In this document: positions 1 through 64,000 of the stretch, one piece after another
Position numbering within the stretch: the first letter of the stretch is position 1
How the letters are laid out: each line of letters begins with the position of its first letter
Assembly: GCF_963506605.1 (NCBI RefSeq)
Contig: NC_083288.1
Coordinates: forward strand, 28,334,001-28,398,000
Source of the DNA: Zootoca vivipara
Lineage: Eukaryota
Direction: 5' to 3'
Length of the DNA stretch: 64,000 bases
Translations under genes and position numbers: made by a program
The notes under the pieces: generated by a model
The model's database searches: none
What the model saw: only the letters and a program-made list of their open reading frames with translations
Told to the model about the DNA's origin: nothing

Positions 1-1277
1 GGTTAATTTTGTTTAAAAAATGGTTTATACAGCAGCTGGTTCTAAAATTGCCTCTTCCAAATTGTTAAATTTGGTTTTGTATTGAATGCTGTATCAGGCT
101 GTGAAATGGTTTTTAAACAGATGCTTTAATGGGGAATAGACTGCTTCCATTTTATGCTTTATTTTTGCATGTGAGTCACTGGGGGGGGGGAGTTTCCCCC
201 TGAAATGGGACATCAAATTGTGTGTGTGTGTAACTTTTTTTAAATCCTTAGAACAACCCTGCAAAAAAGGCCAATAATATTGACCCCCATATTGCAGAAT
301 GGGAATACTGAGGCCAAGAGAGAGATCGGCTTGCCTCAGTCCACAAAGTGAATTTCCATCTGATGATATTTGAACTAGAGGCTTCCTGCCTGACAGTCTC
401 TCCAGTAGCCTTCACAGGTGGTAATTATGGAGAAAGTAATTGATTTTCTTCATTTCACACAAACCATCCTCATGCCGCACTGAAACAAAGCCTAAGGACC
501 TGAGTGCTTTTGTGCGCATGTCCTGCTTGCGGGCTTCCCAGAGGCTTCAGGTTGGCACCTGTGAGTTCTGCACTAAATGGGCCATTGGCCTGATGCAGGA
601 GATAGACCCTTCTTATGTTCTTCCCTTGTATGCCTGACCATACTTCACCCCCCACTGTGGTCTCCCCTGTGTCAGATTTTAGACTGTATTCTCCTCGGGG
701 TACAGACCTTCTTCAAAGTGCCACACCCACTGATGGCACTCTATCCCTAAAAGGATTAGCAAGATAACAATAGAATACAGCAAACTCTACATCCTTATGT
801 AGCCAAAGCAGTACCACACTTAGAACTGTGGGAGTGGGGATTCCAAAGTTTGCAGAAGTAGAAAGGGGGAGAGGAACCATTGATGTGGGGGGGAATACCC
901 CCAAATGTGGACTGAGTATGTTCAGTGGCTACAGAAGGCTGGCTCAGAGGATGAAAACCCGGCAGGCTGGAATGGAGTAGCCTGAAAAGGGGCCTGGCTG
1001 GCCACAAGCGCCCCACACTGCAACCAGGTTCCATTTGTAAAAGAATAAAAATAAAACAATAATAACCTCAAGGAACAATTGTGTGCCATCCCAAAGCTTA
1101 CCGTCTGCATTTACCAAAAGAAGTTGAATTTCCTCCCCAATCCGTTTTTAAAATTAAGAAAAGTTAAGAGCATCTTTAATTAAGAAAAGTTAATAGCATC
1201 TCTTAGAGGTGACATGGGTGTTCTAGAGAGGAATTCAATTGCCCACTCAGCTACGAAAATCACTATCGCTCAGCCTA

Positions 1278-1631
1278 AAGGTAAAGGTAAAGGGACCCCT
1301 GACCATTAGGTCCAGTCGTGACCGACTCTGGGGTTGCGCGCTCATCTCGCATTATTGGCCGAGGGAGCCGGCGTATAGCTTCCAGGTCATGTGGCCAGCA
1401 TGACAAAGCCGCTTCTGGCAAACCAGAGCAGCACATGGAAACGCCATTTACCTTCCCGCTGTAGCGGTTCCTATTTATCTACTTGCATTTTGACATGCTT
1501 TTGAACTGCTAGGTTGGCAGGAGCTGGGACCAAGCAACGGGAGCTCACCCCGTCACAGGGATTCGAACCGCAGACCTTCTGATCAGCAAGCCCTAGGCTC
1601 AGTGGTTTAACCACAGCGCCACCTGGGTCCC
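1278..1631 (-). mobile_element. Sauria SINE, full length
   Basis: Starts GGGACCCAGGTGGCGCTGTGG on - strand and ends in an (ACCTTT)n tail; 13-bp TSD atcgctcagccta at 1265-1277 and 1632-1644. Confidence 0.9.
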
Positions 1632-2780
1632 ATCGCTCAGCCTACCCTACCTCAAAAGAATGTTGTATGGATAAAAGGGGGCGTGCGAGAACCATGCACC
1701 CCCTTTTGAACTCCTGAACAACAAGAAGATATGATTCTGGGGTTTCAAAAGCAACTTAAAAAACCCAAACCAGAAACTTGTTTGTTACAACAAATGAGGA
1801 GGAGCAGGAGTAAGACTGGGTGGGGAGGAGAGGCAGAGAGAGGATGATAAGTTTCAAGAGAGCGAGAGACAGATCAATGGTGGGGGAGATGTTTAAGAGA
1901 GGAGAGACGAAACTTTCCAGCAGTTCTCCCCCCCTCCGGCGCACCCTGCTTTTCTTTTGAAATGCGTTCCAAATGAGTGGAAAGTAAGGCATCACTCTTT
2001 TTAAACATAGCCACAGCCTACTTTGCTCTAGTCCCTCCCTTTTTTAAAAAAAAACATAGCCGGGAAAAGAATCGACTGGCGCCTCCCTTTCAGCGGTTAC
2101 ATGGTTTTCTCCCCCACACACCCCATCGCTCCTGCCCCTGAAACACACACACAAAAAAGGAACTTCAGGGTCTCGAGAGGAGAGTTGCCCTTACTCAAGA
2201 TGTCGACCCTTTGCGTTAAGCCGAAGGGTTTTTGTTTGCCCTTAACAAAGATGGCAGCCTTGCACGGGTGTCACGCACCTGACCACTCAGTCCTCGTGAG
2301 GGCTGCATGTGACACTCCCGGGGGTGGGGCCAAGGAGCGATGGCGGCTTCCGCAGTGGTGTTCAGGAAAGCGTGGAGCCAGTCTGGGCTCCCAGGGAAGA
2401 TGCCCCTCGCAGGGAGCCTCCGTAGGCAGGTGGGTCATCCAGGGAAGTAGGTGCCAGGCCTCTGCGGCGCTGCCCTGACCTCGGGGGTCATGCCCTTGCA
2501 GGCTGGAACCAGAGGGAGGGAGGGGGGATGAGGACTTCCTTGGGTCCCCGGATGTTGGTGGACTACAACTCCCATCACCCCTAGCAAGCACGACCAGTAG
2601 TCAGGGATGGTGGGAATTGTAGTCCCACAACACCTGGGAATCCGAGGTCTGGGCACCGGAAATTGGGCACCGGAAGTCGCTTCTACACATGTCTGGACAT
2701 GCATAGAAGCAACTTCCGGTGCCGCGCCACTGCTGATCCCGGATTTTTCAATCCGGGAGTTGGAAGGTATGACAGGCACA

Positions 2781-2784
<4 letters not shown>

Positions 2785-2824
<40 letters not shown>
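2785..2824. repeat. (CA)n microsatellite
   Basis: Direct reading. Confidence 0.95.
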
Positions 2825-2825
<1 letters not shown>

Positions 2826-2955
2826 CGCCTAGGATCCGCCTTCAAGCTCCTGCTGTGCAATCTGGGCCGCGGCCTCTGTCGCGTTTAATAGCACCTGTGC
2901 CTCTTTATCCATCTCCAAAGTAGCCGCAATGATTGCCAGATTGCTGTCAGAGGGT

Positions 2956-3425
2956 TGTCGTGGCTACTCTAGAGTAACTCTGCCTGAGTCAAGTTTGTCT
3001 TCAAAGACGTTTATTGTGCTATTTATTGACAGTGTAGAGACAGCTTAAAACATGACCTCTCATCCCGAATAAGAATCCGGCAATGGCGTACGTCTATTCC
3101 TACGCCAGCAAAGTAGTCTGGGCACCCTAAAACGCCGCCCCCTTGACCTGCGATGCGGCACTCTCCTTACTTCTTGTGCCAGAAGGAGTGATGCCCTTTC
3201 AACTTCCTCCGTAAGCGGTCGGTGCCCTGGCTCTGCAACATCCCTGAGCGTCTGCCTGCATTCCTCCGCCCCGAGCTTTCCCATTGTTCCTCTTTCTGAT
3301 TTCTCTCCTCCTCCGAGTCTCCCCCTCCCCCTCTGGCTGCTTCAGAACCACTGGTGCTCTCTGTACTTGACGAGGTGGACGTCAGAATGATGGGGGCTGG
3401 CTTCCTGTAGGGAGTCACCCTTACA
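2956..3425 (-). mobile_element. Probable solo LTR (Gypsy-like)
   Basis: - strand reads TGTAAGGG...CGACA with AATAAA-type signals near its 3' end (tttatt at ~3010 and ~3023); no TSD found. Confidence 0.45.
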
Positions 3426-3426
3426 A

Positions 3427-3588
3427 GTACCTATTTATCTACTTGCACTTTGACGTGCTTCCGAACTGCTAGGTGGGCAGGAGCTGGGACCGAGCATCAG
3501 GAGCTCAGTCGCGGGGACTTGAACCGCCGACCTTCTGATCGGCAAGCCCTAGGCTCTGTGGTTTAACCCACAGTGCCACCCGCGTCCC
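3427..3588 (-). mobile_element. Sauria SINE 5' half
   Basis: Matches 1470-1631 of the full copy; truncated at the adjacent LTR-like sequence. Confidence 0.85.
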
Positions 3589-4259
3589 GCCCTCTTATGC
3601 CTCATAGTCTGGTGCTTACTTTTAGCATATGTGTTTAAATTGTGGTTTCTACTGGTTTCCATTATATTTTAACTTTCTTCTTATTAAATTTGTATGTGAC
3701 ATATTTTGTTTTTGTTTTTTTTAGACTTGCCCAGTGAACTTCTACTATAGAAAGTCATATAAAAGGTAAAGGTAAAAGGTATCATAAAGTAATATAAATT
3801 CAGTTAAGTACCTGTAAGTTATAAAATAAACATGTCCCACAAACTATTCTTCCAAAGCTATGACCATGATAATCTGTTGCAGGAAAAGAATTAATTTTTT
3901 TCTTCTCTTTTTTGCAACCTGTTAATGGCTGATTAATTCATTATGGCAGCAGCTGTCAAGGACTAGTGTTGCCTTCAACAGATGCCAGAAACAAAAACCA
4001 AAAAAACCCATTTGGAGCTAGTTTTACATTAAAAGAAAAATTAAAACATTCATGAAGGTATTTGAACTGTATTCATGATCTTTGATAAAATCTTATACAA
4101 ACCCCTGTGATTTTCCTTTTTATTAATGAACCATTATTTGCACTGTTAATCATGCTCAATCTTGTAAACTATTTGAAAAATTCTACTGAAATATGAAGTG
4201 GCATATCATATGACTCCTCTCTCTGTATTGTTCTTTTCACAAAGATTTCATTTCTCTCA

Positions 4260-5189
4260 ATGTTGGGAAACCAGACAAAGCTGGCAGAATTTATCCTCCT
4301 GGGATTTCGGAAATTCTACGAATTGCAGACACTTCTTTTCCTGATATTTCTGGTAATTTATGTTGTGACCATAACTGGAAATATTCTTACGTTTGCCCTT
4401 ATTGTCTTTGATCGGCACCTTCATACCCCCATGTACTTTTTCCTGGGGAATCTCTCCTTTCTGGAGGCCTGCTCTAGCTCCAATATATTCCCACAGATGC
4501 TTTTGGCTCTCATTACTGGAGACCGAAGGATTTCCTTCACAGGCTGCTTCACACAGTGGTATCTCTTTGGTTCCTTGGAAGCTGCAGAATGCTTTTTACT
4601 CTGTGCGATGTCTTATGACAGGTACCTAGCAATCTGTAAACCATTGCATTATGCAACAACTATGAAAACCCACACTTCTATCCATTTAGCAGCTGCATCT
4701 TGGTTCAGTGGATTTATAGCTTGCTTGGTATTACTCATTCTGATGCTACAGTTATCATTTTGTGGCCCTAGTGAAATTGATCATTACTTCTGTGAATACT
4801 TCCCTCTTCTCAAACTCTCTTGCAGCGACACCAGTGTGTTGGAAATTACACGTTACATTTTGGCTGTCATATTTACATTCCCTCCATTTTTTCTAACTAT
4901 AACTTCCTACGTATACATTATTGCTGCCATTTTAAAGATCCCCTCTGCCGCTGGGAGGCAAAAGGCCTTTTCCACCTGCTCCTCTCACTTGATTGTGGTT
5001 TCAATTTTTTATGGCACACTCATGATTGCGTATATGATACCGAAGTCAAAAAAGAACAGAGAGATGCAAAAGATTTCTTCTCTCTTGTACACAGCTCTGT
5101 CGCCTCTAGTCAACCCATTTATATACAGCCTAAGGAACAAGGAGGTAAAAAATTCACTGAGGAATAATATTAGGAAACTTGTGAGGTGA
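4260..5189 (+). CDS. Olfactory receptor, class II (OR11/OR6-like), 309 aa, intact
   Basis: GN, LHTPMYFFLGNLS, MSYDRYLAICKPLHY, HYFCE, KAFSTCSSHL, PLVNPFIYSLRN motifs; N-terminal NQT glycosylation site; upstream pyrimidine tract and AG acceptor (4243-4244). Confidence 0.97.
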   Translation: MLGNQTKLAEFILLGFRKFYELQTLLFLIFLVIYVVTITGNILTFALIVFDRHLHTPMYFFLGNLSFLEACSSSNIFPQMLLALITGDRRISFTGCFTQWYLFGSLEAAECFLLCAMSYDRYLAICKPLHYATTMKTHTSIHLAAASWFSGFIACLVLLILMLQLSFCGPSEIDHYFCEYFPLLKLSCSDTSVLEITRYILAVIFTFPPFFLTITSYVYIIAAILKIPSAAGRQKAFSTCSSHLIVVSIFYGTLMIAYMIPKSKKNREMQKISSLLYTALSPLVNPFIYSLRNKEVKNSLRNNIRKLVR

Positions 5190-5642
5190 AGCAAATTAAT
5201 ATAATAGAAGCAACCTGGGTATTTTCTGTGGCATTTCTCTTCTCTCTCTGACAGGGTGTTATACAGTTCAGTCTCTGAAAGGATGCATCAATCCATCAAT
5301 TTCCAGGATTAATAATACATTTTATTGAAAATCATGAACTTGTTTAAATAATCCAGTCATTCTTATTATTTATTTTATTCTTATTTTTGTGTGTTTTATT
5401 GTATTTCCAGATATTGTTGTCCACCCTCTACATATTTTAGATGAGTGTGTGGTGTACATTTTTTAAATAAATAATGTTTATAAAATAATAATAATGAGAT
5501 TATCTATTTCATGAATTGCATTGGATGACTATTTGTAAAACTAGTTACAGGTTGGTAGCCGTGTTGGTCTGACATAGTCGAAACAAACAAACAAAAAATT
5601 CCCCTCCGGTAGCACCTTAGAGACCAACTAAGTTTGTCATAG

Positions 5643-5680
5643 GTATGAGCTTTCGTGTGCATGCACACTTCTTCAGATAC
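5643..5680 (-). ncRNA. Minimal type I hammerhead ribozyme motif (Penelope pLTR)
   Basis: GUAU-CUGAAGA-A-GUGUGC AU GCACAC-GAAA-GCUC-AUAC: conserved core CUGANGA/GAAA, stem I GUAU/AUAC, palindromic AGCU stem III. Confidence 0.8.
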
Positions 5681-5914
5681 ACTGAAACAAAAGTCACCAG
5701 ACCCTTATGTATAGTCAGAGGGTGGGGAGGGGTATTACTCAGAAGGGTGGTGGGAATGGGTGATTGGCTGATAAGAGTGTTAAACCTGTTGACGACTGTT
5801 AACGATTGTTAACGATTGTTAACGACTGCAATTGGTCTTGCAGGAAAAAGCAAGGGGTGAGATGGCTAAAGAAAGCTTTATCATGTATAATGAGATAAGA
5901 ACCAATGTCTTTAT

Positions 5915-6004
5915 CATAGCTGCCAAGTTCTCCCTTTTTTTAAGGGAAATTCCCTTATGCTGAATAGGCTTCCTCGCGAGAAAAGGGAAAACTTGGCAGC
6001 TATG
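5915..6004. mobile_element. 90-bp hAT-type MITE inserted in the Penelope element
   Basis: TIR catagctgccaag/cttggcagctatg; 8-bp TSD gtctttat at 5907-5914 and 6005-6012. Confidence 0.9.
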
Positions 6005-7065
6005 GTCTTTATTCAGACCAGGTCTCTCCATGTTTATTAAGCTTGGTAATGAGTGGCAATTCAGCAACTTCTCTTTCCAGTCTGTTTCTGAAAATTTTCT
6101 GTAATAAGACAGCTACTTTGAGATCTTGTATTGAATGTCCTGGGCGATTGAAGTGTTCTCCTACTGGTTTCTCTGTCTTGTGATTCCTGATGTCAGATTT
6201 ATGTCCATTTATCCTTTGGCGTAGGGTTTGGCCTGTTTGTAGAGAGCTGAAGGGCACTGTTGGCATTTGATGGCATACACAATGTTAGAAGATGAGCAAT
6301 TAAATAGTCCTGAGATGGTATGTTTGATATTGTTGGGGCCAGTAATGGTGTTGTCCGGGTGTATGTGGCAGCAAAGTTGGCATCTGGGTTTATTGTAGGC
6401 TCTGGTACCAGTGTCAATGTTAATTCTGGTGGTGGTATTATTGTGGGTGAGGAGTTGCTTAAGATTGGGTGGCTGTCTGTAGGCAATGAAAGGTCTTCCT
6501 CCCAGAGCTTGAGAAAGAGAACTGTCATTGTCTAGGAGAGGTTGTAGATCTCTGATGATGCACTGTACTGTTTTAACTTGGGAGCTGTATGTGATTACTA
6601 GTGGTGTTCTGTTATTTTCTTTTTGGGGTCTGTCTTGCAGCAAGTTCTCTCTGGGTATCAGTCTGGCTCTGTTGATCTGTTGTTTAACTTCATCGGGTGG
6701 ATATTTTAGTTCTAAAAAAGGTTTGCTGTAGATCTTTTAGGTGAGAGTCTCTGTCTGTAGAGTTGGAACAGATGTGGCTGTAACGTAGAGCCTGGCTGTA
6801 TACAATGGATTGTTTGGTATGTTTGGGATGGTAGCTAGAAGCATGTAGATATGTTTGTCGGTCAGTTGGTTTTCAGTATAGGGTGGTGCCTATACGCACA
6901 TCCTGTATTTTTATAGTAGTGTCCAAAAAATGTATTTCTATCGTTAACTGTCGTCAACAGGTTTACCACTCCTATCAGCCAATCACCCATTCCCACTACC
7001 CTTCTGAGTAATACCCCTCCGCACCCTCTGACTATACTTAAGGGTCTGGTGACTTCTGTTTCAGT

Positions 7066-7103
7066 GTATCTGAAGAAGTGTGCATGCACACGAAAGCTCA
7101 AAA
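7066..7103 (+). ncRNA. Hammerhead motif copy (stem I mismatch)
   Basis: Same core; the 3' strand of stem I reads aaac instead of atac. Confidence 0.7.
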
Positions 7104-8196
7104 CTATGACAAACTTAGTTGGTCTCTAAGGTGCTTCTGGAAGGATTTTTTTTTGGCGGGGGGGGGGGGGTAAAAACTAGCACATTTTTGTGTGAGGAGA
7201 ATATCAGCTCTGCAATCAGTCAATAAAGGTGTAGGAAACCCCAAACTGAAACCATTGGTGGCTACACCGATAAAAAACAAATGAGTGGCATATGGCTGGG
7301 TTCAATCCACATTCCACATTCAAAACCAAACAATAATGGTAATCATAATTCTACACTTTATGTAACATAATTCAATAAATATATCTCCAAAAAAAATTCT
7401 TCCCTAGTGATTTCTTTGTAAAACAAATGGAATGCCAATTGGGAGAGCAAAAACAAATGAAGCATTGAGTTTTTTCCGCTAGAGTCAGAAAAACAGAAAG
7501 AGCCAAAAATCAATCCTCGATTTTTGTTTTGTGTTTTTTTTAAAACAACAACAACCTCTTTACCTAATATAATCTGAATCTAGGTTAAGAATCTACATGA
7601 AAAAATTCTGTATTGCAAAATAATTTGCTTTTCCCTGATCTTCCACTTACTTGAGATACTGTTGCACTGGTTAGGACATGAAGTCACTTATTCTTTATAA
7701 TAAAAGTATTTTGCCTGGTACATGGAGGGAGAGTTGGATAGGGAGATGGAAGATGAGCACAGAGTTCTTTCATTGCTTGTGCATGCTTGTTAGTTAGTTA
7801 GCTAGTGTGGCTGCAATTTTTCACTTACCTGGGAGTAAGCTTCACCAATTGCAATGGAAGTGACTTCTGAGTAGACATGGTTGGGATTGCACACATATCA
7901 AGAGAGTAACAAAGGAAACACAAAAATAAAGAACATGAAAATGACACCTCAAAATGATATGGGGGTGTGTGTTGGAGGTCAATTTTACAGAATGAAACTA
8001 GTAGCATTCCTCAATTTGATAAGCATGCTTTACTATAATATAAAATGCATTTTACAGTGCTATTTGTGGTGTTGACTCCTTTTTGCTGTAAGCTAGCTTT
8101 GCACCAGCAACTGATTAAAAATATGGGATTATTAGAATGTTATTACACCTAGAAAACAAGGAATGTGAGATTAGATGATGCACCTAATTTCTATTT

Positions 8197-8435
8197 AAAG
8201 GTAAAGGGACCCCTGACCATTAGGTCCAGTCGTGACCGGCTCTGGGGTTGTGCGCTCATCTCGCATTATTGGCCGAGGGAGCCGGCGTACAGCTTCCAGG
8301 TCATGTGGCCAGCATGACAAAGCTGCTTCGGGCGAACCAGAGCAGCACACGGAAATGCCGTTTACCTTCCCGCTGTAGCAGTACCTATTTATCTACTTGC
8401 ACTTTGATGTGCTTTCAAACAGCTAGGTTGGCAGG
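8197..8435 (-). mobile_element. Sauria SINE 3' part
   Basis: aaaggtaaagggacccctgaccattaggtccagtcg... matches the 1278 copy. Confidence 0.88.
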
Positions 8436-8589
8436 AAATCTCAATTTAGTCTTTTTATTTAATAGACTCCTAATCCTCAAAAAATTCTAAGTGGTTTACA
8501 TAAAATATAAATATACATTAAAATTACTGATAAAATCAGATATTCAAAATATTAAGCTAATATTTTCCCAAACATAAACATAAACATAA

Positions 8590-8629
<40 letters not shown>

Positions 8630-9856
8630 TTGCACATTTCTCTCAGTGTTCATGTATTTCTTAAGCTACATTATATAAATGAGCACTGCAAACTGCATTA
8701 AACTTCACCTACATATACAATGGCTTAATATGAGATGAAGTTTTCTAAATATATGCCTAGTAAGGAGCTATCCATGCTGAAGGGTATAGACACTGCTTTT
8801 GTACCACTCACAGTAATTTTGCCAAATGTTCCTGGAAAACCTGATTAGGACACAATCTGATGGTTCCTGGGAAGGTGTTCCGGAAGGTGTTCCGGGGACC
8901 ACGGGATTTTGCGAATCTTCTCTATGGGTAGAGAGAGAAGCCCACCCTTGGAAGCCCCCTGCCAGCCACCACCACCAGCAGTGCTGTGGCAGCAGAGAGA
9001 GCAAAATAGGGGGCATTGCGTGGACAGGTGGAGTCCCCCAAACCCCAGGAGACCCCTGAGCAAAATAATGACTTGAGACAACTTGCTATGGGATTAAAAT
9101 TGGCCACAACCTTATTAAGATTCAGATGTAGGGAGACCTTGGCTCAGGCATTGGGCCATGGATCTGGGAGACTTCAGGGTTATCCAGAATGTGTGGGGAT
9201 TGGGCTGGCTCTGGAGAACATATGTTCAAGCAGAGAGCCTGCTCCCCGTTTGCCGCCGCTAGAAGGGAGAGCAATGACAACCTCTCCGTGTATGGCCAAT
9301 GCCTCTCCTTGAGACCCCTTTAACGGGGAACCCTGGGATCACTGCCACAAAGGGGGGCATGGGTCATTGCTTCATGCCCCCCCCCCCCATTTAGGAAGAA
9401 GATAAAGGTGAAACCTGCCAATGCAGGAAAATTCCTTTCCGGCCCTTCAACAGTGACCTTGACGTAGCAGCGCCTGCATACCTGTGGAGAAGAGGTTAAC
9501 CTGAAGAAGAAGACTTAATTAAGGGAGTGGAGGCTGGGAGAAGCTCTGGAGCCGGCTGCTGCTTCCCAGGTAAGCTACACCTTCTGTTGTGTGGGCATGG
9601 GGGTCCCTCCCCTTACCTGGCTAGTCCCCTGGCAACGCCTCCCCAGGCAGGATTGGGTGGTTGACTGAGGAAGGCGGAGACCCCAGGTATCATGCCTGGG
9701 GAGGATGAAGCCAGCCGAACTACCAGGAGCCGCACTGGGATCTAGGGGGCTGTGCGCACCCACGCAAAAGTGCCCCCCCATTTGATGTGGGGAGTGGTCA
9801 TTCTGGAGTCAGCCATCAGTGAGTTGCACCTATTGGTGTATCCTAGTTGGTAAGAT

Positions 9857-10256
9857 ATGCCTGTTGTCTTTGTCCATGGAGTTTTCTTGGCAGGGATACT
9901 GGAGTGGCTTGCCAGTTCCTTCTCCAGGAGGATCATGTTTAGTCAAAACTCTCCACTATGACCTGTCCATCTTGGATGGCCCTGCATGGCATAGCTCATA
10001 GCTTCTCTGAGTTATTCAAGACCCTTCGCCATGACAAGGCATTGATCCATGAAGGAAATCAGCCCTGAGTACTCACTGGAAGGACAGATCGTGAAGCTGA
10101 GGCGCCAATACTTTGGCCACCTCATGAGAAGAGAAGACTCCCTGGAAAAGACCCTGATGTTGGGAAAGATGGAGGGCACAAGACAGGAGTTCCTGGCGTG
10201 CTATGGTCCATGGGGTCACGAAGAGTCGGACACGACTAAACGACTAAACAACAACA
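9857..10256 (+). mobile_element. Internally deleted BovB (RTE) derivative
   Basis: BovB 5'-region-like segment joined to an RT C-terminus (SLEGQIVKLRRQYFGHLMRREDSLEKTLMLGK), BovB 3' end (gagtcggacacgactaaacgact) and (CAA)n tail; 12-bp TSD agttggtaagat at 9845-9856 and 10257-10268. Confidence 0.82.
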
Positions 10257-11039
10257 AGTTGGTAAGATGCTAGTCATGAGAGATGAGAGACCTCGCTGGC
10301 CAGGTTACTAATACTCCATTCATGGATGATTAGATATTCTGCTTCCGTAGCAGAATTCTAAATGTTAATTCCCTCACTAACCTCCTGGGAAAAGGTAGTT
10401 TTAGTAAGAGTTGGCTGCTCAGTTGCAGACATATTAGGATACTACTAGTTGCTTAGATCCTTCTCACTCTGGCTATCAGGTTGGACATAACACTGATAGT
10501 GTGCTTGTGGCTTTGATTTAAGATCACCATTTAGAGATTAGGGAACTTATATACAGGTATTTCATCTGAGCCTGCGGTTTCATCTGTGGTTTTGGAAGAC
10601 ACTGGCAATAGTAAAATTATAGCCACATTTTAGGTTATTGTCAATTAAGAATTTATTATATACATCCCTTTTCTCTTCAAAAATACAGAATAATGTGTAT
10701 GCAAACAGAGCTATAAACAGTAGCTTATAGATGAGTCATTTTTTTTGGGGGGGGGGTCTATGAACCGCCCTGAGATTTGTGGTGGTGTACAAAGTTCATA
10801 AATAATAATAATGCTATAATAATTTTATGTTAGTGATATTTATCACCATTTGCCAAATTAAAAATAAATAGGATGATGATTCATTTCCAAAATTAGCGTA
10901 CTGTGTTTTTAACATTTGTATTGTGAGGCAATTTGAGTAGCTTGTGGTAGAACCAGATACCAGTTATGCAACTAGCAACTGAGCAAATATTTTGTTGAAA
11001 GGATAAGCGATCTTCAGCCATCTCAACCCTTGCTTTTTC

Positions 11040-11262
11040 ATGCAAAACCATTTGCAGTCGTTTGCGGTCATCAACAGCTATCAGTCAGTCAATCACCCAT
11101 TTCCACCACCCTTCTGAGTGATCCCCCCTCCCCATCCCCACCCCTCCCCACCCCTTCTCTACATAAGTGCCTGGAAACTTCCATTTCACTGTATCTGAAG
11201 AAGTGTGCATGCACACGAAAGCTCATACCAAAATAAAAACTTAGTTGGTCTTTAAGGTGCTA
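11040..11262 (+). mobile_element. Penelope pLTR/3' fragment with hammerhead motif (11191-11228)
   Basis: Homologous to 6940-7150 and 61100-61324; intact hammerhead core. Confidence 0.85.
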
Positions 11263-11592
11263 CTGAAGGAATTTTTTTATTTGTTGAAAGGAAATACTGT
11301 AGCAGGCATAGTCAACCAATCTTGACTGAAACTCTGACAGAAGATGTTGACCGTTAACCTTTTGCTCCCTGATCTCAATCCAGTTCAGTCCAGTTACATT
11401 GAAAGGAAAGTTCCCACCAGTGCAAAAAAGGAGGTATGGAGCCCTCATTCCTATTCTACCTCCTTCGTTGCAGAAAGCATGCCTCTGTATGCCTGTTGCT
11501 GGCAGTCACAAGTAGGGAGGCTGCTCTTGTACTCAAGTCCTACTTGTAGGCTTCCCAAAGGAATCTGGTTGGTCATTGTGGACTAGATTGAC

Positions 11593-13042
11593 TTTTTTTT
11601 TTAAACATACTTTTTATTAATTTTACAGAATACAAAAAAAACAAAAAAAACGGTACATACATAAACACCTTTTCCACCTCCTTCCTACCCACCCACATGG
11701 GTCCTCCCCTGCCACAGAAGTATCCCATGTATGTGAACAGTCAGAGATGTTCCATTTTATGCTTGGATTTCTGTCCTCCTCCCCCTCCCCTGACCCCAAA
11801 GCCCCCCCCCCCCTGCCACCAGGGAGCTCCAGCAAACCAGGGCAGTACGCAGGAGGCCATCCATCCAACCATCTATTGTCATACCAAAAAAAAAAAGAGA
11901 AAAATAGAAATAGGAAAAAAGAAAAAAAAGAAAGGGCAAAAAAAGAGAAAAAAACAATACAAAACAGAAAATTTTTTCTTACATTCATGATTGTAAAACC
12001 ATATTTTGTGGGCTTCCCCTCCCCCCCTTCCCCGGTTTTCATCCCTTTTTTATCATCTGCAACAGTTTCTTACTTTATAGAAATACACCTTTGTATCTTA
12101 TACAACTTCAAATCACTGAAAAATCAAACTCCCATTTTATCTTCCCGTGCCTAATTTTTTCTCCCTCTATAAGCCTCCATATTTTCACATTTTCCAAAAT
12201 CCATTCACTTTTAAAACTATAACTATTCTCAATTTAACCTTACATCCCCGATTACCGGCTCCACCCCCCCCCCCAATCCAGCAAATTCCATAATCAGCAG
12301 ACCAGTTATAAACCTGTTAATCCATCCATGTAATCACAACATCACTTTCCCTTCACCCCACCCCCTGTTTACAGTCTTTTGCCATCCAGGCCACCATACA
12401 GGGCCCCTGAATTTCTTCTCTTCTCTGCATATTTTTTCCTTCTTCCCTGTGGGCGTTCTGGAGTTCCAATAATACCAATCGTGCCCCCCTCAAAAGCGGG
12501 GCACTCCATCCAACTTTTTGTAGAGTAAAGTCATCATTTTTTTCGTGGTGTGCTTCATTTTGTGTTGAATCATCACAGTCCTCATCTTCATCTTTTCCTT
12601 CCAAATCACAGTCATCATCATTGTCATTCTCACATTCATCTTTTTCAGTGTCAAAAGCTTCATCTCCTAAAAAATCATATTCTGCCATCACCATCTGAAA
12701 TTTTTGCTGTAACTCTTGCCGTCGTGTCTCCTCTTGACATAGCTCTATTCTTGTTTCCCACATTAAGGTCAAAACAGACCGCTGGAACTCAGGGGAACAC
12801 TTTTTTGTTGACATAATTCAATCCTGCCAAGGTCAAAACTTGTCACGTGGGGTGGAATATGATCACAGTTTATTTTCTCGACTCCATTTTAACAAGCTGG
12901 CTGCATTCTTCAAGTCTTATTAACAATAAAGTTCGAACTCACATTTCACAAACATTTAAACCAAAAAAGAAATTCCACAAAGTCCAGAAATACAAAATGA
13001 AATAAAAATTGACTCATAAATCCTGATCAACTCACTGGGTTG
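11593..13042 (-). mobile_element. Poly(A)-tailed retro-insertion of unknown family (L1-type mobilisation)
   Basis: TSD of at least 15 bp (gtggactagattgac) at 11578-11592 and 13043-13057; T-run at 11593 and tttatt at ~11613 give poly(A) and AATAAA on - strand; 153-aa acidic ORF 12353-12814; no RT/EN motifs seen. Confidence 0.75.
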
Positions 13043-13105
13043 GTGGACTAGATTGACTTTTGGCTTGATCCAGTAGAGCTTTTCTTACATTCTTATGTAC
13101 TATAG

Positions 13106-13353
13106 AAGGCATGTCCAACAGGTAGATCACTGGACAATTGTGGTAGATCACTGGCAGATCACTGGCTCTCCCCAAATAGGCTTTCTTCCTCCCTAAAAAA
13201 GCTCAGTAACTTAGACCTGAACCCCAAAACCAGGGCTTTCCTTCCCCCCAAAAGCTCAACAACTTTCACCTGAACCCCCCCAAAGGGGGTAGATCACTGC
13301 CAGTTTTTAACTCTGCGAGTAGATCACAGTCTCTTAGGAGTTGGCCACCCCTG
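13106..13353. mobile_element. hAT-type MITE
   Basis: Imperfect TIR (aaggcatgtccaac / gttggccacccctg); 8-bp TSD tactatag at 13098-13105 and 13354-13361; internal gtagatcac repeats. Confidence 0.85.
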
Positions 13354-14185
13354 TACTATAGCATAAGATAAGGCAGCCTTCCACATTCCATCAGCTGTGA
13401 ACCGGTTATATACTTATAAACATCTGAGATTAGTGTTGCTTCTAGTCTTTGGCACTCATATAAGTTGAAGAAGCTGGGTATAATGGTTTATGTTTTGAAT
13501 TGATTTGATTAATAAATAAATAAAAACCTTTTCCTGCACTGATCTGAAAAGTCTGATCCCTAGAAGCATCTAGGGATGTATTCTCCTCTGATTGTGAACT
13601 GAAGCAATGGTAACCAGGAAAGATATTCCCTGCAGAACAACTCATGCCCTACAACACATATAGAACAGAATGTCACATCTTAGATATCTTGTCATCTCAG
13701 TTGCAGGCAGGCAGGCAGGATAAAGGAAAGAAGGAAAGAATGCAAGAAGATAGATGTGCCTTAATTCTTAATAAAGTGAAGCTGAGGAAGGAGAAAATGT
13801 GGCTCTCATGCCATGGAGGTAAGCAGTTTTTCTTTTCTTTTTTTAATCTCACTTATCCTTCTGCAAATTTTCAATCTGACCAATTTACTTAAAAAGAAAG
13901 AACTATATCCATGAACTTCAACAATCATGCTGTGAAACATACAGAAATTGTAATAATTAGGCAAGGCATAAGCAGTGTTACAAGTACACCTGATGCTGCA
14001 AAAATGCTGATATAAGTTGGGTGTGGAGCATATTGGTCTCCTTTTTATGGAGCCCCATGTCATGCTTCAAGATGTGCATGATAAATGTTTCTGAAATACA
14101 AACTTATAAACATTGGACACATGTGCATCATAACACACATAAGCATTGGTTTTTTTGTGATGGGACTCACGAGTACAGAGTACCA

Positions 14186-14188
<3 letters not shown>

Positions 14189-14251
<63 letters not shown>
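14189..14251. repeat. (CT)n microsatellite
   Basis: Direct reading. Confidence 0.95.
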
Positions 14252-14254
<3 letters not shown>

Positions 14255-15216
14255 GCTGGAACCCATGACACTTCTATCAATATATGAATACCAGCACCTA
14301 ATCCCCCCCACCCCATGCAGCACTTTACATAGGATATTCATAAGACTAAGGGGAGCACTCTCTCCTTGCTACTTGATGTTCAAGATGGCATGATGATCCT
14401 TTATGGTAACTGAGATATTTCCAAAGTCATCCCTTTTCTCCACTGAGCCTTCCCTCTCTGCTGTGCAAGTTAATGCATAGGAGGGAATGGAAAGCTTTAT
14501 CATCCTTCCCCTTCTGGAATTCATTTCACCCCACAAGCTTCCCACCTGCCAAGCCATAGGTTAGTGTATTCGCTGAGCTATTTGGGTTGCTGGTTGACAG
14601 GGCCAGAAAGTATCCCCCCCCTCCCAATTTTATTGAAACTTGGTTGGGTTCACCACCACCACCTTTCTTTCAGTGAAAAGGATGGCTTTCTTTTGTTAGG
14701 TGGGAACTTGCTGTCTTGGTATGGGGGATGGAAACATCACTGGGAAGAATCAATTTAGTAAAAAGGAGAGCCCCCTTAAAGGGCCCAAGGTAGCGGGGAC
14801 TGAGCATGGCACACTCAAACTCAGGTTGGGGTCTCTGCCTGGCTAGAACCCTCATTCTGTTTGCACAGTGAGAACTTGCCAACTTGGCTTGCATCATGAC
14901 AAGCTACACTGGCCAACTCCCATAGTGCAGGCTTGGCTTAGTCCAACTGCTGGATTCCATTCCACTAGCATCAGGCAAGTGGAATGATGCGTTGATCCTG
15001 CCCCTACTGCCATTCCAAGTAGTACCATGCTTGGTGCCATCAATGAAGATTTGGCCTGATTTCATCCCAACTTTTGGTGTCCTGTATGTTCATTTCCTGC
15101 TCTTCTGGGTGAAATAATTCACCTGCCAGGCTAATCTATTAACTTTAATGTTATCTCTTTTTTCAATGATAGATTGCAAGATCTCTTTAATCTCTGATGA
15201 AAGCACTTCATAAACT

Positions 15217-16188
15217 ATGGAACAGACTACACAAGGAAAGCAGATGAATGTTACAGAATATATCCTCTTGGGTTTTGGAAAATTCGGTCAATGGCAAAAT
15301 ATCCTATTTTTTGTTTTCCTATTGATCTATATTGCAGCCATGATTGGGAATGTACTCATTGCAATTGTAGTGGCAGTTGATCAGCATCTACATACACCCA
15401 TGTATTTCTTCCTGGGTAACTTGTCGTGCCTAGAGACTTGCTATATATCAAATGTCATGCCCAAAATGATGGTGGGCTTGTTGACTGAGGAAAATGTGAT
15501 TTCATTCAGTGGCTGTTTTGTACAGTTCTTTTTCTTTGGCTACCTAATGGCAACAGAATGCTATCTTCTCTCAGTAATGTCATATGATAGATATTTAGCA
15601 ATATGCAAACCACTGCATTACACAACAACTATGAATACGCAAATGTGCATCCAGCTAGCAGTTTCTTCATGGATAAATGGACTTATAGCTACTTTAATAC
15701 TTTTGAGTTTTATGCTAGAGTTAACATACTGTGGACCCAATGAAATTGATCATTATTTCTGTGATTCTGTCCCACTTATAAAACTTTCATGTAGTGACAC
15801 CAACCTGGTGGAAGTTGTGAGTTTTGTCCTGGCATTCATATTTACCCTACCACCTTTTCTCCTCACCTTGACATCCTACATATTCATCATAACTACTATC
15901 TTGAAAATTCCTTCTACAACTGGGAGGAAAAAAGCCTTTTCCACTTGCTCCTCTCACCTTATTGTGGTTTCTACCTTCTACGGAACCATCATGATAGTGT
16001 ATATGTTACGAAAGAGAGACACACTCCATGATCTCAACAAAGCCTTCTCTCTCTTGTATACAGTCCTGCCCCCTGTTGCAAATCCTCTTATATACAGCTT
16101 GAGAAATAAGGAGGTAAAGCATGCCATAGGGAAATTATTTTGGAAATATTGCATTCCCCCAAGAAGCTGGAGAGAATTGTTACAATGA
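15217..16188 (+). CDS. Olfactory receptor, class II (OR11/OR6-like), 323 aa, intact
   Basis: LHTPMYFFLGNLS, MSYDRYLAICKPLHY, HYFCD, KAFSTCSSHL, PVANPLIYSLRN; NVT glycosylation site; clear paralog of the 4260 OR. Confidence 0.97.
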   Translation: MEQTTQGKQMNVTEYILLGFGKFGQWQNILFFVFLLIYIAAMIGNVLIAIVVAVDQHLHTPMYFFLGNLSCLETCYISNVMPKMMVGLLTEENVISFSGCFVQFFFFGYLMATECYLLSVMSYDRYLAICKPLHYTTTMNTQMCIQLAVSSWINGLIATLILLSFMLELTYCGPNEIDHYFCDSVPLIKLSCSDTNLVEVVSFVLAFIFTLPPFLLTLTSYIFIITTILKIPSTTGRKKAFSTCSSHLIVVSTFYGTIMIVYMLRKRDTLHDLNKAFSLLYTVLPPVANPLIYSLRNKEVKHAIGKLFWKYCIPPRSWRELLQ

Positions 16189-16899
16189 TTAAGAAAAAGC
16201 AGTTGTGAAGCAGCTTCATAATCAGAATTTCAGGTATGTTTTCCTTGAACTATTTTACCTCTTTTATCCCCACCCCCACCCCGAAGGATATGCTGAAATA
16301 GTGTGCAAGTTGACCTTGTTGTCTTAGTAATATTGTAATGAAATATTACAGTAAATTGTCTCTATAATGTGTTTTTGTTCATACTGCTTTACCATGTGTA
16401 CTTATTATTCTGCTTAATAAAAATAATGTATTCCTACTTTGTCATTCCTTTGAGATATTCCTTTCTCCACATTAACAGCAACACTTGGAGCTGTAACTCA
16501 CTTTCGTCCTCCTTGCCCTGCTTATGTGTGCCTGTGAGTTTCATAGAATCAGAATTCTGGAGTTGGAAGGCACTCCAAAAGTAACCCAGTCCACTCCCAG
16601 CAATGCATGAATCACAGCTCAAGAGTCCTGGACAGGTGGCCATCCAACCTCTGTCCAGAAACGTCCAATGAAGGAGAGTTTCTATAAACATTTTCCTACC
16701 TTCTTAACTAGGAAGGGGTGACACTTTTGTTTTGCTCTATCCTACATATTATTCAGATTATTAATTTGATCATTATTATTACACATTATTACACACTTAT
16801 ACACAATTATGTGTATAGTTCCATTCCAATCTACACAAGGTGGTTTTGCCTCGCAGTGTGAGCCCCAATGAAGCAGAAAACGAGGTGAGTTCCATCCAT

Positions 16900-17335
16900 G
16901 GCTTGCTTCCACAGGTGTCCACAGGCAGGGATGTTGCAATGGGCGACGGGGGCGGTTCGCCCCAGGTTCCACTCGGGGGGGGGGTGCCACTTGGCGCCCC
17001 CACCCCTGCGACTCCCAAGCCGAGCCTCCAGCCTCCCGGTAAAAAGTCCGTGCCAAGTGGACTTTTTACCAGGAGGCTGGAGGCTCGGCTTGGTAGTTGC
17101 AGGGGTGTGGGCGCCAAGTGGCATCCCCCCGTCGCACCGCGCGGATTGGAGTTGTGGGGGGCAGCAATACCCCACTACATAACATGCATGTGCAGCGGGA
17201 TGCTGCACATGCATCGTTATGTGGCGGGGTATTGCCGCCCCCCGCGCCTCCAAAGCTGCACGCCTCCAGCTACAAACTCCAGGTAAAAAGCCTGCTCCCC
17301 ATAGGCCCTCGCAGGAGGTAGAGAGGAGAAAAGCC
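16900..17335. mobile_element. GC-rich foldback MITE-like element
   Basis: Ends ggcttgcttcc / gagaaaagcc (weak TIR); two long internal hairpins at 16985-17123 and 17157-17241. Confidence 0.5.
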
Positions 17336-17725
17336 TATATAAATCTTCTCACTCCAGTGATTAGGGTCATTTTGCCCTGCAAATTTCCTGCCCACCAGCC
17401 TTTGAGTTAGAGCCTTTACAGAGCTATTTGGGTTGCTGGTTGACAGGGCTGGAAATCACCCCCCCCCCACACACACACACCCCTGATTGTCTCTGGGTTG
17501 GAGTTTTTCCATCTTTCCCTCAGTAAAATGTATGGTTTCCTTTTGTTAGGCAAAATGATGCTGTATGCATAGGGATGGAAATGGTATTGGGAAGGATTAA
17601 CATAGTGAAAGGGGGCCCCATAAGGGACCTGGAAGCTGCCTGCCTGGAATCCTCAGCCCAGTTGCCCAGTGAGACTTTGCCAGCTTGGCTTGTACCATGA
17701 CAGGGTTCAGCACTGGATGACTGCC

Positions 17726-17726
<1 letters not shown>

Positions 17727-17767
<41 letters not shown>
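17727..17767. repeat. (ATT)n microsatellite
   Basis: Direct reading. Confidence 0.95.
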
Positions 17768-18089
17768 GCTGTCCCTAAACATGTAGGTGTCCCTAAACAG
17801 GGTTGAACTGATGGGGTCTGAATTAATAATAGAGCTGCTAATCTGCATAACAGGCACAAGAGGGCAGTAGAAGACAACAGATAGCAACACTGAGTGTGGC
17901 ACAGACAGATGGACTAAATTTTTAATTGGTACTCATAATGAACACCAGGGTGCAGAAAGTCATATACTGATGTGACTGTATGTTCTCCACTTCATGTAAC
18001 AGATCATTTAGGTGTTAGTGAATTATGCCTAAACTGTACAGTGAAATGTGGGGGTTTCTTTTCATGCATAATAATTTAAGAATGTCAAG

Positions 18090-18460
18090 GAAAGCCAAAA
18101 GGATTTTAACAAAGGCTAGCAATTTTTGGTGGGGAGACAAGGAAGTTCAATACAACCCAAAAACATATATCCAAATGGGGTGAATGGGCATCAACATGCC
18201 AAATATGATTCAGCGCAAGCAAGCGTACATTGGGGCCAAAAATGCTAACTTCACACAAAAGTCACCTATTGGTAACTGACCTGGAAAGAGACTTTGGGGT
18301 CATGGTGGACAGCTACATTAAAATGCTGACTCAATGTGAAACAGTTGTGAAAAAGGTGAATTCTGTGTTAGGGAACGCTGGAAAAGGGGATCCAAAATAA
18401 AACTGCCAACATCACAATCTCCTTATATAAATCTATGATGCAAGTGCAATTGGAATTTCA
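18090..18460 (+). mobile_element. Degraded CR1 LINE fragment
   Basis: gaaagagactttggggtcatggtggac...aaaaggtgaattctgtgttaggg resembles the CR1 RT C-terminal region seen intact at 20846-21109. Confidence 0.55.
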
Positions 18461-18603
18461 ACCTCCAACACAAAACCCACTCCTCCTCTTTTAACTTACT
18501 TGTTGCTAAACTTCTAATGCAGCCCAGCCAGGCAGTTAGTGCAGAGCTATGACAAGATATGCAAGGATGAGCAGTTTAAGATGCAGTGGATCTATGCTTC
18601 GGC

Positions 18604-18884
18604 CAGTGGCGTTCCTAGCCCAGCTGGTACCGGGTGCGGTGCCTGTGTGGCACCCCGTACTGAGTGCGCACGTGCGGGTTGCCATGCGTGCGCAGTCCGC
18701 ATGGGGCGGCACTGGCATGCGGCAGCCCACAACAGGGTGCCGCTTGCGTGGCAGCCCGTACGGACTGTGCATGTGCAGGGGGAGGTGGTGGGTGGGCCAG
18801 GGAGGGGCATGCCAAGTGTCACACTCCCAGGGTGGCACCCGGGGTGGACCGCCCCCTTGGTACACCCCCCTTGCTACGCCCCTG
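18604..18884. mobile_element. GC-rich non-autonomous hAT-type element
   Basis: TIR cagtggcgt / acgcccctg; 8-bp TSD gcttcggc (18596-18603) / gcttcagc (18885-18892). Confidence 0.8.
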
Positions 18885-20001
18885 GCTTCAGCTGGCTGAT
18901 TCCCAGCTCAACCAGGCTCAGCCAGTGTTATGTCCCCAACCCAGATCAGTCAAAGATATGCTGAAGTAATTTACTCAGCCAGTTGATCTGAAACTGGCTA
19001 AAATGAGGGTGGTGTAATTCCCCCTAAAGGGAAAAGACCAAGTGGGTAGGGTGGGGGGGGTGGGACTCAGGCTGGATTTTAGGCCCCTTCAGCTCAGTCA
19101 CCTGACCTGGCAACCCAGTACAAAATACTATTCTGCCAGACTTAATTTAGGCAGCTGGCCACTGGGTTTTTTTTAATCAGTGCCAGTGATGGTGGGATGA
19201 AATTGGATGGGGGAATAAGTGGTGAAATCATGTGGGGGTGGGGCCTGAGCACATGGGGGTGGCAACATGTGTGTGGGGTGCCCTGGCTTTTGGCTCAAAG
19301 AAGTTGGAGTTATGAGCTGGCAGTAGTCTGTCCCCACCAAGAGTTTGGTAATAGCTTTTTGCAGCAGCTCAAGCTTCCTCAAGTGGTCCTAAGATAGAGC
19401 ATGTTCATTACACATTGATGAATTGGAACATCTGTATAGCTCTGTTCAGGTATTATTAGAATCTGGGTTAAATAACTCATGTAGGAGCTGTCCCCAAGAG
19501 CTTCGCTCCTGATCTTGGTGTGTTCAGCATGAAAGTGTGAAGGGAACTTCTATCCATGTTCAGCTGAATGTGATTAGGATGCCCTTCAGACTTCCTCATT
19601 CACTACAAGAACATCCAGGGAACCAGCCCAGGACATTTTGCTGCTTGCCCTGCCTCTGTGCTGCCACTACATCCTAGCCTGTGCTGCCACTGCTGCTGCA
19701 GCTCAGGCTTGATGGGGCGGAGAGGGTGCAGCAGCAGGGCACAGGTACATAAGTGGTCTGGGCACAGAGGTGTCAGCAACAAGTGGCACACTTCTCAGTC
19801 TCAGATCTGCTGCCTGAGGCATTGGCCTTCCCTTGCCTTGCCTCATGGGAACACTAAGGTGGAATGAGTGGCAATTGGATATGCAGGGATACTTGGGATG
19901 GGGTGGTGCACACAGCCCAGTGTCCCCCCAACACAGTTTATCACCGATGCACATAAAGAGGACTACTGTTTCAGAAATGCAGATCTTTACAGCAAGGTTG
20001 G

Positions 20002-21995
20002 CAGGGCCGGTGCTAGGGTTTTTTGCGCCCTAGGCGAGATCACCTTCTGCCCCCCCCCCCCGGGCCAATCATATTTCAAACACATGTGAAAGCAAGTAAG
20101 CAAATGACACTGGCTGATTCTTAGCCTTCCTTTTCTACTCTGTCTCCCTCCCCCAAATCCCTTGTATTCGTAAAAAGAAATGAGGAGGAGCTACCTTATG
20201 CTCAGTCCAATCAATGGTCTGCCTTATTCAAAACATAATTTTCTTTTATTCTTTTTATTGTGTAGAAAATGTGCAAAAGGTGCATATTTGTAACAAATTC
20301 CACCTCAAGTGCTATATAACGAGTGCCACCATCATTTTTATTCAATCATATATATTTTTCTACCTTCCCTACTGTTTTCTATTGCTCGGCAAACTATGCC
20401 TCAATGGTGTTGCGTTTGCGGGGGGGGGGGACTTCTCGTCTGGTCCAGCATAGAATCATAGAGTTGGAAGAGACCACAAGGGCCATCCAGTCCAACCCCC
20501 TGCCAAGCAGGAAACACCATCAAAGCATTCCTGAGAGATGGCTGTCAAGCCTCTGCTTAAAGACCTCCAAAGGAGGAGAGTCCAACACACTCCTTGGTAG
20601 CAAATTCCACTGCCGAACAGCTCTTACTGTCAGGAAGTTATTCCTAATGTTTAGGTGGAATCTTCTTTCTTGTAGTTTGAATCCATTGCTCCGTGTCCGC
20701 TTCTCTGGAGCAGTAGAAAACAACCTTTGTCCCGCCTCTATATGACATCCTTTAATACATTTGAACATGGCTATCATATTATCCCTCAACCTTCTCTTCT
20801 CGAGGCTAAACATACCCAGCTCCCTAAGCCATTCCTCATAAGGCATCATTTCCAGGCCTTTGCACAGCCTTTGACCATTTTGGTTGCCCTCCTCTGGACA
20901 CATTCCAGCTTGTCAGTATGCTTCTTGAACTGTGGTGCCCAGAACTGGACACAGTACTCCAGGTGAGGTCTGACCAGAGCAGAATACAGTGGTACTATTA
21001 CTTCCCTTGATCTAGACGCTATACTCCTATTGATGCAGCCCAGAATTGCATTGGCCTTTTTAGCTGCTGCATTACACTGTTGACTCATGTCAAGTTTGTG
21101 GTCTACCAAGACTCCTAGTTCCTTTTCACATGTACTGCTCTCAAGCCAGGTGTCACCAATCCTTTATTTGTGCCTTTCTTTCTTTTTTGACCAAGTGTAG
21201 TACTTTACATTTCTCCTTGTTAAAATTCATCTTGTTTGCTTTGGCCCAGTTGTCTAATCTGTTAAGGTCATTTTGATGTTAGGAACAGCAGGTCCCCCAT
21301 CGCAGCTCCCATCCTGGGCGTCCTGGGCGGCCAGCCAGGCTCCTGGGGCTGCCGGTTCGAATCCCAACCCGGGACTGAGCCTGAAGGAAGCAGGGGCCCC
21401 CGGGTGCCCGCTTGGCGAAGAGGCATCCCCAAGAAAGCGACGGCGTGGCTGCTGCTGCTGTTTACCCGGTCCGGCTCCGGCTCTGGCTCCTGCTCCGGCA
21501 CTGCGCTCGCCTGAGCCGTTCTGGGCGGGCATGGGCAGGGCCGGGGCGCCTCCGACCGACCCTCCAGCCCGTGGGCGCCCAGCTGGGCCGGGGCTGGGCG
21601 GGAGGAGGGTCAAGGCAGTTCCGGCCCCACCCGGGGAGGGGCCGCCGCCGCGCAGGAAGCCGCCCCCCAGAGCACGGCCAGGCGGAGGGGCAGTCGCGGT
21701 CTCCCAAATGTCGGGAGCGTCAGCCCCTCCCACATTTTACAGTGCGGCTGTGGTGGACTCTGGCGGACGCCACACAGCTGTCTGGCAGGCGCCTTGGGCG
21801 CCGCGCGCCTCGGGCGCTGCACGGTTGCCGCCCGCGGGTGACGCACGGCTGCCACGGGTGCAGCGGCGTGGCGCCCCTGGCAGCCCGGCCGACGGCAGCA
21901 CCGGGCGGCGGGCGCGGGCGGGCCAGCGCAGCGCCCCCTCCAGTTTCACGCCCTAGGTCACCGCCTAGTGCGCCTTGATGGACGCACCGGCCCTG
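20002..21995. mobile_element. GC-rich non-autonomous hAT-type element with nested CR1
   Basis: TIR cagggccggtgc / gcaccggccctg; TSD aaggttgg (19994-20001) / aagtttgg (21996-22003). Confidence 0.85.
20449..21276 (-). mobile_element. CR1 LINE 3' fragment
   Basis: ORFs [19 protein letters not shown] and LGMFSLEKRRLR...NFLTVRAVRQWN; terminal (ATTCTATG)-type repeats at 20449-20462. Confidence 0.93.
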
Positions 21996-23609
21996 AAGTT
22001 TGGCCTACTAGTGGTCTAGAGATAGCCTACCCCAAGCAGTTCCGTCTGGTCCCAGACACAGGAAATGAAAGTTTTCTCTCACTTTCACCCTAAGGAAAAG
22101 AAAGTTGTCGTGTGGAGATATACCTTTCAATAGCCTCCTCAATGTGATGGTCTGCAGATGTTCTAGATTACAACTCTAATAATGCCTGACCATTGGCTAT
22201 GCTGCCAGGGCTGATAAGAGTTGTAGGTCAAAAACATCTGGAGGCCACCAGGTTGAGGGATGCTGTTGTGCTACAACCCATACCTTTTTGAGTGCATGTG
22301 CTTCTTAACTATGAAGCCCTTACAACTAGGTAATGCCTACTTTCAGACCCTCTAAGTGCCCCTAATTTCAAAGGACAGTCTCAGATTTACAGAAGCCATC
22401 GCCGTTTCTGATTTGATTTTGCAATGTCCAACTTTTCCTTAGAATGTCCCTATTTTCATTGGAGAAGTGTTGGAGAGTATGAAATTATGCAGCCCACCCC
22501 CCACCAAGGAGATAAGTAATTAGACAACCTTTAGAAGGTACTGTATCTGAAGGCAGCCCTGTATAGAGAAGTTGTTTCATATTTTATTATTATTATTAAA
22601 TACTGCATGTTGAAAATTGCTCAGAGTGGCTGAGGCAACCCAGTCAGATGGGTGGGGTATCATCATCATCATCATTATCATTAAATAGAACGTCCCTGTT
22701 TTCATGGGAGAAATGTTGGAGGGTATGGGCACCCCATGTAGCAATTTGGTTATCTGGCAAAACATTCTTCTGGCCCTCAGGCAATTATCCACAAAGCTGG
22801 ATTAATTTTACAGTAAATTCCATGCTATAAGGATAAGTCTATCAATGGGGACTAGCCACAATGGCTATATTCTACAAGCACTGCCAGAGGCCTCTGAATA
22901 CCCGTTGCTGGGAATTAGAAGTGGGGGGAGCACTGTTGCATTAAGGTTCTGTTTGTGGGCTTCCTACAGGCGTCCAGTTGTCCACTGTGGGAACAGGATG
23001 CCATACTAGATGGGACTTTGGCCACATCCAGCAGTGCCCTTATGTTCTTAAGCCCCTTAAATATTTGCTGTAAATTCTTCCTGGCTTATTAACAATGTGA
23101 ACAACAGAGATGTTGTTAAGTGCATCAGCTATAGAGTGGCACTATATCGTCCGCGACTGGACCTAATGGTCAGGGATACCTTTACCTTTTATTTGCACTA
23201 GTGGCAAGAAAATTAAGGGCAACCTTTCTGGGCAGTGCAAGTGCCAAACCTTAGGGATGCTGACTAGAAGGAACATTCATAAATCTTCGACATTGTAGAT
23301 TTGTCCTGGTCAAGTGCATGTAATGTCTTTTGTTTTGTAGCTGTGTGATTTGCACTCGTTTTGTATTGTGCTGGCCATTGGCTATAAACAATAAAACTAA
23401 TTGTCTTATTGATGTAAACAACAGCATTAGACATCAGGCCTTTGTTTTGTACAGTTAAAAAAATAATTTGGCATAACATTCGCCTCTCACTCGTATCTCT
23501 CTCTCCCACCTGCCTGTCACACAACCAATGCTGTACCTTGGAGACTCCCATGCACAGTTCAGCTCCGAACTTTGGTGCCAGAAGGCTTTCTTTCTTCCCT
23601 CCCTCATCA

Positions 23610-24090
23610 ACAAGGCCTCAAGAGTTTTGCCAAGTTATAATTAGGGCTTTTGTGTTTGCTCAAAGCCCTCAGAGAAACTGACAGAACTCTCACTCCCAGA
23701 GGGAGAAGGCTGAGAGACATTCACTCCTATACTGTAATTACTTTGAGTAAAACTTTTTAATGACCTGGGCTGCTGCTAACTACTAAATATGAAGCACCTT
23801 GTTAATCAGGCTACACGTTAATGATAGAAGGTTGTCAAGGGGAACAATAGTAATTTTTTTAAAAAATCATTTCTCATCAGCAGACTCCTGTGTCATGGTC
23901 TGCTTACGAAAGGGCCTAGGAATTATGTTCAGGATGTGATCTAAAGATATATTTACACTTCAACACTATTAATTTCAGTGCAGCCAGTCCAATTTAGCAC
24001 TAAGATGTGTAGGGAGACAACCCTACCAAATTCATTTGGCTTAACCTTAAATTGCCTTATATACTGTCTTCCTAATTGGCAGGCACCGTG
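23610..24090. promoter_or_regulatory. Candidate olfactory receptor enhancer (H/P-element or Greek-island-like)
   Basis: Exact AACTTTTTAATGA at 23751-23763; TAATNN homeodomain sites at 23638, 23735, 23803, 23819, 24073; O/E-like YYYCARRRR at 23616, 23667, 23694; no repeat recognised here. Confidence 0.55.
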
Positions 24091-24224
24091 CATATATTAC
24101 GTTTCCTCCAACCTGCTTCTCCCAGCTCTGCTTGCCCACCATTACACACACACATTTTGGAGAAATATTGAAGATACCTTTGCAAAATTTTATTGTGATC
24201 AGTGAGAAATAAAAATAAAAATAA

Positions 24225-24415
24225 AAAAAAATCCTTCCAGTAGCACCTTAGAGACCAACTAAGTTTGTCATAGGTATGAGCTTTCATGTGCATGCACACT
24301 TCTTCAGATACACTGGAACAAAAGTCACCAGACCCTTATCTATAGTCAGAGGGTGGGGAGGGGAATTATTTTTTGTTTTGACTATGTCAGACCAACACAG
24401 CTACCTACCTGTAAC
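24225..24415. mobile_element. Small inverted Penelope remnant with hammerhead motif (24274-24311, -)
   Basis: - strand pLTR piece 24225-24364 followed by + strand 3' tail gaccaacacagctacctacctgtaac. Confidence 0.85.
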
Positions 24416-24418
24416 AAG

Positions 24419-24743
24419 CAGGGTTGTCTCTAGGCCCAGGTACAGTGGCACGGGGCACCAGGGCGCCAGCCCACCAGGGGCGCCGTTGCGCCCGTTGCGC
24501 CCGCTGAGAGGTGCGGTGGAGGCCGCCCCAGGCACGCATCTCAGTTGTTTCAGCGGCTTCAGGCAGCGCCCCCTGGCCCAGGCCCGGCCCTATGGTCAGG
24601 CTGGATGGTGCAGGGCGCCGGCCCTCCAGGCGGCAGCTGCGCTGTGTGCGGCGCCCACCCACCCTCTGCGCTGGGAAAAAGGGCGGGGGGGCGCTGGAGG
24701 GATCAGTCGTGCCAGGGCGCCAGGTATGCTTAAGACGGCCCTG
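24419..24743. mobile_element. GC-rich non-autonomous hAT-type element
   Basis: TIR cagggttgtct / agacggccctg; perfect TSD gtaacaag at 24411-24418 and 24744-24751. Confidence 0.88.
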
Positions 24744-26749
24744 GTAACAAGTGAGAAATTAAACACATTCAACCACAACCTTTCCTATCCAGTTTCTGTG
24801 GAGGGGATGGAAGGAAGGAAGTGCTTGGGAATGTGTGTCCATTTGCAACCACATAGGAAATAAGGAGGCAAAACACAACCTTGGGTGACTATTAATTTCA
24901 ACACAATAGATTTACAGTAGGGGACAATGGTGCAGGATATTAACTGTTCATAACACACTGTGGTGAGTCTACCTAGCCAAGGGTAAGGGGTAACCCTTTG
25001 CTTAAGCCCCACCTGGAGAGGCCTTCACCCTTTCCTGTTTCACCCTGAGGAATTCACCTGAACTGATTAAAAGATTAAAAGGTGGAGCAATGAGTGATTG
25101 AAGGCTGCAGGAGACACAAGGTTGCCATGTCAGCCATTCCCTCCAACCAGAGGTGGAGCAAGGTGGGGGTGTTTCGCCCTGGGTGTCATTCCTGATGGGG
25201 GATGACATTGCTGTGGGCAACTCCTCTCCAGGACGCTCTCTGCTGCCAGCCCACCCTCTTGGGATGAGCTCCAATGCCGACGCACCCCCGAGATGCGCGC
25301 CGACACCAAGACACACCCCTGGGACACGCGCTGACGCCAAAACACCCCCTAAGGCACACACCAATACCACTAGCTCCGCCTTTGCCTGCCCCTATGGGCG
25401 TTCGCCCCACCCCTGGGCACATCGCCCCAGGTACCCAAGAGGCTTCCTCCACCACTGCCTCCAACATTGGCATAGCACACCCTCCAACATCCTGTAAAGG
25501 AAAATTGGGACGTTTGTCTTTCAGGGCCAGGCTCCCGTACAAGTTACATGAGAGCACGGCCTCTCAAAACAGGTGTCTTTAGGGGCTGTGCTTTTGCAGG
25601 AGCCAGGTGATTTGCTTGAGAGCACCGCTCCAACAAAATGTGTCTCTCTGGGGACCACACTCTCTCGGGAGCCAAATCAGGATATCCCAGGATCCAATCA
25701 GAAGCCAGGGCGGCTTCTGTAATTCTGGGATATCCTGCTCAAAGCAGGGCATATGAGTATGGCACAGTGTGTGGATGTATTCTGACACCAACACCAGGTC
25801 TCCCATTCTCTAAGTGGCTGCAATGGCTACGCATTCCCACAGCGACACCATACATTTAAAAGAATCTCATACCACTTTAAGAGGCATAGCTTTCTCCAAA
25901 GAGTCCTGGGAACTATAGCTTAATAAAGGTACCTGGAATCATTCGGGGACCCATAACAAACTTCCGTTACCCAGATTCTTTGGGGGAAACCATGACTCCT
26001 AAACTGTGCTTTAAATGCATGCTGTGTATGTGACCTACATGTGTACTCTTGTAAAGGGATCTGCCATTTCCTTTGTGTCAGGAGTGAGCCTACCACAGTA
26101 ATGACTGGACGCACCAACTTGGGCCCCAGAAGAGCATGGGTGTCCAGTGGTGTGTGTGCACAACATGACATCATGATGTCACCGCAACGTCACAGTGTGC
26201 ACACACCAGGGCCATGGCGGAAAACTGCACAAGGGCCTCTGCCTCTGTCATGGGGCCTCTGATGGGACCCATTGTGGCTGTGGCTGTGCTTCCACAGCAG
26301 CGGTGGGGTGGAGCATGGGTGCCCTGGTCCAGTTGCCATGGTGGCACCAGTGATGGAAAGAGGCCAGGCACCCACAGTGATAATTTTGTGTGTGCCCAGG
26401 CCCCCAAGACCCCCTGGAAATGGTGCCAAGTGTAATAATAGCCCCCTCCTCAATGCACACATGGATATCTCTTACATCCAGAGCCCCAACATATAGCAGA
26501 AAGTCCCTGGCAAGGTGATGCTCCCTGCCATACAAGAGTTTCTGGCCTTTGCTGAACATGGTTTCTGTCTCTCAATGCAAGCTATAATTTGACTTAATTA
26601 TATGTTCTAGTCCCATTTATTGCAGCCTATGTGGCATTGGTTTTGAAAGGACATGATCACTTCCTTCCAAGGCTCCCTGTACTTTCACTTCATTGATCAG
26701 TTCCTTCCTGTTGGTGATGACCAGGTCTAAGAGAGATGACACCCTTGTT

Positions 26750-27073
26750 CAGGGTCCCCAAACTAAGGCCCGGGGGCCAGATGCGGCCCAATCGCCTTCT
26801 AAATCTGGCCCACGGACAGTCCGGGAATCAGCATGTTTTTACTGAGTAGAATGTGTCCTTTATTTAAAATGCATCTCTGGGTTATTTGTGGGGCCTGCCT
26901 GGTGTTTTCACATGAGTAGAATGTGTCCTTTTACTTAAAATGCATCTCTGGGTTATTTGTGGGGCATAAGAATTCGTTCATTTCCCCCCCCCCAAAAAAA
27001 ATATAGTCCGGCCCCCCACAAAGTCTGAGGGACAGTGGACCGGACCCCTGCTGAAATTTTTTGCTGACCCCTG
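26750..27073. mobile_element. hAT-type MITE
   Basis: cagggtccccaaact...ttgctgacccctg; TSD cccttgtt/gccttgtt; internal ~72-bp duplication; same family as 33774. Confidence 0.88.
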
Positions 27074-27639
27074 GCCTTGTTGCTTCTTCCACCTTCTGGG
27101 AGATGAAATTGACAAGGAGGAATTTGTTGGTAATCTGCTTTAGGAAGGCATCATCCATGCCCTTGTGCGTGTTTTTTTTAACCCACCTCTTTCTTATTTA
27201 AGAATCTTTAACCTAGACTTTCATAAAATATAGCAAGTTGAAATGCAACATATAAAGTTAACAAAAGATCCATAAAAATAAAATAAAACCATCAGCAAAT
27301 ACTGGCTAGTTAATTGAGAGAAAAGTCAGGTTGCAAAGTCCCATCTAAACAACAGCAGCAAAAGTTTGCTAATGACATCCCAAGGAAGGAAAGGATCAAT
27401 GGTTCTTGCCAAATCTCTGCTGGTAGGAAATCCCACAGGGTGAGGCCTATACCTAGTGTATGCCAATTGAACCTCAGGGCCATGGGGATCCATCAGAATT
27501 GCCCCATCAGAGGATTTGAGCAATCAAGTTGAATCATAAGGAATTAGATGGTCCCTTAGGTACTTTGGGCCCAAGATGAACCCGGCTTGGTAGTGAATTG
27601 GTAAAAAGTTCAGCTGTCTCAGCAGTGGAGTAACCGGTT

Positions 27640-28820
27640 GCTCATGTGAGTAGTCTAGCTGCTGCATTCTGAAAAAGTTGAAACATCTGGGCTAGATACA
27701 AGGGAAGTTCCACATAAAGTGTGTTACAGTAATCAAATCTTGAGGCTGCCAATGCTTGAACCACTGTAGTCAGGTTGTCGTGGTCCAGGAACAGGTTGTC
27801 GTGGTCATAGCTTCATACCAGCCAGAGCAAAGCACTCCTGGCCACTGAATGCCTTTTGACACTTAGGCCTTTGTGACAGTGACAGAGTAAGGAACATTCC
27901 CCCCCCCCCACACTGCATATCTTTTCCTTCAGAGGGAGTGCCACACTGTCAGAATAGGCAGTTGACGTGTCTCTGGGACATAGGAACCACCCACCCAAAA
28001 GGCTTCCATCCTTTCATATTCAAGTTTGGTTTATTGACCCTCATTTATTTCACCACTGCATTCATGCACCAGCGCTGGGTTTGCACAGTCTTTACTGACT
28101 CAGATATAATGGAGAAATAGCCTTGGGTACCATCAGCTTACTGATGATACCTTGCTTCAAAACACTTAATGGTCACTTCCACAGCTTCATTGGGAAAATC
28201 ATTGGGAACAAAATAGTGTTTGTGGTACACCATGTTATAGACACCAGAGAGTCAAAGAACACTGTCCCACTGTCAGGGCCATCTTAAGCGTATCTGGCAC
28301 CCTGGCGCCATGGTGCGAAGGATCCCTCAGGCGCCCCCCCTGCCCCGTTTCACGGAACGGCGGACGGGCACAGCACGCAGCATGGCTGCCACGGGCGCTG
28401 CTGCGTGGTGGGCGGGCGCAGCTACGTGGCGCCCCCCTGGTGGCCCAGTGCCCTGCACCACCCAGCCTGGCTGTAGGGCCGGCCCTGCCCATTGTTACTG
28501 TCTGGGCATGACCCTGCATATAGGAATAGAGACAATGCACCACAAAACCATCAGTACCCTACCCGCAGATTTAGTCAAGGAGAATACCATAGTTGATGGA
28601 GTTGATAGCCACTGTGAGATTGAGCAGAAGGAGCAGGGTTTCATTGCCCCGTCCCTCTCTATATAAAGCTCATCCATCAGGGGCCCCAAGGCTGATTCAG
28701 TCTCCAACCCAGGCCTGAGCCCAGACTGCCATGGATCCAGATAATCAGCTTCATCTAGGAATGCCACAACCCACTCAACCACCTTCTCCAGAAAGGAAAG
28801 GTTTGCAACCAGGTGATAGG
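27640..28820 (-). mobile_element. Degraded L2-like LINE fragment (interrupted)
   Basis: ORF 28495-28782 LDPWQSGLRPGLETESAL resembles the LINE RT QSGFR..STETAL motif. Confidence 0.6.
28274..28487. mobile_element. GC-rich non-autonomous hAT-type element
   Basis: cagggccatcttaag...ggccggccctg; TSD cccactgt/cccattgt; related to 24419 and 56302. Confidence 0.85.
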
Positions 28821-29114
28821 TGTTAAAATAAATTGGGTCCAGAGATGGGTGTTCTTTTTAGTAGTAGTAGTTGCACCAATACTTCCTTTAAGGTGGCAGC
28901 TACCTGGCCCACCTATTAAACACCCTCCCCAACTCAATTTCATCAGCCATGATGAGCAGGAATTAAGAAGGCATGTAGTTGGATGCATCTCTCTGCAAGC
29001 ATCCTGTCCACATAATCAGGCCTCATAAATGGAAATTGATCCCATGAAGTTGGAGAAGACGTAGCAGTGATCACTTTATCTGGGACTGAACCAAAATGGT
29101 AGTGTCTAAATCAC

Positions 29115-29650
29115 TGTGGAGGTAAAATACTTTATCTTCACAGCAGGCCTCTGTTGCTTCCAGAGTCCTATTCACAACACATTTGGTAAGACCAGATTCT
29201 GGATGAGCCAGAAGAGCTCTGTGTCAGGAGTGTGGGCAGGAGTCAGGCTCTGGGGCCTGTAGTGCTTTGCAGGACTGGGGCCTGCCTCAGCTTGTGCTGG
29301 AGAAGCTAGGAGTGGCCACTCAGGTGACGCCACTTGATAACTTACTGCACCTGGTGGCAAGAGCTGGGAGGGATAAAAGCTCAGCATTTCCCTGAGTTGT
29401 TGCATCTGGCCTCTTGCTCCTTGGACCCTCGCCTTGCCAATGCCTTGATCCTTGACCCTTGGACCTTCGCCTTGCCGACACCTTGCTCCTCAACCCCCAG
29501 ACCTTCACCTCCTCCTGGCTTCTTGACCCTGCAACTGCCTGCTGCTGGACCCTCAGCCCTGCCCCTGTTCCTGCTTCTACGCCACCATCTTGCCTCTGGT
29601 CCTGACGTCCTCAACCAGGGCTTCAACTGCCCGCTGACCGGACTGTGACA
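29115..29650 (-). mobile_element. Possible solo LTR
   Basis: - strand reads TGTCACAGTCCGG...ATAAAGTATTTTACCTCCACA; no TSD found. Confidence 0.4.
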
Positions 29651-29908
29651 CCCTGTGGGACAATTGCAGGCATACATCTGATAAATTGCAGGTTCAGTTC
29701 CAAGTCACCGCAATAAAGTGAATATTGCAATAAAACAAGTTATACATCCCCTCACCCCCGAGAATCTATAAATTACATTTACATTATACTGCAGACTATT
29801 AAGTGTGAATTATCATTTTTTTGTTTTTTTAAAAAAATTACATACTTTAATTTTTTTAAAAAAACTTGATTGCTAAAAATACTAACCACCACCTGAGCCT
29901 TTCAGTGA

Positions 29909-30043
29909 NNNNNNNNNNNNNNNNNNNNNNNNNNNNNNNNNNNNNNNNNNNNNNNNNNNNNNNNNNNNNNNNNNNNNNNNNNNNNNNNNNNNNNNNNNNN
30001 NNNNNNNNNNNNNNNNNNNNNNNNNNNNNNNNNNNNNNNNNNN
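29909..30043. other. Assembly gap
   Basis: Run of N. Confidence 1.
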
Positions 30044-30654
30044 AGCTACATCTGCATCCTTGTAAGGAGCAGCAGGAGTCACTGTGCTGCAAGACAGTCA
30101 CCAGCAGCCTATTCTCCAGCTCTGCAGCTGCAGCAACCCTTCAAAACCACATTGTCTCTGAAGCTCAGTAAATCAAAACACAATGAAATGAAGTATGCCT
30201 GTACTTGAAGAGGCAGTAGAGACTATGAAGTAAGACTTATTCTGCTCTTATTGCCACATTGTTGGTGTGATTGTGTGCTCTAACCCATGCTCAGTTGGCC
30301 TCAAGCAAGATCTACACAGCCAATGCTCTAGTTGACATCCATGTCTTATCACATGCAACTTGATAGAGTACCAGGGGGGCATTATGGGCACTTGGGAGTG
30401 ATGATGTTAGTAGCCTTCTACATCTCACCATTCCACAGTGAGATGGGAGCCTCAACAGGATCACCTGCTCTATCCACTGGAAAGTCCCTCAGAGCATTCA
30501 GGGATACATCAGGATCTATAAATCTTGAAGGGCAGACCATCTTCATCAGTCCCCCTCTCTTGTCATGGAGGATAGCTGTCATGAGTCCAAACTTAATCAG
30601 GAAGTGGTCTATCTAAAATATTAGATAATCCGTGTTATGATGATACGTATAGAT

Positions 30655-30790
30655 CAGGCATCCCCAAACTGCGGCCCTCCAGATGTTTTGGCCTACAACT
30701 CCCATGATTCCTAGCTAACAGGACCAGTGGTCAGGAAAGATGGGAATTGTAGTCCAAAACATCTGGAGGGCCGAAGTTTGGGGATGCCTG
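30655..30790. mobile_element. 136-bp palindromic hAT-type MITE
   Basis: caggcatccccaaact...agtttggggatgcctg; perfect TSD gtatagat. Confidence 0.92.
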
Positions 30791-32052
30791 GTATAGATGG
30801 ACACTTAATATATTTTGATATTCAGTGAAAAAGCAAAGCAGTTCTACCTGTGTTTGAGCAACAGATTGTTCAGACAATCCGTTAGCAGCCATGCTAGGTT
30901 GAATTCAATTGCTCCTTTCGTCACCTGATGCCTTCTGAGTTGGTAGCTGTAATACCACCTTCTGGACATCTGCCGTGCAAAAGGGTGGCACTAAAAAGTA
31001 CCACGAACAATTGTTCAGCTGAGTGAGGAATCTTACGGTGACTGTCAGATACATTTATGAAGAGGCCAGTCTCAGCACAAGTCATGTTACTGTTACCATT
31101 TTTAAGGATGATTTATGAAAGTTGTTTGATATCATAGCACTAAACAAGGGATCGGGGTATAATCCAGGCAACTGACACCAAAGGATAAATGGGTAGCATT
31201 TACATTAAATGGAGATTCATTAAAAGATCATGATCTACATCCATTTTTTACATTATTCCCACAGTATACTTTATGTCCATGGGGGGGCGGGGGCGGGGAG
31301 AGAGCCTATTTATCAAATTTAGGGTCCAGGTGTTTTAATGTTTCAAGTGGTATAGGTATGTGTGTTGGGGAACTAGCTGGCTTTTAGGACAACTCTCTGG
31401 TGTGCTGGACTTTTTCTTTTTCAAACAGGTTTCTAGGTACAGCGTAGTGGTTCTCACTACCTTCAAGAGAAAATGAGAAATATAGCTTCCTGTGTTGTAC
31501 AGATTAGACCCCAATTGTGAAAATGATCAATATTTATCATTTCTAACAACGGAAGAAGGTGTATTCCTTTCTTCTCCCAAATTATGATTCAGCGTGCAAC
31601 TTCCACGATGTTGCCTATACACTTTTCATATTCCTTTCTTTCAAAGCATTCTTACACAAACATTCCTGTGATTATTCTCTAGCTTGTGCTTCCATCTAGT
31701 GGTTATTTTAAATAAAGCATTAATGGGGAAGCTATCACAGATTCACAACTAGGCACTCTGATATTATATATGTAATATTCATCACAAATTCGTTGCACAA
31801 TAATCTCTTATTTTTCGTGGTCTTATAAAATAAAATAGTAAGTTTAATTTAGAATTGGCACCACTGAATCCCACTTAAGGTGGAAAGTGTGGTCAGAGGC
31901 AGCAGAGGAGAAAGGCTGCTGGGTGGGTAGAGATCTCTCTTCAGACATTTTGTTGGGCTCCTGTGGCAATTGAAGGAGTAGAACTTTTCATATGCAAAAT
32001 ATAACCTGAACATAAACTGGAAATTAAAATAAGGCTTTACTCCTAATCCTGT

Positions 32053-32055
<3 letters not shown>

Positions 32056-32107
<52 letters not shown>

Positions 32108-32733
32108 AGTGGTACCTCTCTAGACGAATGCCCTGCTAGACGAATTTTTTGCTATACGAATGGGTTTTGAGATCGGAGGTTGCCTCGCAAGACGAATTCA
32201 TTTTGTGAAAAATTCGTCTAGCGAATCGCGGTTTCCCATAGGAATGCATTGAAATTGAATTAATGTGTTCCTATGGGCAAAAAAATAAATAAATAAGTTT
32301 CAATGCATTCCTATGGGATTCGCAAGACGAATTTTTTGCAAAATGAATTGACTCACAGAACAAATTAAATTCGTCTTGCGAGGCACCACTGTAATGTATT
32401 ATTTATACCCCGCCCATCTGGCTGGGTTTCCGCAGCCACTCTGGGCGGCTTCCAACAGAAAAATAAAATACAATAATTTATTAAACATTAAAAGCCTCCC
32501 TAAATAGGGCTGCCTTCAGATGTCTTCTAAAAATCTGGTAGCTGTTTATCTCTTTGACATCTCATGGGAGGGCGTTCCACAGGGCGGGAGCCACTACTGA
32601 GAAGGCCTTCTGCCTGGTTCCCTGCAACTTGGCTTCTCACAACGAGGGAACCGCCAGAAGGCCCTCGGTGCTGGACCTCAGTGTCCGGGCAGAACAATGG
32701 GGGTGGACACGCTCCTTCAGGTATACTGGACCG
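32056..32733 (-). mobile_element. L2-like LINE 3' end with (AAT)n tail, interrupted by a Tc1/mariner MITE
   Basis: tttataccccgcccatctggctgggtttcc...gccactctgggcggc; very similar to 63378-63715. Confidence 0.75.
32107..32391. mobile_element. Tc1/mariner-type MITE
   Basis: TA|cagtggtacctc...gaggcaccactg|TA. Confidence 0.9.
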
Positions 32734-33516
32734 AAGTTACTCAAAAGTTAACTTCATAGAAGTGAAAAAGTAACAAGACAGAGCTCTTTGAAGGAAAAAG
32801 TGGTATATAAATGCATTAAATGCGTATCAGCACCAGGGGTTTCTGGAGGAAACAAATTATCTCGATCCATTTCAATCTGGTTTCACGTCTGGTTATGGGA
32901 CAGAGATGGCTTTGGTCACCATGGCTGATGTCGTATACCAGGAATTAGATGCAGGGAGTGTGTTCCTGCTAGTTCTGTTGGACCACTCAGTGGTTTTCGG
33001 TACCGTCAACCATAGTATCCTTCTAGGCCACTTTCCTGAGATGGGACTTGGAGGCACTTTTGGGGGCAAGGACCTGTGTTTTTGTTACTCTGTAAAAATA
33101 TGATGCTACATCATACCACAGTGTTGTTCTCATGGGGCATTCAGTTCCATATTTTGAGGGAAGAACCCTGGGCTTTTGAGGGCAGCCTAGCTGACAATTA
33201 TTATTTATCACATTATTAGCAAATCACCCGTTCATATAAAATATGTCCAAGTGGTATACAACAATGTATACAAAATCAATGGAGTATAAAATACCATAAA
33301 AACAAACGATAGGCTCCCATAAAAATGAATGAATGAATGAATGAATTAATTAATGAATAGGCCTCTCAGCATAAAAAGGAATTGACCAGTAAGCATTGTT
33401 GGAAAAAACCATTTCATAGCATTGCACCAGTGACAATAAATGACCAACTTCCCCATCCCTGTGATAATTCTATTAACATTACAATCCAATCCATGTTTAT
33501 TCAGAGATCATCACGA

Positions 33517-33598
33517 GAAGAAGAAGAAGAAGAAGAAGAAGAAGAAGAAGAAGAAGAAGAAGAAGAAGAAGAAGAAGAAGAAGAAGAAGAAGAAGAAG
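33517..33598. repeat. (GAA)n microsatellite
   Basis: Direct reading; source of the spurious poly-E/poly-K ORFs. Confidence 0.95.
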
Positions 33599-33700
33599 GT
33601 GTATCTGAAGAAGTGTGCATGCACACAAAAGCTCATACCAATGACAAACTTAATTGGTCTCTAAGGTGCTACTGGAAAAAAAATATTTTTATTTTGTTTC
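33599..33700 (+). mobile_element. Penelope 3' fragment with degenerate hammerhead (33601-33638)
   Basis: Core GAAA mutated to AAAA (CpG decay). Confidence 0.8.
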
Positions 33701-33773
33701 TATCTGAAGCAAGACAGCCTTCAAAACATAACAGGCAGAGGCAAAGATCCACACCTGACCTGAAAGTTTGGTG

Positions 33774-34095
33774 CAGGGGTCCCCAAACTAAGGCCCGGGA
33801 GCCAGATCCAGCCCAATCGCCTTCTAAATCCGACCCGCAGACAGTCCGGGAATCAGCATGTTTTTACATGAGTAGAATGTGTCCTTTTATTTAAAATGCA
33901 TCTCTGGGTTATTTGTGGGGCCTGCCTGGTGTTTTTATATGAGTAGAATGTGTCCTTTTATTTAAAATGCATCTCTGGGTTATTTGTGGGGCATAGGAAT
34001 TTGTTCATTTTTTTTTCTCAAAATATAGTCTGGCCTCCCACAAGGTCTGAGGGACAGTGGACCGGCCCCCTGCTGAAAAAGTTTGCTGACCTCTG
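33774..34095. mobile_element. hAT-type MITE
   Basis: caggggtccccaaact...gtttgctgacctctg; perfect TSD gtttggtg. Confidence 0.9.
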
Positions 34096-34678
34096 GTTTG
34101 GTGATTCCCATCTGTAGTGAGTTTAGGAAAACTTTGTGTCAAATGTTATTTCATGCAGGAGTGTGGCATTGTGGGAGAGGTAAAAGCTGTAGCCCTCTGG
34201 GAAATGGGTACTTGGCCCCCTTAAGACGAAACCCCCTCACACCCTCCGTTTCTCTGTGAAGTGTAAGCTAAATTGCATCCTGACTTTAGAGCAGGACAAG
34301 ATGCTATCTGAAATGTGATTCACAAAGGTAAAGTGAGAATCTGGTACAGCTGGGGGCTGAGATGTGGATTTGGTTGTAAAAGAAAGGAGGCTATCAGGTA
34401 ATTTACAATCAAAGGGCCTGGTACATTAGGGCGTGTTGAATTTTTCATCTTTAAAAATCCTGATTTGAGGGGTGTTAAAAAGTTGTGGTATGATGAGGTA
34501 ATTTGAAATATATTTTGGTTCCTTGTAAATATTGAGGTCTTGCTTGGTAAATCTCTATGTGAAAAGTTCCTACTTTTTAACATTTTTTAAATTTTCCTGA
34601 CATTTATATACATATAGGTTATTCCCCAATTTTGATGAAAACAGATGTTGCTAAGTGCCTAAAATTGATTACAAGATA

Positions 34679-34930
34679 CAGTGGTACCTTGCAAGATGAA
34701 ATTAATTTGTTCTGCAAGTCGCTTTGCATAGCAAAAAACTCGTCTTGCAAAGCGTGGTTTAAAATTTTCCCGGTTTACCCAGTCTACCCATTTAGTTAAT
34801 GCATTCCTATTTGTCTTGCAAAGCGCGGTCATAGGAAACTTTGTCTTGCGAGTCGCCTCGCACAACGCAAAATGCTTTCATCTTGAGAGTTTTTCATTGC
34901 ATGAGGCATTCGTCTTGTGGGGTACCACTG
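34679..34930. mobile_element. Tc1/mariner-type MITE
   Basis: TA|cagtggtacc...ggtaccactg|TA; related to 32107. Confidence 0.88.
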
Positions 34931-36012
34931 TATTGTAGTTCTCTGATATATGTATTGTAGTTATCTGTACTATTAATATTAATATTATACAACAGTATGT
35001 GATATCTTTTTTGCTTTCTACCACCAGTCCACCCACTGAGGTCGTTGGGGTTTCAAAGCCGAAATGCTCTGACAAGTAGATTTCTCATCTATCCGAGATA
35101 GACAGAATGGGGTGGCATGAGGACATCTAACCAGCCCTAGCAATTGTCTTCTGTGTTGCATTGGAGACTGGGGGCTGGGGTCTTGCTTGAATATGTTACA
35201 GAGCATCTCTGGTACCAGAACAATTGTGTGGTCATCAAAGGAGCTGGGATCCTCACCCACCAACATCATTTTATTATACTATACTATATTCTATATGTAT
35301 ATACTATATTCAGCAGAGAATTGTGTCCTTTTGTTGCTCACTCCCATCCTTTGCAAACAGAATTTTATTCCCATGAAGGAGAAAAGCATGTTTTCTTTGA
35401 AGAATAGCTATGATGATAAACACGATAAGGAAGTCTATGCAGAGGACTGGATAAACTACTTGGAGGTGTTAAAAATACACTGTAAAGTAGAGCTACCAAA
35501 GTTCAGTCGAGTGACGGTCTTTCCTTATTGGATAAATTGGGGGTGCAAAAACAGCATTCTGATAGTGTAGGATTAAGGCTGTTGGGCAGGCACCCAATCT
35601 TAAAATAAGGATTGCCACATTTTAAGAAAGACAAGATTTTAGTTCCTTCAATAGTAGCATGGATAATAAGCATTATGGTAACCCTTCTATCACAGTGATG
35701 GAAGGATGGAAATACTATATATTCTCCTGCCTCAGAACCATTAAATGAACAGAAGTCTTGACCTGCATGGAATATGGTTTCTCTAAGTCTGACACCATCT
35801 TTGTGAGGATCAAGAGCAGGCCTTTAGATTCTACAGGAATCAAATTTTAATAGTGTACACTTCTTTTGAAGAGCATGGTCCAGGGGGCTTCTGCCAGTGG
35901 CTCTCCTACTCAGATGTGGGCCCTCAGCAGATACATGATCATGTGACACCAGCCCTTGAAGTTGTTAATTTATTATTCTTTTTTTACTATAATAGGATGT
36001 TATAAGATAAAG

Positions 36013-36147
36013 CAGGCATCCCCAAACTTTGGTCCTCCAGATGTTTTGGACTACAATCCCCATCATCCCTGATCATTGGTCCTGTTAGCTAGGGATCATG
36101 GGAGTTGTAGGCAAAACATCTGGAGGGCCGCAGTTTGGGGATGCCTA
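36013..36147. mobile_element. Palindromic hAT-type MITE (30655 family)
   Basis: Same TIRs; TSD agataaag. Confidence 0.9.
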
Positions 36148-37878
36148 AGATAAAGTAATGATATGTTGTTACAGCTGGAAACAAAATTTCTTTATATTTT
36201 CGCTTGTATAAAATGATTAAAAACATTAACTTCGCTTCAAAATGCAAGTTTTCGGCTTTTTTAAAGTGTATTTCAAACAGATCTCAATTTACCAAGCTAA
36301 ACATCAACCAATCATAAAAATAATTGCAGATTTGGATTCCTCATGTGCAATAACATATTTTTAGAACCCCTCATTGAGCAAATTAAAAAAAAATCGTCCT
36401 TAAATGACACGCCCTACTGGTACATGTCAAAAAGAGACTTGGGAATTTGGGGAGTGCCTTTTGTTCTCAAGGCCTCTGAGACTAAACAAAGTTTCAGCTG
36501 TGCTGGTCTCTGGCAATCATGAGATATATGTTCATCACCCTGCTATTGGTAAATTCATAATTAAACCCACAAGGGGATTGGTTCCTAACCTGTCCCACAC
36601 GTGGAGGTTTCAAGGATAAAGGTTTGGGAATTCAGATGTTAATTGCTCTTAACACTCAGCTCTTAGCCATTGTCTGCTTTTTGCCATTCATCGCTCTCCA
36701 TCATGGCTTCGCCATGGGTGTTTGCCAAAGGAAACCCTTCTGGTCTGTAAACTGTGCTTTGTAATTCTGTCGCTGTGAGTATGTTTTAGCTAGTTATATT
36801 TTGCAATGTTTTTTTTCCTGTTTGGAACCTTCTGAGAACTGTGTAACCCTTTTAGTTGTCCTTTCTTTTAATAAATATTGAAAAGGACTCTTTTGTCTTC
36901 TGTTTTATGCCTTTTGCCTCGGGAAGCTAAACCAGTACCTCACCATTTGGACACCTACTTGTTCTACCTGTTGAATTTCTGCCTGCGTCACAGTAAAGTG
37001 ACGCAGGACCATGCAAACCCGGTAAACACGGAGGATCTTCTTCCTTGCCCCCAGGCATAGCGTTGCCCGGAGAAAGGAAGTGGTGGCAGCTCTACCTTTT
37101 AGATTTGTGCTTCTGCAAAGAATGGCACTACTCTTTCCCTTCTTTCCCAGTTCCGGTTGGTGTCTAGATGGACTGGATAAGAAGGGCGGAGAGTGGTATT
37201 ACTACAGCATCCCTTGAAAAGTAATACAATATTTTGAGGGCATTTTCACCTCTCCCCACAAAATCCAATGAAAACTTTTATAAAGTTCCCCAATAGGAAA
37301 AAAAGCAAAAGCAAAACATAGTCCTCCCTGAACTTTATCACCTGCTAATAGGGCTATACAACCAAAGTGGGATGTATTCAAATTATTAATCAAATTTTAA
37401 AACAATTGAATCATTTTCTTATTCACAATTTTTTTTGTTGAGCATAATTTGATAGCAAATGAAAACATCCCTATATAATGCTCAAGGGAAGAGTGATGGA
37501 GAACCTTATCTGTGTTTTGCTCCTGAGAATTGCTCACATTTTTTAGAAAATTGCAGGAGGGAAATAATACATAGTAACAGTGCACCTTCTCAGTGAAGTC
37601 TTTAGGTAAAGCATACAGAATATATGGTGCTCACTGTAGAACCCTGGGGGTTGCTACCCCTGTGTCCTGTAGTTAGGCTATGAAGCTAATCCTGTAGGAC
37701 CACAGCTGAGTTTAAGGAGACAAAAATCCCGAAGAAAGAATATTTTTTCTTCAAAGAAAGCACAGGGAAGCCAATTTTTCATCTCTAACTGTAATGATGT
37801 CAAGATGGTCATGAAGAAAAAGCAGAAATAATAAAGCTTTATCTAGTGGTAAATATCTGAATTAATATCTGGTTACAT

Positions 37879-38054
37879 CAGGGGTTGTCAGCCAGGTCCC
37901 GGCCACCCACTAGTGGGCATTTCAGGATTCTAGGTGGGCGGTAGGGGGTTCTATGGCACAAGCTGAATCCTCTGTCCAGTGGGCAGTAAGGAAATTTTAC
38001 CATCAAGACAGATACATTAGTGGGCGGTAGGTATACAAAGGTTGACTACCCATG
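37879..38054. mobile_element. hAT-type MITE
   Basis: caggggttgtca...gttgactacccatg; TSD ggttacat at 37871-37878 and 38055-38062. Confidence 0.85.
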
Positions 38055-38062
38055 GGTTACAT

Positions 38063-38198
38063 CAGGCACCCCCAAACTGCGGCCCTCCAGATGTTTTGGC
38101 CTACAACTCCCATGATCCCTAGCTAACAGGACCAGTGGTCGGGGAAGATGGGAATTGTAGTCCAAAACATCTGGAGGGCCAAAGTTTGGGGATGCCTG
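38063..38198. mobile_element. Palindromic hAT-type MITE (30655 family)
   Basis: TSD ggttacat / ggttacgt (38199-38206). Confidence 0.9.
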
Positions 38199-38499
38199 GG
38201 TTACGTAGTGTGATCGATAGGTTTAGTGGTTGTATGAATCAAGGATATTGTTGAAGTCTATGTGGGATAGAGGGAGCTCCTAATGTGAAATTAGAATAGT
38301 GTGCACAGTTCTGGTTGCAATATTTCATCAGTAATCTCAGAGAGCTGGAAAATGTATTTAAGAAAAGGGCATACAAAACAATCTTAAGGGCACAAATTCC
38401 TTAGAAACACTTTCATGTCTCTTGAATCTGCTAGCAATCAACTTCATTGGCTAAACCCAAGATCAAGAGAATGGGAAAATTAACCTCTATCTACTTTCT

Positions 38500-38815
38500 A
38501 AACCACAGAGCTTGCCGATCAGAAGGTCGGCGGTTTGAATCCCCGCAATAGGATGAGCTCCCATTTTTCGGTCCCTGCTCCTGCCAACCTAGCAGTTCAA
38601 AAGCATGTCAAAGTGCAAGTAGATAAATAGGTACCACTCCAGCAGGAAGGTAAATGGTGTTTCCATGTGTTACTCTGGTTCGCCAGAAGTGGCTTAGTCA
38701 TGCTGGCCACATGACCTAGTACGCTGGCTCCCTTAGCTAGGAAAGTGAGATGAGCGCTGCAACCCCAGAGTCGCCCACGACTGGACTTAACTGTCAGGGG
38801 TCCCTTTACCTTTAC
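38500..38815 (+). mobile_element. Sauria SINE (5' truncated)
   Basis: gccgatcagaaggtcggcgg...gggtccctttacctttac tail. Confidence 0.88.
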
Positions 38816-38921
38816 TTTCTGCACAACATTGCTAATTATAACTGTTGTTTCGTGGGTTTCTTAAAATCTCTTCCCTCTGCGGGGGGAGGAGATGTTGTGG
38901 GCCCACGAGTCCTTCACGTGC

Positions 38922-39029
38922 GGGGGGAATGGCTAGCATTCCCCCCAGCCCATTGGTTCCTTCCCTGCCGCGACGCTCCCTTGGCTCACCCAATCAGGAC
39001 GCTCCCTGGGGGCTTAGCGGTGTATTTAA
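38922..39029 (+). promoter_or_regulatory. Putative internal Pol II promoter of the YR element
   Basis: Perfect palindrome ggggggaatg-gctag-cattcccccc (38922-38946), ATTGG at 38952, CCAAT at 38989, TATTTAA at 39023-39029. Confidence 0.55.
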
Positions 39030-40505
39030 GGGAGCGCGCGGCAGGAAAACATCCTCTTGTATCCGGACCCGACCTGCTTTTGGACCTGGATCCTGCTTCG
39101 GTCAGCGTCTCTCAGCGCCGCTTCTTCGCCAGGAAGAAATCCGAGCTGCAAATCACTTAAACGGCGTTTTTAAACGCCAACTTTCTTTACAGGCTGCTTC
39201 CCAGGATCGCTCTTGCCGCCTCCGTAGCCGCCGGGCTTCTCGCGTCCTCGCTGCGCTCGGCGCCGGCCGGCAAGCCCACCCTCGCCCTGTCCGCGTGGCG
39301 ACTGGCTTCCGGGGACGCTGCAGCCACCTCCTCCGCCGCGGCGCCTCTCCATGAGGCGCCTAACAGCTGTTTCCCCCAGCCGCCGGTCTCGCGGCGCTCG
39401 GCGCGCCTGATTCACGCCAGTCCGGCTCTTCTCGTGGCTGGGAGCTCGCGGCCACCTTCTTCCCCCTCATTGCGCCTAACAGCTGTTTTTCTTCGGCGGC
39501 AGTAACGCAGCGCTCGGGGCACCCGATTCGTGGCTGACCGGCTCCCTAGCCGCAGCGGTCTACCGGCCAACTTCCGCGCTGGGGCGCCCCCTCACGAAGC
39601 GCCAAACAGCTCCTTGCCTTTATCGCCGGTCCTTCTGTGCTTGGGGCGTTTGAGCCACGGCCAGCCTGACATAACAACGCCCGCGATCCTGCTTCACAGC
39701 TTCGGTGGCAACGGTTACGCTCCCGCTCGCAGCTCCTGCTTCGGCAACGCTTCCTGCAGGTCAGTCGCCCGGGATCCCTTGGGGCCGCCCGGGCTAACAC
39801 CGCCATTTAAGGTTTCGTGTTTATTAGGGAATTCTGTCCTTGCTTTATTCCGGGGTCTCCTGTTGTGTGGTGGCTAATCTCTGCTTCTGACTTCCCTGTT
39901 GTTGGGCCGCCATTTTGTTTCTTGGGTTACCAGGGTAACGTGGGGGCCGCCATTTTGAGAGACCTCGTGTGCGGCGCCATTTTGAGCAAGGGGTTTCATT
40001 TCCTTGCTTTCTTTTGATCACGTTAGCTCGTTGTTTGTCTGCATCGCCTCCGGCTCATTGTTTCTTTGTTGCAATTTCCCTTTTTCCCCCCTTCTCGGAT
40101 TTCTAGTTTCTTTGTTGCAATTACCTTTTGCCCCCTTCTCGGATCTCTAGCTCTGAGCCGGTGTGATTTAACTTTTACCTTCTATTGGAGTCAGTAGCAG
40201 CTTCAAGCTGCAACAGTTGCATACAGACTTAGCCTCTGGTCAAGCAGCAGCCGGGTAGCTTGCCTTTGTTACAAGTTTCCTTTCCCATTTATTCTCAAAG
40301 CAAGGGCGGTGCCTTTTACACAGTAGCAGCCTGCCTGCAAGGTTCTGCTTCCCTTGTATTGCCTTGTCAGTTTATCTCTGTTGTTCTACTGTACAATTAG
40401 GCTTGCTTCGTTTCTTAAAGCAGTAATTTTGGTCACTTGGCTGAGTTAACAATATCAATATATATATAGCTATTTGTCTATAGAAGAAGGTGTTCATCTT
40501 GTTTC

Positions 40506-40650
40506 NNNNNNNNNNNNNNNNNNNNNNNNNNNNNNNNNNNNNNNNNNNNNNNNNNNNNNNNNNNNNNNNNNNNNNNNNNNNNNNNNNNNNNNNNNNNNNN
40601 NNNNNNNNNNNNNNNNNNNNNNNNNNNNNNNNNNNNNNNNNNNNNNNNNN
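40506..40650. other. Assembly gap inside the YR element leader
   Basis: Run of N. Confidence 1.
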
Positions 40651-40965
40651 ACGCAGTAAATTTACTGCCTGAGTTGGCATCAAATTGGTACTGTTACTGC
40701 CATTGCCCTTGTCTCATCTGCCTTCACCTCATCCGGGGCCATAAGCCGGGGTCCGTAGGGCGTTTATTTCACACTTTAATTAGTTATACATCTAGCTGGG
40801 GCCTTATCAGGCCAAGTTAATTTTCTGGCAATTTGCAGTTAGGGTTTGCTCAGGGCTTACTAAGACTTTTCGTTTGGCGCATTATACTGCTCTCCTGCCT
40901 CACTTTGCCTACAGTCAACTTTCATTCAGGATCCTCAGACGCCTCTTTCTCAATTATCAAGTGCA

Positions 40966-42462
40966 ATGGCCCCTAAACGCAAACAGAAGGAGTCCGCAGC
41001 AGCGCCCGCAAAAAGACGCCCTACGAATGGCAACAGCTCTTCCAGCACTCCTGCGTTTACCTCTATTTCTGTTTCACCCGAAGCTTTAGCTAGCTTATTC
41101 TCGGGCGTCCAGAGTTTCTTTCAACAGGTTTCTAGGCCGGGTGTCACCATTCAAGAAGTCCCCACGGAAGGGTCTCCTGACTTCATTGCCGAGACACCCA
41201 CGGCTGAAGCTGCGCACCCCGGGCCTTCATCGGCTATTCCCCAGGAACAGACTAGGCGTATGGAAACCAGGTCCCAATCTGCCGCTGCGGATGTGGCCCC
41301 TGCCGGTGCCAGGGACAAGACTCCTTCTCCCGCTGCGGGTAACACTTATATTTCCCAGCTGTCACCAGGTACCCCTGCTTGTCTGCGGACCCAGCCGCCT
41401 GATTCCCATAATAGGTCCAGGCGTCTCTCGTCGATTACATCCTATGATAGTGATGCCCAGGACCAGGCGAGAGCTACGCAGTCTCAACAGGACACCGCTC
41501 AGCAGGGCGACCAGGAGAAGGGGAAGACGAAGAAGACGGGTCTGAAGAAAACTAAGAAGACCAAGCACACGGAGCCGGAGGGTGACTCAGGTACTTCCTC
41601 TTCTAGTTCCGATGAGGATGAAGGAATTCTAGATGGGTACTGGGGCCAGGGGGAAGATCTGATTGGTTTGCCTCTTTGGGCACACGAGCGGAGGGCTAAC
41701 TCACACCGCAAAACCTTTAATGGCACATTGGAGTGGAAAAATGGGGCTTTGGTGGAAGATGTAAAAACTTCCACTTTTGTATCTTCTGACTTCATTATTG
41801 GGAATCATTTGTCTAGCAAGAAAAGGAATAAGATCCTGAATGGGGATTTTGTTGACATTTTTACCCTCTTGCCACCCGCAAAGTTAAAGGGAAAAGGGGA
41901 AAAGAAACACACATATGGAAAACGTAAATATAGGGAGCCTAGGGCAGAGTGCACCTTCGAAAATTGGTTGGACGGTTTCCAGGTATATATGGGTACCATA
42001 GTGGCTTGTTATCCAAAGAGGGCAATGCACCTCGTGGCCTATATGGCTCATGTGAGACGTGCTTACGAGTTGGCTGGGGAGGGACCGGCTCTCCTGTATG
42101 ATGAGGATTTTCGAAGGAACGCCTCCCTTTTGGCCACCACCCGTTGGGACCTGCGTGACCAGAACTTCTGGGGTGAGCACGTTAACCCTTACATTGAAAA
42201 GAAACACCCAGAGGCATCCCGATATGCAAAATTTGAACCAAAAAAACCAAGCCGCCGACTAGTGTGCTGGGAATTTAATAAGGGCACGTGCACCAGAGCA
42301 TTCTGCAAATATAGTCACGAGTGCGAGAGGTGCCAAGGGGCCCACCCAGCGTCCGCTTGCTTCAAGGGCCAGCAGTCCTTTCGTGGGGGTCGCGGGAACT
42401 TTCGGCAAGGCCCGAAAAGTGCAGCAGCCCAAGGACCTGGCCACACAGCCAACAGATACTAA
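40966..42462 (+). CDS. Gag-like ORF1 of the Ngaro-like element, 498 aa
   Basis: Basic NLS-like N-terminus, Ser/acidic tract, C-terminal CCCH plus CCHC-like fingers (CWEFNKGTCTRAFCKYSHECERCQGAHPASAC), RGG tail. Confidence 0.88.
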   Translation: MAPKRKQKESAAAPAKRRPTNGNSSSSTPAFTSISVSPEALASLFSGVQSFFQQVSRPGVTIQEVPTEGSPDFIAETPTAEAAHPGPSSAIPQEQTRRMETRSQSAAADVAPAGARDKTPSPAAGNTYISQLSPGTPACLRTQPPDSHNRSRRLSSITSYDSDAQDQARATQSQQDTAQQGDQEKGKTKKTGLKKTKKTKHTEPEGDSGTSSSSSDEDEGILDGYWGQGEDLIGLPLWAHERRANSHRKTFNGTLEWKNGALVEDVKTSTFVSSDFIIGNHLSSKKRNKILNGDFVDIFTLLPPAKLKGKGEKKHTYGKRKYREPRAECTFENWLDGFQVYMGTIVACYPKRAMHLVAYMAHVRRAYELAGEGPALLYDEDFRRNASLLATTRWDLRDQNFWGEHVNPYIEKKHPEASRYAKFEPKKPSRRLVCWEFNKGTCTRAFCKYSHECERCQGAHPASACFKGQQSFRGGRGNFRQGPKSAAAQGPGHTANRY

Positions 42463-44074
42463 TTTGTCCCTGTCCTTGGCGTTTTCTCCTATCAAACTCC
42501 TCCCTTTAAAATCATTATTACAACTATATCCCGATAGGCAAGCAGCAAAGTATTTGTGGGACGGATTTTCTTTGGGCTTCAGAATTCCAGTAGCAGTACC
42601 ACCAGTTTCGGGTGACCCACCAAATCAAAAGTCAGTACGGGACATGCCCGAGGTAGCCAGAAAGAAAATCAATAAGGAAATTAAAGCGAATAGAATAGCT
42701 GGCCCCTTTTCCTTCCCCCCGCTGCAGGACCTTCATGTTTCCCCACTGGGTGTTGTCCCTAAAAAGATCCCAGGTGAGTTTAGATTAATTCACAATTTAT
42801 CTCATCCCAAAGGCTCCTCAGTCAATGATGGTATCCCCCAGGAGCTTTGTACCGTTAAATACGCCTCCTTTGACCAGGCAATAAAGCTTATTAGGAAATT
42901 TGGCAGAGGCGCTTTATTGGCAAAATGTGATATTGAATCTGCATTCCGCTTGCTGCCAGTTCACCCTCACGACTTCAGGTGGCTGGGATTCAAGTTTGAG
43001 GGGGCGTATTACGTTGACAAAGCAATGCCCATGGGGTGTTCAGTAGCATGCTCAGCCTTTGAATCGTTCAGCACATTTTTGGATTGGGCACTCAGATTTA
43101 GAACAGGCCTCGAGGGCGTGACACATTACTTGGATGACTTCCTTTTCTGCGGGCGGGCTCTGAGTGCGGATTGTGCTTATCTCCTTGAAGCCTTCGCATC
43201 CCTGACCGCAGAGCTGGGCGTACCTTTGGCTGCAGAAAAAACTGAAGGACCGGCATCCACCATAACGTATTTGGGCATTGAGTTGGACACCGTTGCCCAA
43301 ACATCCCGATTACCCCCAGAAAAATTAGCGGCCCTTAAGCAAATTATTTCGGAGACACTTCCTCTCAGGAAAGTGACTCTGAAACAAATCCAATCCCTCC
43401 TGGGTCACCTTAATTTTGCCTGCAGAGTGGTGTCCCCAGGACGTCCCTTTTGCGCAAGGCTTGCTAGACTGTCAGCAGGACTGCGCGCGTCTCACCATAG
43501 GGTGCGCCTCAATAAAAGTGTAAAATCCGACCTGAAGGTTTGGTTACAGTTTTTAGAAAAATTCAACGGCATCTCTTTGTGGCAGGACACTTTGAGTTTA
43601 AGAGTAGATTTCCAGGTACACTCTGATGCTGCGGGTTCTCTGGGTTTTGGAGTATACTTTAAGGGCAGATGGTGCGCCCAGCACTGGCCTCCGCAATGGA
43701 AGAAGAAACCCCTCATTCGCGATCTAACATTTCTGGAATTTTTTCCCATAGTTGTAGCGGTTCATTTGTGGGCAGACGAGTTCAAGAACCATCGGGTATG
43801 CTTTTGGACCGATAACCAGGCTGTGGTCAACGTTCTCTCAAGACAATCTTCACGATCTCCCAGAGTGTCCGTTTTGCTGCGGGCCTTTGTGTTGCTCTGC
43901 TTGCAATTGAACATCTATTTCTCTGCCAAATTTGTACCCGGTGTTAATAATGATATCGCGGACGCTTTATCTCGTTTCCAGATGGACCGCTTCCGCTCTC
44001 TTGCTCCAGAGGCTCAGCAGTTGCCGGAGGCGTTCCCGGAACATCTATGGAATCTTGGGAACGAGACGTGCTAG
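42383..44074 (+). CDS. Reverse transcriptase-RNase H ORF2 (no ATG at 5' end)
   Basis: SPLGVVPKK, FRLIHNLS, AKCDIESAFRLLP, MPMG, YLDD, YLGI; RNase H SDA, EFFPI, TDN, NDIADALSR. Confidence 0.95.
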   Translation: MGVAGTFGKARKVQQPKDLATQPTDTNLSLSLAFSPIKLLPLKSLLQLYPDRQAAKYLWDGFSLGFRIPVAVPPVSGDPPNQKSVRDMPEVARKKINKEIKANRIAGPFSFPPLQDLHVSPLGVVPKKIPGEFRLIHNLSHPKGSSVNDGIPQELCTVKYASFDQAIKLIRKFGRGALLAKCDIESAFRLLPVHPHDFRWLGFKFEGAYYVDKAMPMGCSVACSAFESFSTFLDWALRFRTGLEGVTHYLDDFLFCGRALSADCAYLLEAFASLTAELGVPLAAEKTEGPASTITYLGIELDTVAQTSRLPPEKLAALKQIISETLPLRKVTLKQIQSLLGHLNFACRVVSPGRPFCARLARLSAGLRASHHRVRLNKSVKSDLKVWLQFLEKFNGISLWQDTLSLRVDFQVHSDAAGSLGFGVYFKGRWCAQHWPPQWKKKPLIRDLTFLEFFPIVVAVHLWADEFKNHRVCFWTDNQAVVNVLSRQSSRSPRVSVLLRAFVLLCLQLNIYFSAKFVPGVNNDIADALSRFQMDRFRSLAPEAQQLPEAFPEHLWNLGNETC

Positions 44075-44961
44075 AGGGAGTACTGGCGTCGGTTGCCCCC
44101 TCCACTCTTAACACCTATAAAAAGGCCTGGTCTGATTTCCGGTCCTTTCGCGTTAGGACCACGGGTTCAAATGGAGACACACCCCCCAGTAGGAGGGAGG
44201 TCCTAGCGTACTTAGCCGGTTTAAGGAGACTGGGCAGGGCACCCAGAACCTTGCACATTCAAACAGCCGCTATCTCCTTCTTTAGTAAGGCCAGCTATGC
44301 AACGGACCCTTGCGCGGATTTTCTGGTGCGCAAAGCTTTGGAGGGCTGGCGCAGGCTCCAGCCTCCGCGCAGGGATAATCGGAAACCCATTACTTTTGAA
44401 TTATTATTCCAAATTCACAAACAGCTCAGGAAGCTGTGCTGGTCAAAATATGAGGCAAGACTTTTCTCAGCAGCTTACTCTTTAGCCTTTTTCGGTGCGC
44501 TCAGGGTTGGTGAGGTGGTGTGCGAGGGATCCCCCGCCCAAACCGCCAAGGGTATCTTGTTATCTGACCTAACGTTGACAGAAAAGGAAGTGTTAATTCA
44601 CATCCGCCAATCAAAAACGGATCAACTGGGTAAGGGCACCTCGATGCGCTTGCCAGCTACAGGCCATTGCGGCCCCTGTCCCGTAAAGGACACTAGGCGT
44701 TTTCTCCATTTGAGGCCCGCCTCACCCGGTCCGTTTTTAATTCACCAGGACGGGTCCTGTTTAGCCCGCCACCAATTTACCCGCGTTATGCGCAGGGCTA
44801 TTGCTGCATGCGGTCTTCCTCCCTCTGATTTTGCAGCACATTCATTCCGTATTGGTGCTGCCACAACTGCGGTACATATGGGTTTGTCTGCAGAGAGAAT
44901 AAAAGATCTAGGCCGTTGGAAGTCCAAAGCGTACAAGGGGTACCTCCGATCTTCAAAATAA
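44047..44961 (+). CDS. Tyrosine recombinase ORF3, 304 aa
   Basis: Catalytic R (LRVGE), K (SKTDQ), H-x-x-R (HSFRIGAAT), GRW, Y (AYKGY); overlaps the end of ORF2. Confidence 0.95.
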   Translation: MESWERDVLEGVLASVAPSTLNTYKKAWSDFRSFRVRTTGSNGDTPPSRREVLAYLAGLRRLGRAPRTLHIQTAAISFFSKASYATDPCADFLVRKALEGWRRLQPPRRDNRKPITFELLFQIHKQLRKLCWSKYEARLFSAAYSLAFFGALRVGEVVCEGSPAQTAKGILLSDLTLTEKEVLIHIRQSKTDQLGKGTSMRLPATGHCGPCPVKDTRRFLHLRPASPGPFLIHQDGSCLARHQFTRVMRRAIAACGLPPSDFAAHSFRIGAATTAVHMGLSAERIKDLGRWKSKAYKGYLRSSK

Positions 44962-45022
44962 GCACTTCCGTTTTCGGCTGTTGGCTGACGTTCCCTTTAC
45001 GTTCCCTTTGTTTCCTTTGCAG

Positions 45023-45594
45023 AAAAACGCGTAAACATCTGGTTCATTGGTCATAGCATCGTGCATTGGGCCCGGGCTCGCGCTTATGATCGGAGAATGG
45101 GGCCCAGCCTAGGGTTGCCATCATGGGTTAGAGTGTCCTGGATCACGAGACGGGGTATGCGTTGGAATGAGTTCCTGCCAACCGTGAAGTCTAGAGCCGC
45201 TATGCTGGGCCCTCCCGATATTCTGGTGGTGCAGCTGGGCGAAAATGATTTGGCTTATCGCTCTGGCCAGGATTTAAAATGGACTATCTTTGCGGACTTT
45301 GATGGCCTGCTGGCGGATTTCCCCAACTTGACAATTTTTTGGTCCTCGCTGATGGAGAGGCGAGTTTGGCGCGACTGCTTTTCGCCCGCTGCTGTAAACA
45401 AAGCAAGGAAGTTTCTGGATATCGCTGTGGCCAGAAAGGTCTTGACCTTGAATGGACATTATATACCGCACCCGGACATTAGGTTCAATGAGCTTTCGTT
45501 ATACCGTGATGATGGCGTCCATCTTTCCGATGATGGGAATGACATTTGGATTTCTGATATACTAGGTGCTATTAGGAATTGGTTGCGACTGTAA
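45023..45594 (+). CDS. SGNH/GDSL hydrolase ORF4 (probable spliced terminal exon)
   Basis: Frame extends upstream of the listed GTG: KRVNIWFIGHSIV (block I Ser), RRG (block II), QLGENDL (block III), DGVH (block V); preceded by branch point, pyrimidine tract and CAG (45020-45022). Confidence 0.85.
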
Positions 45595-45925
45595 GGGTAT
45601 TGGCGGCGAACCCCTTTCGGGGCTCGATTGGCGGTAGGCATTGGATTATCTCAAGAAGGTACAGGTGCGGGGGGGGGGGGAGGTTGCTGCCATCACCTCC
45701 CCCAAATGCGAAGGGTACTCCCCTAAGGAGTCCGGGGCGTTGCCATGTCCGAAGCCGTGGTAGGTGAGGGCCTGAGGGCTCGCCCCTAATGGTGGCCCCA
45801 GGATGAGTTCCTAGTTGATGTGCATCGCAGGACTCATCCAACGGTGGTTAACCCTTCACAGACTGCCAGCAGAGCGGGCTGGAGTCAGATATAGTCGGTT
45901 AGATCCAATGCCTATGCCAATACCC
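45595..45925 (+). ncRNA. Large structured RNA element in the 3' UTR of the YR retrotransposon
   Basis: About ten mutually compatible nested helices, closed by gggtattggc/gccaataccc and taggcattggat/atccaatgccta. Confidence 0.7.
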
Positions 45926-45941
45926 CTCTACAGTCGTAATC

Positions 45942-46000
45942 AATAAAGTTGTGGCCTTTTCATGCCCATTAACCTTATATCCTGTGTCTGGTGTCTTTAT
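45942..46000 (+). terminator. Polyadenylation signal of the YR element
   Basis: AATAAA at 45942-45947 followed by GU-rich tgtgtctggtgtcttt. Confidence 0.65.
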
Positions 46001-46034
46001 TTCTCGCGGGGAGGACTCGGGGCATCGCCACACA

Positions 46035-46772
46035 ATAGTAGTCATTCAGTGACAACATCTTCATGATCACAGCAACAAGACAAGACTGACTCTGAGGACA
46101 GGGAAGCTACATTTATAGGGACAGGGGACTAGCTAGAAAGGGATACATTTTGGAGGGAACAATATCAGGCAATCACAGTGCTGCCTTTTGGAGGAAACCA
46201 ATAAGACAGAGGATCCAAATACAGCAGCTTAAATGAACCAATAGTAGCTGCACCTTCTGGAACCAAAAGGCACTTACTTTACCCTAAAGCAAATACAGAC
46301 AATAGTAATACAGATACAGTGGAACCTCGGTTTATGAACACCTCGGTTTACGAATTTTCGGTTTGCGAACGCCGCGGACCTATCTGGAACGGATTAATTC
46401 ACTTTCCATTACTTTCAATGGGAAAGTTTGCTTCAGTTTATGAACGCTTCAGTTTATGAACAGACTTCCGGAACCAATTACACCCATGCTTCGGGTTAAG
46501 TACGCTTCAGGTTGAGTACTCCGCGGACCCGTCTGGAACGGATTAATCCACTTTCCATTACTTTCAATGGGAAAGTTCGCTTCAGTTTATGAACGCTTCA
46601 GTTTAAGTACTCTGTGGACCGTCTGGAACAGATTAATCCACTTTCCATTACTTTCAATGGGAAAGTTCGCTTCAGTTTATGAACGCTTCAGTTTATGAAC
46701 AGACTTCTGGAACCAATTGTGTCCATAAACCGAGGTACCACTGTATAAAATCCTTTGACTCAATACACAACA
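46035..46772 (-). mobile_element. Probable LTR (U3-R part) interrupted by a MITE and by the YR element
   Basis: - strand begins TGTTGTGTATTG at 46772 and has several CCAAT boxes and TATAAAT (46111-46117); the possible 3' end ...AAACAACA lies at 38843-38890. Confidence 0.5.
46317..46743. mobile_element. Tc1/mariner-type MITE with internal ~90-bp triplication
   Basis: TA|cagtggaacctcggtttatg...cataaaccgaggtaccactg|TA; three copies of ggaac.gattaat.cactttccattactttcaatgggaaagtt.gcttcagtttatgaacg. Confidence 0.9.
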
Positions 46773-47609
46773 CCAACAGCCTCCAACAAGTGCCCCAAGT
46801 CATATTTTGCTAACTAAAGACAAGGAAGCAAACTCAAATGCTTCATGGAGTTTCAGTTGCCTGATTATTTTTGTTGCCCTTTTCTGCATACTTTTCAATC
46901 GTATGGAATCTGAAGGACCTCCTCCTATTGCCTTATCCTGCCTCAACCCTTTATCCTTCATCAGCATTATTCCCCTTCAGATTCTCTCCAAACACGCCCA
47001 TGTGTGCATATTATCTCAATTAGCTGGGTTCCTGTCTGACCATGGAATCTACATGTGGAAAGCTCTCCTCGGAAATGTTTGCTTGGTTCCAGGCCTGTTT
47101 TTTTTTCCCCTAGGCTCTGGCAAACATGTTTCAAAAATTGCACAGGACTTCTAGTTTGTTTCACAGATGGATTTAATTGTATCTTTATGACTTTTCCAGA
47201 GCTTTATCTGCTGCAAGTGTTCCCACCCCAGAACCTGTACAAACCATAGGTTATTTTTATATGCAACAATGTGTGAGAATTACCGTTAAGAGTACACCTA
47301 TGTCCTTTGGTGATGTTAAGCATTTTAATCAGGAGTCTTAAGTAGTTTTCAAAACTACTTTTATTGTTGTATTGTGTATTATTTCTTGGTTTTATATTTC
47401 TAAATTACACATCACCTTTGGAATCTTCCACTGTAGTTTATGCATTCACAAAAAATGTCCCCCCCCCCAGTGGCATGCTGAGTCCATGTTTTCTTCAAGA
47501 CATCTATCTCAACCATGATGGTAGATTATTTCCTGGTTAGTCACTGCCAGCTTAGGCCCCGTTGGTGTATATTGATGTTAGGGCTTTTTGCACTGATGTG
47601 CATGTGACC

Positions 47610-48024
47610 AGCAGTGGAGCTTCATGCTTCGCCACCGGGGGCGGAGAGCAGGCATGCTGCCCCCAGTGATGTGCGCGTTCTGGGGGCGTGGTGTGGCGCA
47701 TGTTTGGGGGGCGTGATGAGCTGTGTGCAGTGACGCGGTGCACATTTTGGGGGGAGTGGGGCGCTATGCACAGCGACGTGGCGTGCATTTTGGGGAGTGG
47801 AGCGCTGTGCACAGTGACGTAGCGCATTCTGGGGGCGTGGTGTGGCGCATGTTTGGGGGTGTGACACACTGTGCGCAGTGACGTGCACATTTTGGGGGGA
47901 GTGGGGCGCCATGCGCAGTGACGTGGCACACATTTTGGGGCTGGGCGGGCAGCGGTGATGACGCCGCTGGGATCGCGTTGCTCAGGGCGCACCGCCCCCA
48001 CCGCCCCTTCTTCCTACGCCCCTG
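47610..48024. mobile_element. GC-rich hAT-like element with internal ~38-bp minisatellite
   Basis: Right end ctacgcccctg as in the 18604 element; repeated gcagtgacgt...cattttgggg units; TSD unclear. Confidence 0.6.
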
Positions 48025-48138
48025 GATGTCTCCCAGTTGGATTGAGGGGAAGTATATTCAAATCTTACAAAACACACATAAAACACTTCTTTTTGTTTTT
48101 TTTGTTTTGTTTTCTACAGGCGGAAACACTCTGCACAT

Positions 48139-49068
48139 ATGGAGAATCAAACCCACATCACTGAGTTCATCCTCTTAGGCTTCTCCAGTGATCCAAAGCT
48201 CCAGATCGTACTCTTTGCAATCTTCCTGTTGATTTTTTTGATAACTCTGTCTGGCAACCTGGCCATCATTTTGGCTATAAGAATCGATGCTAATCTTCAC
48301 ACTCCCATGTATGTCTTCCTTTCTCATTTGGCTTCCCTTGATATTGCTTTTTCTTCTGTTACAGTTCCTAAAATGTTAGAAGACTTCCTTTCGGCCAGAA
48401 AAGCAATCACCGTTGATTGTTGTTTTACCCAGGTCTTCTTTGTCATGACGCTTTCAGTGGGAGAAGGTCTCCTCCTCTCTGTGATGGCATATGATCGGTA
48501 CACAGCCATCTGTCACCCCTTGCATTATAACGTGATGATGAGCAAACGGGTCTGTTTGCAGCTGGTGTGCCGTGCATTGTTCACAGGCTTTCTTTTTGCT
48601 CTACTGAACACCCTTCTGCTAACAACTCTGCACTTCTGCAGGGCCAATGTAATCCATCACTTCAGCTGTGAAGCCCCACAACTGTTCAAACTTTCCTGTA
48701 GCAGCACTTTTGCAAACCAAATGGTGATTTTCACCCTTGGCTCATTTTTAGGGATGGGGGCTCTCTTGATCACACTGGCTTCCTATATACACATCATCTC
48801 CGCTGTCTTGAGGATACGCTCCATGGAAGGGAAACGCAAGGCCTTTTCCACTTGCACATCTCACATGACAGTTGTTGTGCTGTACTATGGAACAATTTTC
48901 TTCAGGTACCTGAAGCCGACCTCAAAGAACTCTCAGGATCAGGAAATGGCTCCCTCTGTCATTTACTTTATTGTGATACCCATGTTAAACCCCATCATCT
49001 ACAGCCTCCGTAACCAAGAAGTGAAGAGAGCGCTACATAATATGGTGTGCAGAAAATTTAACAAATGA
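48139..49068 (+). CDS. Olfactory receptor, class II (OR5-like), 309 aa, open frame
   Basis: LHTPMYVFLSHL, MAYDRYTAICHPLHY, HHFSCE, KAFSTCTSHM, PMLNPIIYSLRN; acceptor ttttctacAG (48118-48119). Confidence 0.96.
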   Translation: MENQTHITEFILLGFSSDPKLQIVLFAIFLLIFLITLSGNLAIILAIRIDANLHTPMYVFLSHLASLDIAFSSVTVPKMLEDFLSARKAITVDCCFTQVFFVMTLSVGEGLLLSVMAYDRYTAICHPLHYNVMMSKRVCLQLVCRALFTGFLFALLNTLLLTTLHFCRANVIHHFSCEAPQLFKLSCSSTFANQMVIFTLGSFLGMGALLITLASYIHIISAVLRIRSMEGKRKAFSTCTSHMTVVVLYYGTIFFRYLKPTSKNSQDQEMAPSVIYFIVIPMLNPIIYSLRNQEVKRALHNMVCRKFNK

Positions 49069-49219
49069 AGATATTTAATTCTCTTTCAAAGTTCATGTAG
49101 TTGGCATTCTCAAATGACAAACTGGCATTTGCTCACCAAATACATTTTGAGAAGCACCTTCTGTCTTCTACCTGTAGCACAGAGCATCTCCTTTGCATGC
49201 AGAAGGTCCCAGGTTCAAT

Positions 49220-49221
<2 letters not shown>

Positions 49222-49260
<39 letters not shown>
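49222..49260. repeat. (TA)n microsatellite
   Basis: Direct reading. Confidence 0.95.
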
Positions 49261-49263
<3 letters not shown>

Positions 49264-49539
49264 TGTAAACAAAAATGCATTATTGTGCAGGGTAATGCTT
49301 TGCTGGGGGGGGGAATAATAAGTCTGTATTTGAGAAAATCACATGGGGAGAGATTTGTGCTACTATGCTGGTGAATTTTCACGAGGCTCTGTTGTTGTTT
49401 TTCCATCATACACTGATGTGACTATCTGGATAACAAAATTTAAGTTTGGGGGGGGAAATGAGAAATCGGTAGAAATTGAATTTTATGTATTCCCTCATTC
49501 CTAGCTGCTAGTCAATGTATAAAATACTAAACTAGATTA

Positions 49540-50670
49540 AACTCCCTTGCACATAATCTGATTATGAATGAGAAGTGTTATCTAGTCTGTCAGTGAGATC
49601 TGGGTGGGTGAGCAGGGTGGAGTTAGTCTACTGAGCTGTGCTCCCCTGGGTACTCAGTGCAGCTTCAGGGTGGGGGGAGGGGAGTTGCTGTAGTCTATAG
49701 AGATTCCATCTCTCTCACCAGGCTCTCTGTCCAGTTTAGGAGTAGGCGTAGTTTAGGAGTAGGAGTAGAATCTAGCATGTGTGTTCCTGATATTGGGCAA
49801 TTAGGGCAGATTATAGATTATGCTGGTTTACTGGCCACATCACTGCCCAGCAGCTTCCCTGCCTGATCTGACAGAGCTGGTGTTGAGGACTCCCAGACTG
49901 CTGGTTCTGGAGGATTTTAACATCCATAACGAGGCGGCTGGCTCTGTAGTGGCTCAGGACTTAATGGCTGCTATGACGGCGATGGGGCTGTCCCAACATG
50001 TCACTTGCCCAACGCATGTGGCAGGCCACAATCTGGACCTTTTTTGGTCAACTGGGCAGGAAGAGGGAGATCTGAAAGTGGGGAACATCCCTTGCCATGG
50101 TCAGATCACTTCCTGTTGAGCCTTAGGCTTTCAGCATTTTTTCCCCTTTGCATAAGCGGAGGACCTAAGACGATGGTCTGCCCTCCGAGGCTGATGGATC
50201 CAGTAGGCTTCCAGGTGACTCTGGGGGATTTTCCGGCTGATATGACTGGCACTCCTGTTGAAGTCCTGGCCAACCTCTGGAATATCGGGCTGTTGACACA
50301 AGCATTCCTGAGCACCCGCTCCCTGTTACTCCAGAGCTTAGGGCAAGAAAGCAAGCTGGTAGATAGCTCTCATACAAGTGGAGGAAAGACCTGGCTGAAT
50401 GCAAGATGGTTTGAGCATATTACGCTGATTCTGGCCCAACTGCACTGGCTGCCAATTAGTTTCTGGGCCCAATTCTAAGTGCTGGTTTTGACCTATCAAC
50501 CTTAAATGGTTCAGGATTGCAATACCTCAAGGACCACCTCTCCCCCATGAACCAACCTGGACCCTATTATCGTCATCTGAGGCCCTTCTTCATGAGCCTT
50601 CTACATGAGAAGTCCAGAGGGTGGCAAGGCAAGAATGGGCCTTTTCTTTGGTGGTTCCCCATTTGTGGAA
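49540..50670 (+). mobile_element. Degraded, internally deleted L2-like LINE
   Basis: APE motifs GGGRGVA, DFNIH, PTHVAGHNLDL, SDH; C-terminal HITLILAQLHWLPI. Confidence 0.7.
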
Positions 50671-50688
50671 TTTTGGATCAGAAAAATA

Positions 50689-50872
50689 CTGCGTTTCTCC
50701 GAAAATAAGCCATACCCTGAAAATAAGCCATAGTGATAGGCAGTTTAACCTTGTAGGTTAAACTGTACCATACTTAATAAAAAAAATAAGACATCCCCTG
50801 AAAGTAAGCCACCGTGTGTGTTTTTGAGGAAAAATAAATATAAGACAGTGTCTTATTTTTGGAGAAACACGG
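50689..50872. mobile_element. Tc1/pogo-type MITE
   Basis: TA|ctgcgtttctccgaaaataag...cttattttttggagaaacacgg|TA. Confidence 0.85.
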
Positions 50873-51033
50873 TACTATATAAGCAGATAAAACCAACACC
50901 CAACATCCACTGACAGGAACAGTGAATTCATTTCTCCTTCAGCCTATTTTCATTCCATGTCAGTTTCAAATGTGCTCTACCATAGGTTTGTCCAGTCCTA
51001 GATTTTGTGGATTTTAAAAAGTGTTTGTATGTA

Positions 51034-51072
<39 letters not shown>

Positions 51073-52151
51073 TTTGTACACACTTTCCTCTAAAGTATTT
51101 ATTTTTGTACACACCCTCCCACTTAAATACACATTTTTGTATGCTTTAAAAAACAAACCCGAGACTGTATTTCTTAATTTAGAGAAGTACATAACTCGCT
51201 TGATAGGTGTTTACAAGTCTGGGACCAGCAAAAGCCTCTTTGTTTTAAACTGCAGACTGAACAATTCCCCCCTCCACTTCTTTTCCTACTAGATCTGTCC
51301 ATACCATGTTCAGAAATCACAGAAAGAGGCTCCTACTTAAGCCTCAGCAGGAGAAGAACACAGGGAAGAACATGCCCATAGCACAATAAGAATCTAAATA
51401 AAGGAGCTATACTCATCCCTAACACAATAGAACGTCACCAAATATAAAGTGAGTAATCACACATGAAAGTTCCTGACATGATGCAAGTGACAAGAGCTAA
51501 TTCTAGATAAGAAAAATAAAAAGTGGTTGGCTATGCTACTCAGTTCTGTAGATGGTGGGCAAAGGGTTACAATTTACCCTTTTCCCATCACGTAAAAATG
51601 AACATGTATGTGTTCATTGTCATCAACTTTTGAATATTTATTTGCTTCTTATCAAAATAGAAATTGATTATTTAATCTTCACCAAAGGAAGGATAATATT
51701 TGGGCTTCAAAATAAATTGGGAGAAAAAATGCTATCTGAGAATGCTTTTTCACACACATCATACTCTCCAAACTGGTACATCTCCTGGGTCTGCACTCCC
51801 GCTTCAGTCATGGATCTGGAAAAAGTATAATTTTCCGGCACAGCATCCCAAAATGCACATTTTGGAGCACTGCGTGAGATCATGGACCTGACCTGAAAAA
51901 CACACATTTGGGGGCACTGTGTGAGATTGTGGACTAGAAAAGGTGTTGTTTGGCTGGGGGAGAGCTCGGCTCTAAATCACGTAAGAGTATGGCACCCAAA
52001 ATGGCCACCATGCTCTTGTGGAGGAAACTGGGATGTCCCAGTTTTTCAGGGACAGTTGATGGGTATGACACTCTCTCCAACATACTTCTTCCAGCAAATG
52101 AAAATTGAAAAGGTCCAAGGATATTTCTCAATGATAAATAAATAAATCTAT

Positions 52152-53129
52152 CTATCTGTGCCATTCAGCGTTAGTGAGGGGCACTGAGATTTTGAGGAGG
52201 GCACTTGTGCTACAGAAAGCTTTTCTTAAAGCTCCCTTGACCTCTTGATTTCTCAGACAGTAAATGAATGGGTTCAGCATTGGAGTGACAATGGTGTATA
52301 TGACAGAAACCAATTTATTTAGATCAAAAGGGTGGATTCTCTTTGGTCTGGCATACATGAAGAGAGTGGCTGAGAAGAAGATGGTGACCACAGTGAGGTG
52401 AGCAGCACAAGTAGAGAAGGCTTTCTTCCTGCCTTGGACAGTTGGGATACGCAAAATGGTACCAATGATACACACATAGGAAACTATTGTAACTGAGAGT
52501 GGGACCAGCAGAATTATCAATGCCAAGACAAAGTCCACTATTTCAGCCACTGTCATATCCTCACATGCCATATTTAGCAAAGGTGAAATGTCACAGAAGA
52601 AGTGGTTGATGATGTTAGGGCCACAAAAGGGTAGGCGAGAAATAAATAAAACCTTCAGCATTGAGGCGAAGAAGCCAGTTAGCCACGAACCCACAGCTAA
52701 CTGCAAGCAAAGGCGCTGGGTCATGATGGTTGGATAGCGCAGTGGATTGCAGATGGCCACATATCTATCATATGCCATTACAGCAAGAAGGATACACTCT
52801 GTACATATGAGAGAGCTGAAAAAGTAGAGCTGTGTCATGCATCCTTCAAATGAGATGGACTTGTCATCCACCAGGCAGTTGACCAATAGTTTTGGGACAA
52901 TAACACAGATGTACCATGTCTCCAGGAAGGAGAGGTTGCTGAGGAAGAAATACATAGGTTTGTTAAGCTGAGGGTTGATTTTGATCACAACAATGATAAC
53001 TGTGTTCTCCAGGAGCGTCAGGATGTAGGCCACAAGGAATATCACAAACAGAAGCAGTTGCAGTTCCATGGTGCTTGGAAATCCAAGGAGGATGAATTCC
53101 CGGACAACACTCTTATTCTTATGGTCCAT
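52152..53129 (-). CDS. Olfactory receptor, class II (OR6-like), 325 aa from MDHKNKS
   Basis: [61 protein letters not shown]; the listed upstream 15 aa lie in the intron pyrimidine tract (AG at 53135-53134). Confidence 0.96.
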
Positions 53130-54532
53130 GGATCTACAGCAATAGAAAGGATGAAGACAGGAAAAAATAGGCATGATGCATCCTTATCATTTTGATATCC
53201 ACAGAGGTCGACTGCCTTGTTTCACAATTTCTTTTACTCTGAAGCTTTGTGGCTCATTCTAGAGTCTTCCAAGAGTGGTTACATAACAAAATTATTTTGG
53301 GATTCATCAGAAGAGCACTAAATTATGCTTCAGGGTTTTTTTTAAGCATTCTTGCCTTTAATTTCCTGGATAATTTTCAGAAAATATCTGTCTCATCTTG
53401 TTTAATCATTTTGGACTAAATTGGTGTTTAGGGGGTTGATACTGTTAAATAGGTTGATTTGATTAATTTGGTTTCATGGTTAAGTTGGTCACATTCAGGG
53501 AGGTGCAGGAAAGGTCAAGGTTAGATAAGGTATCAGGTGAGCACCCCTGGGCACCTTTGACCACAAAGGGCATTTCCAGAGGCCAGTTCCATATCCACTT
53601 AGGCTGGATATGAAGCATTCTTGAAACTCACCTGCCACATGTGCACAGAGTTCTGAAACCCAGGAGTGAGGAAGGAAGAGCCCCCTACTTGACCATAAGG
53701 TGTGTCCCAGTCTTTGGGGCCTAGCCTTCTTATGCCCCTTAGAATTGGCAGGGTTTGTCTCACCCAATGCTGAAATTAGGATCCCATTCTTCTCATTTGC
53801 CCTACAGACATAGTTTAAATAAAATGTGGCCCTAGTCCAACCCATCACTTATATCTCACTTCTTCATTTTTGGGTCAGGTCACAAATTATATTGTGTTTA
53901 GAGAAGGTGAGGGGATGGTGTCCAAGAAGTGATTCTGATCAATATAAAGATTCCTAACTGGATATGGGAATCATTTGAAATGCTTGTTCTGTGCAATGGT
54001 ACCTTCTTAATTTGAGATGGGCCATCAGCACAAATCTTACATGCCACTTTTGAAGGAATCTTATATTTTATATAATATTTCAAACAAAGCCTGAGGTGCT
54101 TTCAGACAGCAGATTCTCAAAACCAGCAGACCTTTGAGCACATGTCAGTAGAAGAGTAACACCTCTTGGTGGTGTTAAGTTCTACTTCTGTTCCCATCCC
54201 ATAATGTCATGTGGAAAGCAGAGGATAGATTTAACTTAAAAGCTGTGATCCTATACAAGGCTGTAGTCCCATTCATTGGAAGTCCCAATGAATTCAGTGG
54301 GACTTATTTCTGAGTTTATAAGCATAGGATTGCACTGTCAGTATCCTATTTGCACATTGTTTCTTGTAAATGTTTGTTGTTTTGTATTTAGTGAGTCTTA
54401 AAAGTCTCCAATCATGGAAGCTTAAAATTAAAGTTGAATTTTACATTACAACATAAATTATGAAGTGGCTCACAGATATAATAGATAACTTAAAAAGCAT
54501 GGGAATGTTCTCTTGCATTTTGTGATGGCTAT

Positions 54533-54567
<35 letters not shown>

Positions 54568-56232
54568 TTTATTTAAAAACAACATGTACTAAAAATAGAA
54601 AAAATCAATAGTTAAAATATCAATTAAACTGATAGCATTAATATATACATTTATATACCTATAAAAAAACTGTTTAACACATACCAGTAAATACACTAAA
54701 AACAGCACAGAACCTTACATTCAATAACAGCTATAGAAACAATTCTCCCAAACTCTGTTCATTAATTTGGATTGCATTTTATGGCTACAAGTCTTCCACA
54801 TGAGAATTTACCAAACCTTGATTATTATTTTTTAATTCTATGAAAATGCATTCATTCTTCTTCTTTTTTTAAAAAAAAAATCACTCAAATTTGAACATGC
54901 CATACAGTTTGTCTTAGATTTGTGTTCATTAAAGTTTAAATATCCATCTTTCCGCATTGTAAAATGTGGGACAAATAATGCATTTCCTGAAATCTAGAGG
55001 TATATCATAATTGTTGAAGAAACCATCTTCTTTCGGATTTACAAAAGCTGAAACTAAGAAATGCAATGGAATGTGAAGTTCCTCGCTTCCCACCTCACTG
55101 CATGATTTTTTCTCTATTATTACTTGCAGATAAAATTTCTGCCACATTTCAGTAACATAACTCTTTATCATTAAAAAGGAGATGAGAAGATTTTCAGAAG
55201 TGAAAGACAAGGTGGCCTTAATTTCTGCAGTGATATGAAAAGTTATATTTCAGGATATTGGTTCCAGCAGAGAGAGAGATACTGATTCCTTTCCAGAGTT
55301 CTGTAACTGAAAGATCAGCACACATCTCCCCCAAAAGAGTAGCAATCTTGCATCACATTTGCAAGCAGACTTTGGACTATTTAGGAAATGTTTTCAAAAG
55401 CTTCACTGTGTATGCCAATATTCTTGTGCAAAGATTAATTAACTCACAGAATTGGGAATAATTTATATGTGCATTTCCCATTTTAGCATTACTTTCATCT
55501 TCAACATAATTTAACACATATAAAGTGGTTTACAAAATATAAAAACCAATTGCACAGACATTAAAATATGAAATACATCCCTCCTTAAACATACTTCCTT
55601 TTTAAAGTGCTAAAACTAATGCAGGACGTTTTCTATTTATTAAAACAAACAAACCCTGAAATAAACAAAATAAGCCAGTTGAATCCTTTACCTGATCTAC
55701 ATGAGAACTCCAATGAATATTTCATCATATGCTGGGTGGTATCTTTTTGGTTAAATTTTGAGCAAGTCAAATTTCTCTTTTTCTTTTAACTTAGAGCTTC
55801 TTTGAAGACAACTTGGAACTGTGTTGGATTAAACTAAGGCTAATCCAGTAAGAAGTTATGATGAAAAATTTATGCAGCCTTACCAAAATCATTAGAATTC
55901 TCAGAAGAGCAATGCTGCTTGAACTGCCTTGGTGTATAAGTTATCCTGCGAACAAGGGATATCAAGGGAGCCAAATACTCAGGAACTGGCTCATAGAATG
56001 CCTTTGCAAATGCAGCTGACAGGATAATAGCTCAGAGTTATACTTTATTATTTGACTTCTGCACACCATGAAATGTGTAAACAAGATGCTATTGTAATTT
56101 ATACTGTTCTGAAGCACGAATGTACTTTAAGAAATTCAAACCTGTGCCCATTCACATGGTCAAAACTGTGTAAGTTAAGAATTCAAGATTTTTATTCTTG
56201 AGCTACAGCTTTTATTTATATATAAGTTCAAG

Positions 56233-57098
56233 GAGGGACAGCGGGTGGCGCTGTGGGTTAAACCACAGAGCCTAGGGCTTGCTGATCAGAAGGTTGGCAG
56301 TCAGGGCCGTCTTAAGGTCATCGGGTGCCCTGGTGCAGGGATCCCTCGGGTGCCCCCCCTCTTTTTAAAAAAGGAAAACTCTTATGTGGCGTGCCGGGCG
56401 GCAGGAGCCGGAGAGCTGTGCCGGAGGCCGCCCACCTGTCCGATGCCGTATTGAGTGGGGGAGGGGGTGCCGCTGCTCCGGGCGGCCTTCTTCCCTTCTC
56501 CCAGCGGGCCGGGGTGCCTGGGCAGGCCGCGCCGGGTTCCTTCCTGCCAACAGGGCGCTGCGTTTCATTGGTATAGGTGCTGCCATGTGGCATAGCCTCT
56601 ACCAATGAAACGCAGCGCCGGGGTGAGGGATGACCCTGGCGCTGCAGAGTGGAACAGGGTCTTAGTGCCCCTGTTCTGCTCACTTACCTCCTTGCTCTCC
56701 CAGCGCGGATGGTGGAGGAAAAAGGGAGGCCACCACAAAGCTCCCCCACTTGCTGGGGCACCCCTCAGCGCCCCCTGATCGACCAGTCAATGGGTGAGCC
56801 AGGCCTGTCGGCAGTTTGACTCCCTGAAACGGGGTGAGCTCCCATTGCTCAGTCCCAGCTCCTGCCAACCTAGCAGTTCAAAAGCACGTCAAAGTGCAAG
56901 TAGATAAATAGGTACTGCTACAGCGGGAAGGTAAACAGCATTTCCGTGTGCTGCTCTGGTTCACCAGAAGCGGCTTTGTCATGCTGGCCAAATGACCTGG
57001 ATGCTGTACGCCGGCTCCCTCGGCCAATAATGCGAGATGAGCGCCATAACCCCAGAGTCGGTCACAACTGGACCTAATGGTCAGGGGTCCTTTACCTT
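56233..57098 (+). mobile_element. Sauria SINE split by a hAT-type insertion
   Basis: 5' gggacagcgggtggcgctgtgggttaaacc to 56301; resumes at 56808 and runs to the tail ggggtcctttacctt. Confidence 0.88.
56302..56807. mobile_element. GC-rich non-autonomous hAT-type element
   Basis: cagggccgtcttaagg...gccaggcctg; TSD ttggcagt (56294-56301) / tcggcagt (56808-56815). Confidence 0.85.
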
Positions 57099-58089
57099 AA
57101 TAAGCTCAAGGTATTTTTTAGTATGTAGCCTTGTTTCCTACAACCAGGGGTGCTGGCTTCTGGGGACCGAGTGCCCCCCTATATTTTGGGGGTAAGGGCT
57201 GGGGCTGCCAGATGTCCTAAAAACACAGAGCCAAAGTGTGGAGCCGAGTGCAGCATGTCCCCAGTGGCAGGTTCCTCCTCCTCCTGCCACAAAGAGGAAG
57301 GAGGGTTGAAGCAGCCTCTTACCGGTAGTGGTGTCAAGGGGAGGCTGGCCATTGAGCCACGGGGCTGCCACATTCAACTCCACCCCCAGCAGCTCCCAAC
57401 ATCCTGACATCCCACGCATGATGTCAGGATGTCACATCATGTGCGTGACATCTCCCTCATAAGCTGGCACCTCTGTCTACGTAGTGGTTGGGTTCTTCAT
57501 GTATCAGCCACATACTTTGTATTTGATGTTCATAAAAGATGAAGAAGGAATGTAGCAAACATGAAAAAGTGCAGAACTTTTCTAATCAATCAATGTGATG
57601 TGTTATATCAGCCCAAATATATCATCTGAACTACCTCTGAGAAAACTGGCAGGGTATATGGGATGGATATACAAATCCCCAAACAACATGGCTGTCAAAG
57701 TGCTATTCACTTATTGTCATAGATGGGACCAGAACTGTTTGGTGAGTCACTTTTGTTCAGAGAATGAGTAGAAATGCAAGCAAACATACAGGGTGATTAG
57801 ACTGAAGCACAAACACAGTGGGAGCACATAAAGTTAATGGAGTCAATACCATAATAGGCAAACTGTAGGTCAAGCTCCATTTCTCCAAAATGATGTCTAC
57901 TTCTGTATCCACAACTTGTTTATGCCCCCTGTTTTCCTGGTGTCCTGAGTTTTTTTTAAAAAATATACAGAATCTCTCTCACACTTTTTTCCGTCTGGGC
58001 CACTTTCCCTCTCCCCGCCCCACAGTGAGCCGGGGAGAAGGGAGACACCCTTCCCCCCTCTCTCTTACCCACCTACCCCTCCCTCCCTC

Positions 58090-58203
58090 CCTCCCTCCCA
58101 TCCTTCTCTCTCTCTTCCCTCTCTCTATTTCCCTCTCACCCCCTGGGGGGGCACCAGAAGGTGATCTCGCCTAGGGTGCAAAAAAACCCTAGCACCGGCC
58201 CTG
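58090..58203 (-). mobile_element. Terminus of the 20002-family hAT element
   Basis: Reverse complement of cagggccggtgctagggttttttgc.ccctaggcgagatcacc. Confidence 0.75.
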
Positions 58204-58914
58204 AGTACTGCACTTTTCTGTGTATAAGACGAGGGTTTTGTTTGTTTGTTTTTTACAGTAAAATAATGTTTAAAAACGTGCCTCGTCTTATAACACGGAT
58301 AGCGAATGGGGGGGCAGGTGATTGCTTCTAGCCGCGAGCAGGAGCTTGTCAGTGGCGATTTGGTGGGTGATTGGTAGCTGCTTCAAGGGGTGCCTTGGAT
58401 TGGCTGCTGCTGTGCTAATTGGGTGGGTGATTGGTTGCTTCAGCAAAGGCTGTAGTGGATTGGCCATTGCTGTGGCAATTGTGCTGCAATTCCTTGACAT
58501 GATCAATTAGCAGCGGCCTGCATTTGCCTGCATTTAGTGATATTTTTGGCATTACCCCCCTCCCCCCAAAAAGCTCAACAACTCCGGGCAAGCCTCCCCC
58601 CCCAAAAAAAGTTCTGGACAACTCTGGACCATTTTCTCCCATTTTCTTAAACAGACTCTACAATGTGTGTGTCTAAAGTCAATGAATAGAACAACACTAT
58701 TAGATGTACTGCTAGATAAGCTTTTTATATTTTTATATTTGTAATTGTTAAAAAAATGTTTTAAAAGAGAACTATCATCACCATCACCATCATCTCACCT
58801 TTTCCCAGTCTGGGACTCAACATATGAAAACAGCACAGATAAAATACAGAAGGCTAAAAATAGGTGAATCTTTAATGACAAAAAAAAGATTAAAGCACTT
58901 TAAAACAACAACAA

Positions 58915-58955
<41 letters not shown>

Positions 58956-59129
58956 TATCATTCCAGATTTGGAAATTAGGTGATATCAAATGAACTCATT
59001 GAAGCATATTCCTACACTTAACATTTGAAAACAATGATACATCACTTCAAGGAAAACAACCAAGTGAATGATATTTATAAATTGAAATTATTTTTTTCCT
59101 CCCCTTTTAATATACACATTTTAACATTA

Positions 59130-59361
59130 CCATGTTTCCCCAAAACACTGTTTCATATATATTTTTCCTCAAGAAGACACACTATGGCTTATTTTCAGGG
59201 GATGTCTTATTTTTATTATGCAACCAGCCTCGCCTCTTCCTTGGCGCCCTCCAGAACTATCCCTATGTCTTATTTTCGGGGTGTGGCTTATATTGCACAA
59301 ATGCTTAGAAAACCTGCTACAGCTTATTTTATGGGTATGTCTTATTTTTGGAAAAACAGGG
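59130..59361. mobile_element. Tc1/pogo-type MITE (degenerate)
   Basis: TA|ccatgtttccccaaaa...ttttggaaaaacaggg|TA. Confidence 0.65.
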
Positions 59362-59559
59362 TAGCGAATATTATTAGTGATTCTCCAGCATAATTTCAGA
59401 ATTAAGCTTCAAATTGTCACATATCAGATTAAAATTTGTTATTCCATACATATAGACTATATCATCACTACCACTGCTGCCACCACCACAATTATTTCAA
59501 GTGTATAACCCACCCACCCTTCCTACCCAAAGTAAGTCCAGCGAAAATAACAGACAAAA

Positions 59560-59561
<2 letters not shown>

Positions 59562-59620
<59 letters not shown>
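59562..59620. repeat. (TA)n microsatellite
   Basis: Direct reading. Confidence 0.95.
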
Positions 59621-59624
<4 letters not shown>

Positions 59625-59976
59625 GCATTCTATATAAAGCAGACAATAGTAGCAGTGTTAAAACCTTCATAAAACTATGTTTCAAACTCTGAGTCTGGAC
59701 AATTAAAAACTTAATTTAAATGAAATTAGAAATGGAAAGAAAATGTTCAAGCATAATACCTTAAGTTGAATTTGCTTTAAAATGTACTTTTTCTGTCTTG
59801 TTCCCAATTATGGTAAAAGATAAGAAGGTTTTTTTTTTGAAAAAAAAATCATTTCACAACTAAGTTAAGTAGTCACTGTCAAAGAGTTTTGACATGATTT
59901 CAGATATGAGCTAAGATTTCTTAGAAAAAATTAAGCAGAAGTCACTTTTAAAAAAATGAATTCTATATAAAATTGT

Positions 59977-61324
59977 AGTTACAGGTAGGTAGCCGTGTTG
60001 GTCTGAGTCGAAGCAAAATAAAAAAATTCCTTCAGTAGCACCTTAAAGACCAACTAAGTTTATATTTTGGTATGAGCTTTCGTGTGCATGCACACTTCTT
60101 CAGATACACTAGAAACAGAAGTGTCAGACCCTATATATATACAGAGGGTGGTGGGGGTGGGTGGGAATGGGAGATGGGCTGATGGGAGTGGTAAACCTGT
60201 AGATGGGTGTTAATGGCTGCTGATGGCTGCAATTAGTCCTGGGCTGAGGTGCTAAAGAAAGCTTGATCATGCATAATGAGATAAGAATCCGATATCTCTA
60301 TTCATCCCAGGTGCTTCCATGGTTTTAAGCTTGGTAATGATTTCCAATTCAGCAACTTCCCTTTCCAGTCTGTTCCTGATGACTATGTGATGACTAGTGG
60401 GAGAACCTGCTGCAAGACAGACCCAAAAAAGAAAATAACAGAACACCACTAGTCATCACATACAGCTCCCAAGTTAAAACAGTACAACGCATCATCAGAG
60501 ATCTACAGCCTCTCCTGGACAATGACAGCTCCCTTTCTCAAGCTCTGGGAGGAAGACCTTTCATTGCCTACAGACAGCCACCCAATCTTAAACAACTCCT
60601 CACCCACAATAATACAACCACCAGACTTAACATGGACACTGGTACCAGAGCCTGCAATAAACCCAGATGCCAACTTTGCTGCCACATACACCCGGACAAC
60701 ATCATTACTGGCCCCAACAACATCCAACATACCATCTCAGGACTATTTAATTGCTCATCTTCTAACATTGTGTATGCCATCAAATGCCAACGGTGCCCTT
60801 CAGCTCTCTATATTGGACAAACAGGCCAAACCCTACGCCAAAGGATAAATGGACATAAATCTGACATCAGGAACCATAAGACTGAAAAACCAGTAGGAGA
60901 ACACTTCAATCTCCCAGGACATTCTATACAAGATCTCAAAGCAGCTGTTTTATTACAGAGAAATTTCAGGAACAGACTGGAAAGGGAAGTTGCTGAATTG
61001 GAAATCATTACCAAGCTTAAAACCATGGAAGCACCTGGGATGAATAGAGATATCGGATTCTTATCTCATTATGCATGATCAAGCTTTCTTTAGCACCTCA
61101 GCCCAGGACTAATTGCACCCATCAGCAGCCATTAACACCCATCTACAGGTTTACCACTCCCATCAGCCCATCTCCCATTCCCACCCACCCCCACCACCCT
61201 CTGTATATATATAGGGTCTGACACTTCTGTTTCTAGTGTATCTGAAGAAGTGTGCATGCACACGAAAGCTCATACCAAAATATAAACTTAGTTGGTCTTT
61301 AAGGTGCTACTGAAGGAATTTTTT
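59977..61324. mobile_element. Young Penelope-like insertion with ~350-bp inverted arms
   Basis: Intact GIY-YIG (VYAIKCQRCPSALYIGQTG...HF...E) on + at 60632-61078; ~60030-60379 is a near-perfect reverse complement of ~60967-61324; 13-bp TSD tatataaaattgt (59964-59976, 61325-61337); hammerheads at 60070-60107 (-) and 61238-61275 (+). Confidence 0.93.
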
Positions 61325-61614
61325 TATATAAAATTGTGTGCTTCCACATTTTTGTTCATTCTCTGACAGCAATCACTATTTCCCTGTGCATATTTTCATC
61401 AGCCCTCTGGCTCCAAACCAAATTTACTAGTGTATGAATTCAATAACATATACTTCTGACCATACAACATTTTGAATCACTGTGAGCAAGTGTTCACATG
61501 AGAGAGATTATCATAAGGAAGAGGATCAAAGGGTTTGACTGAGGTCTGATCTGTATTTGTGAGTCATTTCTTATATTTGAGAATATAAGGGATTCTTATC
61601 TGTCTGGTGTGAGT

Positions 61615-62574
61615 CTAATGGTCACTAGTGGTAATCGTGGTTTCAGCATTCCTGCTACAAAATATCTTTTTCATGGCTTCCTTCACATCCTGATTCCTGA
61701 GGCAGTAAATGCATGGATTCAACATGGGGGTGACAATTGTGTATACAATGGACACGAGCTTATTGAGATTAAAAGAATGGATTCTTCTTGGTCGGGCATA
61801 CATGAAGAGAGTGGCTGAGTAGAAAATAATAACCACAGTGAGGTGTGAGGCACAGGTGGAAAAGGCTTTTCTTTTCCCCTTGGCTGTGGGGATACGCAAA
61901 ATGGTGCCTATTATGCACACATAGGAGCCAATAGTGACAGACAGTGGGATTATGAGGATAAGGAGGGCAAATACAAAGTCCACCATCTCAGCCACAGTTC
62001 GGTCCGTGCAGGAGAGGTTCAGCAAAGGCGAGATGTCACAGAAGAAATGGTTGATGATGTTGGGTCCACAGAAACTCAAGCGGGAAATGAAGAAGACTTT
62101 CAGCATTGAGATTAGGAAACCAGCAAGCCAAGATCCCACAGCTAACTGCAAACAGAGCCGGGAATTCATAATGACCGGGTAGCGTAGTGGGTTGCAGATG
62201 GCGATGTAGCGATCATAAGCCATGGCAGCCAAGAGGACACACTCGGTGCAGACTAGGGATATGAAAAAGTAGAGCTGGGACATGCAGCCTTCAAAGGAAA
62301 TGCTTTTGTTCTTTGCTAGGAAGTTAACCAGGAGCTTGGGAACAGTCACAGAAATGTACCAGGTCTCCAGAAAAGACAGGTGGCTAAGGAAAAAGTACAT
62401 AGGTTTTTGGAGATGGTTGTTTGTCCTGATCAGAGTGATGATCACAATGTTCTCCAGGAGGGTCAGGATGTAGATGACAAGGAAAATTACAATGAGCAGT
62501 ATTTGGAATTCTATGGCAGTGGGGAATCCAAGGAGAATAAACTCCTGGACTCTGGTCTGGTTTTCCAGCTTCAT
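61615..62574 (-). CDS. Olfactory receptor, class II (OR6-like), 319 aa from MKLENQT
   Basis: Same motifs as, and close paralog of, 52152-53129; acceptor cttgttcttcAG at 62591-62590; the listed 77-aa extension is intronic read-through. Confidence 0.96.
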
Positions 62575-63376
62575 GCCTGTTCCAATGACCTGAAGAACAA
62601 GGAGTAAACAAAAGCATGCTAAGATGTGGATGATGGTGATAATGCTAGCAAAACAACCCATCATTTTAATGTGTATAAAAATACAAGACAGAATACATGA
62701 AAGAACAGGACAAATCACATTGTGATGACATACCTCACAACAAATACAGTGGCAAAGTTGAATGTACTTCTGCTCTTTCTCTCCACATCTGCATCCACCT
62801 CCCAAAATGTGGTTCCACAGACTAAGGAGGCATTTAAACCTGCTTTTGGAAGTGGATTCAGGGGGCTGCAGATAAGGGATGGTGGGAATTTGAGTCTGAT
62901 GACATTTCCTGCAGCAACAACATGATAATGGGTCATCACAGATCCATTGGAAGGGTCACCGCAACTGAATGGTAGAACATCTGCTTTGCATGGAGAAAGT
63001 CCCAGAGAAACTTTGGAGACCTGCTGCCAGTGAATGCAGAAAATACTGAGCTAGATGAACCAATGATCTGAATTAGCTTCCTATGTTCCTATTACCACCA
63101 ACATAACATATATCACCTTAATCAAACTTATCTAATGGAAATCAAGCATACAATATAGAGGAACCAACTCAAGTAAGAAGCCTGCATTCTAATATCATAA
63201 CCACTGGGTTGGTTCACACATAAATGATTTCCATATAGCATCAGGTGTTGATTTGCATGGTATGTAACCAAGTCAAATTCCACAGCCAAAACTTTTTTAT
63301 CAAACCACATTACCTCAAACACCATGATTCCGCAGCCAGTTCACACATTCAACCACCATGTCAGCAAGTGCAGAGT

Positions 63377-63377
<1 letters not shown>

Positions 63378-63411
<34 letters not shown>

Positions 63412-63715
63412 ATTTATTATTTATACCCCGCCCATCTGCCTGGGTTTCCCCAGCCACTCTGGGCGGCTTACAACAGAAAAATGAAATAAAATAATCTATT
63501 AAACATTAAAAGCCTCCCTAAACAATGCTGCCTTCAGATGTCCTCTAAAAATCTGGTAGCTGTTTTTTTCTTTGACATCTCATGGAAGGGCATTCCACAG
63601 GGCGGGCGCCACCACCGAGAAGGCCCTCTGCCTGGTTGCCTGCAACTCAGCTTCTCGCAACGAGGGAACCGCCAGAAGGCCCTCAGTACTGGACCTCAGT
63701 GTCCGGGCAGACCGG
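63378..63715 (-). mobile_element. L2-like LINE 3' end with (AAC)n tail
   Basis: ORF RTLRS...RAFSVVAPALWNALP; homologous to 32392-32733. Confidence 0.8.
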
Positions 63716-64000
63716 GCAGACAGCATGTGCAAACCAGCCCAATGATGGACACGAGAAATGTATACAACCATTGTACCAAGTACAGTGAGACAACGTTTAT
63801 GCTAAGTTGTGAATACTTTACTTTTAGATCACACTACACTTTTAGTTTACTGTTTGATCTCAGGATCAAGTGAAGTGTTTAGGCAGCATGGTATTTCCAT
63901 AGTTATGGGCATGATCTGGTCTAATATGCAATAGTCCTGTTGAGTTCAGAGCACACATACTTCAGTGCCTGTACTTGGATGGATCATGCTCCACATTTTC

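Follow-up and report, generated by a model that had tools for sequence, protein, structure and literature searches.

A single-copy, constrained candidate enhancer with the extended homeodomain site of mouse H and P in a lizard class II OR cluster

The OR cluster and its gene-free interval

The window, by which we mean the whole stretch of 64,000 nucleotides analyzed, covers C13:28,334,001-28,398,000 of the 1.44-Gb genome of Zootoca vivipara. It holds five intact OR frames, those at 4.2, 15.2, and 48.1 kb on the forward strand and those at 52.2 and 61.6 kb on the reverse strand. The frame nearest to the candidate element on the left, at 15214..16185 (+), is a class II OR, and the nearest on the right, at 48082..49065 (+), is family-5-like according to database names; both are candidate targets. 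An OR6B1-like gene lies at 61618..62574 (-) and an OR6B1-like paralogue at 52155..53183 (-). The gene at 61618..62574 has close relatives in lizards, snakes, tuatara, turtles, crocodilians, and birds, matching a Zootoca vivipara record at 99% and most of the other sauropsid records listed at 70 to 89%. Relatives of the family-5-like and OR6B1-like genes in 48082-62955 appear to share contigs in the squamates Python, Varanus, Eublepharis, Tiliqua, Elgaria, and Heteronotia and in Alligator sinensis, a sign that this neighborhood may be an old microsynteny.

A tblastn search of positions 16185 to 48082 (31,897 bases) found neither an OR nor an OR pseudogene, bearing out the OR-free interval of about 32 kb that had been noted when the DNA was read from its letters. 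The surrounding 554 kb contains 63 OR-like stretches, spaced mostly 2 to 10 kb apart, and three large OR-free gaps of 96, 41, and 32 kb, and the candidate element is inside the 32-kb gap. Long open frames in the 96-kb and 32-kb gaps, 51 in one scan and 139 in the other, gave mobile-element domains and low-complexity matches, and no other gene family appeared among the long open frames scanned in OR-free gaps, a scan that short exons would escape. The 96-kb gap (C13:28.242-28.338 Mb; loci L043 to L051) adjoins the window on the left and carries LINE, LTR/chromodomain, and Tc5/DDE fragments.

Mobile elements are also present in the window. At 40864-45591 (+) there is an apparently intact tyrosine-recombinase retrotransposon of the DIRS/Ngaro-like type with overlapping frames of 532, 603, 335, and 201 amino acids; the 603-amino-acid frame is a reverse transcriptase by Pfam, and the labels recombinase and hydrolase, given by eye, are what we take the corresponding products to be. 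Fragments of Penelope-like GIY-YIG retroelements were recognized by eye at 6212-6736 and 60398-61075, and a short repeat that begins at 24213 is related to them.

Motif content and sequence constraint

The segment from 23410 to 24210 is essentially single-copy, with one match in the genome and a flat, single-contig depth from about 23438 onward in relatives. Repeats flank it at about 23200-23410 on the left and from 24213 on the right. The sequence-only reading had described a segment with no recognizable repeat, and that description survives: repeats occur only at the flanks, and a transposable-element origin of the element was rejected given the one genome match and the single contigs in relatives. 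A search for paralogous copies among the compared genomic loci gave short chance matches only, and Rfam gave no match over the core.

The 13-mer, the five homeodomain cores, and the three O/E-type sites named in the sequence-only reading are all present where they had been placed. The 13-mer, AACTTTTTAATGA, occupies 23751-23763 (+) and is the sole match in the window, even when one mismatch is allowed. It had been called the extended homeodomain site of the mouse H and P elements, and it matches that site exactly as given in the available text of the mouse reports (PMC7804114, PMC5638857). The three O/E-like sites lie on the forward strand at 23616..23624 (CCTCAAGAG, a predicted Ebf site), 23667..23675 (CCTCAGAGA), and 23694..23702 (TCCCAGAGG), and none has a listed change in relatives. 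The third is one mismatch from YCCCNNGGGR, the consensus given in the text available of PMC8213819. A TAATTA at 23638..23643, a predicted Lhx2/Emx2 site that does not form a strict composite, likewise has no listed change. The second TAATTA, at 23735..23740, is unchanged and adjoins a 5-base gap of the relatives, and TAATGA at 23819..23824 (+) is unchanged between differences at 23817 and 23825. The distal TAATTG at 24073..24078 (+) shows no change among the differences listed (40 of 135). The remaining core, TAATCA at 23803..23808 (+), is indeed present but is broken by a T>C change at 23806 in 6/6 relatives compared and is probably nonfunctional. Four conserved homeodomain (HD) sites and three conserved O/E-like sites thus fall within 23616-23824. 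Single motifs of these kinds are common, with strand counts in the window of 140 for YYYCARRRR and 127 for TAATKR.

Sequencing runs of seven other organisms share 27 to 35% of sampled 31-mers, and six runs were compared, one per organism (six of the seven). The relatives are 90 to 95% identical, with a divergence of about 5 to 7% per run; because the runs were chosen for shared 31-mers, some long identical stretch is favored. The footprint statistics use X11, X13, X15, and X19 (four runs from three studies) and omit differences near the aligned ends, which number 2 to 5 per run and of which two are known, 23885-86 in X11 and X19. For X19, the listed differences together with 23885-86 make up all 18.

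An invariant core block at 23590..23721 has no listed substitution or indel in these four runs, the invariance of 23590-23609 being firm only for X19. Between 23610 and 23721, 0 of 112 positions changed, compared with 24 of 159 at 23722-23880 (Fisher P = 1.4e-6), in relatives that are close, with many changes shared and not independent, and with the adjoining few hundred bases as the only control. The scan-corrected P value for the longest gap is 6.5e-5, or 9.5e-4 with clustered changes merged, and the scan of X11 alone, over 881 bases, gives 0.03. The block contains all three O/E-like sites and one TAATTA. It is followed by a variable spacer, 23722..23734, in which 5 bases at 23730 are absent from 6/6 relatives. 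Beyond the block, changes hit 0 of 25 motif bases and 24 of 134 other bases (P = 0.015), in a test that counts the broken TAATCA among the nonmotif bases. Around the 13-mer, 23748-23768 is unchanged in 4/4 runs, and changes are found at 23746-47 and 23769-70. The earlier reading had staked its enhancer on conservation, and the motif core does prove to be constrained in related organisms, being conserved more than its flanks at the shallow depth of relatives that are 90 to 95% identical. A search of metagenome host DNA for the 13-mer with the O/E pattern gave 20 matches, none alignable beyond the motif, a result that is not evidence of absence. The stretch 23590-23830 is a single-copy, selectively constrained noncoding element in a lizard class II OR cluster.

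The 13-mer by itself hardly exceeds chance and is weak evidence. The exact 13-mer has 247 copies in 1.44 Gb, or about 1.1% per 64 kb, compared with 137 for a reversed control. The chance of under 1% per 64 kb estimated previously needs a small correction, and the argument built on it is weak, and rarity was rejected as evidence given 247 genome copies, some of them LINE-borne. At 10 of 30 unselected copies, the 13-mer sits in the reverse-transcriptase frame of a LINE that we call RTE-type from a reading of its translation. Such copies were seen at L003, L009, L032, L033, L034, L040, and other loci, two of them inside the C13 OR cluster, and this LINE could seed extended homeodomain sites; the LINE-borne copies have no neighboring O/E and HD clusters. 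OR clusters contain three copies in a scored span of about 8 Mb against about 1.4 expected, in a comparison of all 247 copies by hand with 138 scored of 803 candidate OR positions, and the two copies other than the candidate element lie in LINE; enrichment in OR clusters was rejected on these figures. With no such enrichment, the case for the element must rest on its context.

That context is uncommon in the cluster. At least three O/E and at least three HD (TAATKR) sites per 220 bases, thresholds set after the element had been seen, occur together at 3 places in the 554 kb; of the other two, one is in DNA judged by eye to be repeat-like and one is a short way upstream of an OR. The one near an OR, a weak group of HD with O/E-like motifs at L057:1243-1460, is about 0.4 to 0.6 kb upstream of the OR start and is possibly an OR promoter. 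No locus among the 30 unselected 13-mer loci combines three O/E with three HD sites nearby; one has three O/E sites but a single HD site.

Enhancer reading and alternatives

A single-copy stretch that carries the motifs of mouse switches and is better preserved than its flanks is likely to be a reptile OR switch. By analogy with the mouse elements, and with moderate confidence, we read the element as an H/P-like Lhx2/Ebf enhancer of the class II OR cluster that would act in olfactory neurons. The sequence-only reading had proposed an OR enhancer here, and this is partly supported, in that the element is not a transposable-element fragment and its motif core is constrained, whereas the appeal to rarity is weak and TAATCA is broken.

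The mechanism that we propose is modeled on the mouse. The four conserved homeodomain sites, among them the extended 13-mer, would be occupied by Lhx2 (or Emx2) and the three O/E-like sites by Ebf (O/E) dimers, and these factors would jointly keep the element open inside a silenced cluster. Via Ldb1, the element would contact nearby OR promoters, and this contact would raise the chance of a neuron choosing one of the nearby OR genes. According to the available text of the mouse reports, H and P require their clustered HD and O/E-like sites, J has such sites too, and multiple HD sites with neighboring O/E sites define all three elements (PMC5638857). In the same body of text, transgene expression rises when the extended site is supplied in tandem copies (PMC7804114), and Lhx2 and Ebf cobind the Greek Islands and keep them open (PMC5608512).

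It is also conceivable, though we consider it unlikely, that the forward-strand OR at 48.1 kb has its promoter and first exon here, displaced by insertions into a long first intron. That OR has a splice-acceptor-like tract directly before its ATG, and mobile elements are present in the interval between the two. In the mouse reports, as far as their available text goes, the same 13-mer is found in the P3 promoter (PMC7804114), and OR promoters bear HD and O/E sites but lack the composite (PMC11643329). However, the distance to the 48-kb OR is 24 kb, when 2 to 10 kb is typical between whole OR genes here, and a pattern search of 23700-24960 returned no strong donor-like site. Moreover, 18,469 of the 23,880 intervening bases were unmatched by a small repeat library, one that missed the 5-kb retroelement at 40.8-45.6 kb.

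We think it quite improbable that the motifs cluster by coincidence in neutral single-copy DNA, with an invariant block that reflects a fluctuation or a mutation cold spot. The invariant block coincides with motifs that had been named before any comparison was made, and at 4/5 of the sites outside the block the changes lie directly beside the site and not inside it. With only one CpG in the comparison stretch, CpG decay cannot account for the contrast. What speaks for coincidence is the number of copies of the 13-mer (247), the commonness of O/E-like and TAATKR words, and the shallow divergence of nonindependent relatives, one of which alone gives a P value of 0.03. There is, finally, only a slight chance that the element is constrained for another job, as a non-olfactory homeodomain enhancer, a boundary, a noncoding exon, or a short coding exon: conservation names no tissue, the open-frame scan would miss other genes' short exons, and some reading frames are open across part of the core, but the neighborhood yielded nothing other than OR genes and mobile elements, Rfam gave nothing over the core and one weak match (E = 0.87) in a flanking repeat, and the core is unchanged even at would-be silent positions.

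Comparison with known OR-choice enhancers

The enhancer reading that we prefer places the element beside the mouse H and P elements, with which it shares the exact extended 13-mer as printed in the available text (PMC5638857, PMC7804114, PMC8213819). As in H and P, several HD sites and neighboring YYYCARRRR sites fall within about 200 to 300 bases of class II intergenic DNA, a likeness of motif and layout. The lizard element is intergenic, nonrepetitive, and in an OR cluster, as is usual for the H/P type, and it combines the extended 13-mer with several HD motifs and, close to them, O/E-like sites in about 300 bases. Elements of this type are further expected to drive expression in olfactory neurons, and their deletion to lower the choice of nearby ORs. 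The genomic position is different from that of H. DAD1, which presumably marks the TCR-alpha/H region as in the mouse gene order, lies among other ORs at C13:45.48 Mb, while the element is at C13:28.36 Mb, 17 Mb away. The element is thus not beside the TCR-alpha/DAD1 locus and cannot be filed as H. No exact 13-mer was found in C13:42.03-46.9 Mb, and a search for an H-like element near DAD1 revealed no convincing cluster and no V-segment pattern in the 300 kb sampled of about 610 kb. A genome search for the TCR-alpha constant domain gave no match anywhere, a result that carries no weight either way. We regard the element as probably a lineage-specific or convergent assembly of the shared grammar and not a positional orthologue of H.

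With the Greek Islands, as presented in the available text of PMC5608512, the element shares an intergenic cluster of HD and O/E sites inside an OR cluster. ATAC and ChIP data serve to define the Greek Islands, by open chromatin, joint binding of Lhx2 and Ebf in mature olfactory neurons, and trans contacts, and 35 of 63 carry a strong Lhx2-Ebf composite (PMC5608512). In the lizard element, no Ebf site directly adjoins an Lhx2 site at the spacing of the composite. No conserved TAAT site anchors an exact match to the published composite pattern, and a stricter pattern has none, both being string patterns and not the original weight matrix. One exact match to the published pattern lies in the element at 23787, against a background of 3.7 matches per kb, and this fuzznuc pattern was rejected as a criterion because it is too loose.

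One island invites closer comparison. The published probe for Sfaktiria contains AAAACTTTTTAAT, identical by eye to 13 consecutive bases of the element (PMC5608512, supplementary file 7, in the part available). The element is 28 to 38 kb from the OR6B1-like pair. Mouse Sfaktiria appears to lie near Or6b1; the position of mouse Olfr449 relative to Sfaktiria was not found in the 15 of 29 supplementary files searched. The 13 bases shared with the Sfaktiria probe, together with OR6B1-like neighbors across sauropsids, make descent from a common enhancer possible.

In the account available from PMC5638857, mouse J has beta-type class I genes on one side and alpha-type ones on the other, with Stim1 and Rrm1 as neighbors. 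It has an extended site, HD1, which resembles the 13-mer, and a composite site, HD2 (PMC5638857, PMC7804114). The element shares the HD and O/E grammar of J, but J acts on class I genes beside Rrm1 and depends on its composite site, whereas the element belongs to a class II cluster and is without a strict composite. In the lizard, the RRM1 exons occupy C4:100.288-100.298 Mb. Two class I ORs with lower scores and a fragment come next (100.304-100.319), and the main class I run extends from 100.335 onward; the beta and alpha assignment of these genes is one that we infer. Between the RRM1-adjacent class I ORs and the main run is a single-copy stretch, C4:100,328,100-100,328,340 (L119:8100-8340), with an AACTTTT word, AACTTTTAATG as an extended-HD-like site, a TAATTA that directly adjoins the O/E-like palindrome GCCCTGGGC, and a TAATGA. 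In its motifs this array resembles the J element, and it stands at what appears to be the syntenic place of mouse J. In the roughly 1.04 Mb scanned, a strict composite pattern has 5 occurrences, one of them in the C4 array, a count that is partly circular because the last pattern position was widened to admit the C4 site. The J motif AAACTTTTC has no exact match in the array. The candidate element and the J-like array are different loci, on C13 and on C4 at about 100.328 Mb, and an array placed as synteny with J would predict suggests that the same enhancer grammar is in use in this genome.

The OR-choice enhancers described in the available text of seven reports, namely H, P, J, the Greek Islands, and the TAAR elements, are mammalian (PMC7804114, PMC5638857, PMC5608512, PMC8213819, PMC8213717, PMC11643329, PMC13113109), and the deepest conservation reported there is that of J, to platypus (PMC5638857). 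No reptile or bird OR enhancer was found in the literature searched, whose coverage takes in few subscription journals. Zebrafish OR enhancers were reportedly described by Nishizumi in 2007. Reporter assays for OR enhancers are already in use in zebrafish and mouse, and a lizard candidate of 250 bases that shows a clear footprint, together with a J-like array, makes the involvement of the same enhancer system in singular OR choice in a reptile directly testable. We offer as a tentative idea, one that we would not expect to hold, that the element and a mammalian island beside OR6B1, such as Sfaktiria, come from one ancestral enhancer and that the RRM1-adjacent C4 array is the true J orthologue, the two belonging to an amniote-old set of OR-choice enhancers. 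Switches as old as the amniotes date back about 320 million years, and such a set, if real, would extend the known history of these enhancers to that age, beyond the platypus limit of J.

Follow-up and report, generated by a model that had tools for sequence, protein, structure and literature searches.

A Ngaro-type retrotransposon of Zootoca vivipara probably expresses its SGNH esterase as a spliced fusion to the N terminus of Gag

Introduction

The downstream genes of tyrosine-recombinase (YR) retrotransposons overlap and often lack a start codon, which raises the question of how they are expressed. The Xenopus elements DIRS-53_XT and DIRS-54_XT are Ngaro-like YR elements that carry an SGNH ORF of unproven function (excerpts of PMC9210276), and the one proposal for the YR ORF met in the literature searched is programmed frameshifting (Poulter and Butler, 2015, as quoted in excerpts of PMC13003380). 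The terms "splic" and "intron" do not occur in PMC9210276. The question arises again in a 64,000-nt stretch of the Zootoca vivipara genome (NC_083288.1, forward-strand positions 28,334,001 to 28,398,000; hereafter the window), where an SGNH hydrolase frame follows the stop codon of a recombinase. From the letters of the window, the original prediction read this frame as a terminal exon spliced to gag or to the RT frame, and named three candidate donors. Neither spliced Ngaro messages nor a PA-X-type motif in YR elements turned up in the literature searched; the primary Ngaro literature or Repbase could already mention splicing.

Results

A Ngaro-type element with four intact frames

The plus strand of the window carries a Ngaro-type tyrosine-recombinase retrotransposon (38863-46035), an assignment that rests on its ORF content and on the split-repeat layout of sister copies. 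Most of 39 sister loci in the same genome show the order A1-ORFs-B1-A2-B2, in which A and B recur 3' of the ORFs. The window copy terminates after B1 and has no second A or second B; it keeps A1 (38863-39081, the 3' end approximate and placed by comparison with sister copies) and B1 (45628-46035, with AATAAA close to its end).

Four frames are intact, encoding gag, RT/RNase H, tyrosine recombinase and SGNH. The gag ORF (40966-42462) encodes 498 aa from its ATG and has a CCCH zinc finger toward the C-terminus (zf-CCCH_10, E 0.003, under the Pfam cut-off). The pol frame (RT/RNase H, 42263-44074 from stop to stop) is +1 to gag, is open for 603 codons, matches RVT_1 at E 1.5e-10 and lies inside both of the introns described below. 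The YR exon (43982-44961, stop TAA at 44959-44961) follows and overlaps RT/RNase H. Its match to Phage_integrase falls under the cut-off (E 0.0037), and it has 270 homologues at E<=1e-30, many of them bearing integrase or recombinase names. The SGNH frame occupies 44989-45594 from stop to stop.

The SGNH frame encodes a conserved putative esterase

The proposed terminal exon (45023-45594) places the catalytic Ser, Gly, Asn, Asp and His codons at 45055, 45154, 45244, 45511 and 45520, and these residues are retained in 40, 40, 39, 39 and 40 of 40 copies, respectively. Among 71 homologues, G9, S11, G44, N74, D163 and H166 (the Asp-x-x-His pair included) are invariant or nearly so. Structure prediction, a check proposed along with the original prediction, recovered the SGNH/GDSL fold: the AF2 model has a pLDDT of 97 and a pTM of 0.92, and Foldseek matched it to GDSL/SGNH structures at a TM of about 0.7-0.77. 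At the sequence level, the Pfam Lipase_GDSL_2 match was under the cut-off (E 0.0054), and a search of solved structures with the esterase sequence returned no match. Searching 50% cluster representatives without a profile yielded 1439 relatives. Purifying selection acts on the exon, whose median dN/dS of 0.135 lies between the 0.04-0.07 of Gag-C, pol and YR and the 0.23 of Gag-N.

A conserved phase-1 acceptor precedes the esterase

The putative esterase acceptor (44985-45022, plus strand) consists of a branch-like site, a pyrimidine tract and a CAG that ends at 45022, after which AA AAA CGC leads in phase 1 into IWFIGHS. The catalytic Ser codon (45055) precedes the first in-frame ATG (45097). 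Acceptor, phase and the order of Ser and ATG are all found where the original prediction had placed them. Among the YAG sites on the plus strand of the window, 11 of 2013 have at least 17 pyrimidines in 20 and no AG in the preceding 40 nt; within the coding span 2 of 148 do so, 45022 being one.

We compared 80 loci: the window copy and 39 close copies, 20 distant-family loci picked from a list of 92 matches (esterase 43-49% identical to that of the window), and 20 further loci picked from a list of 105. In each of the 77 lizard copies whose catalytic motif could be located, the acceptor is in phase 1 (58 of 58 among the first 60 loci and 19 of 19 among the last 20). The best YAG lies 26 or 29 nt ahead of the catalytic Gly codon, the exception being the decayed locus L069, where the scored AG falls within an insertion. 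Because the copies are related, these counts describe one conserved site and should not be taken as 77 independent events. Among 15 subfamily representatives the acceptor is the most pyrimidine-rich invariant YAG, and identity is 0.46 in the spacer versus 0.75 in the tract. The acceptor and its phase, whose conservation across families had been proposed as a check, are thus kept down to about 43% protein identity. The CTGAC branch site named in the original prediction is present at 44985, but it is confined to the window copy and the sister closest to it, where it falls within a tandem duplication of 11 nt (44988-45009). Most of the remaining close copies read CTTAC or CTTAT, and two read CTCAT, about 26 nt ahead of the AG. 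The conserved YAG, the pyrimidine tract and the phase, which fits that of a conserved GT donor, are those of a U2-type spliced terminal exon.

A donor within gag serves the recombinase and probably the esterase

The donors at 41368, 41590 and 42773 all exist as originally described, and all three are in phase 1. The donor CAG|GTACTT (41588-41596, last exon base 41590, plus strand) is preserved across copies. TCAG|GTA is found in 39 of 40 close copies, and the exception has no recognisable gag. Three of 79 fourfold-degenerate columns in gag keep their third base in the 15 representatives, and two of the three are the Ser and Gly codons of this donor. In the distant set, where 5 of 20 loci were omitted for lack of a gag match at the expected place, 13 of 15 copies have a phase-1 G|GT at the homologous place, just past the basic cluster; the distant copies L087 and L088 have no donor there. 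All 15 copies of the third set with a findable gag have one as well (4 of 19 have no findable gag).

We read about 6% of each of three raw RNA runs carrying the same species label (X6, X7 and X8). Coverage of the window copy was near zero, and variants in the esterase reads agreed at 11 of 11 sites with L041, a sister copy 85% identical to that of the window. One joint was found on L041 (5610->3218, GT..AG, on the element strand), equivalent to 41590->43982 in the window; it was carried by 6 reads from 4 starts in X6 and by none in X7 or X8. It puts Gag-N in frame with the recombinase. Donor 41590 is therefore real: in the sister copy, and in one of three runs, it is spliced to the recombinase acceptor. 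That acceptor (43962-43981 on the plus strand; exon from 43982, phase 1) reads TTCCAG|AT in 37 of 40 close copies, and every distant copy whose motif could be located (15 and 16 copies) has CAG ATG there. Part of this conservation is owed to protein, since the site overlaps the RNase H ADALSRFQ codons. The start of the recombinase is unconserved, the nearest ATG reading GTG or TTG in 9 of 15 representatives, and the predicted Gag-N-YR product has 534 aa. Just past the pol stop, seven fourfold sites are invariant (44077-44104), perhaps reflecting a constraint at the RNA level such as a splicing enhancer; the folding of a hairpin at 44065-44125 was not significant (z -0.86).

For the esterase joint (41590->45023), no read was found among the joints listed on the window copy or L041 at the threshold of 3 reads. 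The absence of junction reads weighs little, given a depth of 0-3 at the L041 acceptor and a sampling of about 6% of each run. Gene models add to the RNA evidence. A Zootoca vivipara RefSeq protein matches L041 at 100%, and the corresponding gene, LOC118082278, has two isoforms: X1 (533 aa) is Gag(1-207)-recombinase and X2 (397 aa) is Gag(1-207)-esterase. Their junctions and lengths equal those computed from the two acceptors. The NCBI pipeline derives alternative isoforms from transcript alignments, on which the X2 intron may also rest. Furthermore, in 13 of 18 longer esterase homologues the esterase directly follows a basic cluster; 4 have YR pieces joined to it and 1 has another N-terminus. 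Of 17 chosen recombinase protein models, several, from other lizards, frogs and a mussel, also have a low-complexity leader ahead of YR. No genomic copy with the parts already joined was found among 105 matches to the RefSeq fusion or among 92 matches to the fusion of a distant family. Homologues on short contigs (Logan, ENA) have their first residue at an internal Met or inside the spacer, and the junction is not visible in them.

Since the donor is conserved and spliced in RNA of the sister copy, and since the exact junction stands in a RefSeq isoform, we consider it very probable that the SGNH esterase is made as a spliced Gag-N-esterase fusion of 398 aa, from donor 41590 to acceptor 45023. 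The original prediction of an env-like spliced message is supported as regards the spliced terminal exon. It did not name the recombinase as a target: donor 41590 feeds that enzyme too, which makes the esterase message one of two alternative products instead of a lone env-like one.

Some reads on L041 leave or enter the esterase at 1957 and 1987 onto sequence absent from the compared loci (11 and 8 reads). They probably derive from truncated or chimeric copies elsewhere.

The shared Gag leader

The exon shared by both predicted fusions (Gag-N, 40966-41590, plus strand) spans 208 codons and 1 nt, ends in phase 1 and is low in complexity and rich in Ser, Ala, Pro and Thr. Three elements stand out on its plus strand. 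A bipartite basic motif (40975-41019), in which R5 and K6 are invariant and K4 nearly so in 24 Gag N-termini, is presumably similar to a nuclear-localisation signal (NLS-like). A nearly uncharged amphipathic helix follows (41080-41133; hydrophobic moment 0.52-0.55), with L44, F45, S46, G47, Q49, F51, F52, Q53 and Q54 invariant in 24 copies; we take it to resemble membrane-sensing ALPS helices. Directly ahead of the donor lies a Lys-rich cluster (41515-41565; 9 of 17 residues K or R), and similar clusters occur in 13 of the 18 gene models and in distant families too.

The splice could be real and the leader still provide a start codon and a nuclear signal alone, with an esterase that is nuclear or cleaves a non-lipid ester and plays no part in particles or membranes. 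The low complexity and fast evolution of Gag-N (dN/dS 0.23) fit this reading, as does the NLS-like motif at the very start of the leader, which also heads the recombinase, an enzyme that must act on chromosomes. However, the most conserved block of the leader is the nearly uncharged helix, and the esterase of a LINE cleaves pNP acetate and butyrate, with a role of lipids argued (excerpts of PMC3905857). A purely nuclear or non-lipid function is, in our estimation, rather unlikely.

Other routes to the esterase

Translation of the esterase alone, by re-initiation or leaky scanning at an AUG or near-cognate codon, would make the acceptor incidental or minor. Unspliced reads do cover the spacer ahead of the esterase (4 reads, X7), and the term "ATG-less" in the original prediction needs restricting: it holds for the window copy and for 21 of 58 copies in all, but the other 37 have an in-frame Met ahead of the catalytic loop. 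The positions of these Mets are unconserved, mostly -2 or -17 codons; the -17 Met belongs to the branch-site motif, and a start at the -2 Met would remove strand beta-1 of the model. Solo translation also leaves the invariant AG unexplained, and we regard it as very improbable.

We give equally little credence to synthesis of the esterase as an extension of the recombinase C-terminus, whether through read-through of the stop, frameshifting or splicing from a site inside YR. YR and esterase share a frame in the window and in 35 of 77 copies, 29 of these with a single stop, and YR pieces are joined to the esterase in the 4 gene models mentioned above. Yet the YR-esterase offset is 0, 1 or 2 in 35, 28 and 10 of the 77 copies (4 unassigned) against a constant acceptor phase, and every in-frame copy carries at least one stop between the two, the window copy two. 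The varying offset and the stop in every in-frame copy exclude read-through or a fixed frameshift as a general route, and no donor that is both strong and invariant turned up within YR. Fusion matches that had appeared as open frames of 541-542 aa were discarded, a stop being present in the seven loci read.

The least likely route of all is the pre-RT-esterase or Gag-pre-RT-esterase fusion that the original prediction also allowed from CAG|GTGAGT after 42773, since this site, although in phase 1 in the pol frame and the top consensus score among GT sites scanned at 38500-45022, encodes a conserved P-G-E-F motif, has the perfect sequence in 3 of 40 copies, has lost its GT through synonymous change in 13 of 40 and is used by none of the 18 gene models. 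The remaining donor, 41368, is disfavoured as well: YAG|GTAC is found there in 34 of 40 copies, and its third codon positions vary among the 15 representatives. As judged from conservation, 41590 alone survives of the three proposed donors, with a weaker case against 41368 than against 42773.

A candidate frameshift site for Gag-Pol

Gag also contains an in-frame TCC TTT CGT (42376-42384, plus strand), a candidate site for +1 ribosomal frameshifting into pol. Past it, the +1 frame is open for 563 codons in the window copy and encodes 560-563 aa in 39 of 48 copies. Of 50 copies whose gag finger could be located (10 further loci had none), 48 have TTT CGN at the gag-pol overlap and two read Phe-Gln; in the third set, 15 of 15 such copies have it. 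As a background, 53 of 159 Phe-Arg pairs are encoded by TTT-CGN, the overlap sites counted in. At the loci L075 and L081, an indel past the motif has apparently brought gag and pol into a single frame, of 1116 and 1094 codons.

In influenza, UCC_UUU_CGU is the +1 frameshift motif of PA-X (excerpts of PMC3498833). The window copy has the identical nonamer in frame, its relatives have YCC_UUU_CGN, and a long +1 frame lies behind it. UCC_UUU_CGU in gag is thus a candidate PA-X-type site, which here would yield a retrotransposon Gag-Pol, as predicted from conservation alone. The terms "DIRS" and "Ngaro" are absent from the first 300,000 characters of a review of frameshifting (PMC5009743).

Discussion

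A single RNA could serve all four genes of the element. Unspliced, it would be translated into Gag and, by the predicted +1 shift at UCC_UUU_CGU, into Gag-Pol. Joining donor 41590 to acceptor 43982, as seen in RNA of the sister copy, gives Gag(1-208)-recombinase, and joining the same donor to acceptor 45023 would give the 398-aa Gag(1-208)-esterase. The shared leader would provide the start codon for both enzymes, as the frames indicate, and its basic motifs and amphipathic helix probably bring both to wherever Gag goes. There the esterase would cleave acyl esters, probably those of membrane lipids by analogy with the LINE esterase. We somewhat favor extending this scheme to animal Ngaro elements in general: Gag from unspliced RNA, Gag-Pol by +1 shift, and Gag-N-recombinase and Gag-N-esterase by alternative 3' splice sites, so that all four products carry the same addressing leader, the balance between integrase and lipid esterase is set by splicing, and the order of basic motif and esterase in LINE ORF1p is rebuilt.

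Retroviral env and foamy-virus pol are downstream genes expressed by splicing pol out of the genomic RNA, and the Ngaro element likewise appears to express its downstream genes by removing pol. Its donor, however, lies 208 codons inside gag, so that both products would be Gag fusions, and the targets are two enzymes, with no envelope protein among them.

The Xenopus elements offer a further comparison. As described in excerpts of PMC9210276, DIRS-53_XT and DIRS-54_XT share with the lizard element the A1-ORFs-B1-A2-B2 layout and the order gag, RT/RH, YR and SGNH hydrolase ORF. In the lizard, however, a splice observed in RNA leads to YR, and a second acceptor for the same donor likely leads to the hydrolase.

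The esterase itself invites comparison with ORF1p of ZfL2-1 (CR1 clade), whose esterase hydrolyses pNP esters and is preceded by an arginine-rich motif (excerpts of PMC3905857). The two enzymes share the SGNH fold (structure 4c1b; Foldseek E 1.5e-7, 17% identity, rank 16) and the same catalytic set; a search at the sequence level found no match, and for the Ngaro enzyme esterase activity is a prediction. In ZfL2-1 a basic motif lies upstream of the esterase in one polypeptide, as is predicted for the spliced Ngaro product, but the LINE fusion is made within one ORF (excerpts of PMC3905857), whereas that of the Ngaro element would arise by splicing, with a leader common to Gag and the recombinase.

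These comparisons have practical consequences. The element offers exact, testable junctions, one of them with RNA support. If the scheme is right, the real proteins are a recombinase and an esterase with a 208-residue Gag leader, a form that biochemistry with the ORFs in isolation would overlook. What transposon esterases do becomes testable in a second, unrelated class of elements, and the PA-X frameshift motif gains a candidate use in retrotransposons.

Several further features of the locus deserve mention. In the fast-diverging 5' UTR (39100-40900, ~2 kb), identity between subfamilies is about 0.2; this stretch also includes short repeats in a tandem-like arrangement and, at 39759, a good donor. 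The expressed copy L041 lacks most of the 2-kb 5' UTR (6230-6450); a SINE-like repeat lies about 170 nt upstream, and a pyrimidine-AG site directly precedes the gag ATG. Transcription of L041 may depend on host sequence. At the other end of the element, the ends of 45591-45930 are complementary by eye (about 45593-45640 with 45908-45927), which suggests a long-range RNA helix across repeat B. A non-autonomous element (46314-46746), whose terminal inverted repeats measure 28 nt and whose internal repeats measure 105 nt, adjoins the Ngaro end. About 2 kb downstream, the minus strand carries an intact single-exon ORF of 328 aa (48082-49068), which we take from its motifs to be olfactory-receptor-like.

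Follow-up and report, generated by a model that had tools for sequence, protein, structure and literature searches.

How reverse transcription is started in tyrosine-recombinase (YR) retrotransposons is poorly understood. For the DIRS-type elements the primer has not been identified, and a 3′ hairpin has been suggested to serve as the primer of DIRS-1 (PMC7192593), so that the original prediction for the locus described here agrees with the literature on this point. The locus lies in a stretch of 64,000 nt from Zootoca vivipara (contig NC_083288.1; hereafter the window, with positions counted from its first letter) and raises the question of whether the 3′ UTR of a YR retrotransposon is filled by a single nested, multi-helix RNA of about 330 nt (45595-45925), for which a role in priming, packaging or catalysis had been proposed. 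We conclude that the fold is real and extends slightly past these limits, and that the view of it as a single functional RNA is partly supported: the 330-nt fold is composed of a conserved base and a lineage-specific insert, which makes up most of it.

The host element and the fold behind its last reading frame

The element in the window is a YR retrotransposon of the Ngaro type with the ORF order gag-like, RT, YR and SGNH hydrolase (Table 1): an RT/RNase H ORF is followed by a tyrosine-recombinase ORF, and an extra hydrolase ORF comes after YR. Such an SGNH hydrolase ORF behind YR is known for amphibian and fish Ngaro elements (PMC9210276). The YR of the window aligns to the YR ORFs of five relatives, the invariant R..HxxR block included. 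Its hydrolase has the GHS and DGVHL blocks, and PF13472 is present in the relatives, whose annotation is SGNH hydrolase; the closest hydrolase proteins are uncharacterised ones from the lizards Podarcis, Hemicordylus and Rhineura and from a frog (34-58% identity). There is no ATG ahead of the GHS motif in the hydrolase frame. YR and hydrolase share one frame with two stops between them (44959-61 and 44986-88, in the region 44962-45060), and a polypyrimidine tract ending in AG precedes the opening of the hydrolase frame at 44989. No viral contig was detected by the hydrolase or the YR alignment, and the 89-aa antisense ORF across the UTR gave no matches when used for a protein word search.

As regards the ends of the element, no direct repeat of the split type (A1...B1-A2-B2) joins the 5′ to the 3′ region, part of the former being hidden by an assembly (N) gap at 40506-40650. 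The best local alignment between the two regions is 13 nt long and inside the shuffle range, and no ITR or ICR was found between them. The 5′ end (38885-39214) is the only other place with a clearly low folding z (-3.5 on one strand, -3.3 on the other). It has a 10-bp perfect hairpin, GGGGGGAATG gctag CATTCCCCCC (about 38922-38946), then ATTGG, and downstream of the hairpin a CCAAT (38990) and a TATTTAA box (about 39024). The putative 5′ UTR (39801-39985) contains four of the five CGCCATTT(T/A) boxes of the window (at 39801, 39908, 39948 and 39975), which we take to resemble YY1-type sites. Three of these boxes contain CCGCCA, the exact complement of TGGCGG in the 3′ UTR; a 7-nt complementarity between the two ends of the RNA (GCCGCCA with TGGCGGC at 45600-45606) is possible, but short. 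Just downstream of the element there are tandem and dispersed repeats: units of about 90-150 nt occupy 46343-46718 between inverted repeats of 28 nt (46314 and 46719), and a G-rich array of 40-58-nt repeats lies at 47673-47940.

RNAfold gives 45595-45925 an MFE of -155.6 kcal/mol with the nesting originally listed and a z of -4.73, no shuffle out of 100 being as good, so this check came out in favour of the prediction. Ten of the 11 two-arm helices that it had listed are confirmed, with few exceptions to Watson-Crick pairing. Three are perfect (10 bp at 45595-604/45916-925, 12 bp at 45635-646/45903-914 and 9 bp at 45676-684/45695-703), and 45647-651/45887-891 and 45801-812/45829-839 also pair; 45707-716/45851-860 contains one C.A mismatch. 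The exception, 45861-870/45878-886, has 5 of 9 positions paired in the proposed register, which the MFE structure shifts. The hairpin 45607-626, listed apart from these helices, has one A.C mismatch. The landmarks are also where they had been placed: the stop TAA at 45592-94, AATAAA at 45942-47 and ATTGGCGG at 45599 and 45627. The core of the domain thus stands, while its limits do not, for 9 bp more are found outside (45585-45593/45929-45937). The extended fold 45585-45937 has a still lower z of -5.45, because the outer helix reaches into the last hydrolase codons.

Among 330-nt windows along the element, the coding ones stay within z ±2.6, and only the UTR in its exact register stands out. 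Since windows shifted by 165 nt from it have a z of about 0, the UTR fold is a closed domain in exact register. The stability is unevenly distributed within it. The interior (45647-45902, 256 nt) folded without its closing stems has a z of -1.70, with 10 of 200 shuffles as good, and reaches -3.67 together with its 12-bp stem. As the interior alone is near chance, the excess stability resides in P1a/P1 (9 + 10 bp), in the 12-bp stem and in the first hairpin. The MFE structure accounts for a share of 0.001 of the ensemble of 45595-45925. The reverse complement is equally foldable (z -5.59), so energy cannot by itself name the strand.

Table 1. Reading frames of the Ngaro-type element and parts of its 3′ UTR structure, in window coordinates
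Feature	Position	Strand	Remarks
Gag-like ORF	40966-42462	+	–
RT ORF	42383-44074	+	RVT_1, E 1.3e-10
YR ORF	44047-44961	+	weak Phage_integrase match
SGNH hydrolase frame, last ORF of the element	44989-45594	+	open from 44989; TAA at 45592-45594
P1a 5′ strand, outermost helix	45585-45593	+	9 bp with 45929-45937, one of them G.U; spans the three final codons and part of the stop
P1 5′ strand, GGGTATTGGC	45595-45604	+	10 bp, perfect, with 45916-45925
J1, first TGGCGG	45601-45606	+	unpaired GGGG here in most relatives; TGGCGG in L003
P2 hairpin, CGAACCCC, loop tttc, GGGGCTCG	45607-45626	+	8 bp, one A.C; counterpart of the covarying hairpin of the relatives
ATTGGCGG, unpaired in the MFE structure	45627-45634	+	conserved (N0-2)TGGCGG motif after P2
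P3 5′ strand, closes the insert	45635-45646	+	12 bp, perfect, with 45903-45914
Insert interior	45647-45902	+	G13 tract, hairpins 45676-45703 and 45801-45839, other helices; z -1.70
P3 3′ strand	45903-45914	+	pairs with 45635-45646
P1 3′ strand, GCCAATACCC	45916-45925	+	pairs with 45595-45604
P1a 3′ strand, TACAGTCGT	45929-45937	+	pairs with 45585-45593
AATAAA, candidate polyadenylation signal	45942-45947	+	4 nt past the domain end

The view that the fold belongs to no known RNA family was borne out. The Rfam search of 38000-48000 at E<=1 returned nothing beyond mir-5408, from a hairpin of MITE type, and a weakly scoring histone stem-loop, and that of 45550-46050 at E<=10 gave only noise, with no ribozyme family, no hepadnavirus epsilon and no CTE. 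The proposed catalytic role is not supported by this result, ribozyme families being absent even from the matches at E<=10. ARAGORN detected no tRNA or tRNA-like fold in the UTR. The mir-5408 matches (43 bits against a gathering threshold of 90, both strands) fall in palindromic MITE-like repeats at 38063-38198 and 36008-36153, which are inverted copies 2 kb apart.

The module in metagenomic relatives

The scan of metagenome contigs with the hydrolase alignment yielded 32 loci with 24-40% protein identity, representing 19 non-redundant lineages. A small module of constant order follows the ORF stop in most of them: P1, an unpaired strand, the hairpin P2, the motif (N0-2)TGGCGG, a variable insert and the return strand of P1. 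The unpaired strand before P2 is GGGG in most relatives and TGGCGG in L003 and in the window. In the relatives P1 has 7-18 bp and P2 5-11 bp; P2 is followed after 0-2 nt by TGGCGG (variants TGGCGT, TGGCAG, TGGCAT and TTGGCC) and, after a further 0-36 nt, by the P1 return strand, so that whole modules measure 47-96 nt. The loops are of 3-12 nt in most lineages and of about 30 nt in L008/L014.

The module occurs at a distance of 6-65 nt past the hydrolase stop in L001, L002, L003, L007/13/15/16, L008/14, L009/12/30, L011 and L017-L022, and within about 110 nt of the stop in L025 and L026/31. Where the hydrolase frame is truncated, it lies about 200 nt (L024) or about 500 nt (L028) from the first in-frame stop. 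In three cases, the window and the relatives L009 and L003, P1 covers part of the stop codon or directly adjoins it. A telling case is L027, whose module is found 31 nt past the YR stop with the hydrolase ORF about 850 nt further on; therefore, the module marks the end of the pol-side coding block and not that of the hydrolase as such.

Several side observations concern the surroundings of these modules. In L015 (960-1671), L016 and L024 the element ends about 671 nt past the hydrolase stop, the contigs diverging after ...CGTCATAAAATAA. The 3′ region of the L015 family has ATTGG boxes and a TATAAAT about 250 nt past the module, which suggests an internal copy of the promoter (A2-like); the L007 and L013 contigs break just after it. 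L027 (3408-3527) has three copies of the perfect 16-nt palindrome GGTTACCATGGTAACC past the module, between the YR and hydrolase ORFs. In L019 a 127-nt piece of the hydrolase (2936-3062) is repeated with 100% identity at the contig end, 1543 nt downstream (4479-4605), which is due either to a duplication, tandem or partial, or to a loop in the assembly.

A fixed descriptor (G-run, P2, TGGC[GA], P1) matches 14 of the 19 non-redundant lineages, whereas dinucleotide shuffling of the stretches concerned (140-190 nt) gives an expectation of 0.45. It has 19 on-site matches in the sense strand and 10 elsewhere in about 180 kb, with both strands counted. L008/L014 and L017 have relaxed versions of the module, and L005, L006 and L010 no clear one. 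This result bears on the possibility that the window merely contains a GC-rich stretch which folds by virtue of its composition and has no function. The near-random interior and the minute share of the MFE structure in the ensemble speak for such a reading; however, the z-scores of -4.7 to -5.5 that no shuffle out of 100 equalled, the 31 bp of near-perfect long-range pairing located exactly at the ORF/UTR boundary, and the recurrence of the module among the lineages make it highly improbable, and we regard chance as already disfavoured.

The helices are retained while their sequences turn over. P1 and P2 differ wholly in sequence between lineages with the pairing preserved, and the P2 arms, which are 30% identical, illustrate this: GAAAATAAA/TTTATTTTT in L007, GAGAGGGG/CCCCTCTC in L002, GAACTCG/CGAGTTC in L003, CAGAAATT/AATTTCTG in L011, GACGCGC/GCGCGTT in L019, CAAGAAAAC/GTTTTCTTG in L021 and GGGCACA/TGTGTCC in L027. 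The P1 and P2 positions are paired in 15-17 of 17 lineages with 4-6 pair types each; the helices in this count are the best stems picked, and significance is therefore carried by the shuffle test only. MAFFT alignments of the module across lineages were structurally inconsistent. In a subset of four AT-rich lineages aligned with Infernal, 93% of the cells are paired, a share that drops to 49-70% once the partners are displaced by 1-3 columns; both sides have changed in five pairs. Among these distant relatives the covariation sought is thus present in full for the base, which is also kept in position and architecture; the interior has no counterpart there. With position, architecture and covariation conserved, the base behaves as a cis-acting element should. 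The sequence past TGGCGG is not conserved, the bases there being different in every lineage.

Two covariance models were built, R1 and R2, one from one lineage and the other from the four AT-rich lineages. They recover L028, L008, L014 and L023, and neither the GC-rich lineages nor the UTR of the window, an outcome that we attribute to the seeds and that calls for caution about the window's membership; the link of the window to the module therefore rests on the descriptor, the position and the resemblance to L003. The same models give 19-23 bits (E 0.02-0.07) to an AT-rich bulged hairpin at 50817-50871, GTGTTTTT GAGG AAAAATAAATATAAGAC..GTCTTATTTTT GGAG AAACAC, which is located outside any recognisable Ngaro element and may be due to chance or be a relic.

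The strand on which the module acts can be approached through its wobble pairs. In the sense-strand folds of 16 lineages, helix-internal G.U pairs number 33 against two A.C 1x1 mismatches, a figure which may be raised somewhat by the abundance of G and T in the sense strand, and the sense strand is the more stable one in 15 of the 16. In the window itself the counts, 5 against 3, do not decide the matter, and the single mismatch of P2 is an A.C on the sense strand. The G.U excess favours selection in the sense strand, as RNA, over selection in antisense cDNA or in a duplex palindrome.

This is why we consider it quite improbable that the module works as DNA, either as a folded recombination site of the YR, comparable to attC, or as an internal copy of the end junction, comparable to the ICR of DIRS-1. 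Maintenance of structure under sequence turnover is a hallmark of attC sites as well and supports the reading as DNA, as does the fact that the helices are nearly all Watson-Crick and that both window strands fold equally. DIRS-1, moreover, is amplified via a linear single-stranded cDNA and needs its ICR (PMC7192593). However, it is the sense strand that carries the wobble excess, whereas the cDNA is antisense. The module is no more like the element ends than expected by chance, its variable loops leave no fixed crossover spacer, and no split direct or inverted terminal repeats tie it to the ends.

We regard the module as a probable control signal on the element RNA, which apparently has not been described: the literature searched contains no description of such a module, and an earlier mention in the primary Ngaro papers is possible. 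It would represent a new family among the structured cis-elements of retroelements, which are a known kind.

The module of the window and its insert

The module of the window is composed of 45595-45634 and 45916-45925; between its P1 (45595-45604) and P2 stand the two letters GG. Its central part (45607-45634) is the only match to the hairpin and TGGCGG descriptor in the 64 kb, both strands included: just after the last pol-side ORF there is a hairpin of at least 6 bp with GGG or GGCGG in front of it and TGGC(G/A) no more than 2 nt behind it. L003 has the layout TGGCGG-hairpin-NN-TGGCGG in common with the window, and the P1 helices of the two are alike (TATTTGGTAGT/ACTACCAAATA in L003 and GGGTATTGGC/GCCAATACCC in the window). 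A difference from the relatives lies in the P1 return strand, which is expected within about 40 nt and which in the window (P1 of 10 + 9 bp) is 281 nt away, because an insert lies between.

This self-closing insert of 278 nt (45637-45914; about 278-280 nt) occupies the variable site, where the relatives have 0-36 nt. When it is deleted in silico, a 78-nt module of -40.3 kcal/mol (z -5.2) is obtained, in which the 3′ strand of P1 comes 3 nt past TGGCGG, as in the geometry of the relatives. A stable non-coding structure in the 3′ part of the YR retrotransposon is upheld, and the idea that all of the 330 nt form one functional RNA is not supported, since the interior has neither significant structure nor a counterpart in the relatives, whose modules are much shorter.

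The duplication of ATTGGCGG, which had suggested a switch between two alternative partners, does not sustain this idea either. The alternative helix would have 6 bp as compared with the 10 + 9 bp of P1 and is not conserved; among the relatives the motif is duplicated in L003 only, where it offers no alternative partner.

The insert may have arisen by expansion or internal duplication, as its stem and its inner hairpin with a G-run echo the module, or it may be an inserted repeat of the form TA-GGCATTGGAT...ATCCAATGCC-TA. Features that might be those of a MITE are a 10-12 bp perfect inverted repeat and TA on both sides; there is no other copy in the window. Taken further, the latter option means that the module is real and the 278-nt interior an insertion unrelated to it, such as a small non-autonomous DNA transposon, and that the nested fold is a by-product: the terminal inverted repeats GGCATTGGAT and ATCCAATGCC would automatically give the 12-bp closing stem, and the insert-free sequence would read ...ATTGGCGG-TA-TGCCAATACCC... 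The interior that folds no better than shuffles, the near absence of sequence at exactly this site in the relatives, the compact geometry regained upon removal of 45637-45914 and the perfect stem with its TA...TA flanks all fit this explanation. On the other hand, a second copy is lacking within the 64-kb window, the TA ends are the outer pairs of the stem and are expected by chance about once in 16 cases, and the stem resembles P1 and the ATTGG repeats, for which an internal duplication is equally possible. To our knowledge, its terminal inverted repeats are also unlike those of the common vertebrate Tc1/mariner or hAT elements, which counts against an insertion. On balance we find this origin of the interior unlikely. 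In either case, it is the base of about 75 nt, and not the mostly lineage-specific 330-nt fold, which deserves attention.

Possible function and comparison with known systems

We tentatively suggest, with a little less than even confidence, that the region is a three-way junction built on the conserved module of the SGNH-Ngaro elements, and that this module serves as a protein-recognition site in the sense RNA, the likeliest partner being the element's RT or RNP. P1 begins at or just past the stop codon of the last pol-side ORF, and the two helices would display the conserved unpaired G-rich strands for recognition by protein in the sense-strand genomic RNA. The RT or RNP, as the likeliest partner, may begin the minus-strand cDNA there or select the RNA for it. 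Since the stop codon of the window lies partly within P1/P1a, a ribosome that terminates there would need to open P1, so that the module may be unable to fold while translation is being terminated, and vice versa. Recruitment of the RT or RNP for minus-strand synthesis appears the likeliest role because the primer has not been identified and DIRS-1 may be primed by a 3′ hairpin, as has been proposed. Being conserved from metagenomic relatives to a lizard directly behind the coding region, and at the same time defined and mutable, the module offers a concrete target for the question of how reverse transcription starts in DIRS and Ngaro elements.

A more specific version of this suggestion, which we judge unlikely, is that P1/GGGG/P2/TGGCGG forms an epsilon-like start site for the RT, at which the minus-strand cDNA is begun behind the coding region, with the unpaired TGGCGG docking or templating and the passage of ribosomes through the stop codon acting as a gate between translation and replication.

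Alternatively, the module may act in the handling of RNA, either in the export or stability of the unspliced genomic RNA, by analogy with the CTE of MPMV, or as a regulator coupled to termination. Its location in the 3′ UTR, common to all transcripts, agrees with this, and so does the contact between P1 and the stop codon noted above for the window and two relatives, L003 and L009. In addition, the hydrolase frame without ATG opens after a polypyrimidine tract ending in AG, from which we infer that spliced and unspliced RNAs may coexist, so that an export signal would be useful. However, the splicing of the hydrolase frame is itself deduced from the sequence, neither CTE nor another Rfam family matches, the two-fold symmetric internal loops that define CTE are missing, and in L027 the module follows the YR ORF, which is not the last one. 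A function in RNA handling therefore seems decidedly unlikely to us.

Four further candidates were rejected. An ordinary tRNA primer-binding site, for which at least 8-10 nt complementary to a tRNA 3′ end should be kept among the lineages, is not compatible with the data because nothing past TGGCGG is conserved: this motif is the only constant part, the following bases vary, and ARAGORN was negative. An internal copy of the element ends, similar to the ICR, was dismissed as the module aligns to neither end, whichever the orientation, better than shuffled sequences do. A reading of TGGCGG and ATTGG as YY1 sites or CCAAT boxes does not hold for most lineages, which have GTGGCGG without the ATGG or CCAAT core. 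Finally, for a stimulator of stop-codon readthrough, the 44-codon in-frame extension bears no sign of coding and the spacing from the stop varies from 0 to 65 nt.

The closest analogues of the module are hepadnaviral epsilon, the stem-loops of LINE and R2 elements, the hairpin and ICR of DIRS-1, the CTE of MPMV and attC, none of which is matched by sequence or covariance model. Epsilon, a bulged stem-loop that binds the P protein and templates the primer, has the same succession of a lower helix, conserved unpaired strand(s) and an upper hairpin, and is thus a model for a candidate site at which the RT meets its own RNA. However, epsilon is located near the 5′ end and has a single-sided bulge of 6 nt, whereas in the module both strands of the internal loop are G-rich, the 3′ side containing TGGCGG. 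Epsilon also requires a terminal-protein domain.

The 3′ UTR stem-loops of stringent-type LINEs (UnaL2/L2) and of R2 are located past the last ORF, conserve shape over sequence and are used in cis by the RT. The module resembles them as a structured element downstream of the last ORF. Unlike it, they occupy the extreme 3′ terminus of the RNA, the starting point of target-primed reverse transcription, while the module abuts the stop codon and can be more than 600 nt from the element end (L015 family); YR elements, moreover, are without an endonuclease-primed mechanism.

The 3′ hairpin of DIRS-1, the proposed self-primer, is similar with respect to the element order, the priming question and the occurrence of a hairpin in the 3′ non-coding part (PMC7192593). 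It differs in being at the 3′ end of the RNA, with an ICR complementary to the element ends, whereas the module is neither terminal nor related to the ends.

The CTE of MPMV, too, belongs to a retroelement, in whose 3′ UTR it forms a long stem, the sequences of its internal loops being conserved and the helices beside them variable. Its two identical loops are arranged in 180-degree symmetry and bind NXF1, while the module has neither such symmetry nor an Rfam match. The attC sites of integrons, which are bound by a tyrosine recombinase, share with the module a conserved structure, a variable sequence and short conserved core motifs, but act as folded bottom-strand DNA, whereas the wobble bias of the module favours the sense strand, that is, RNA.
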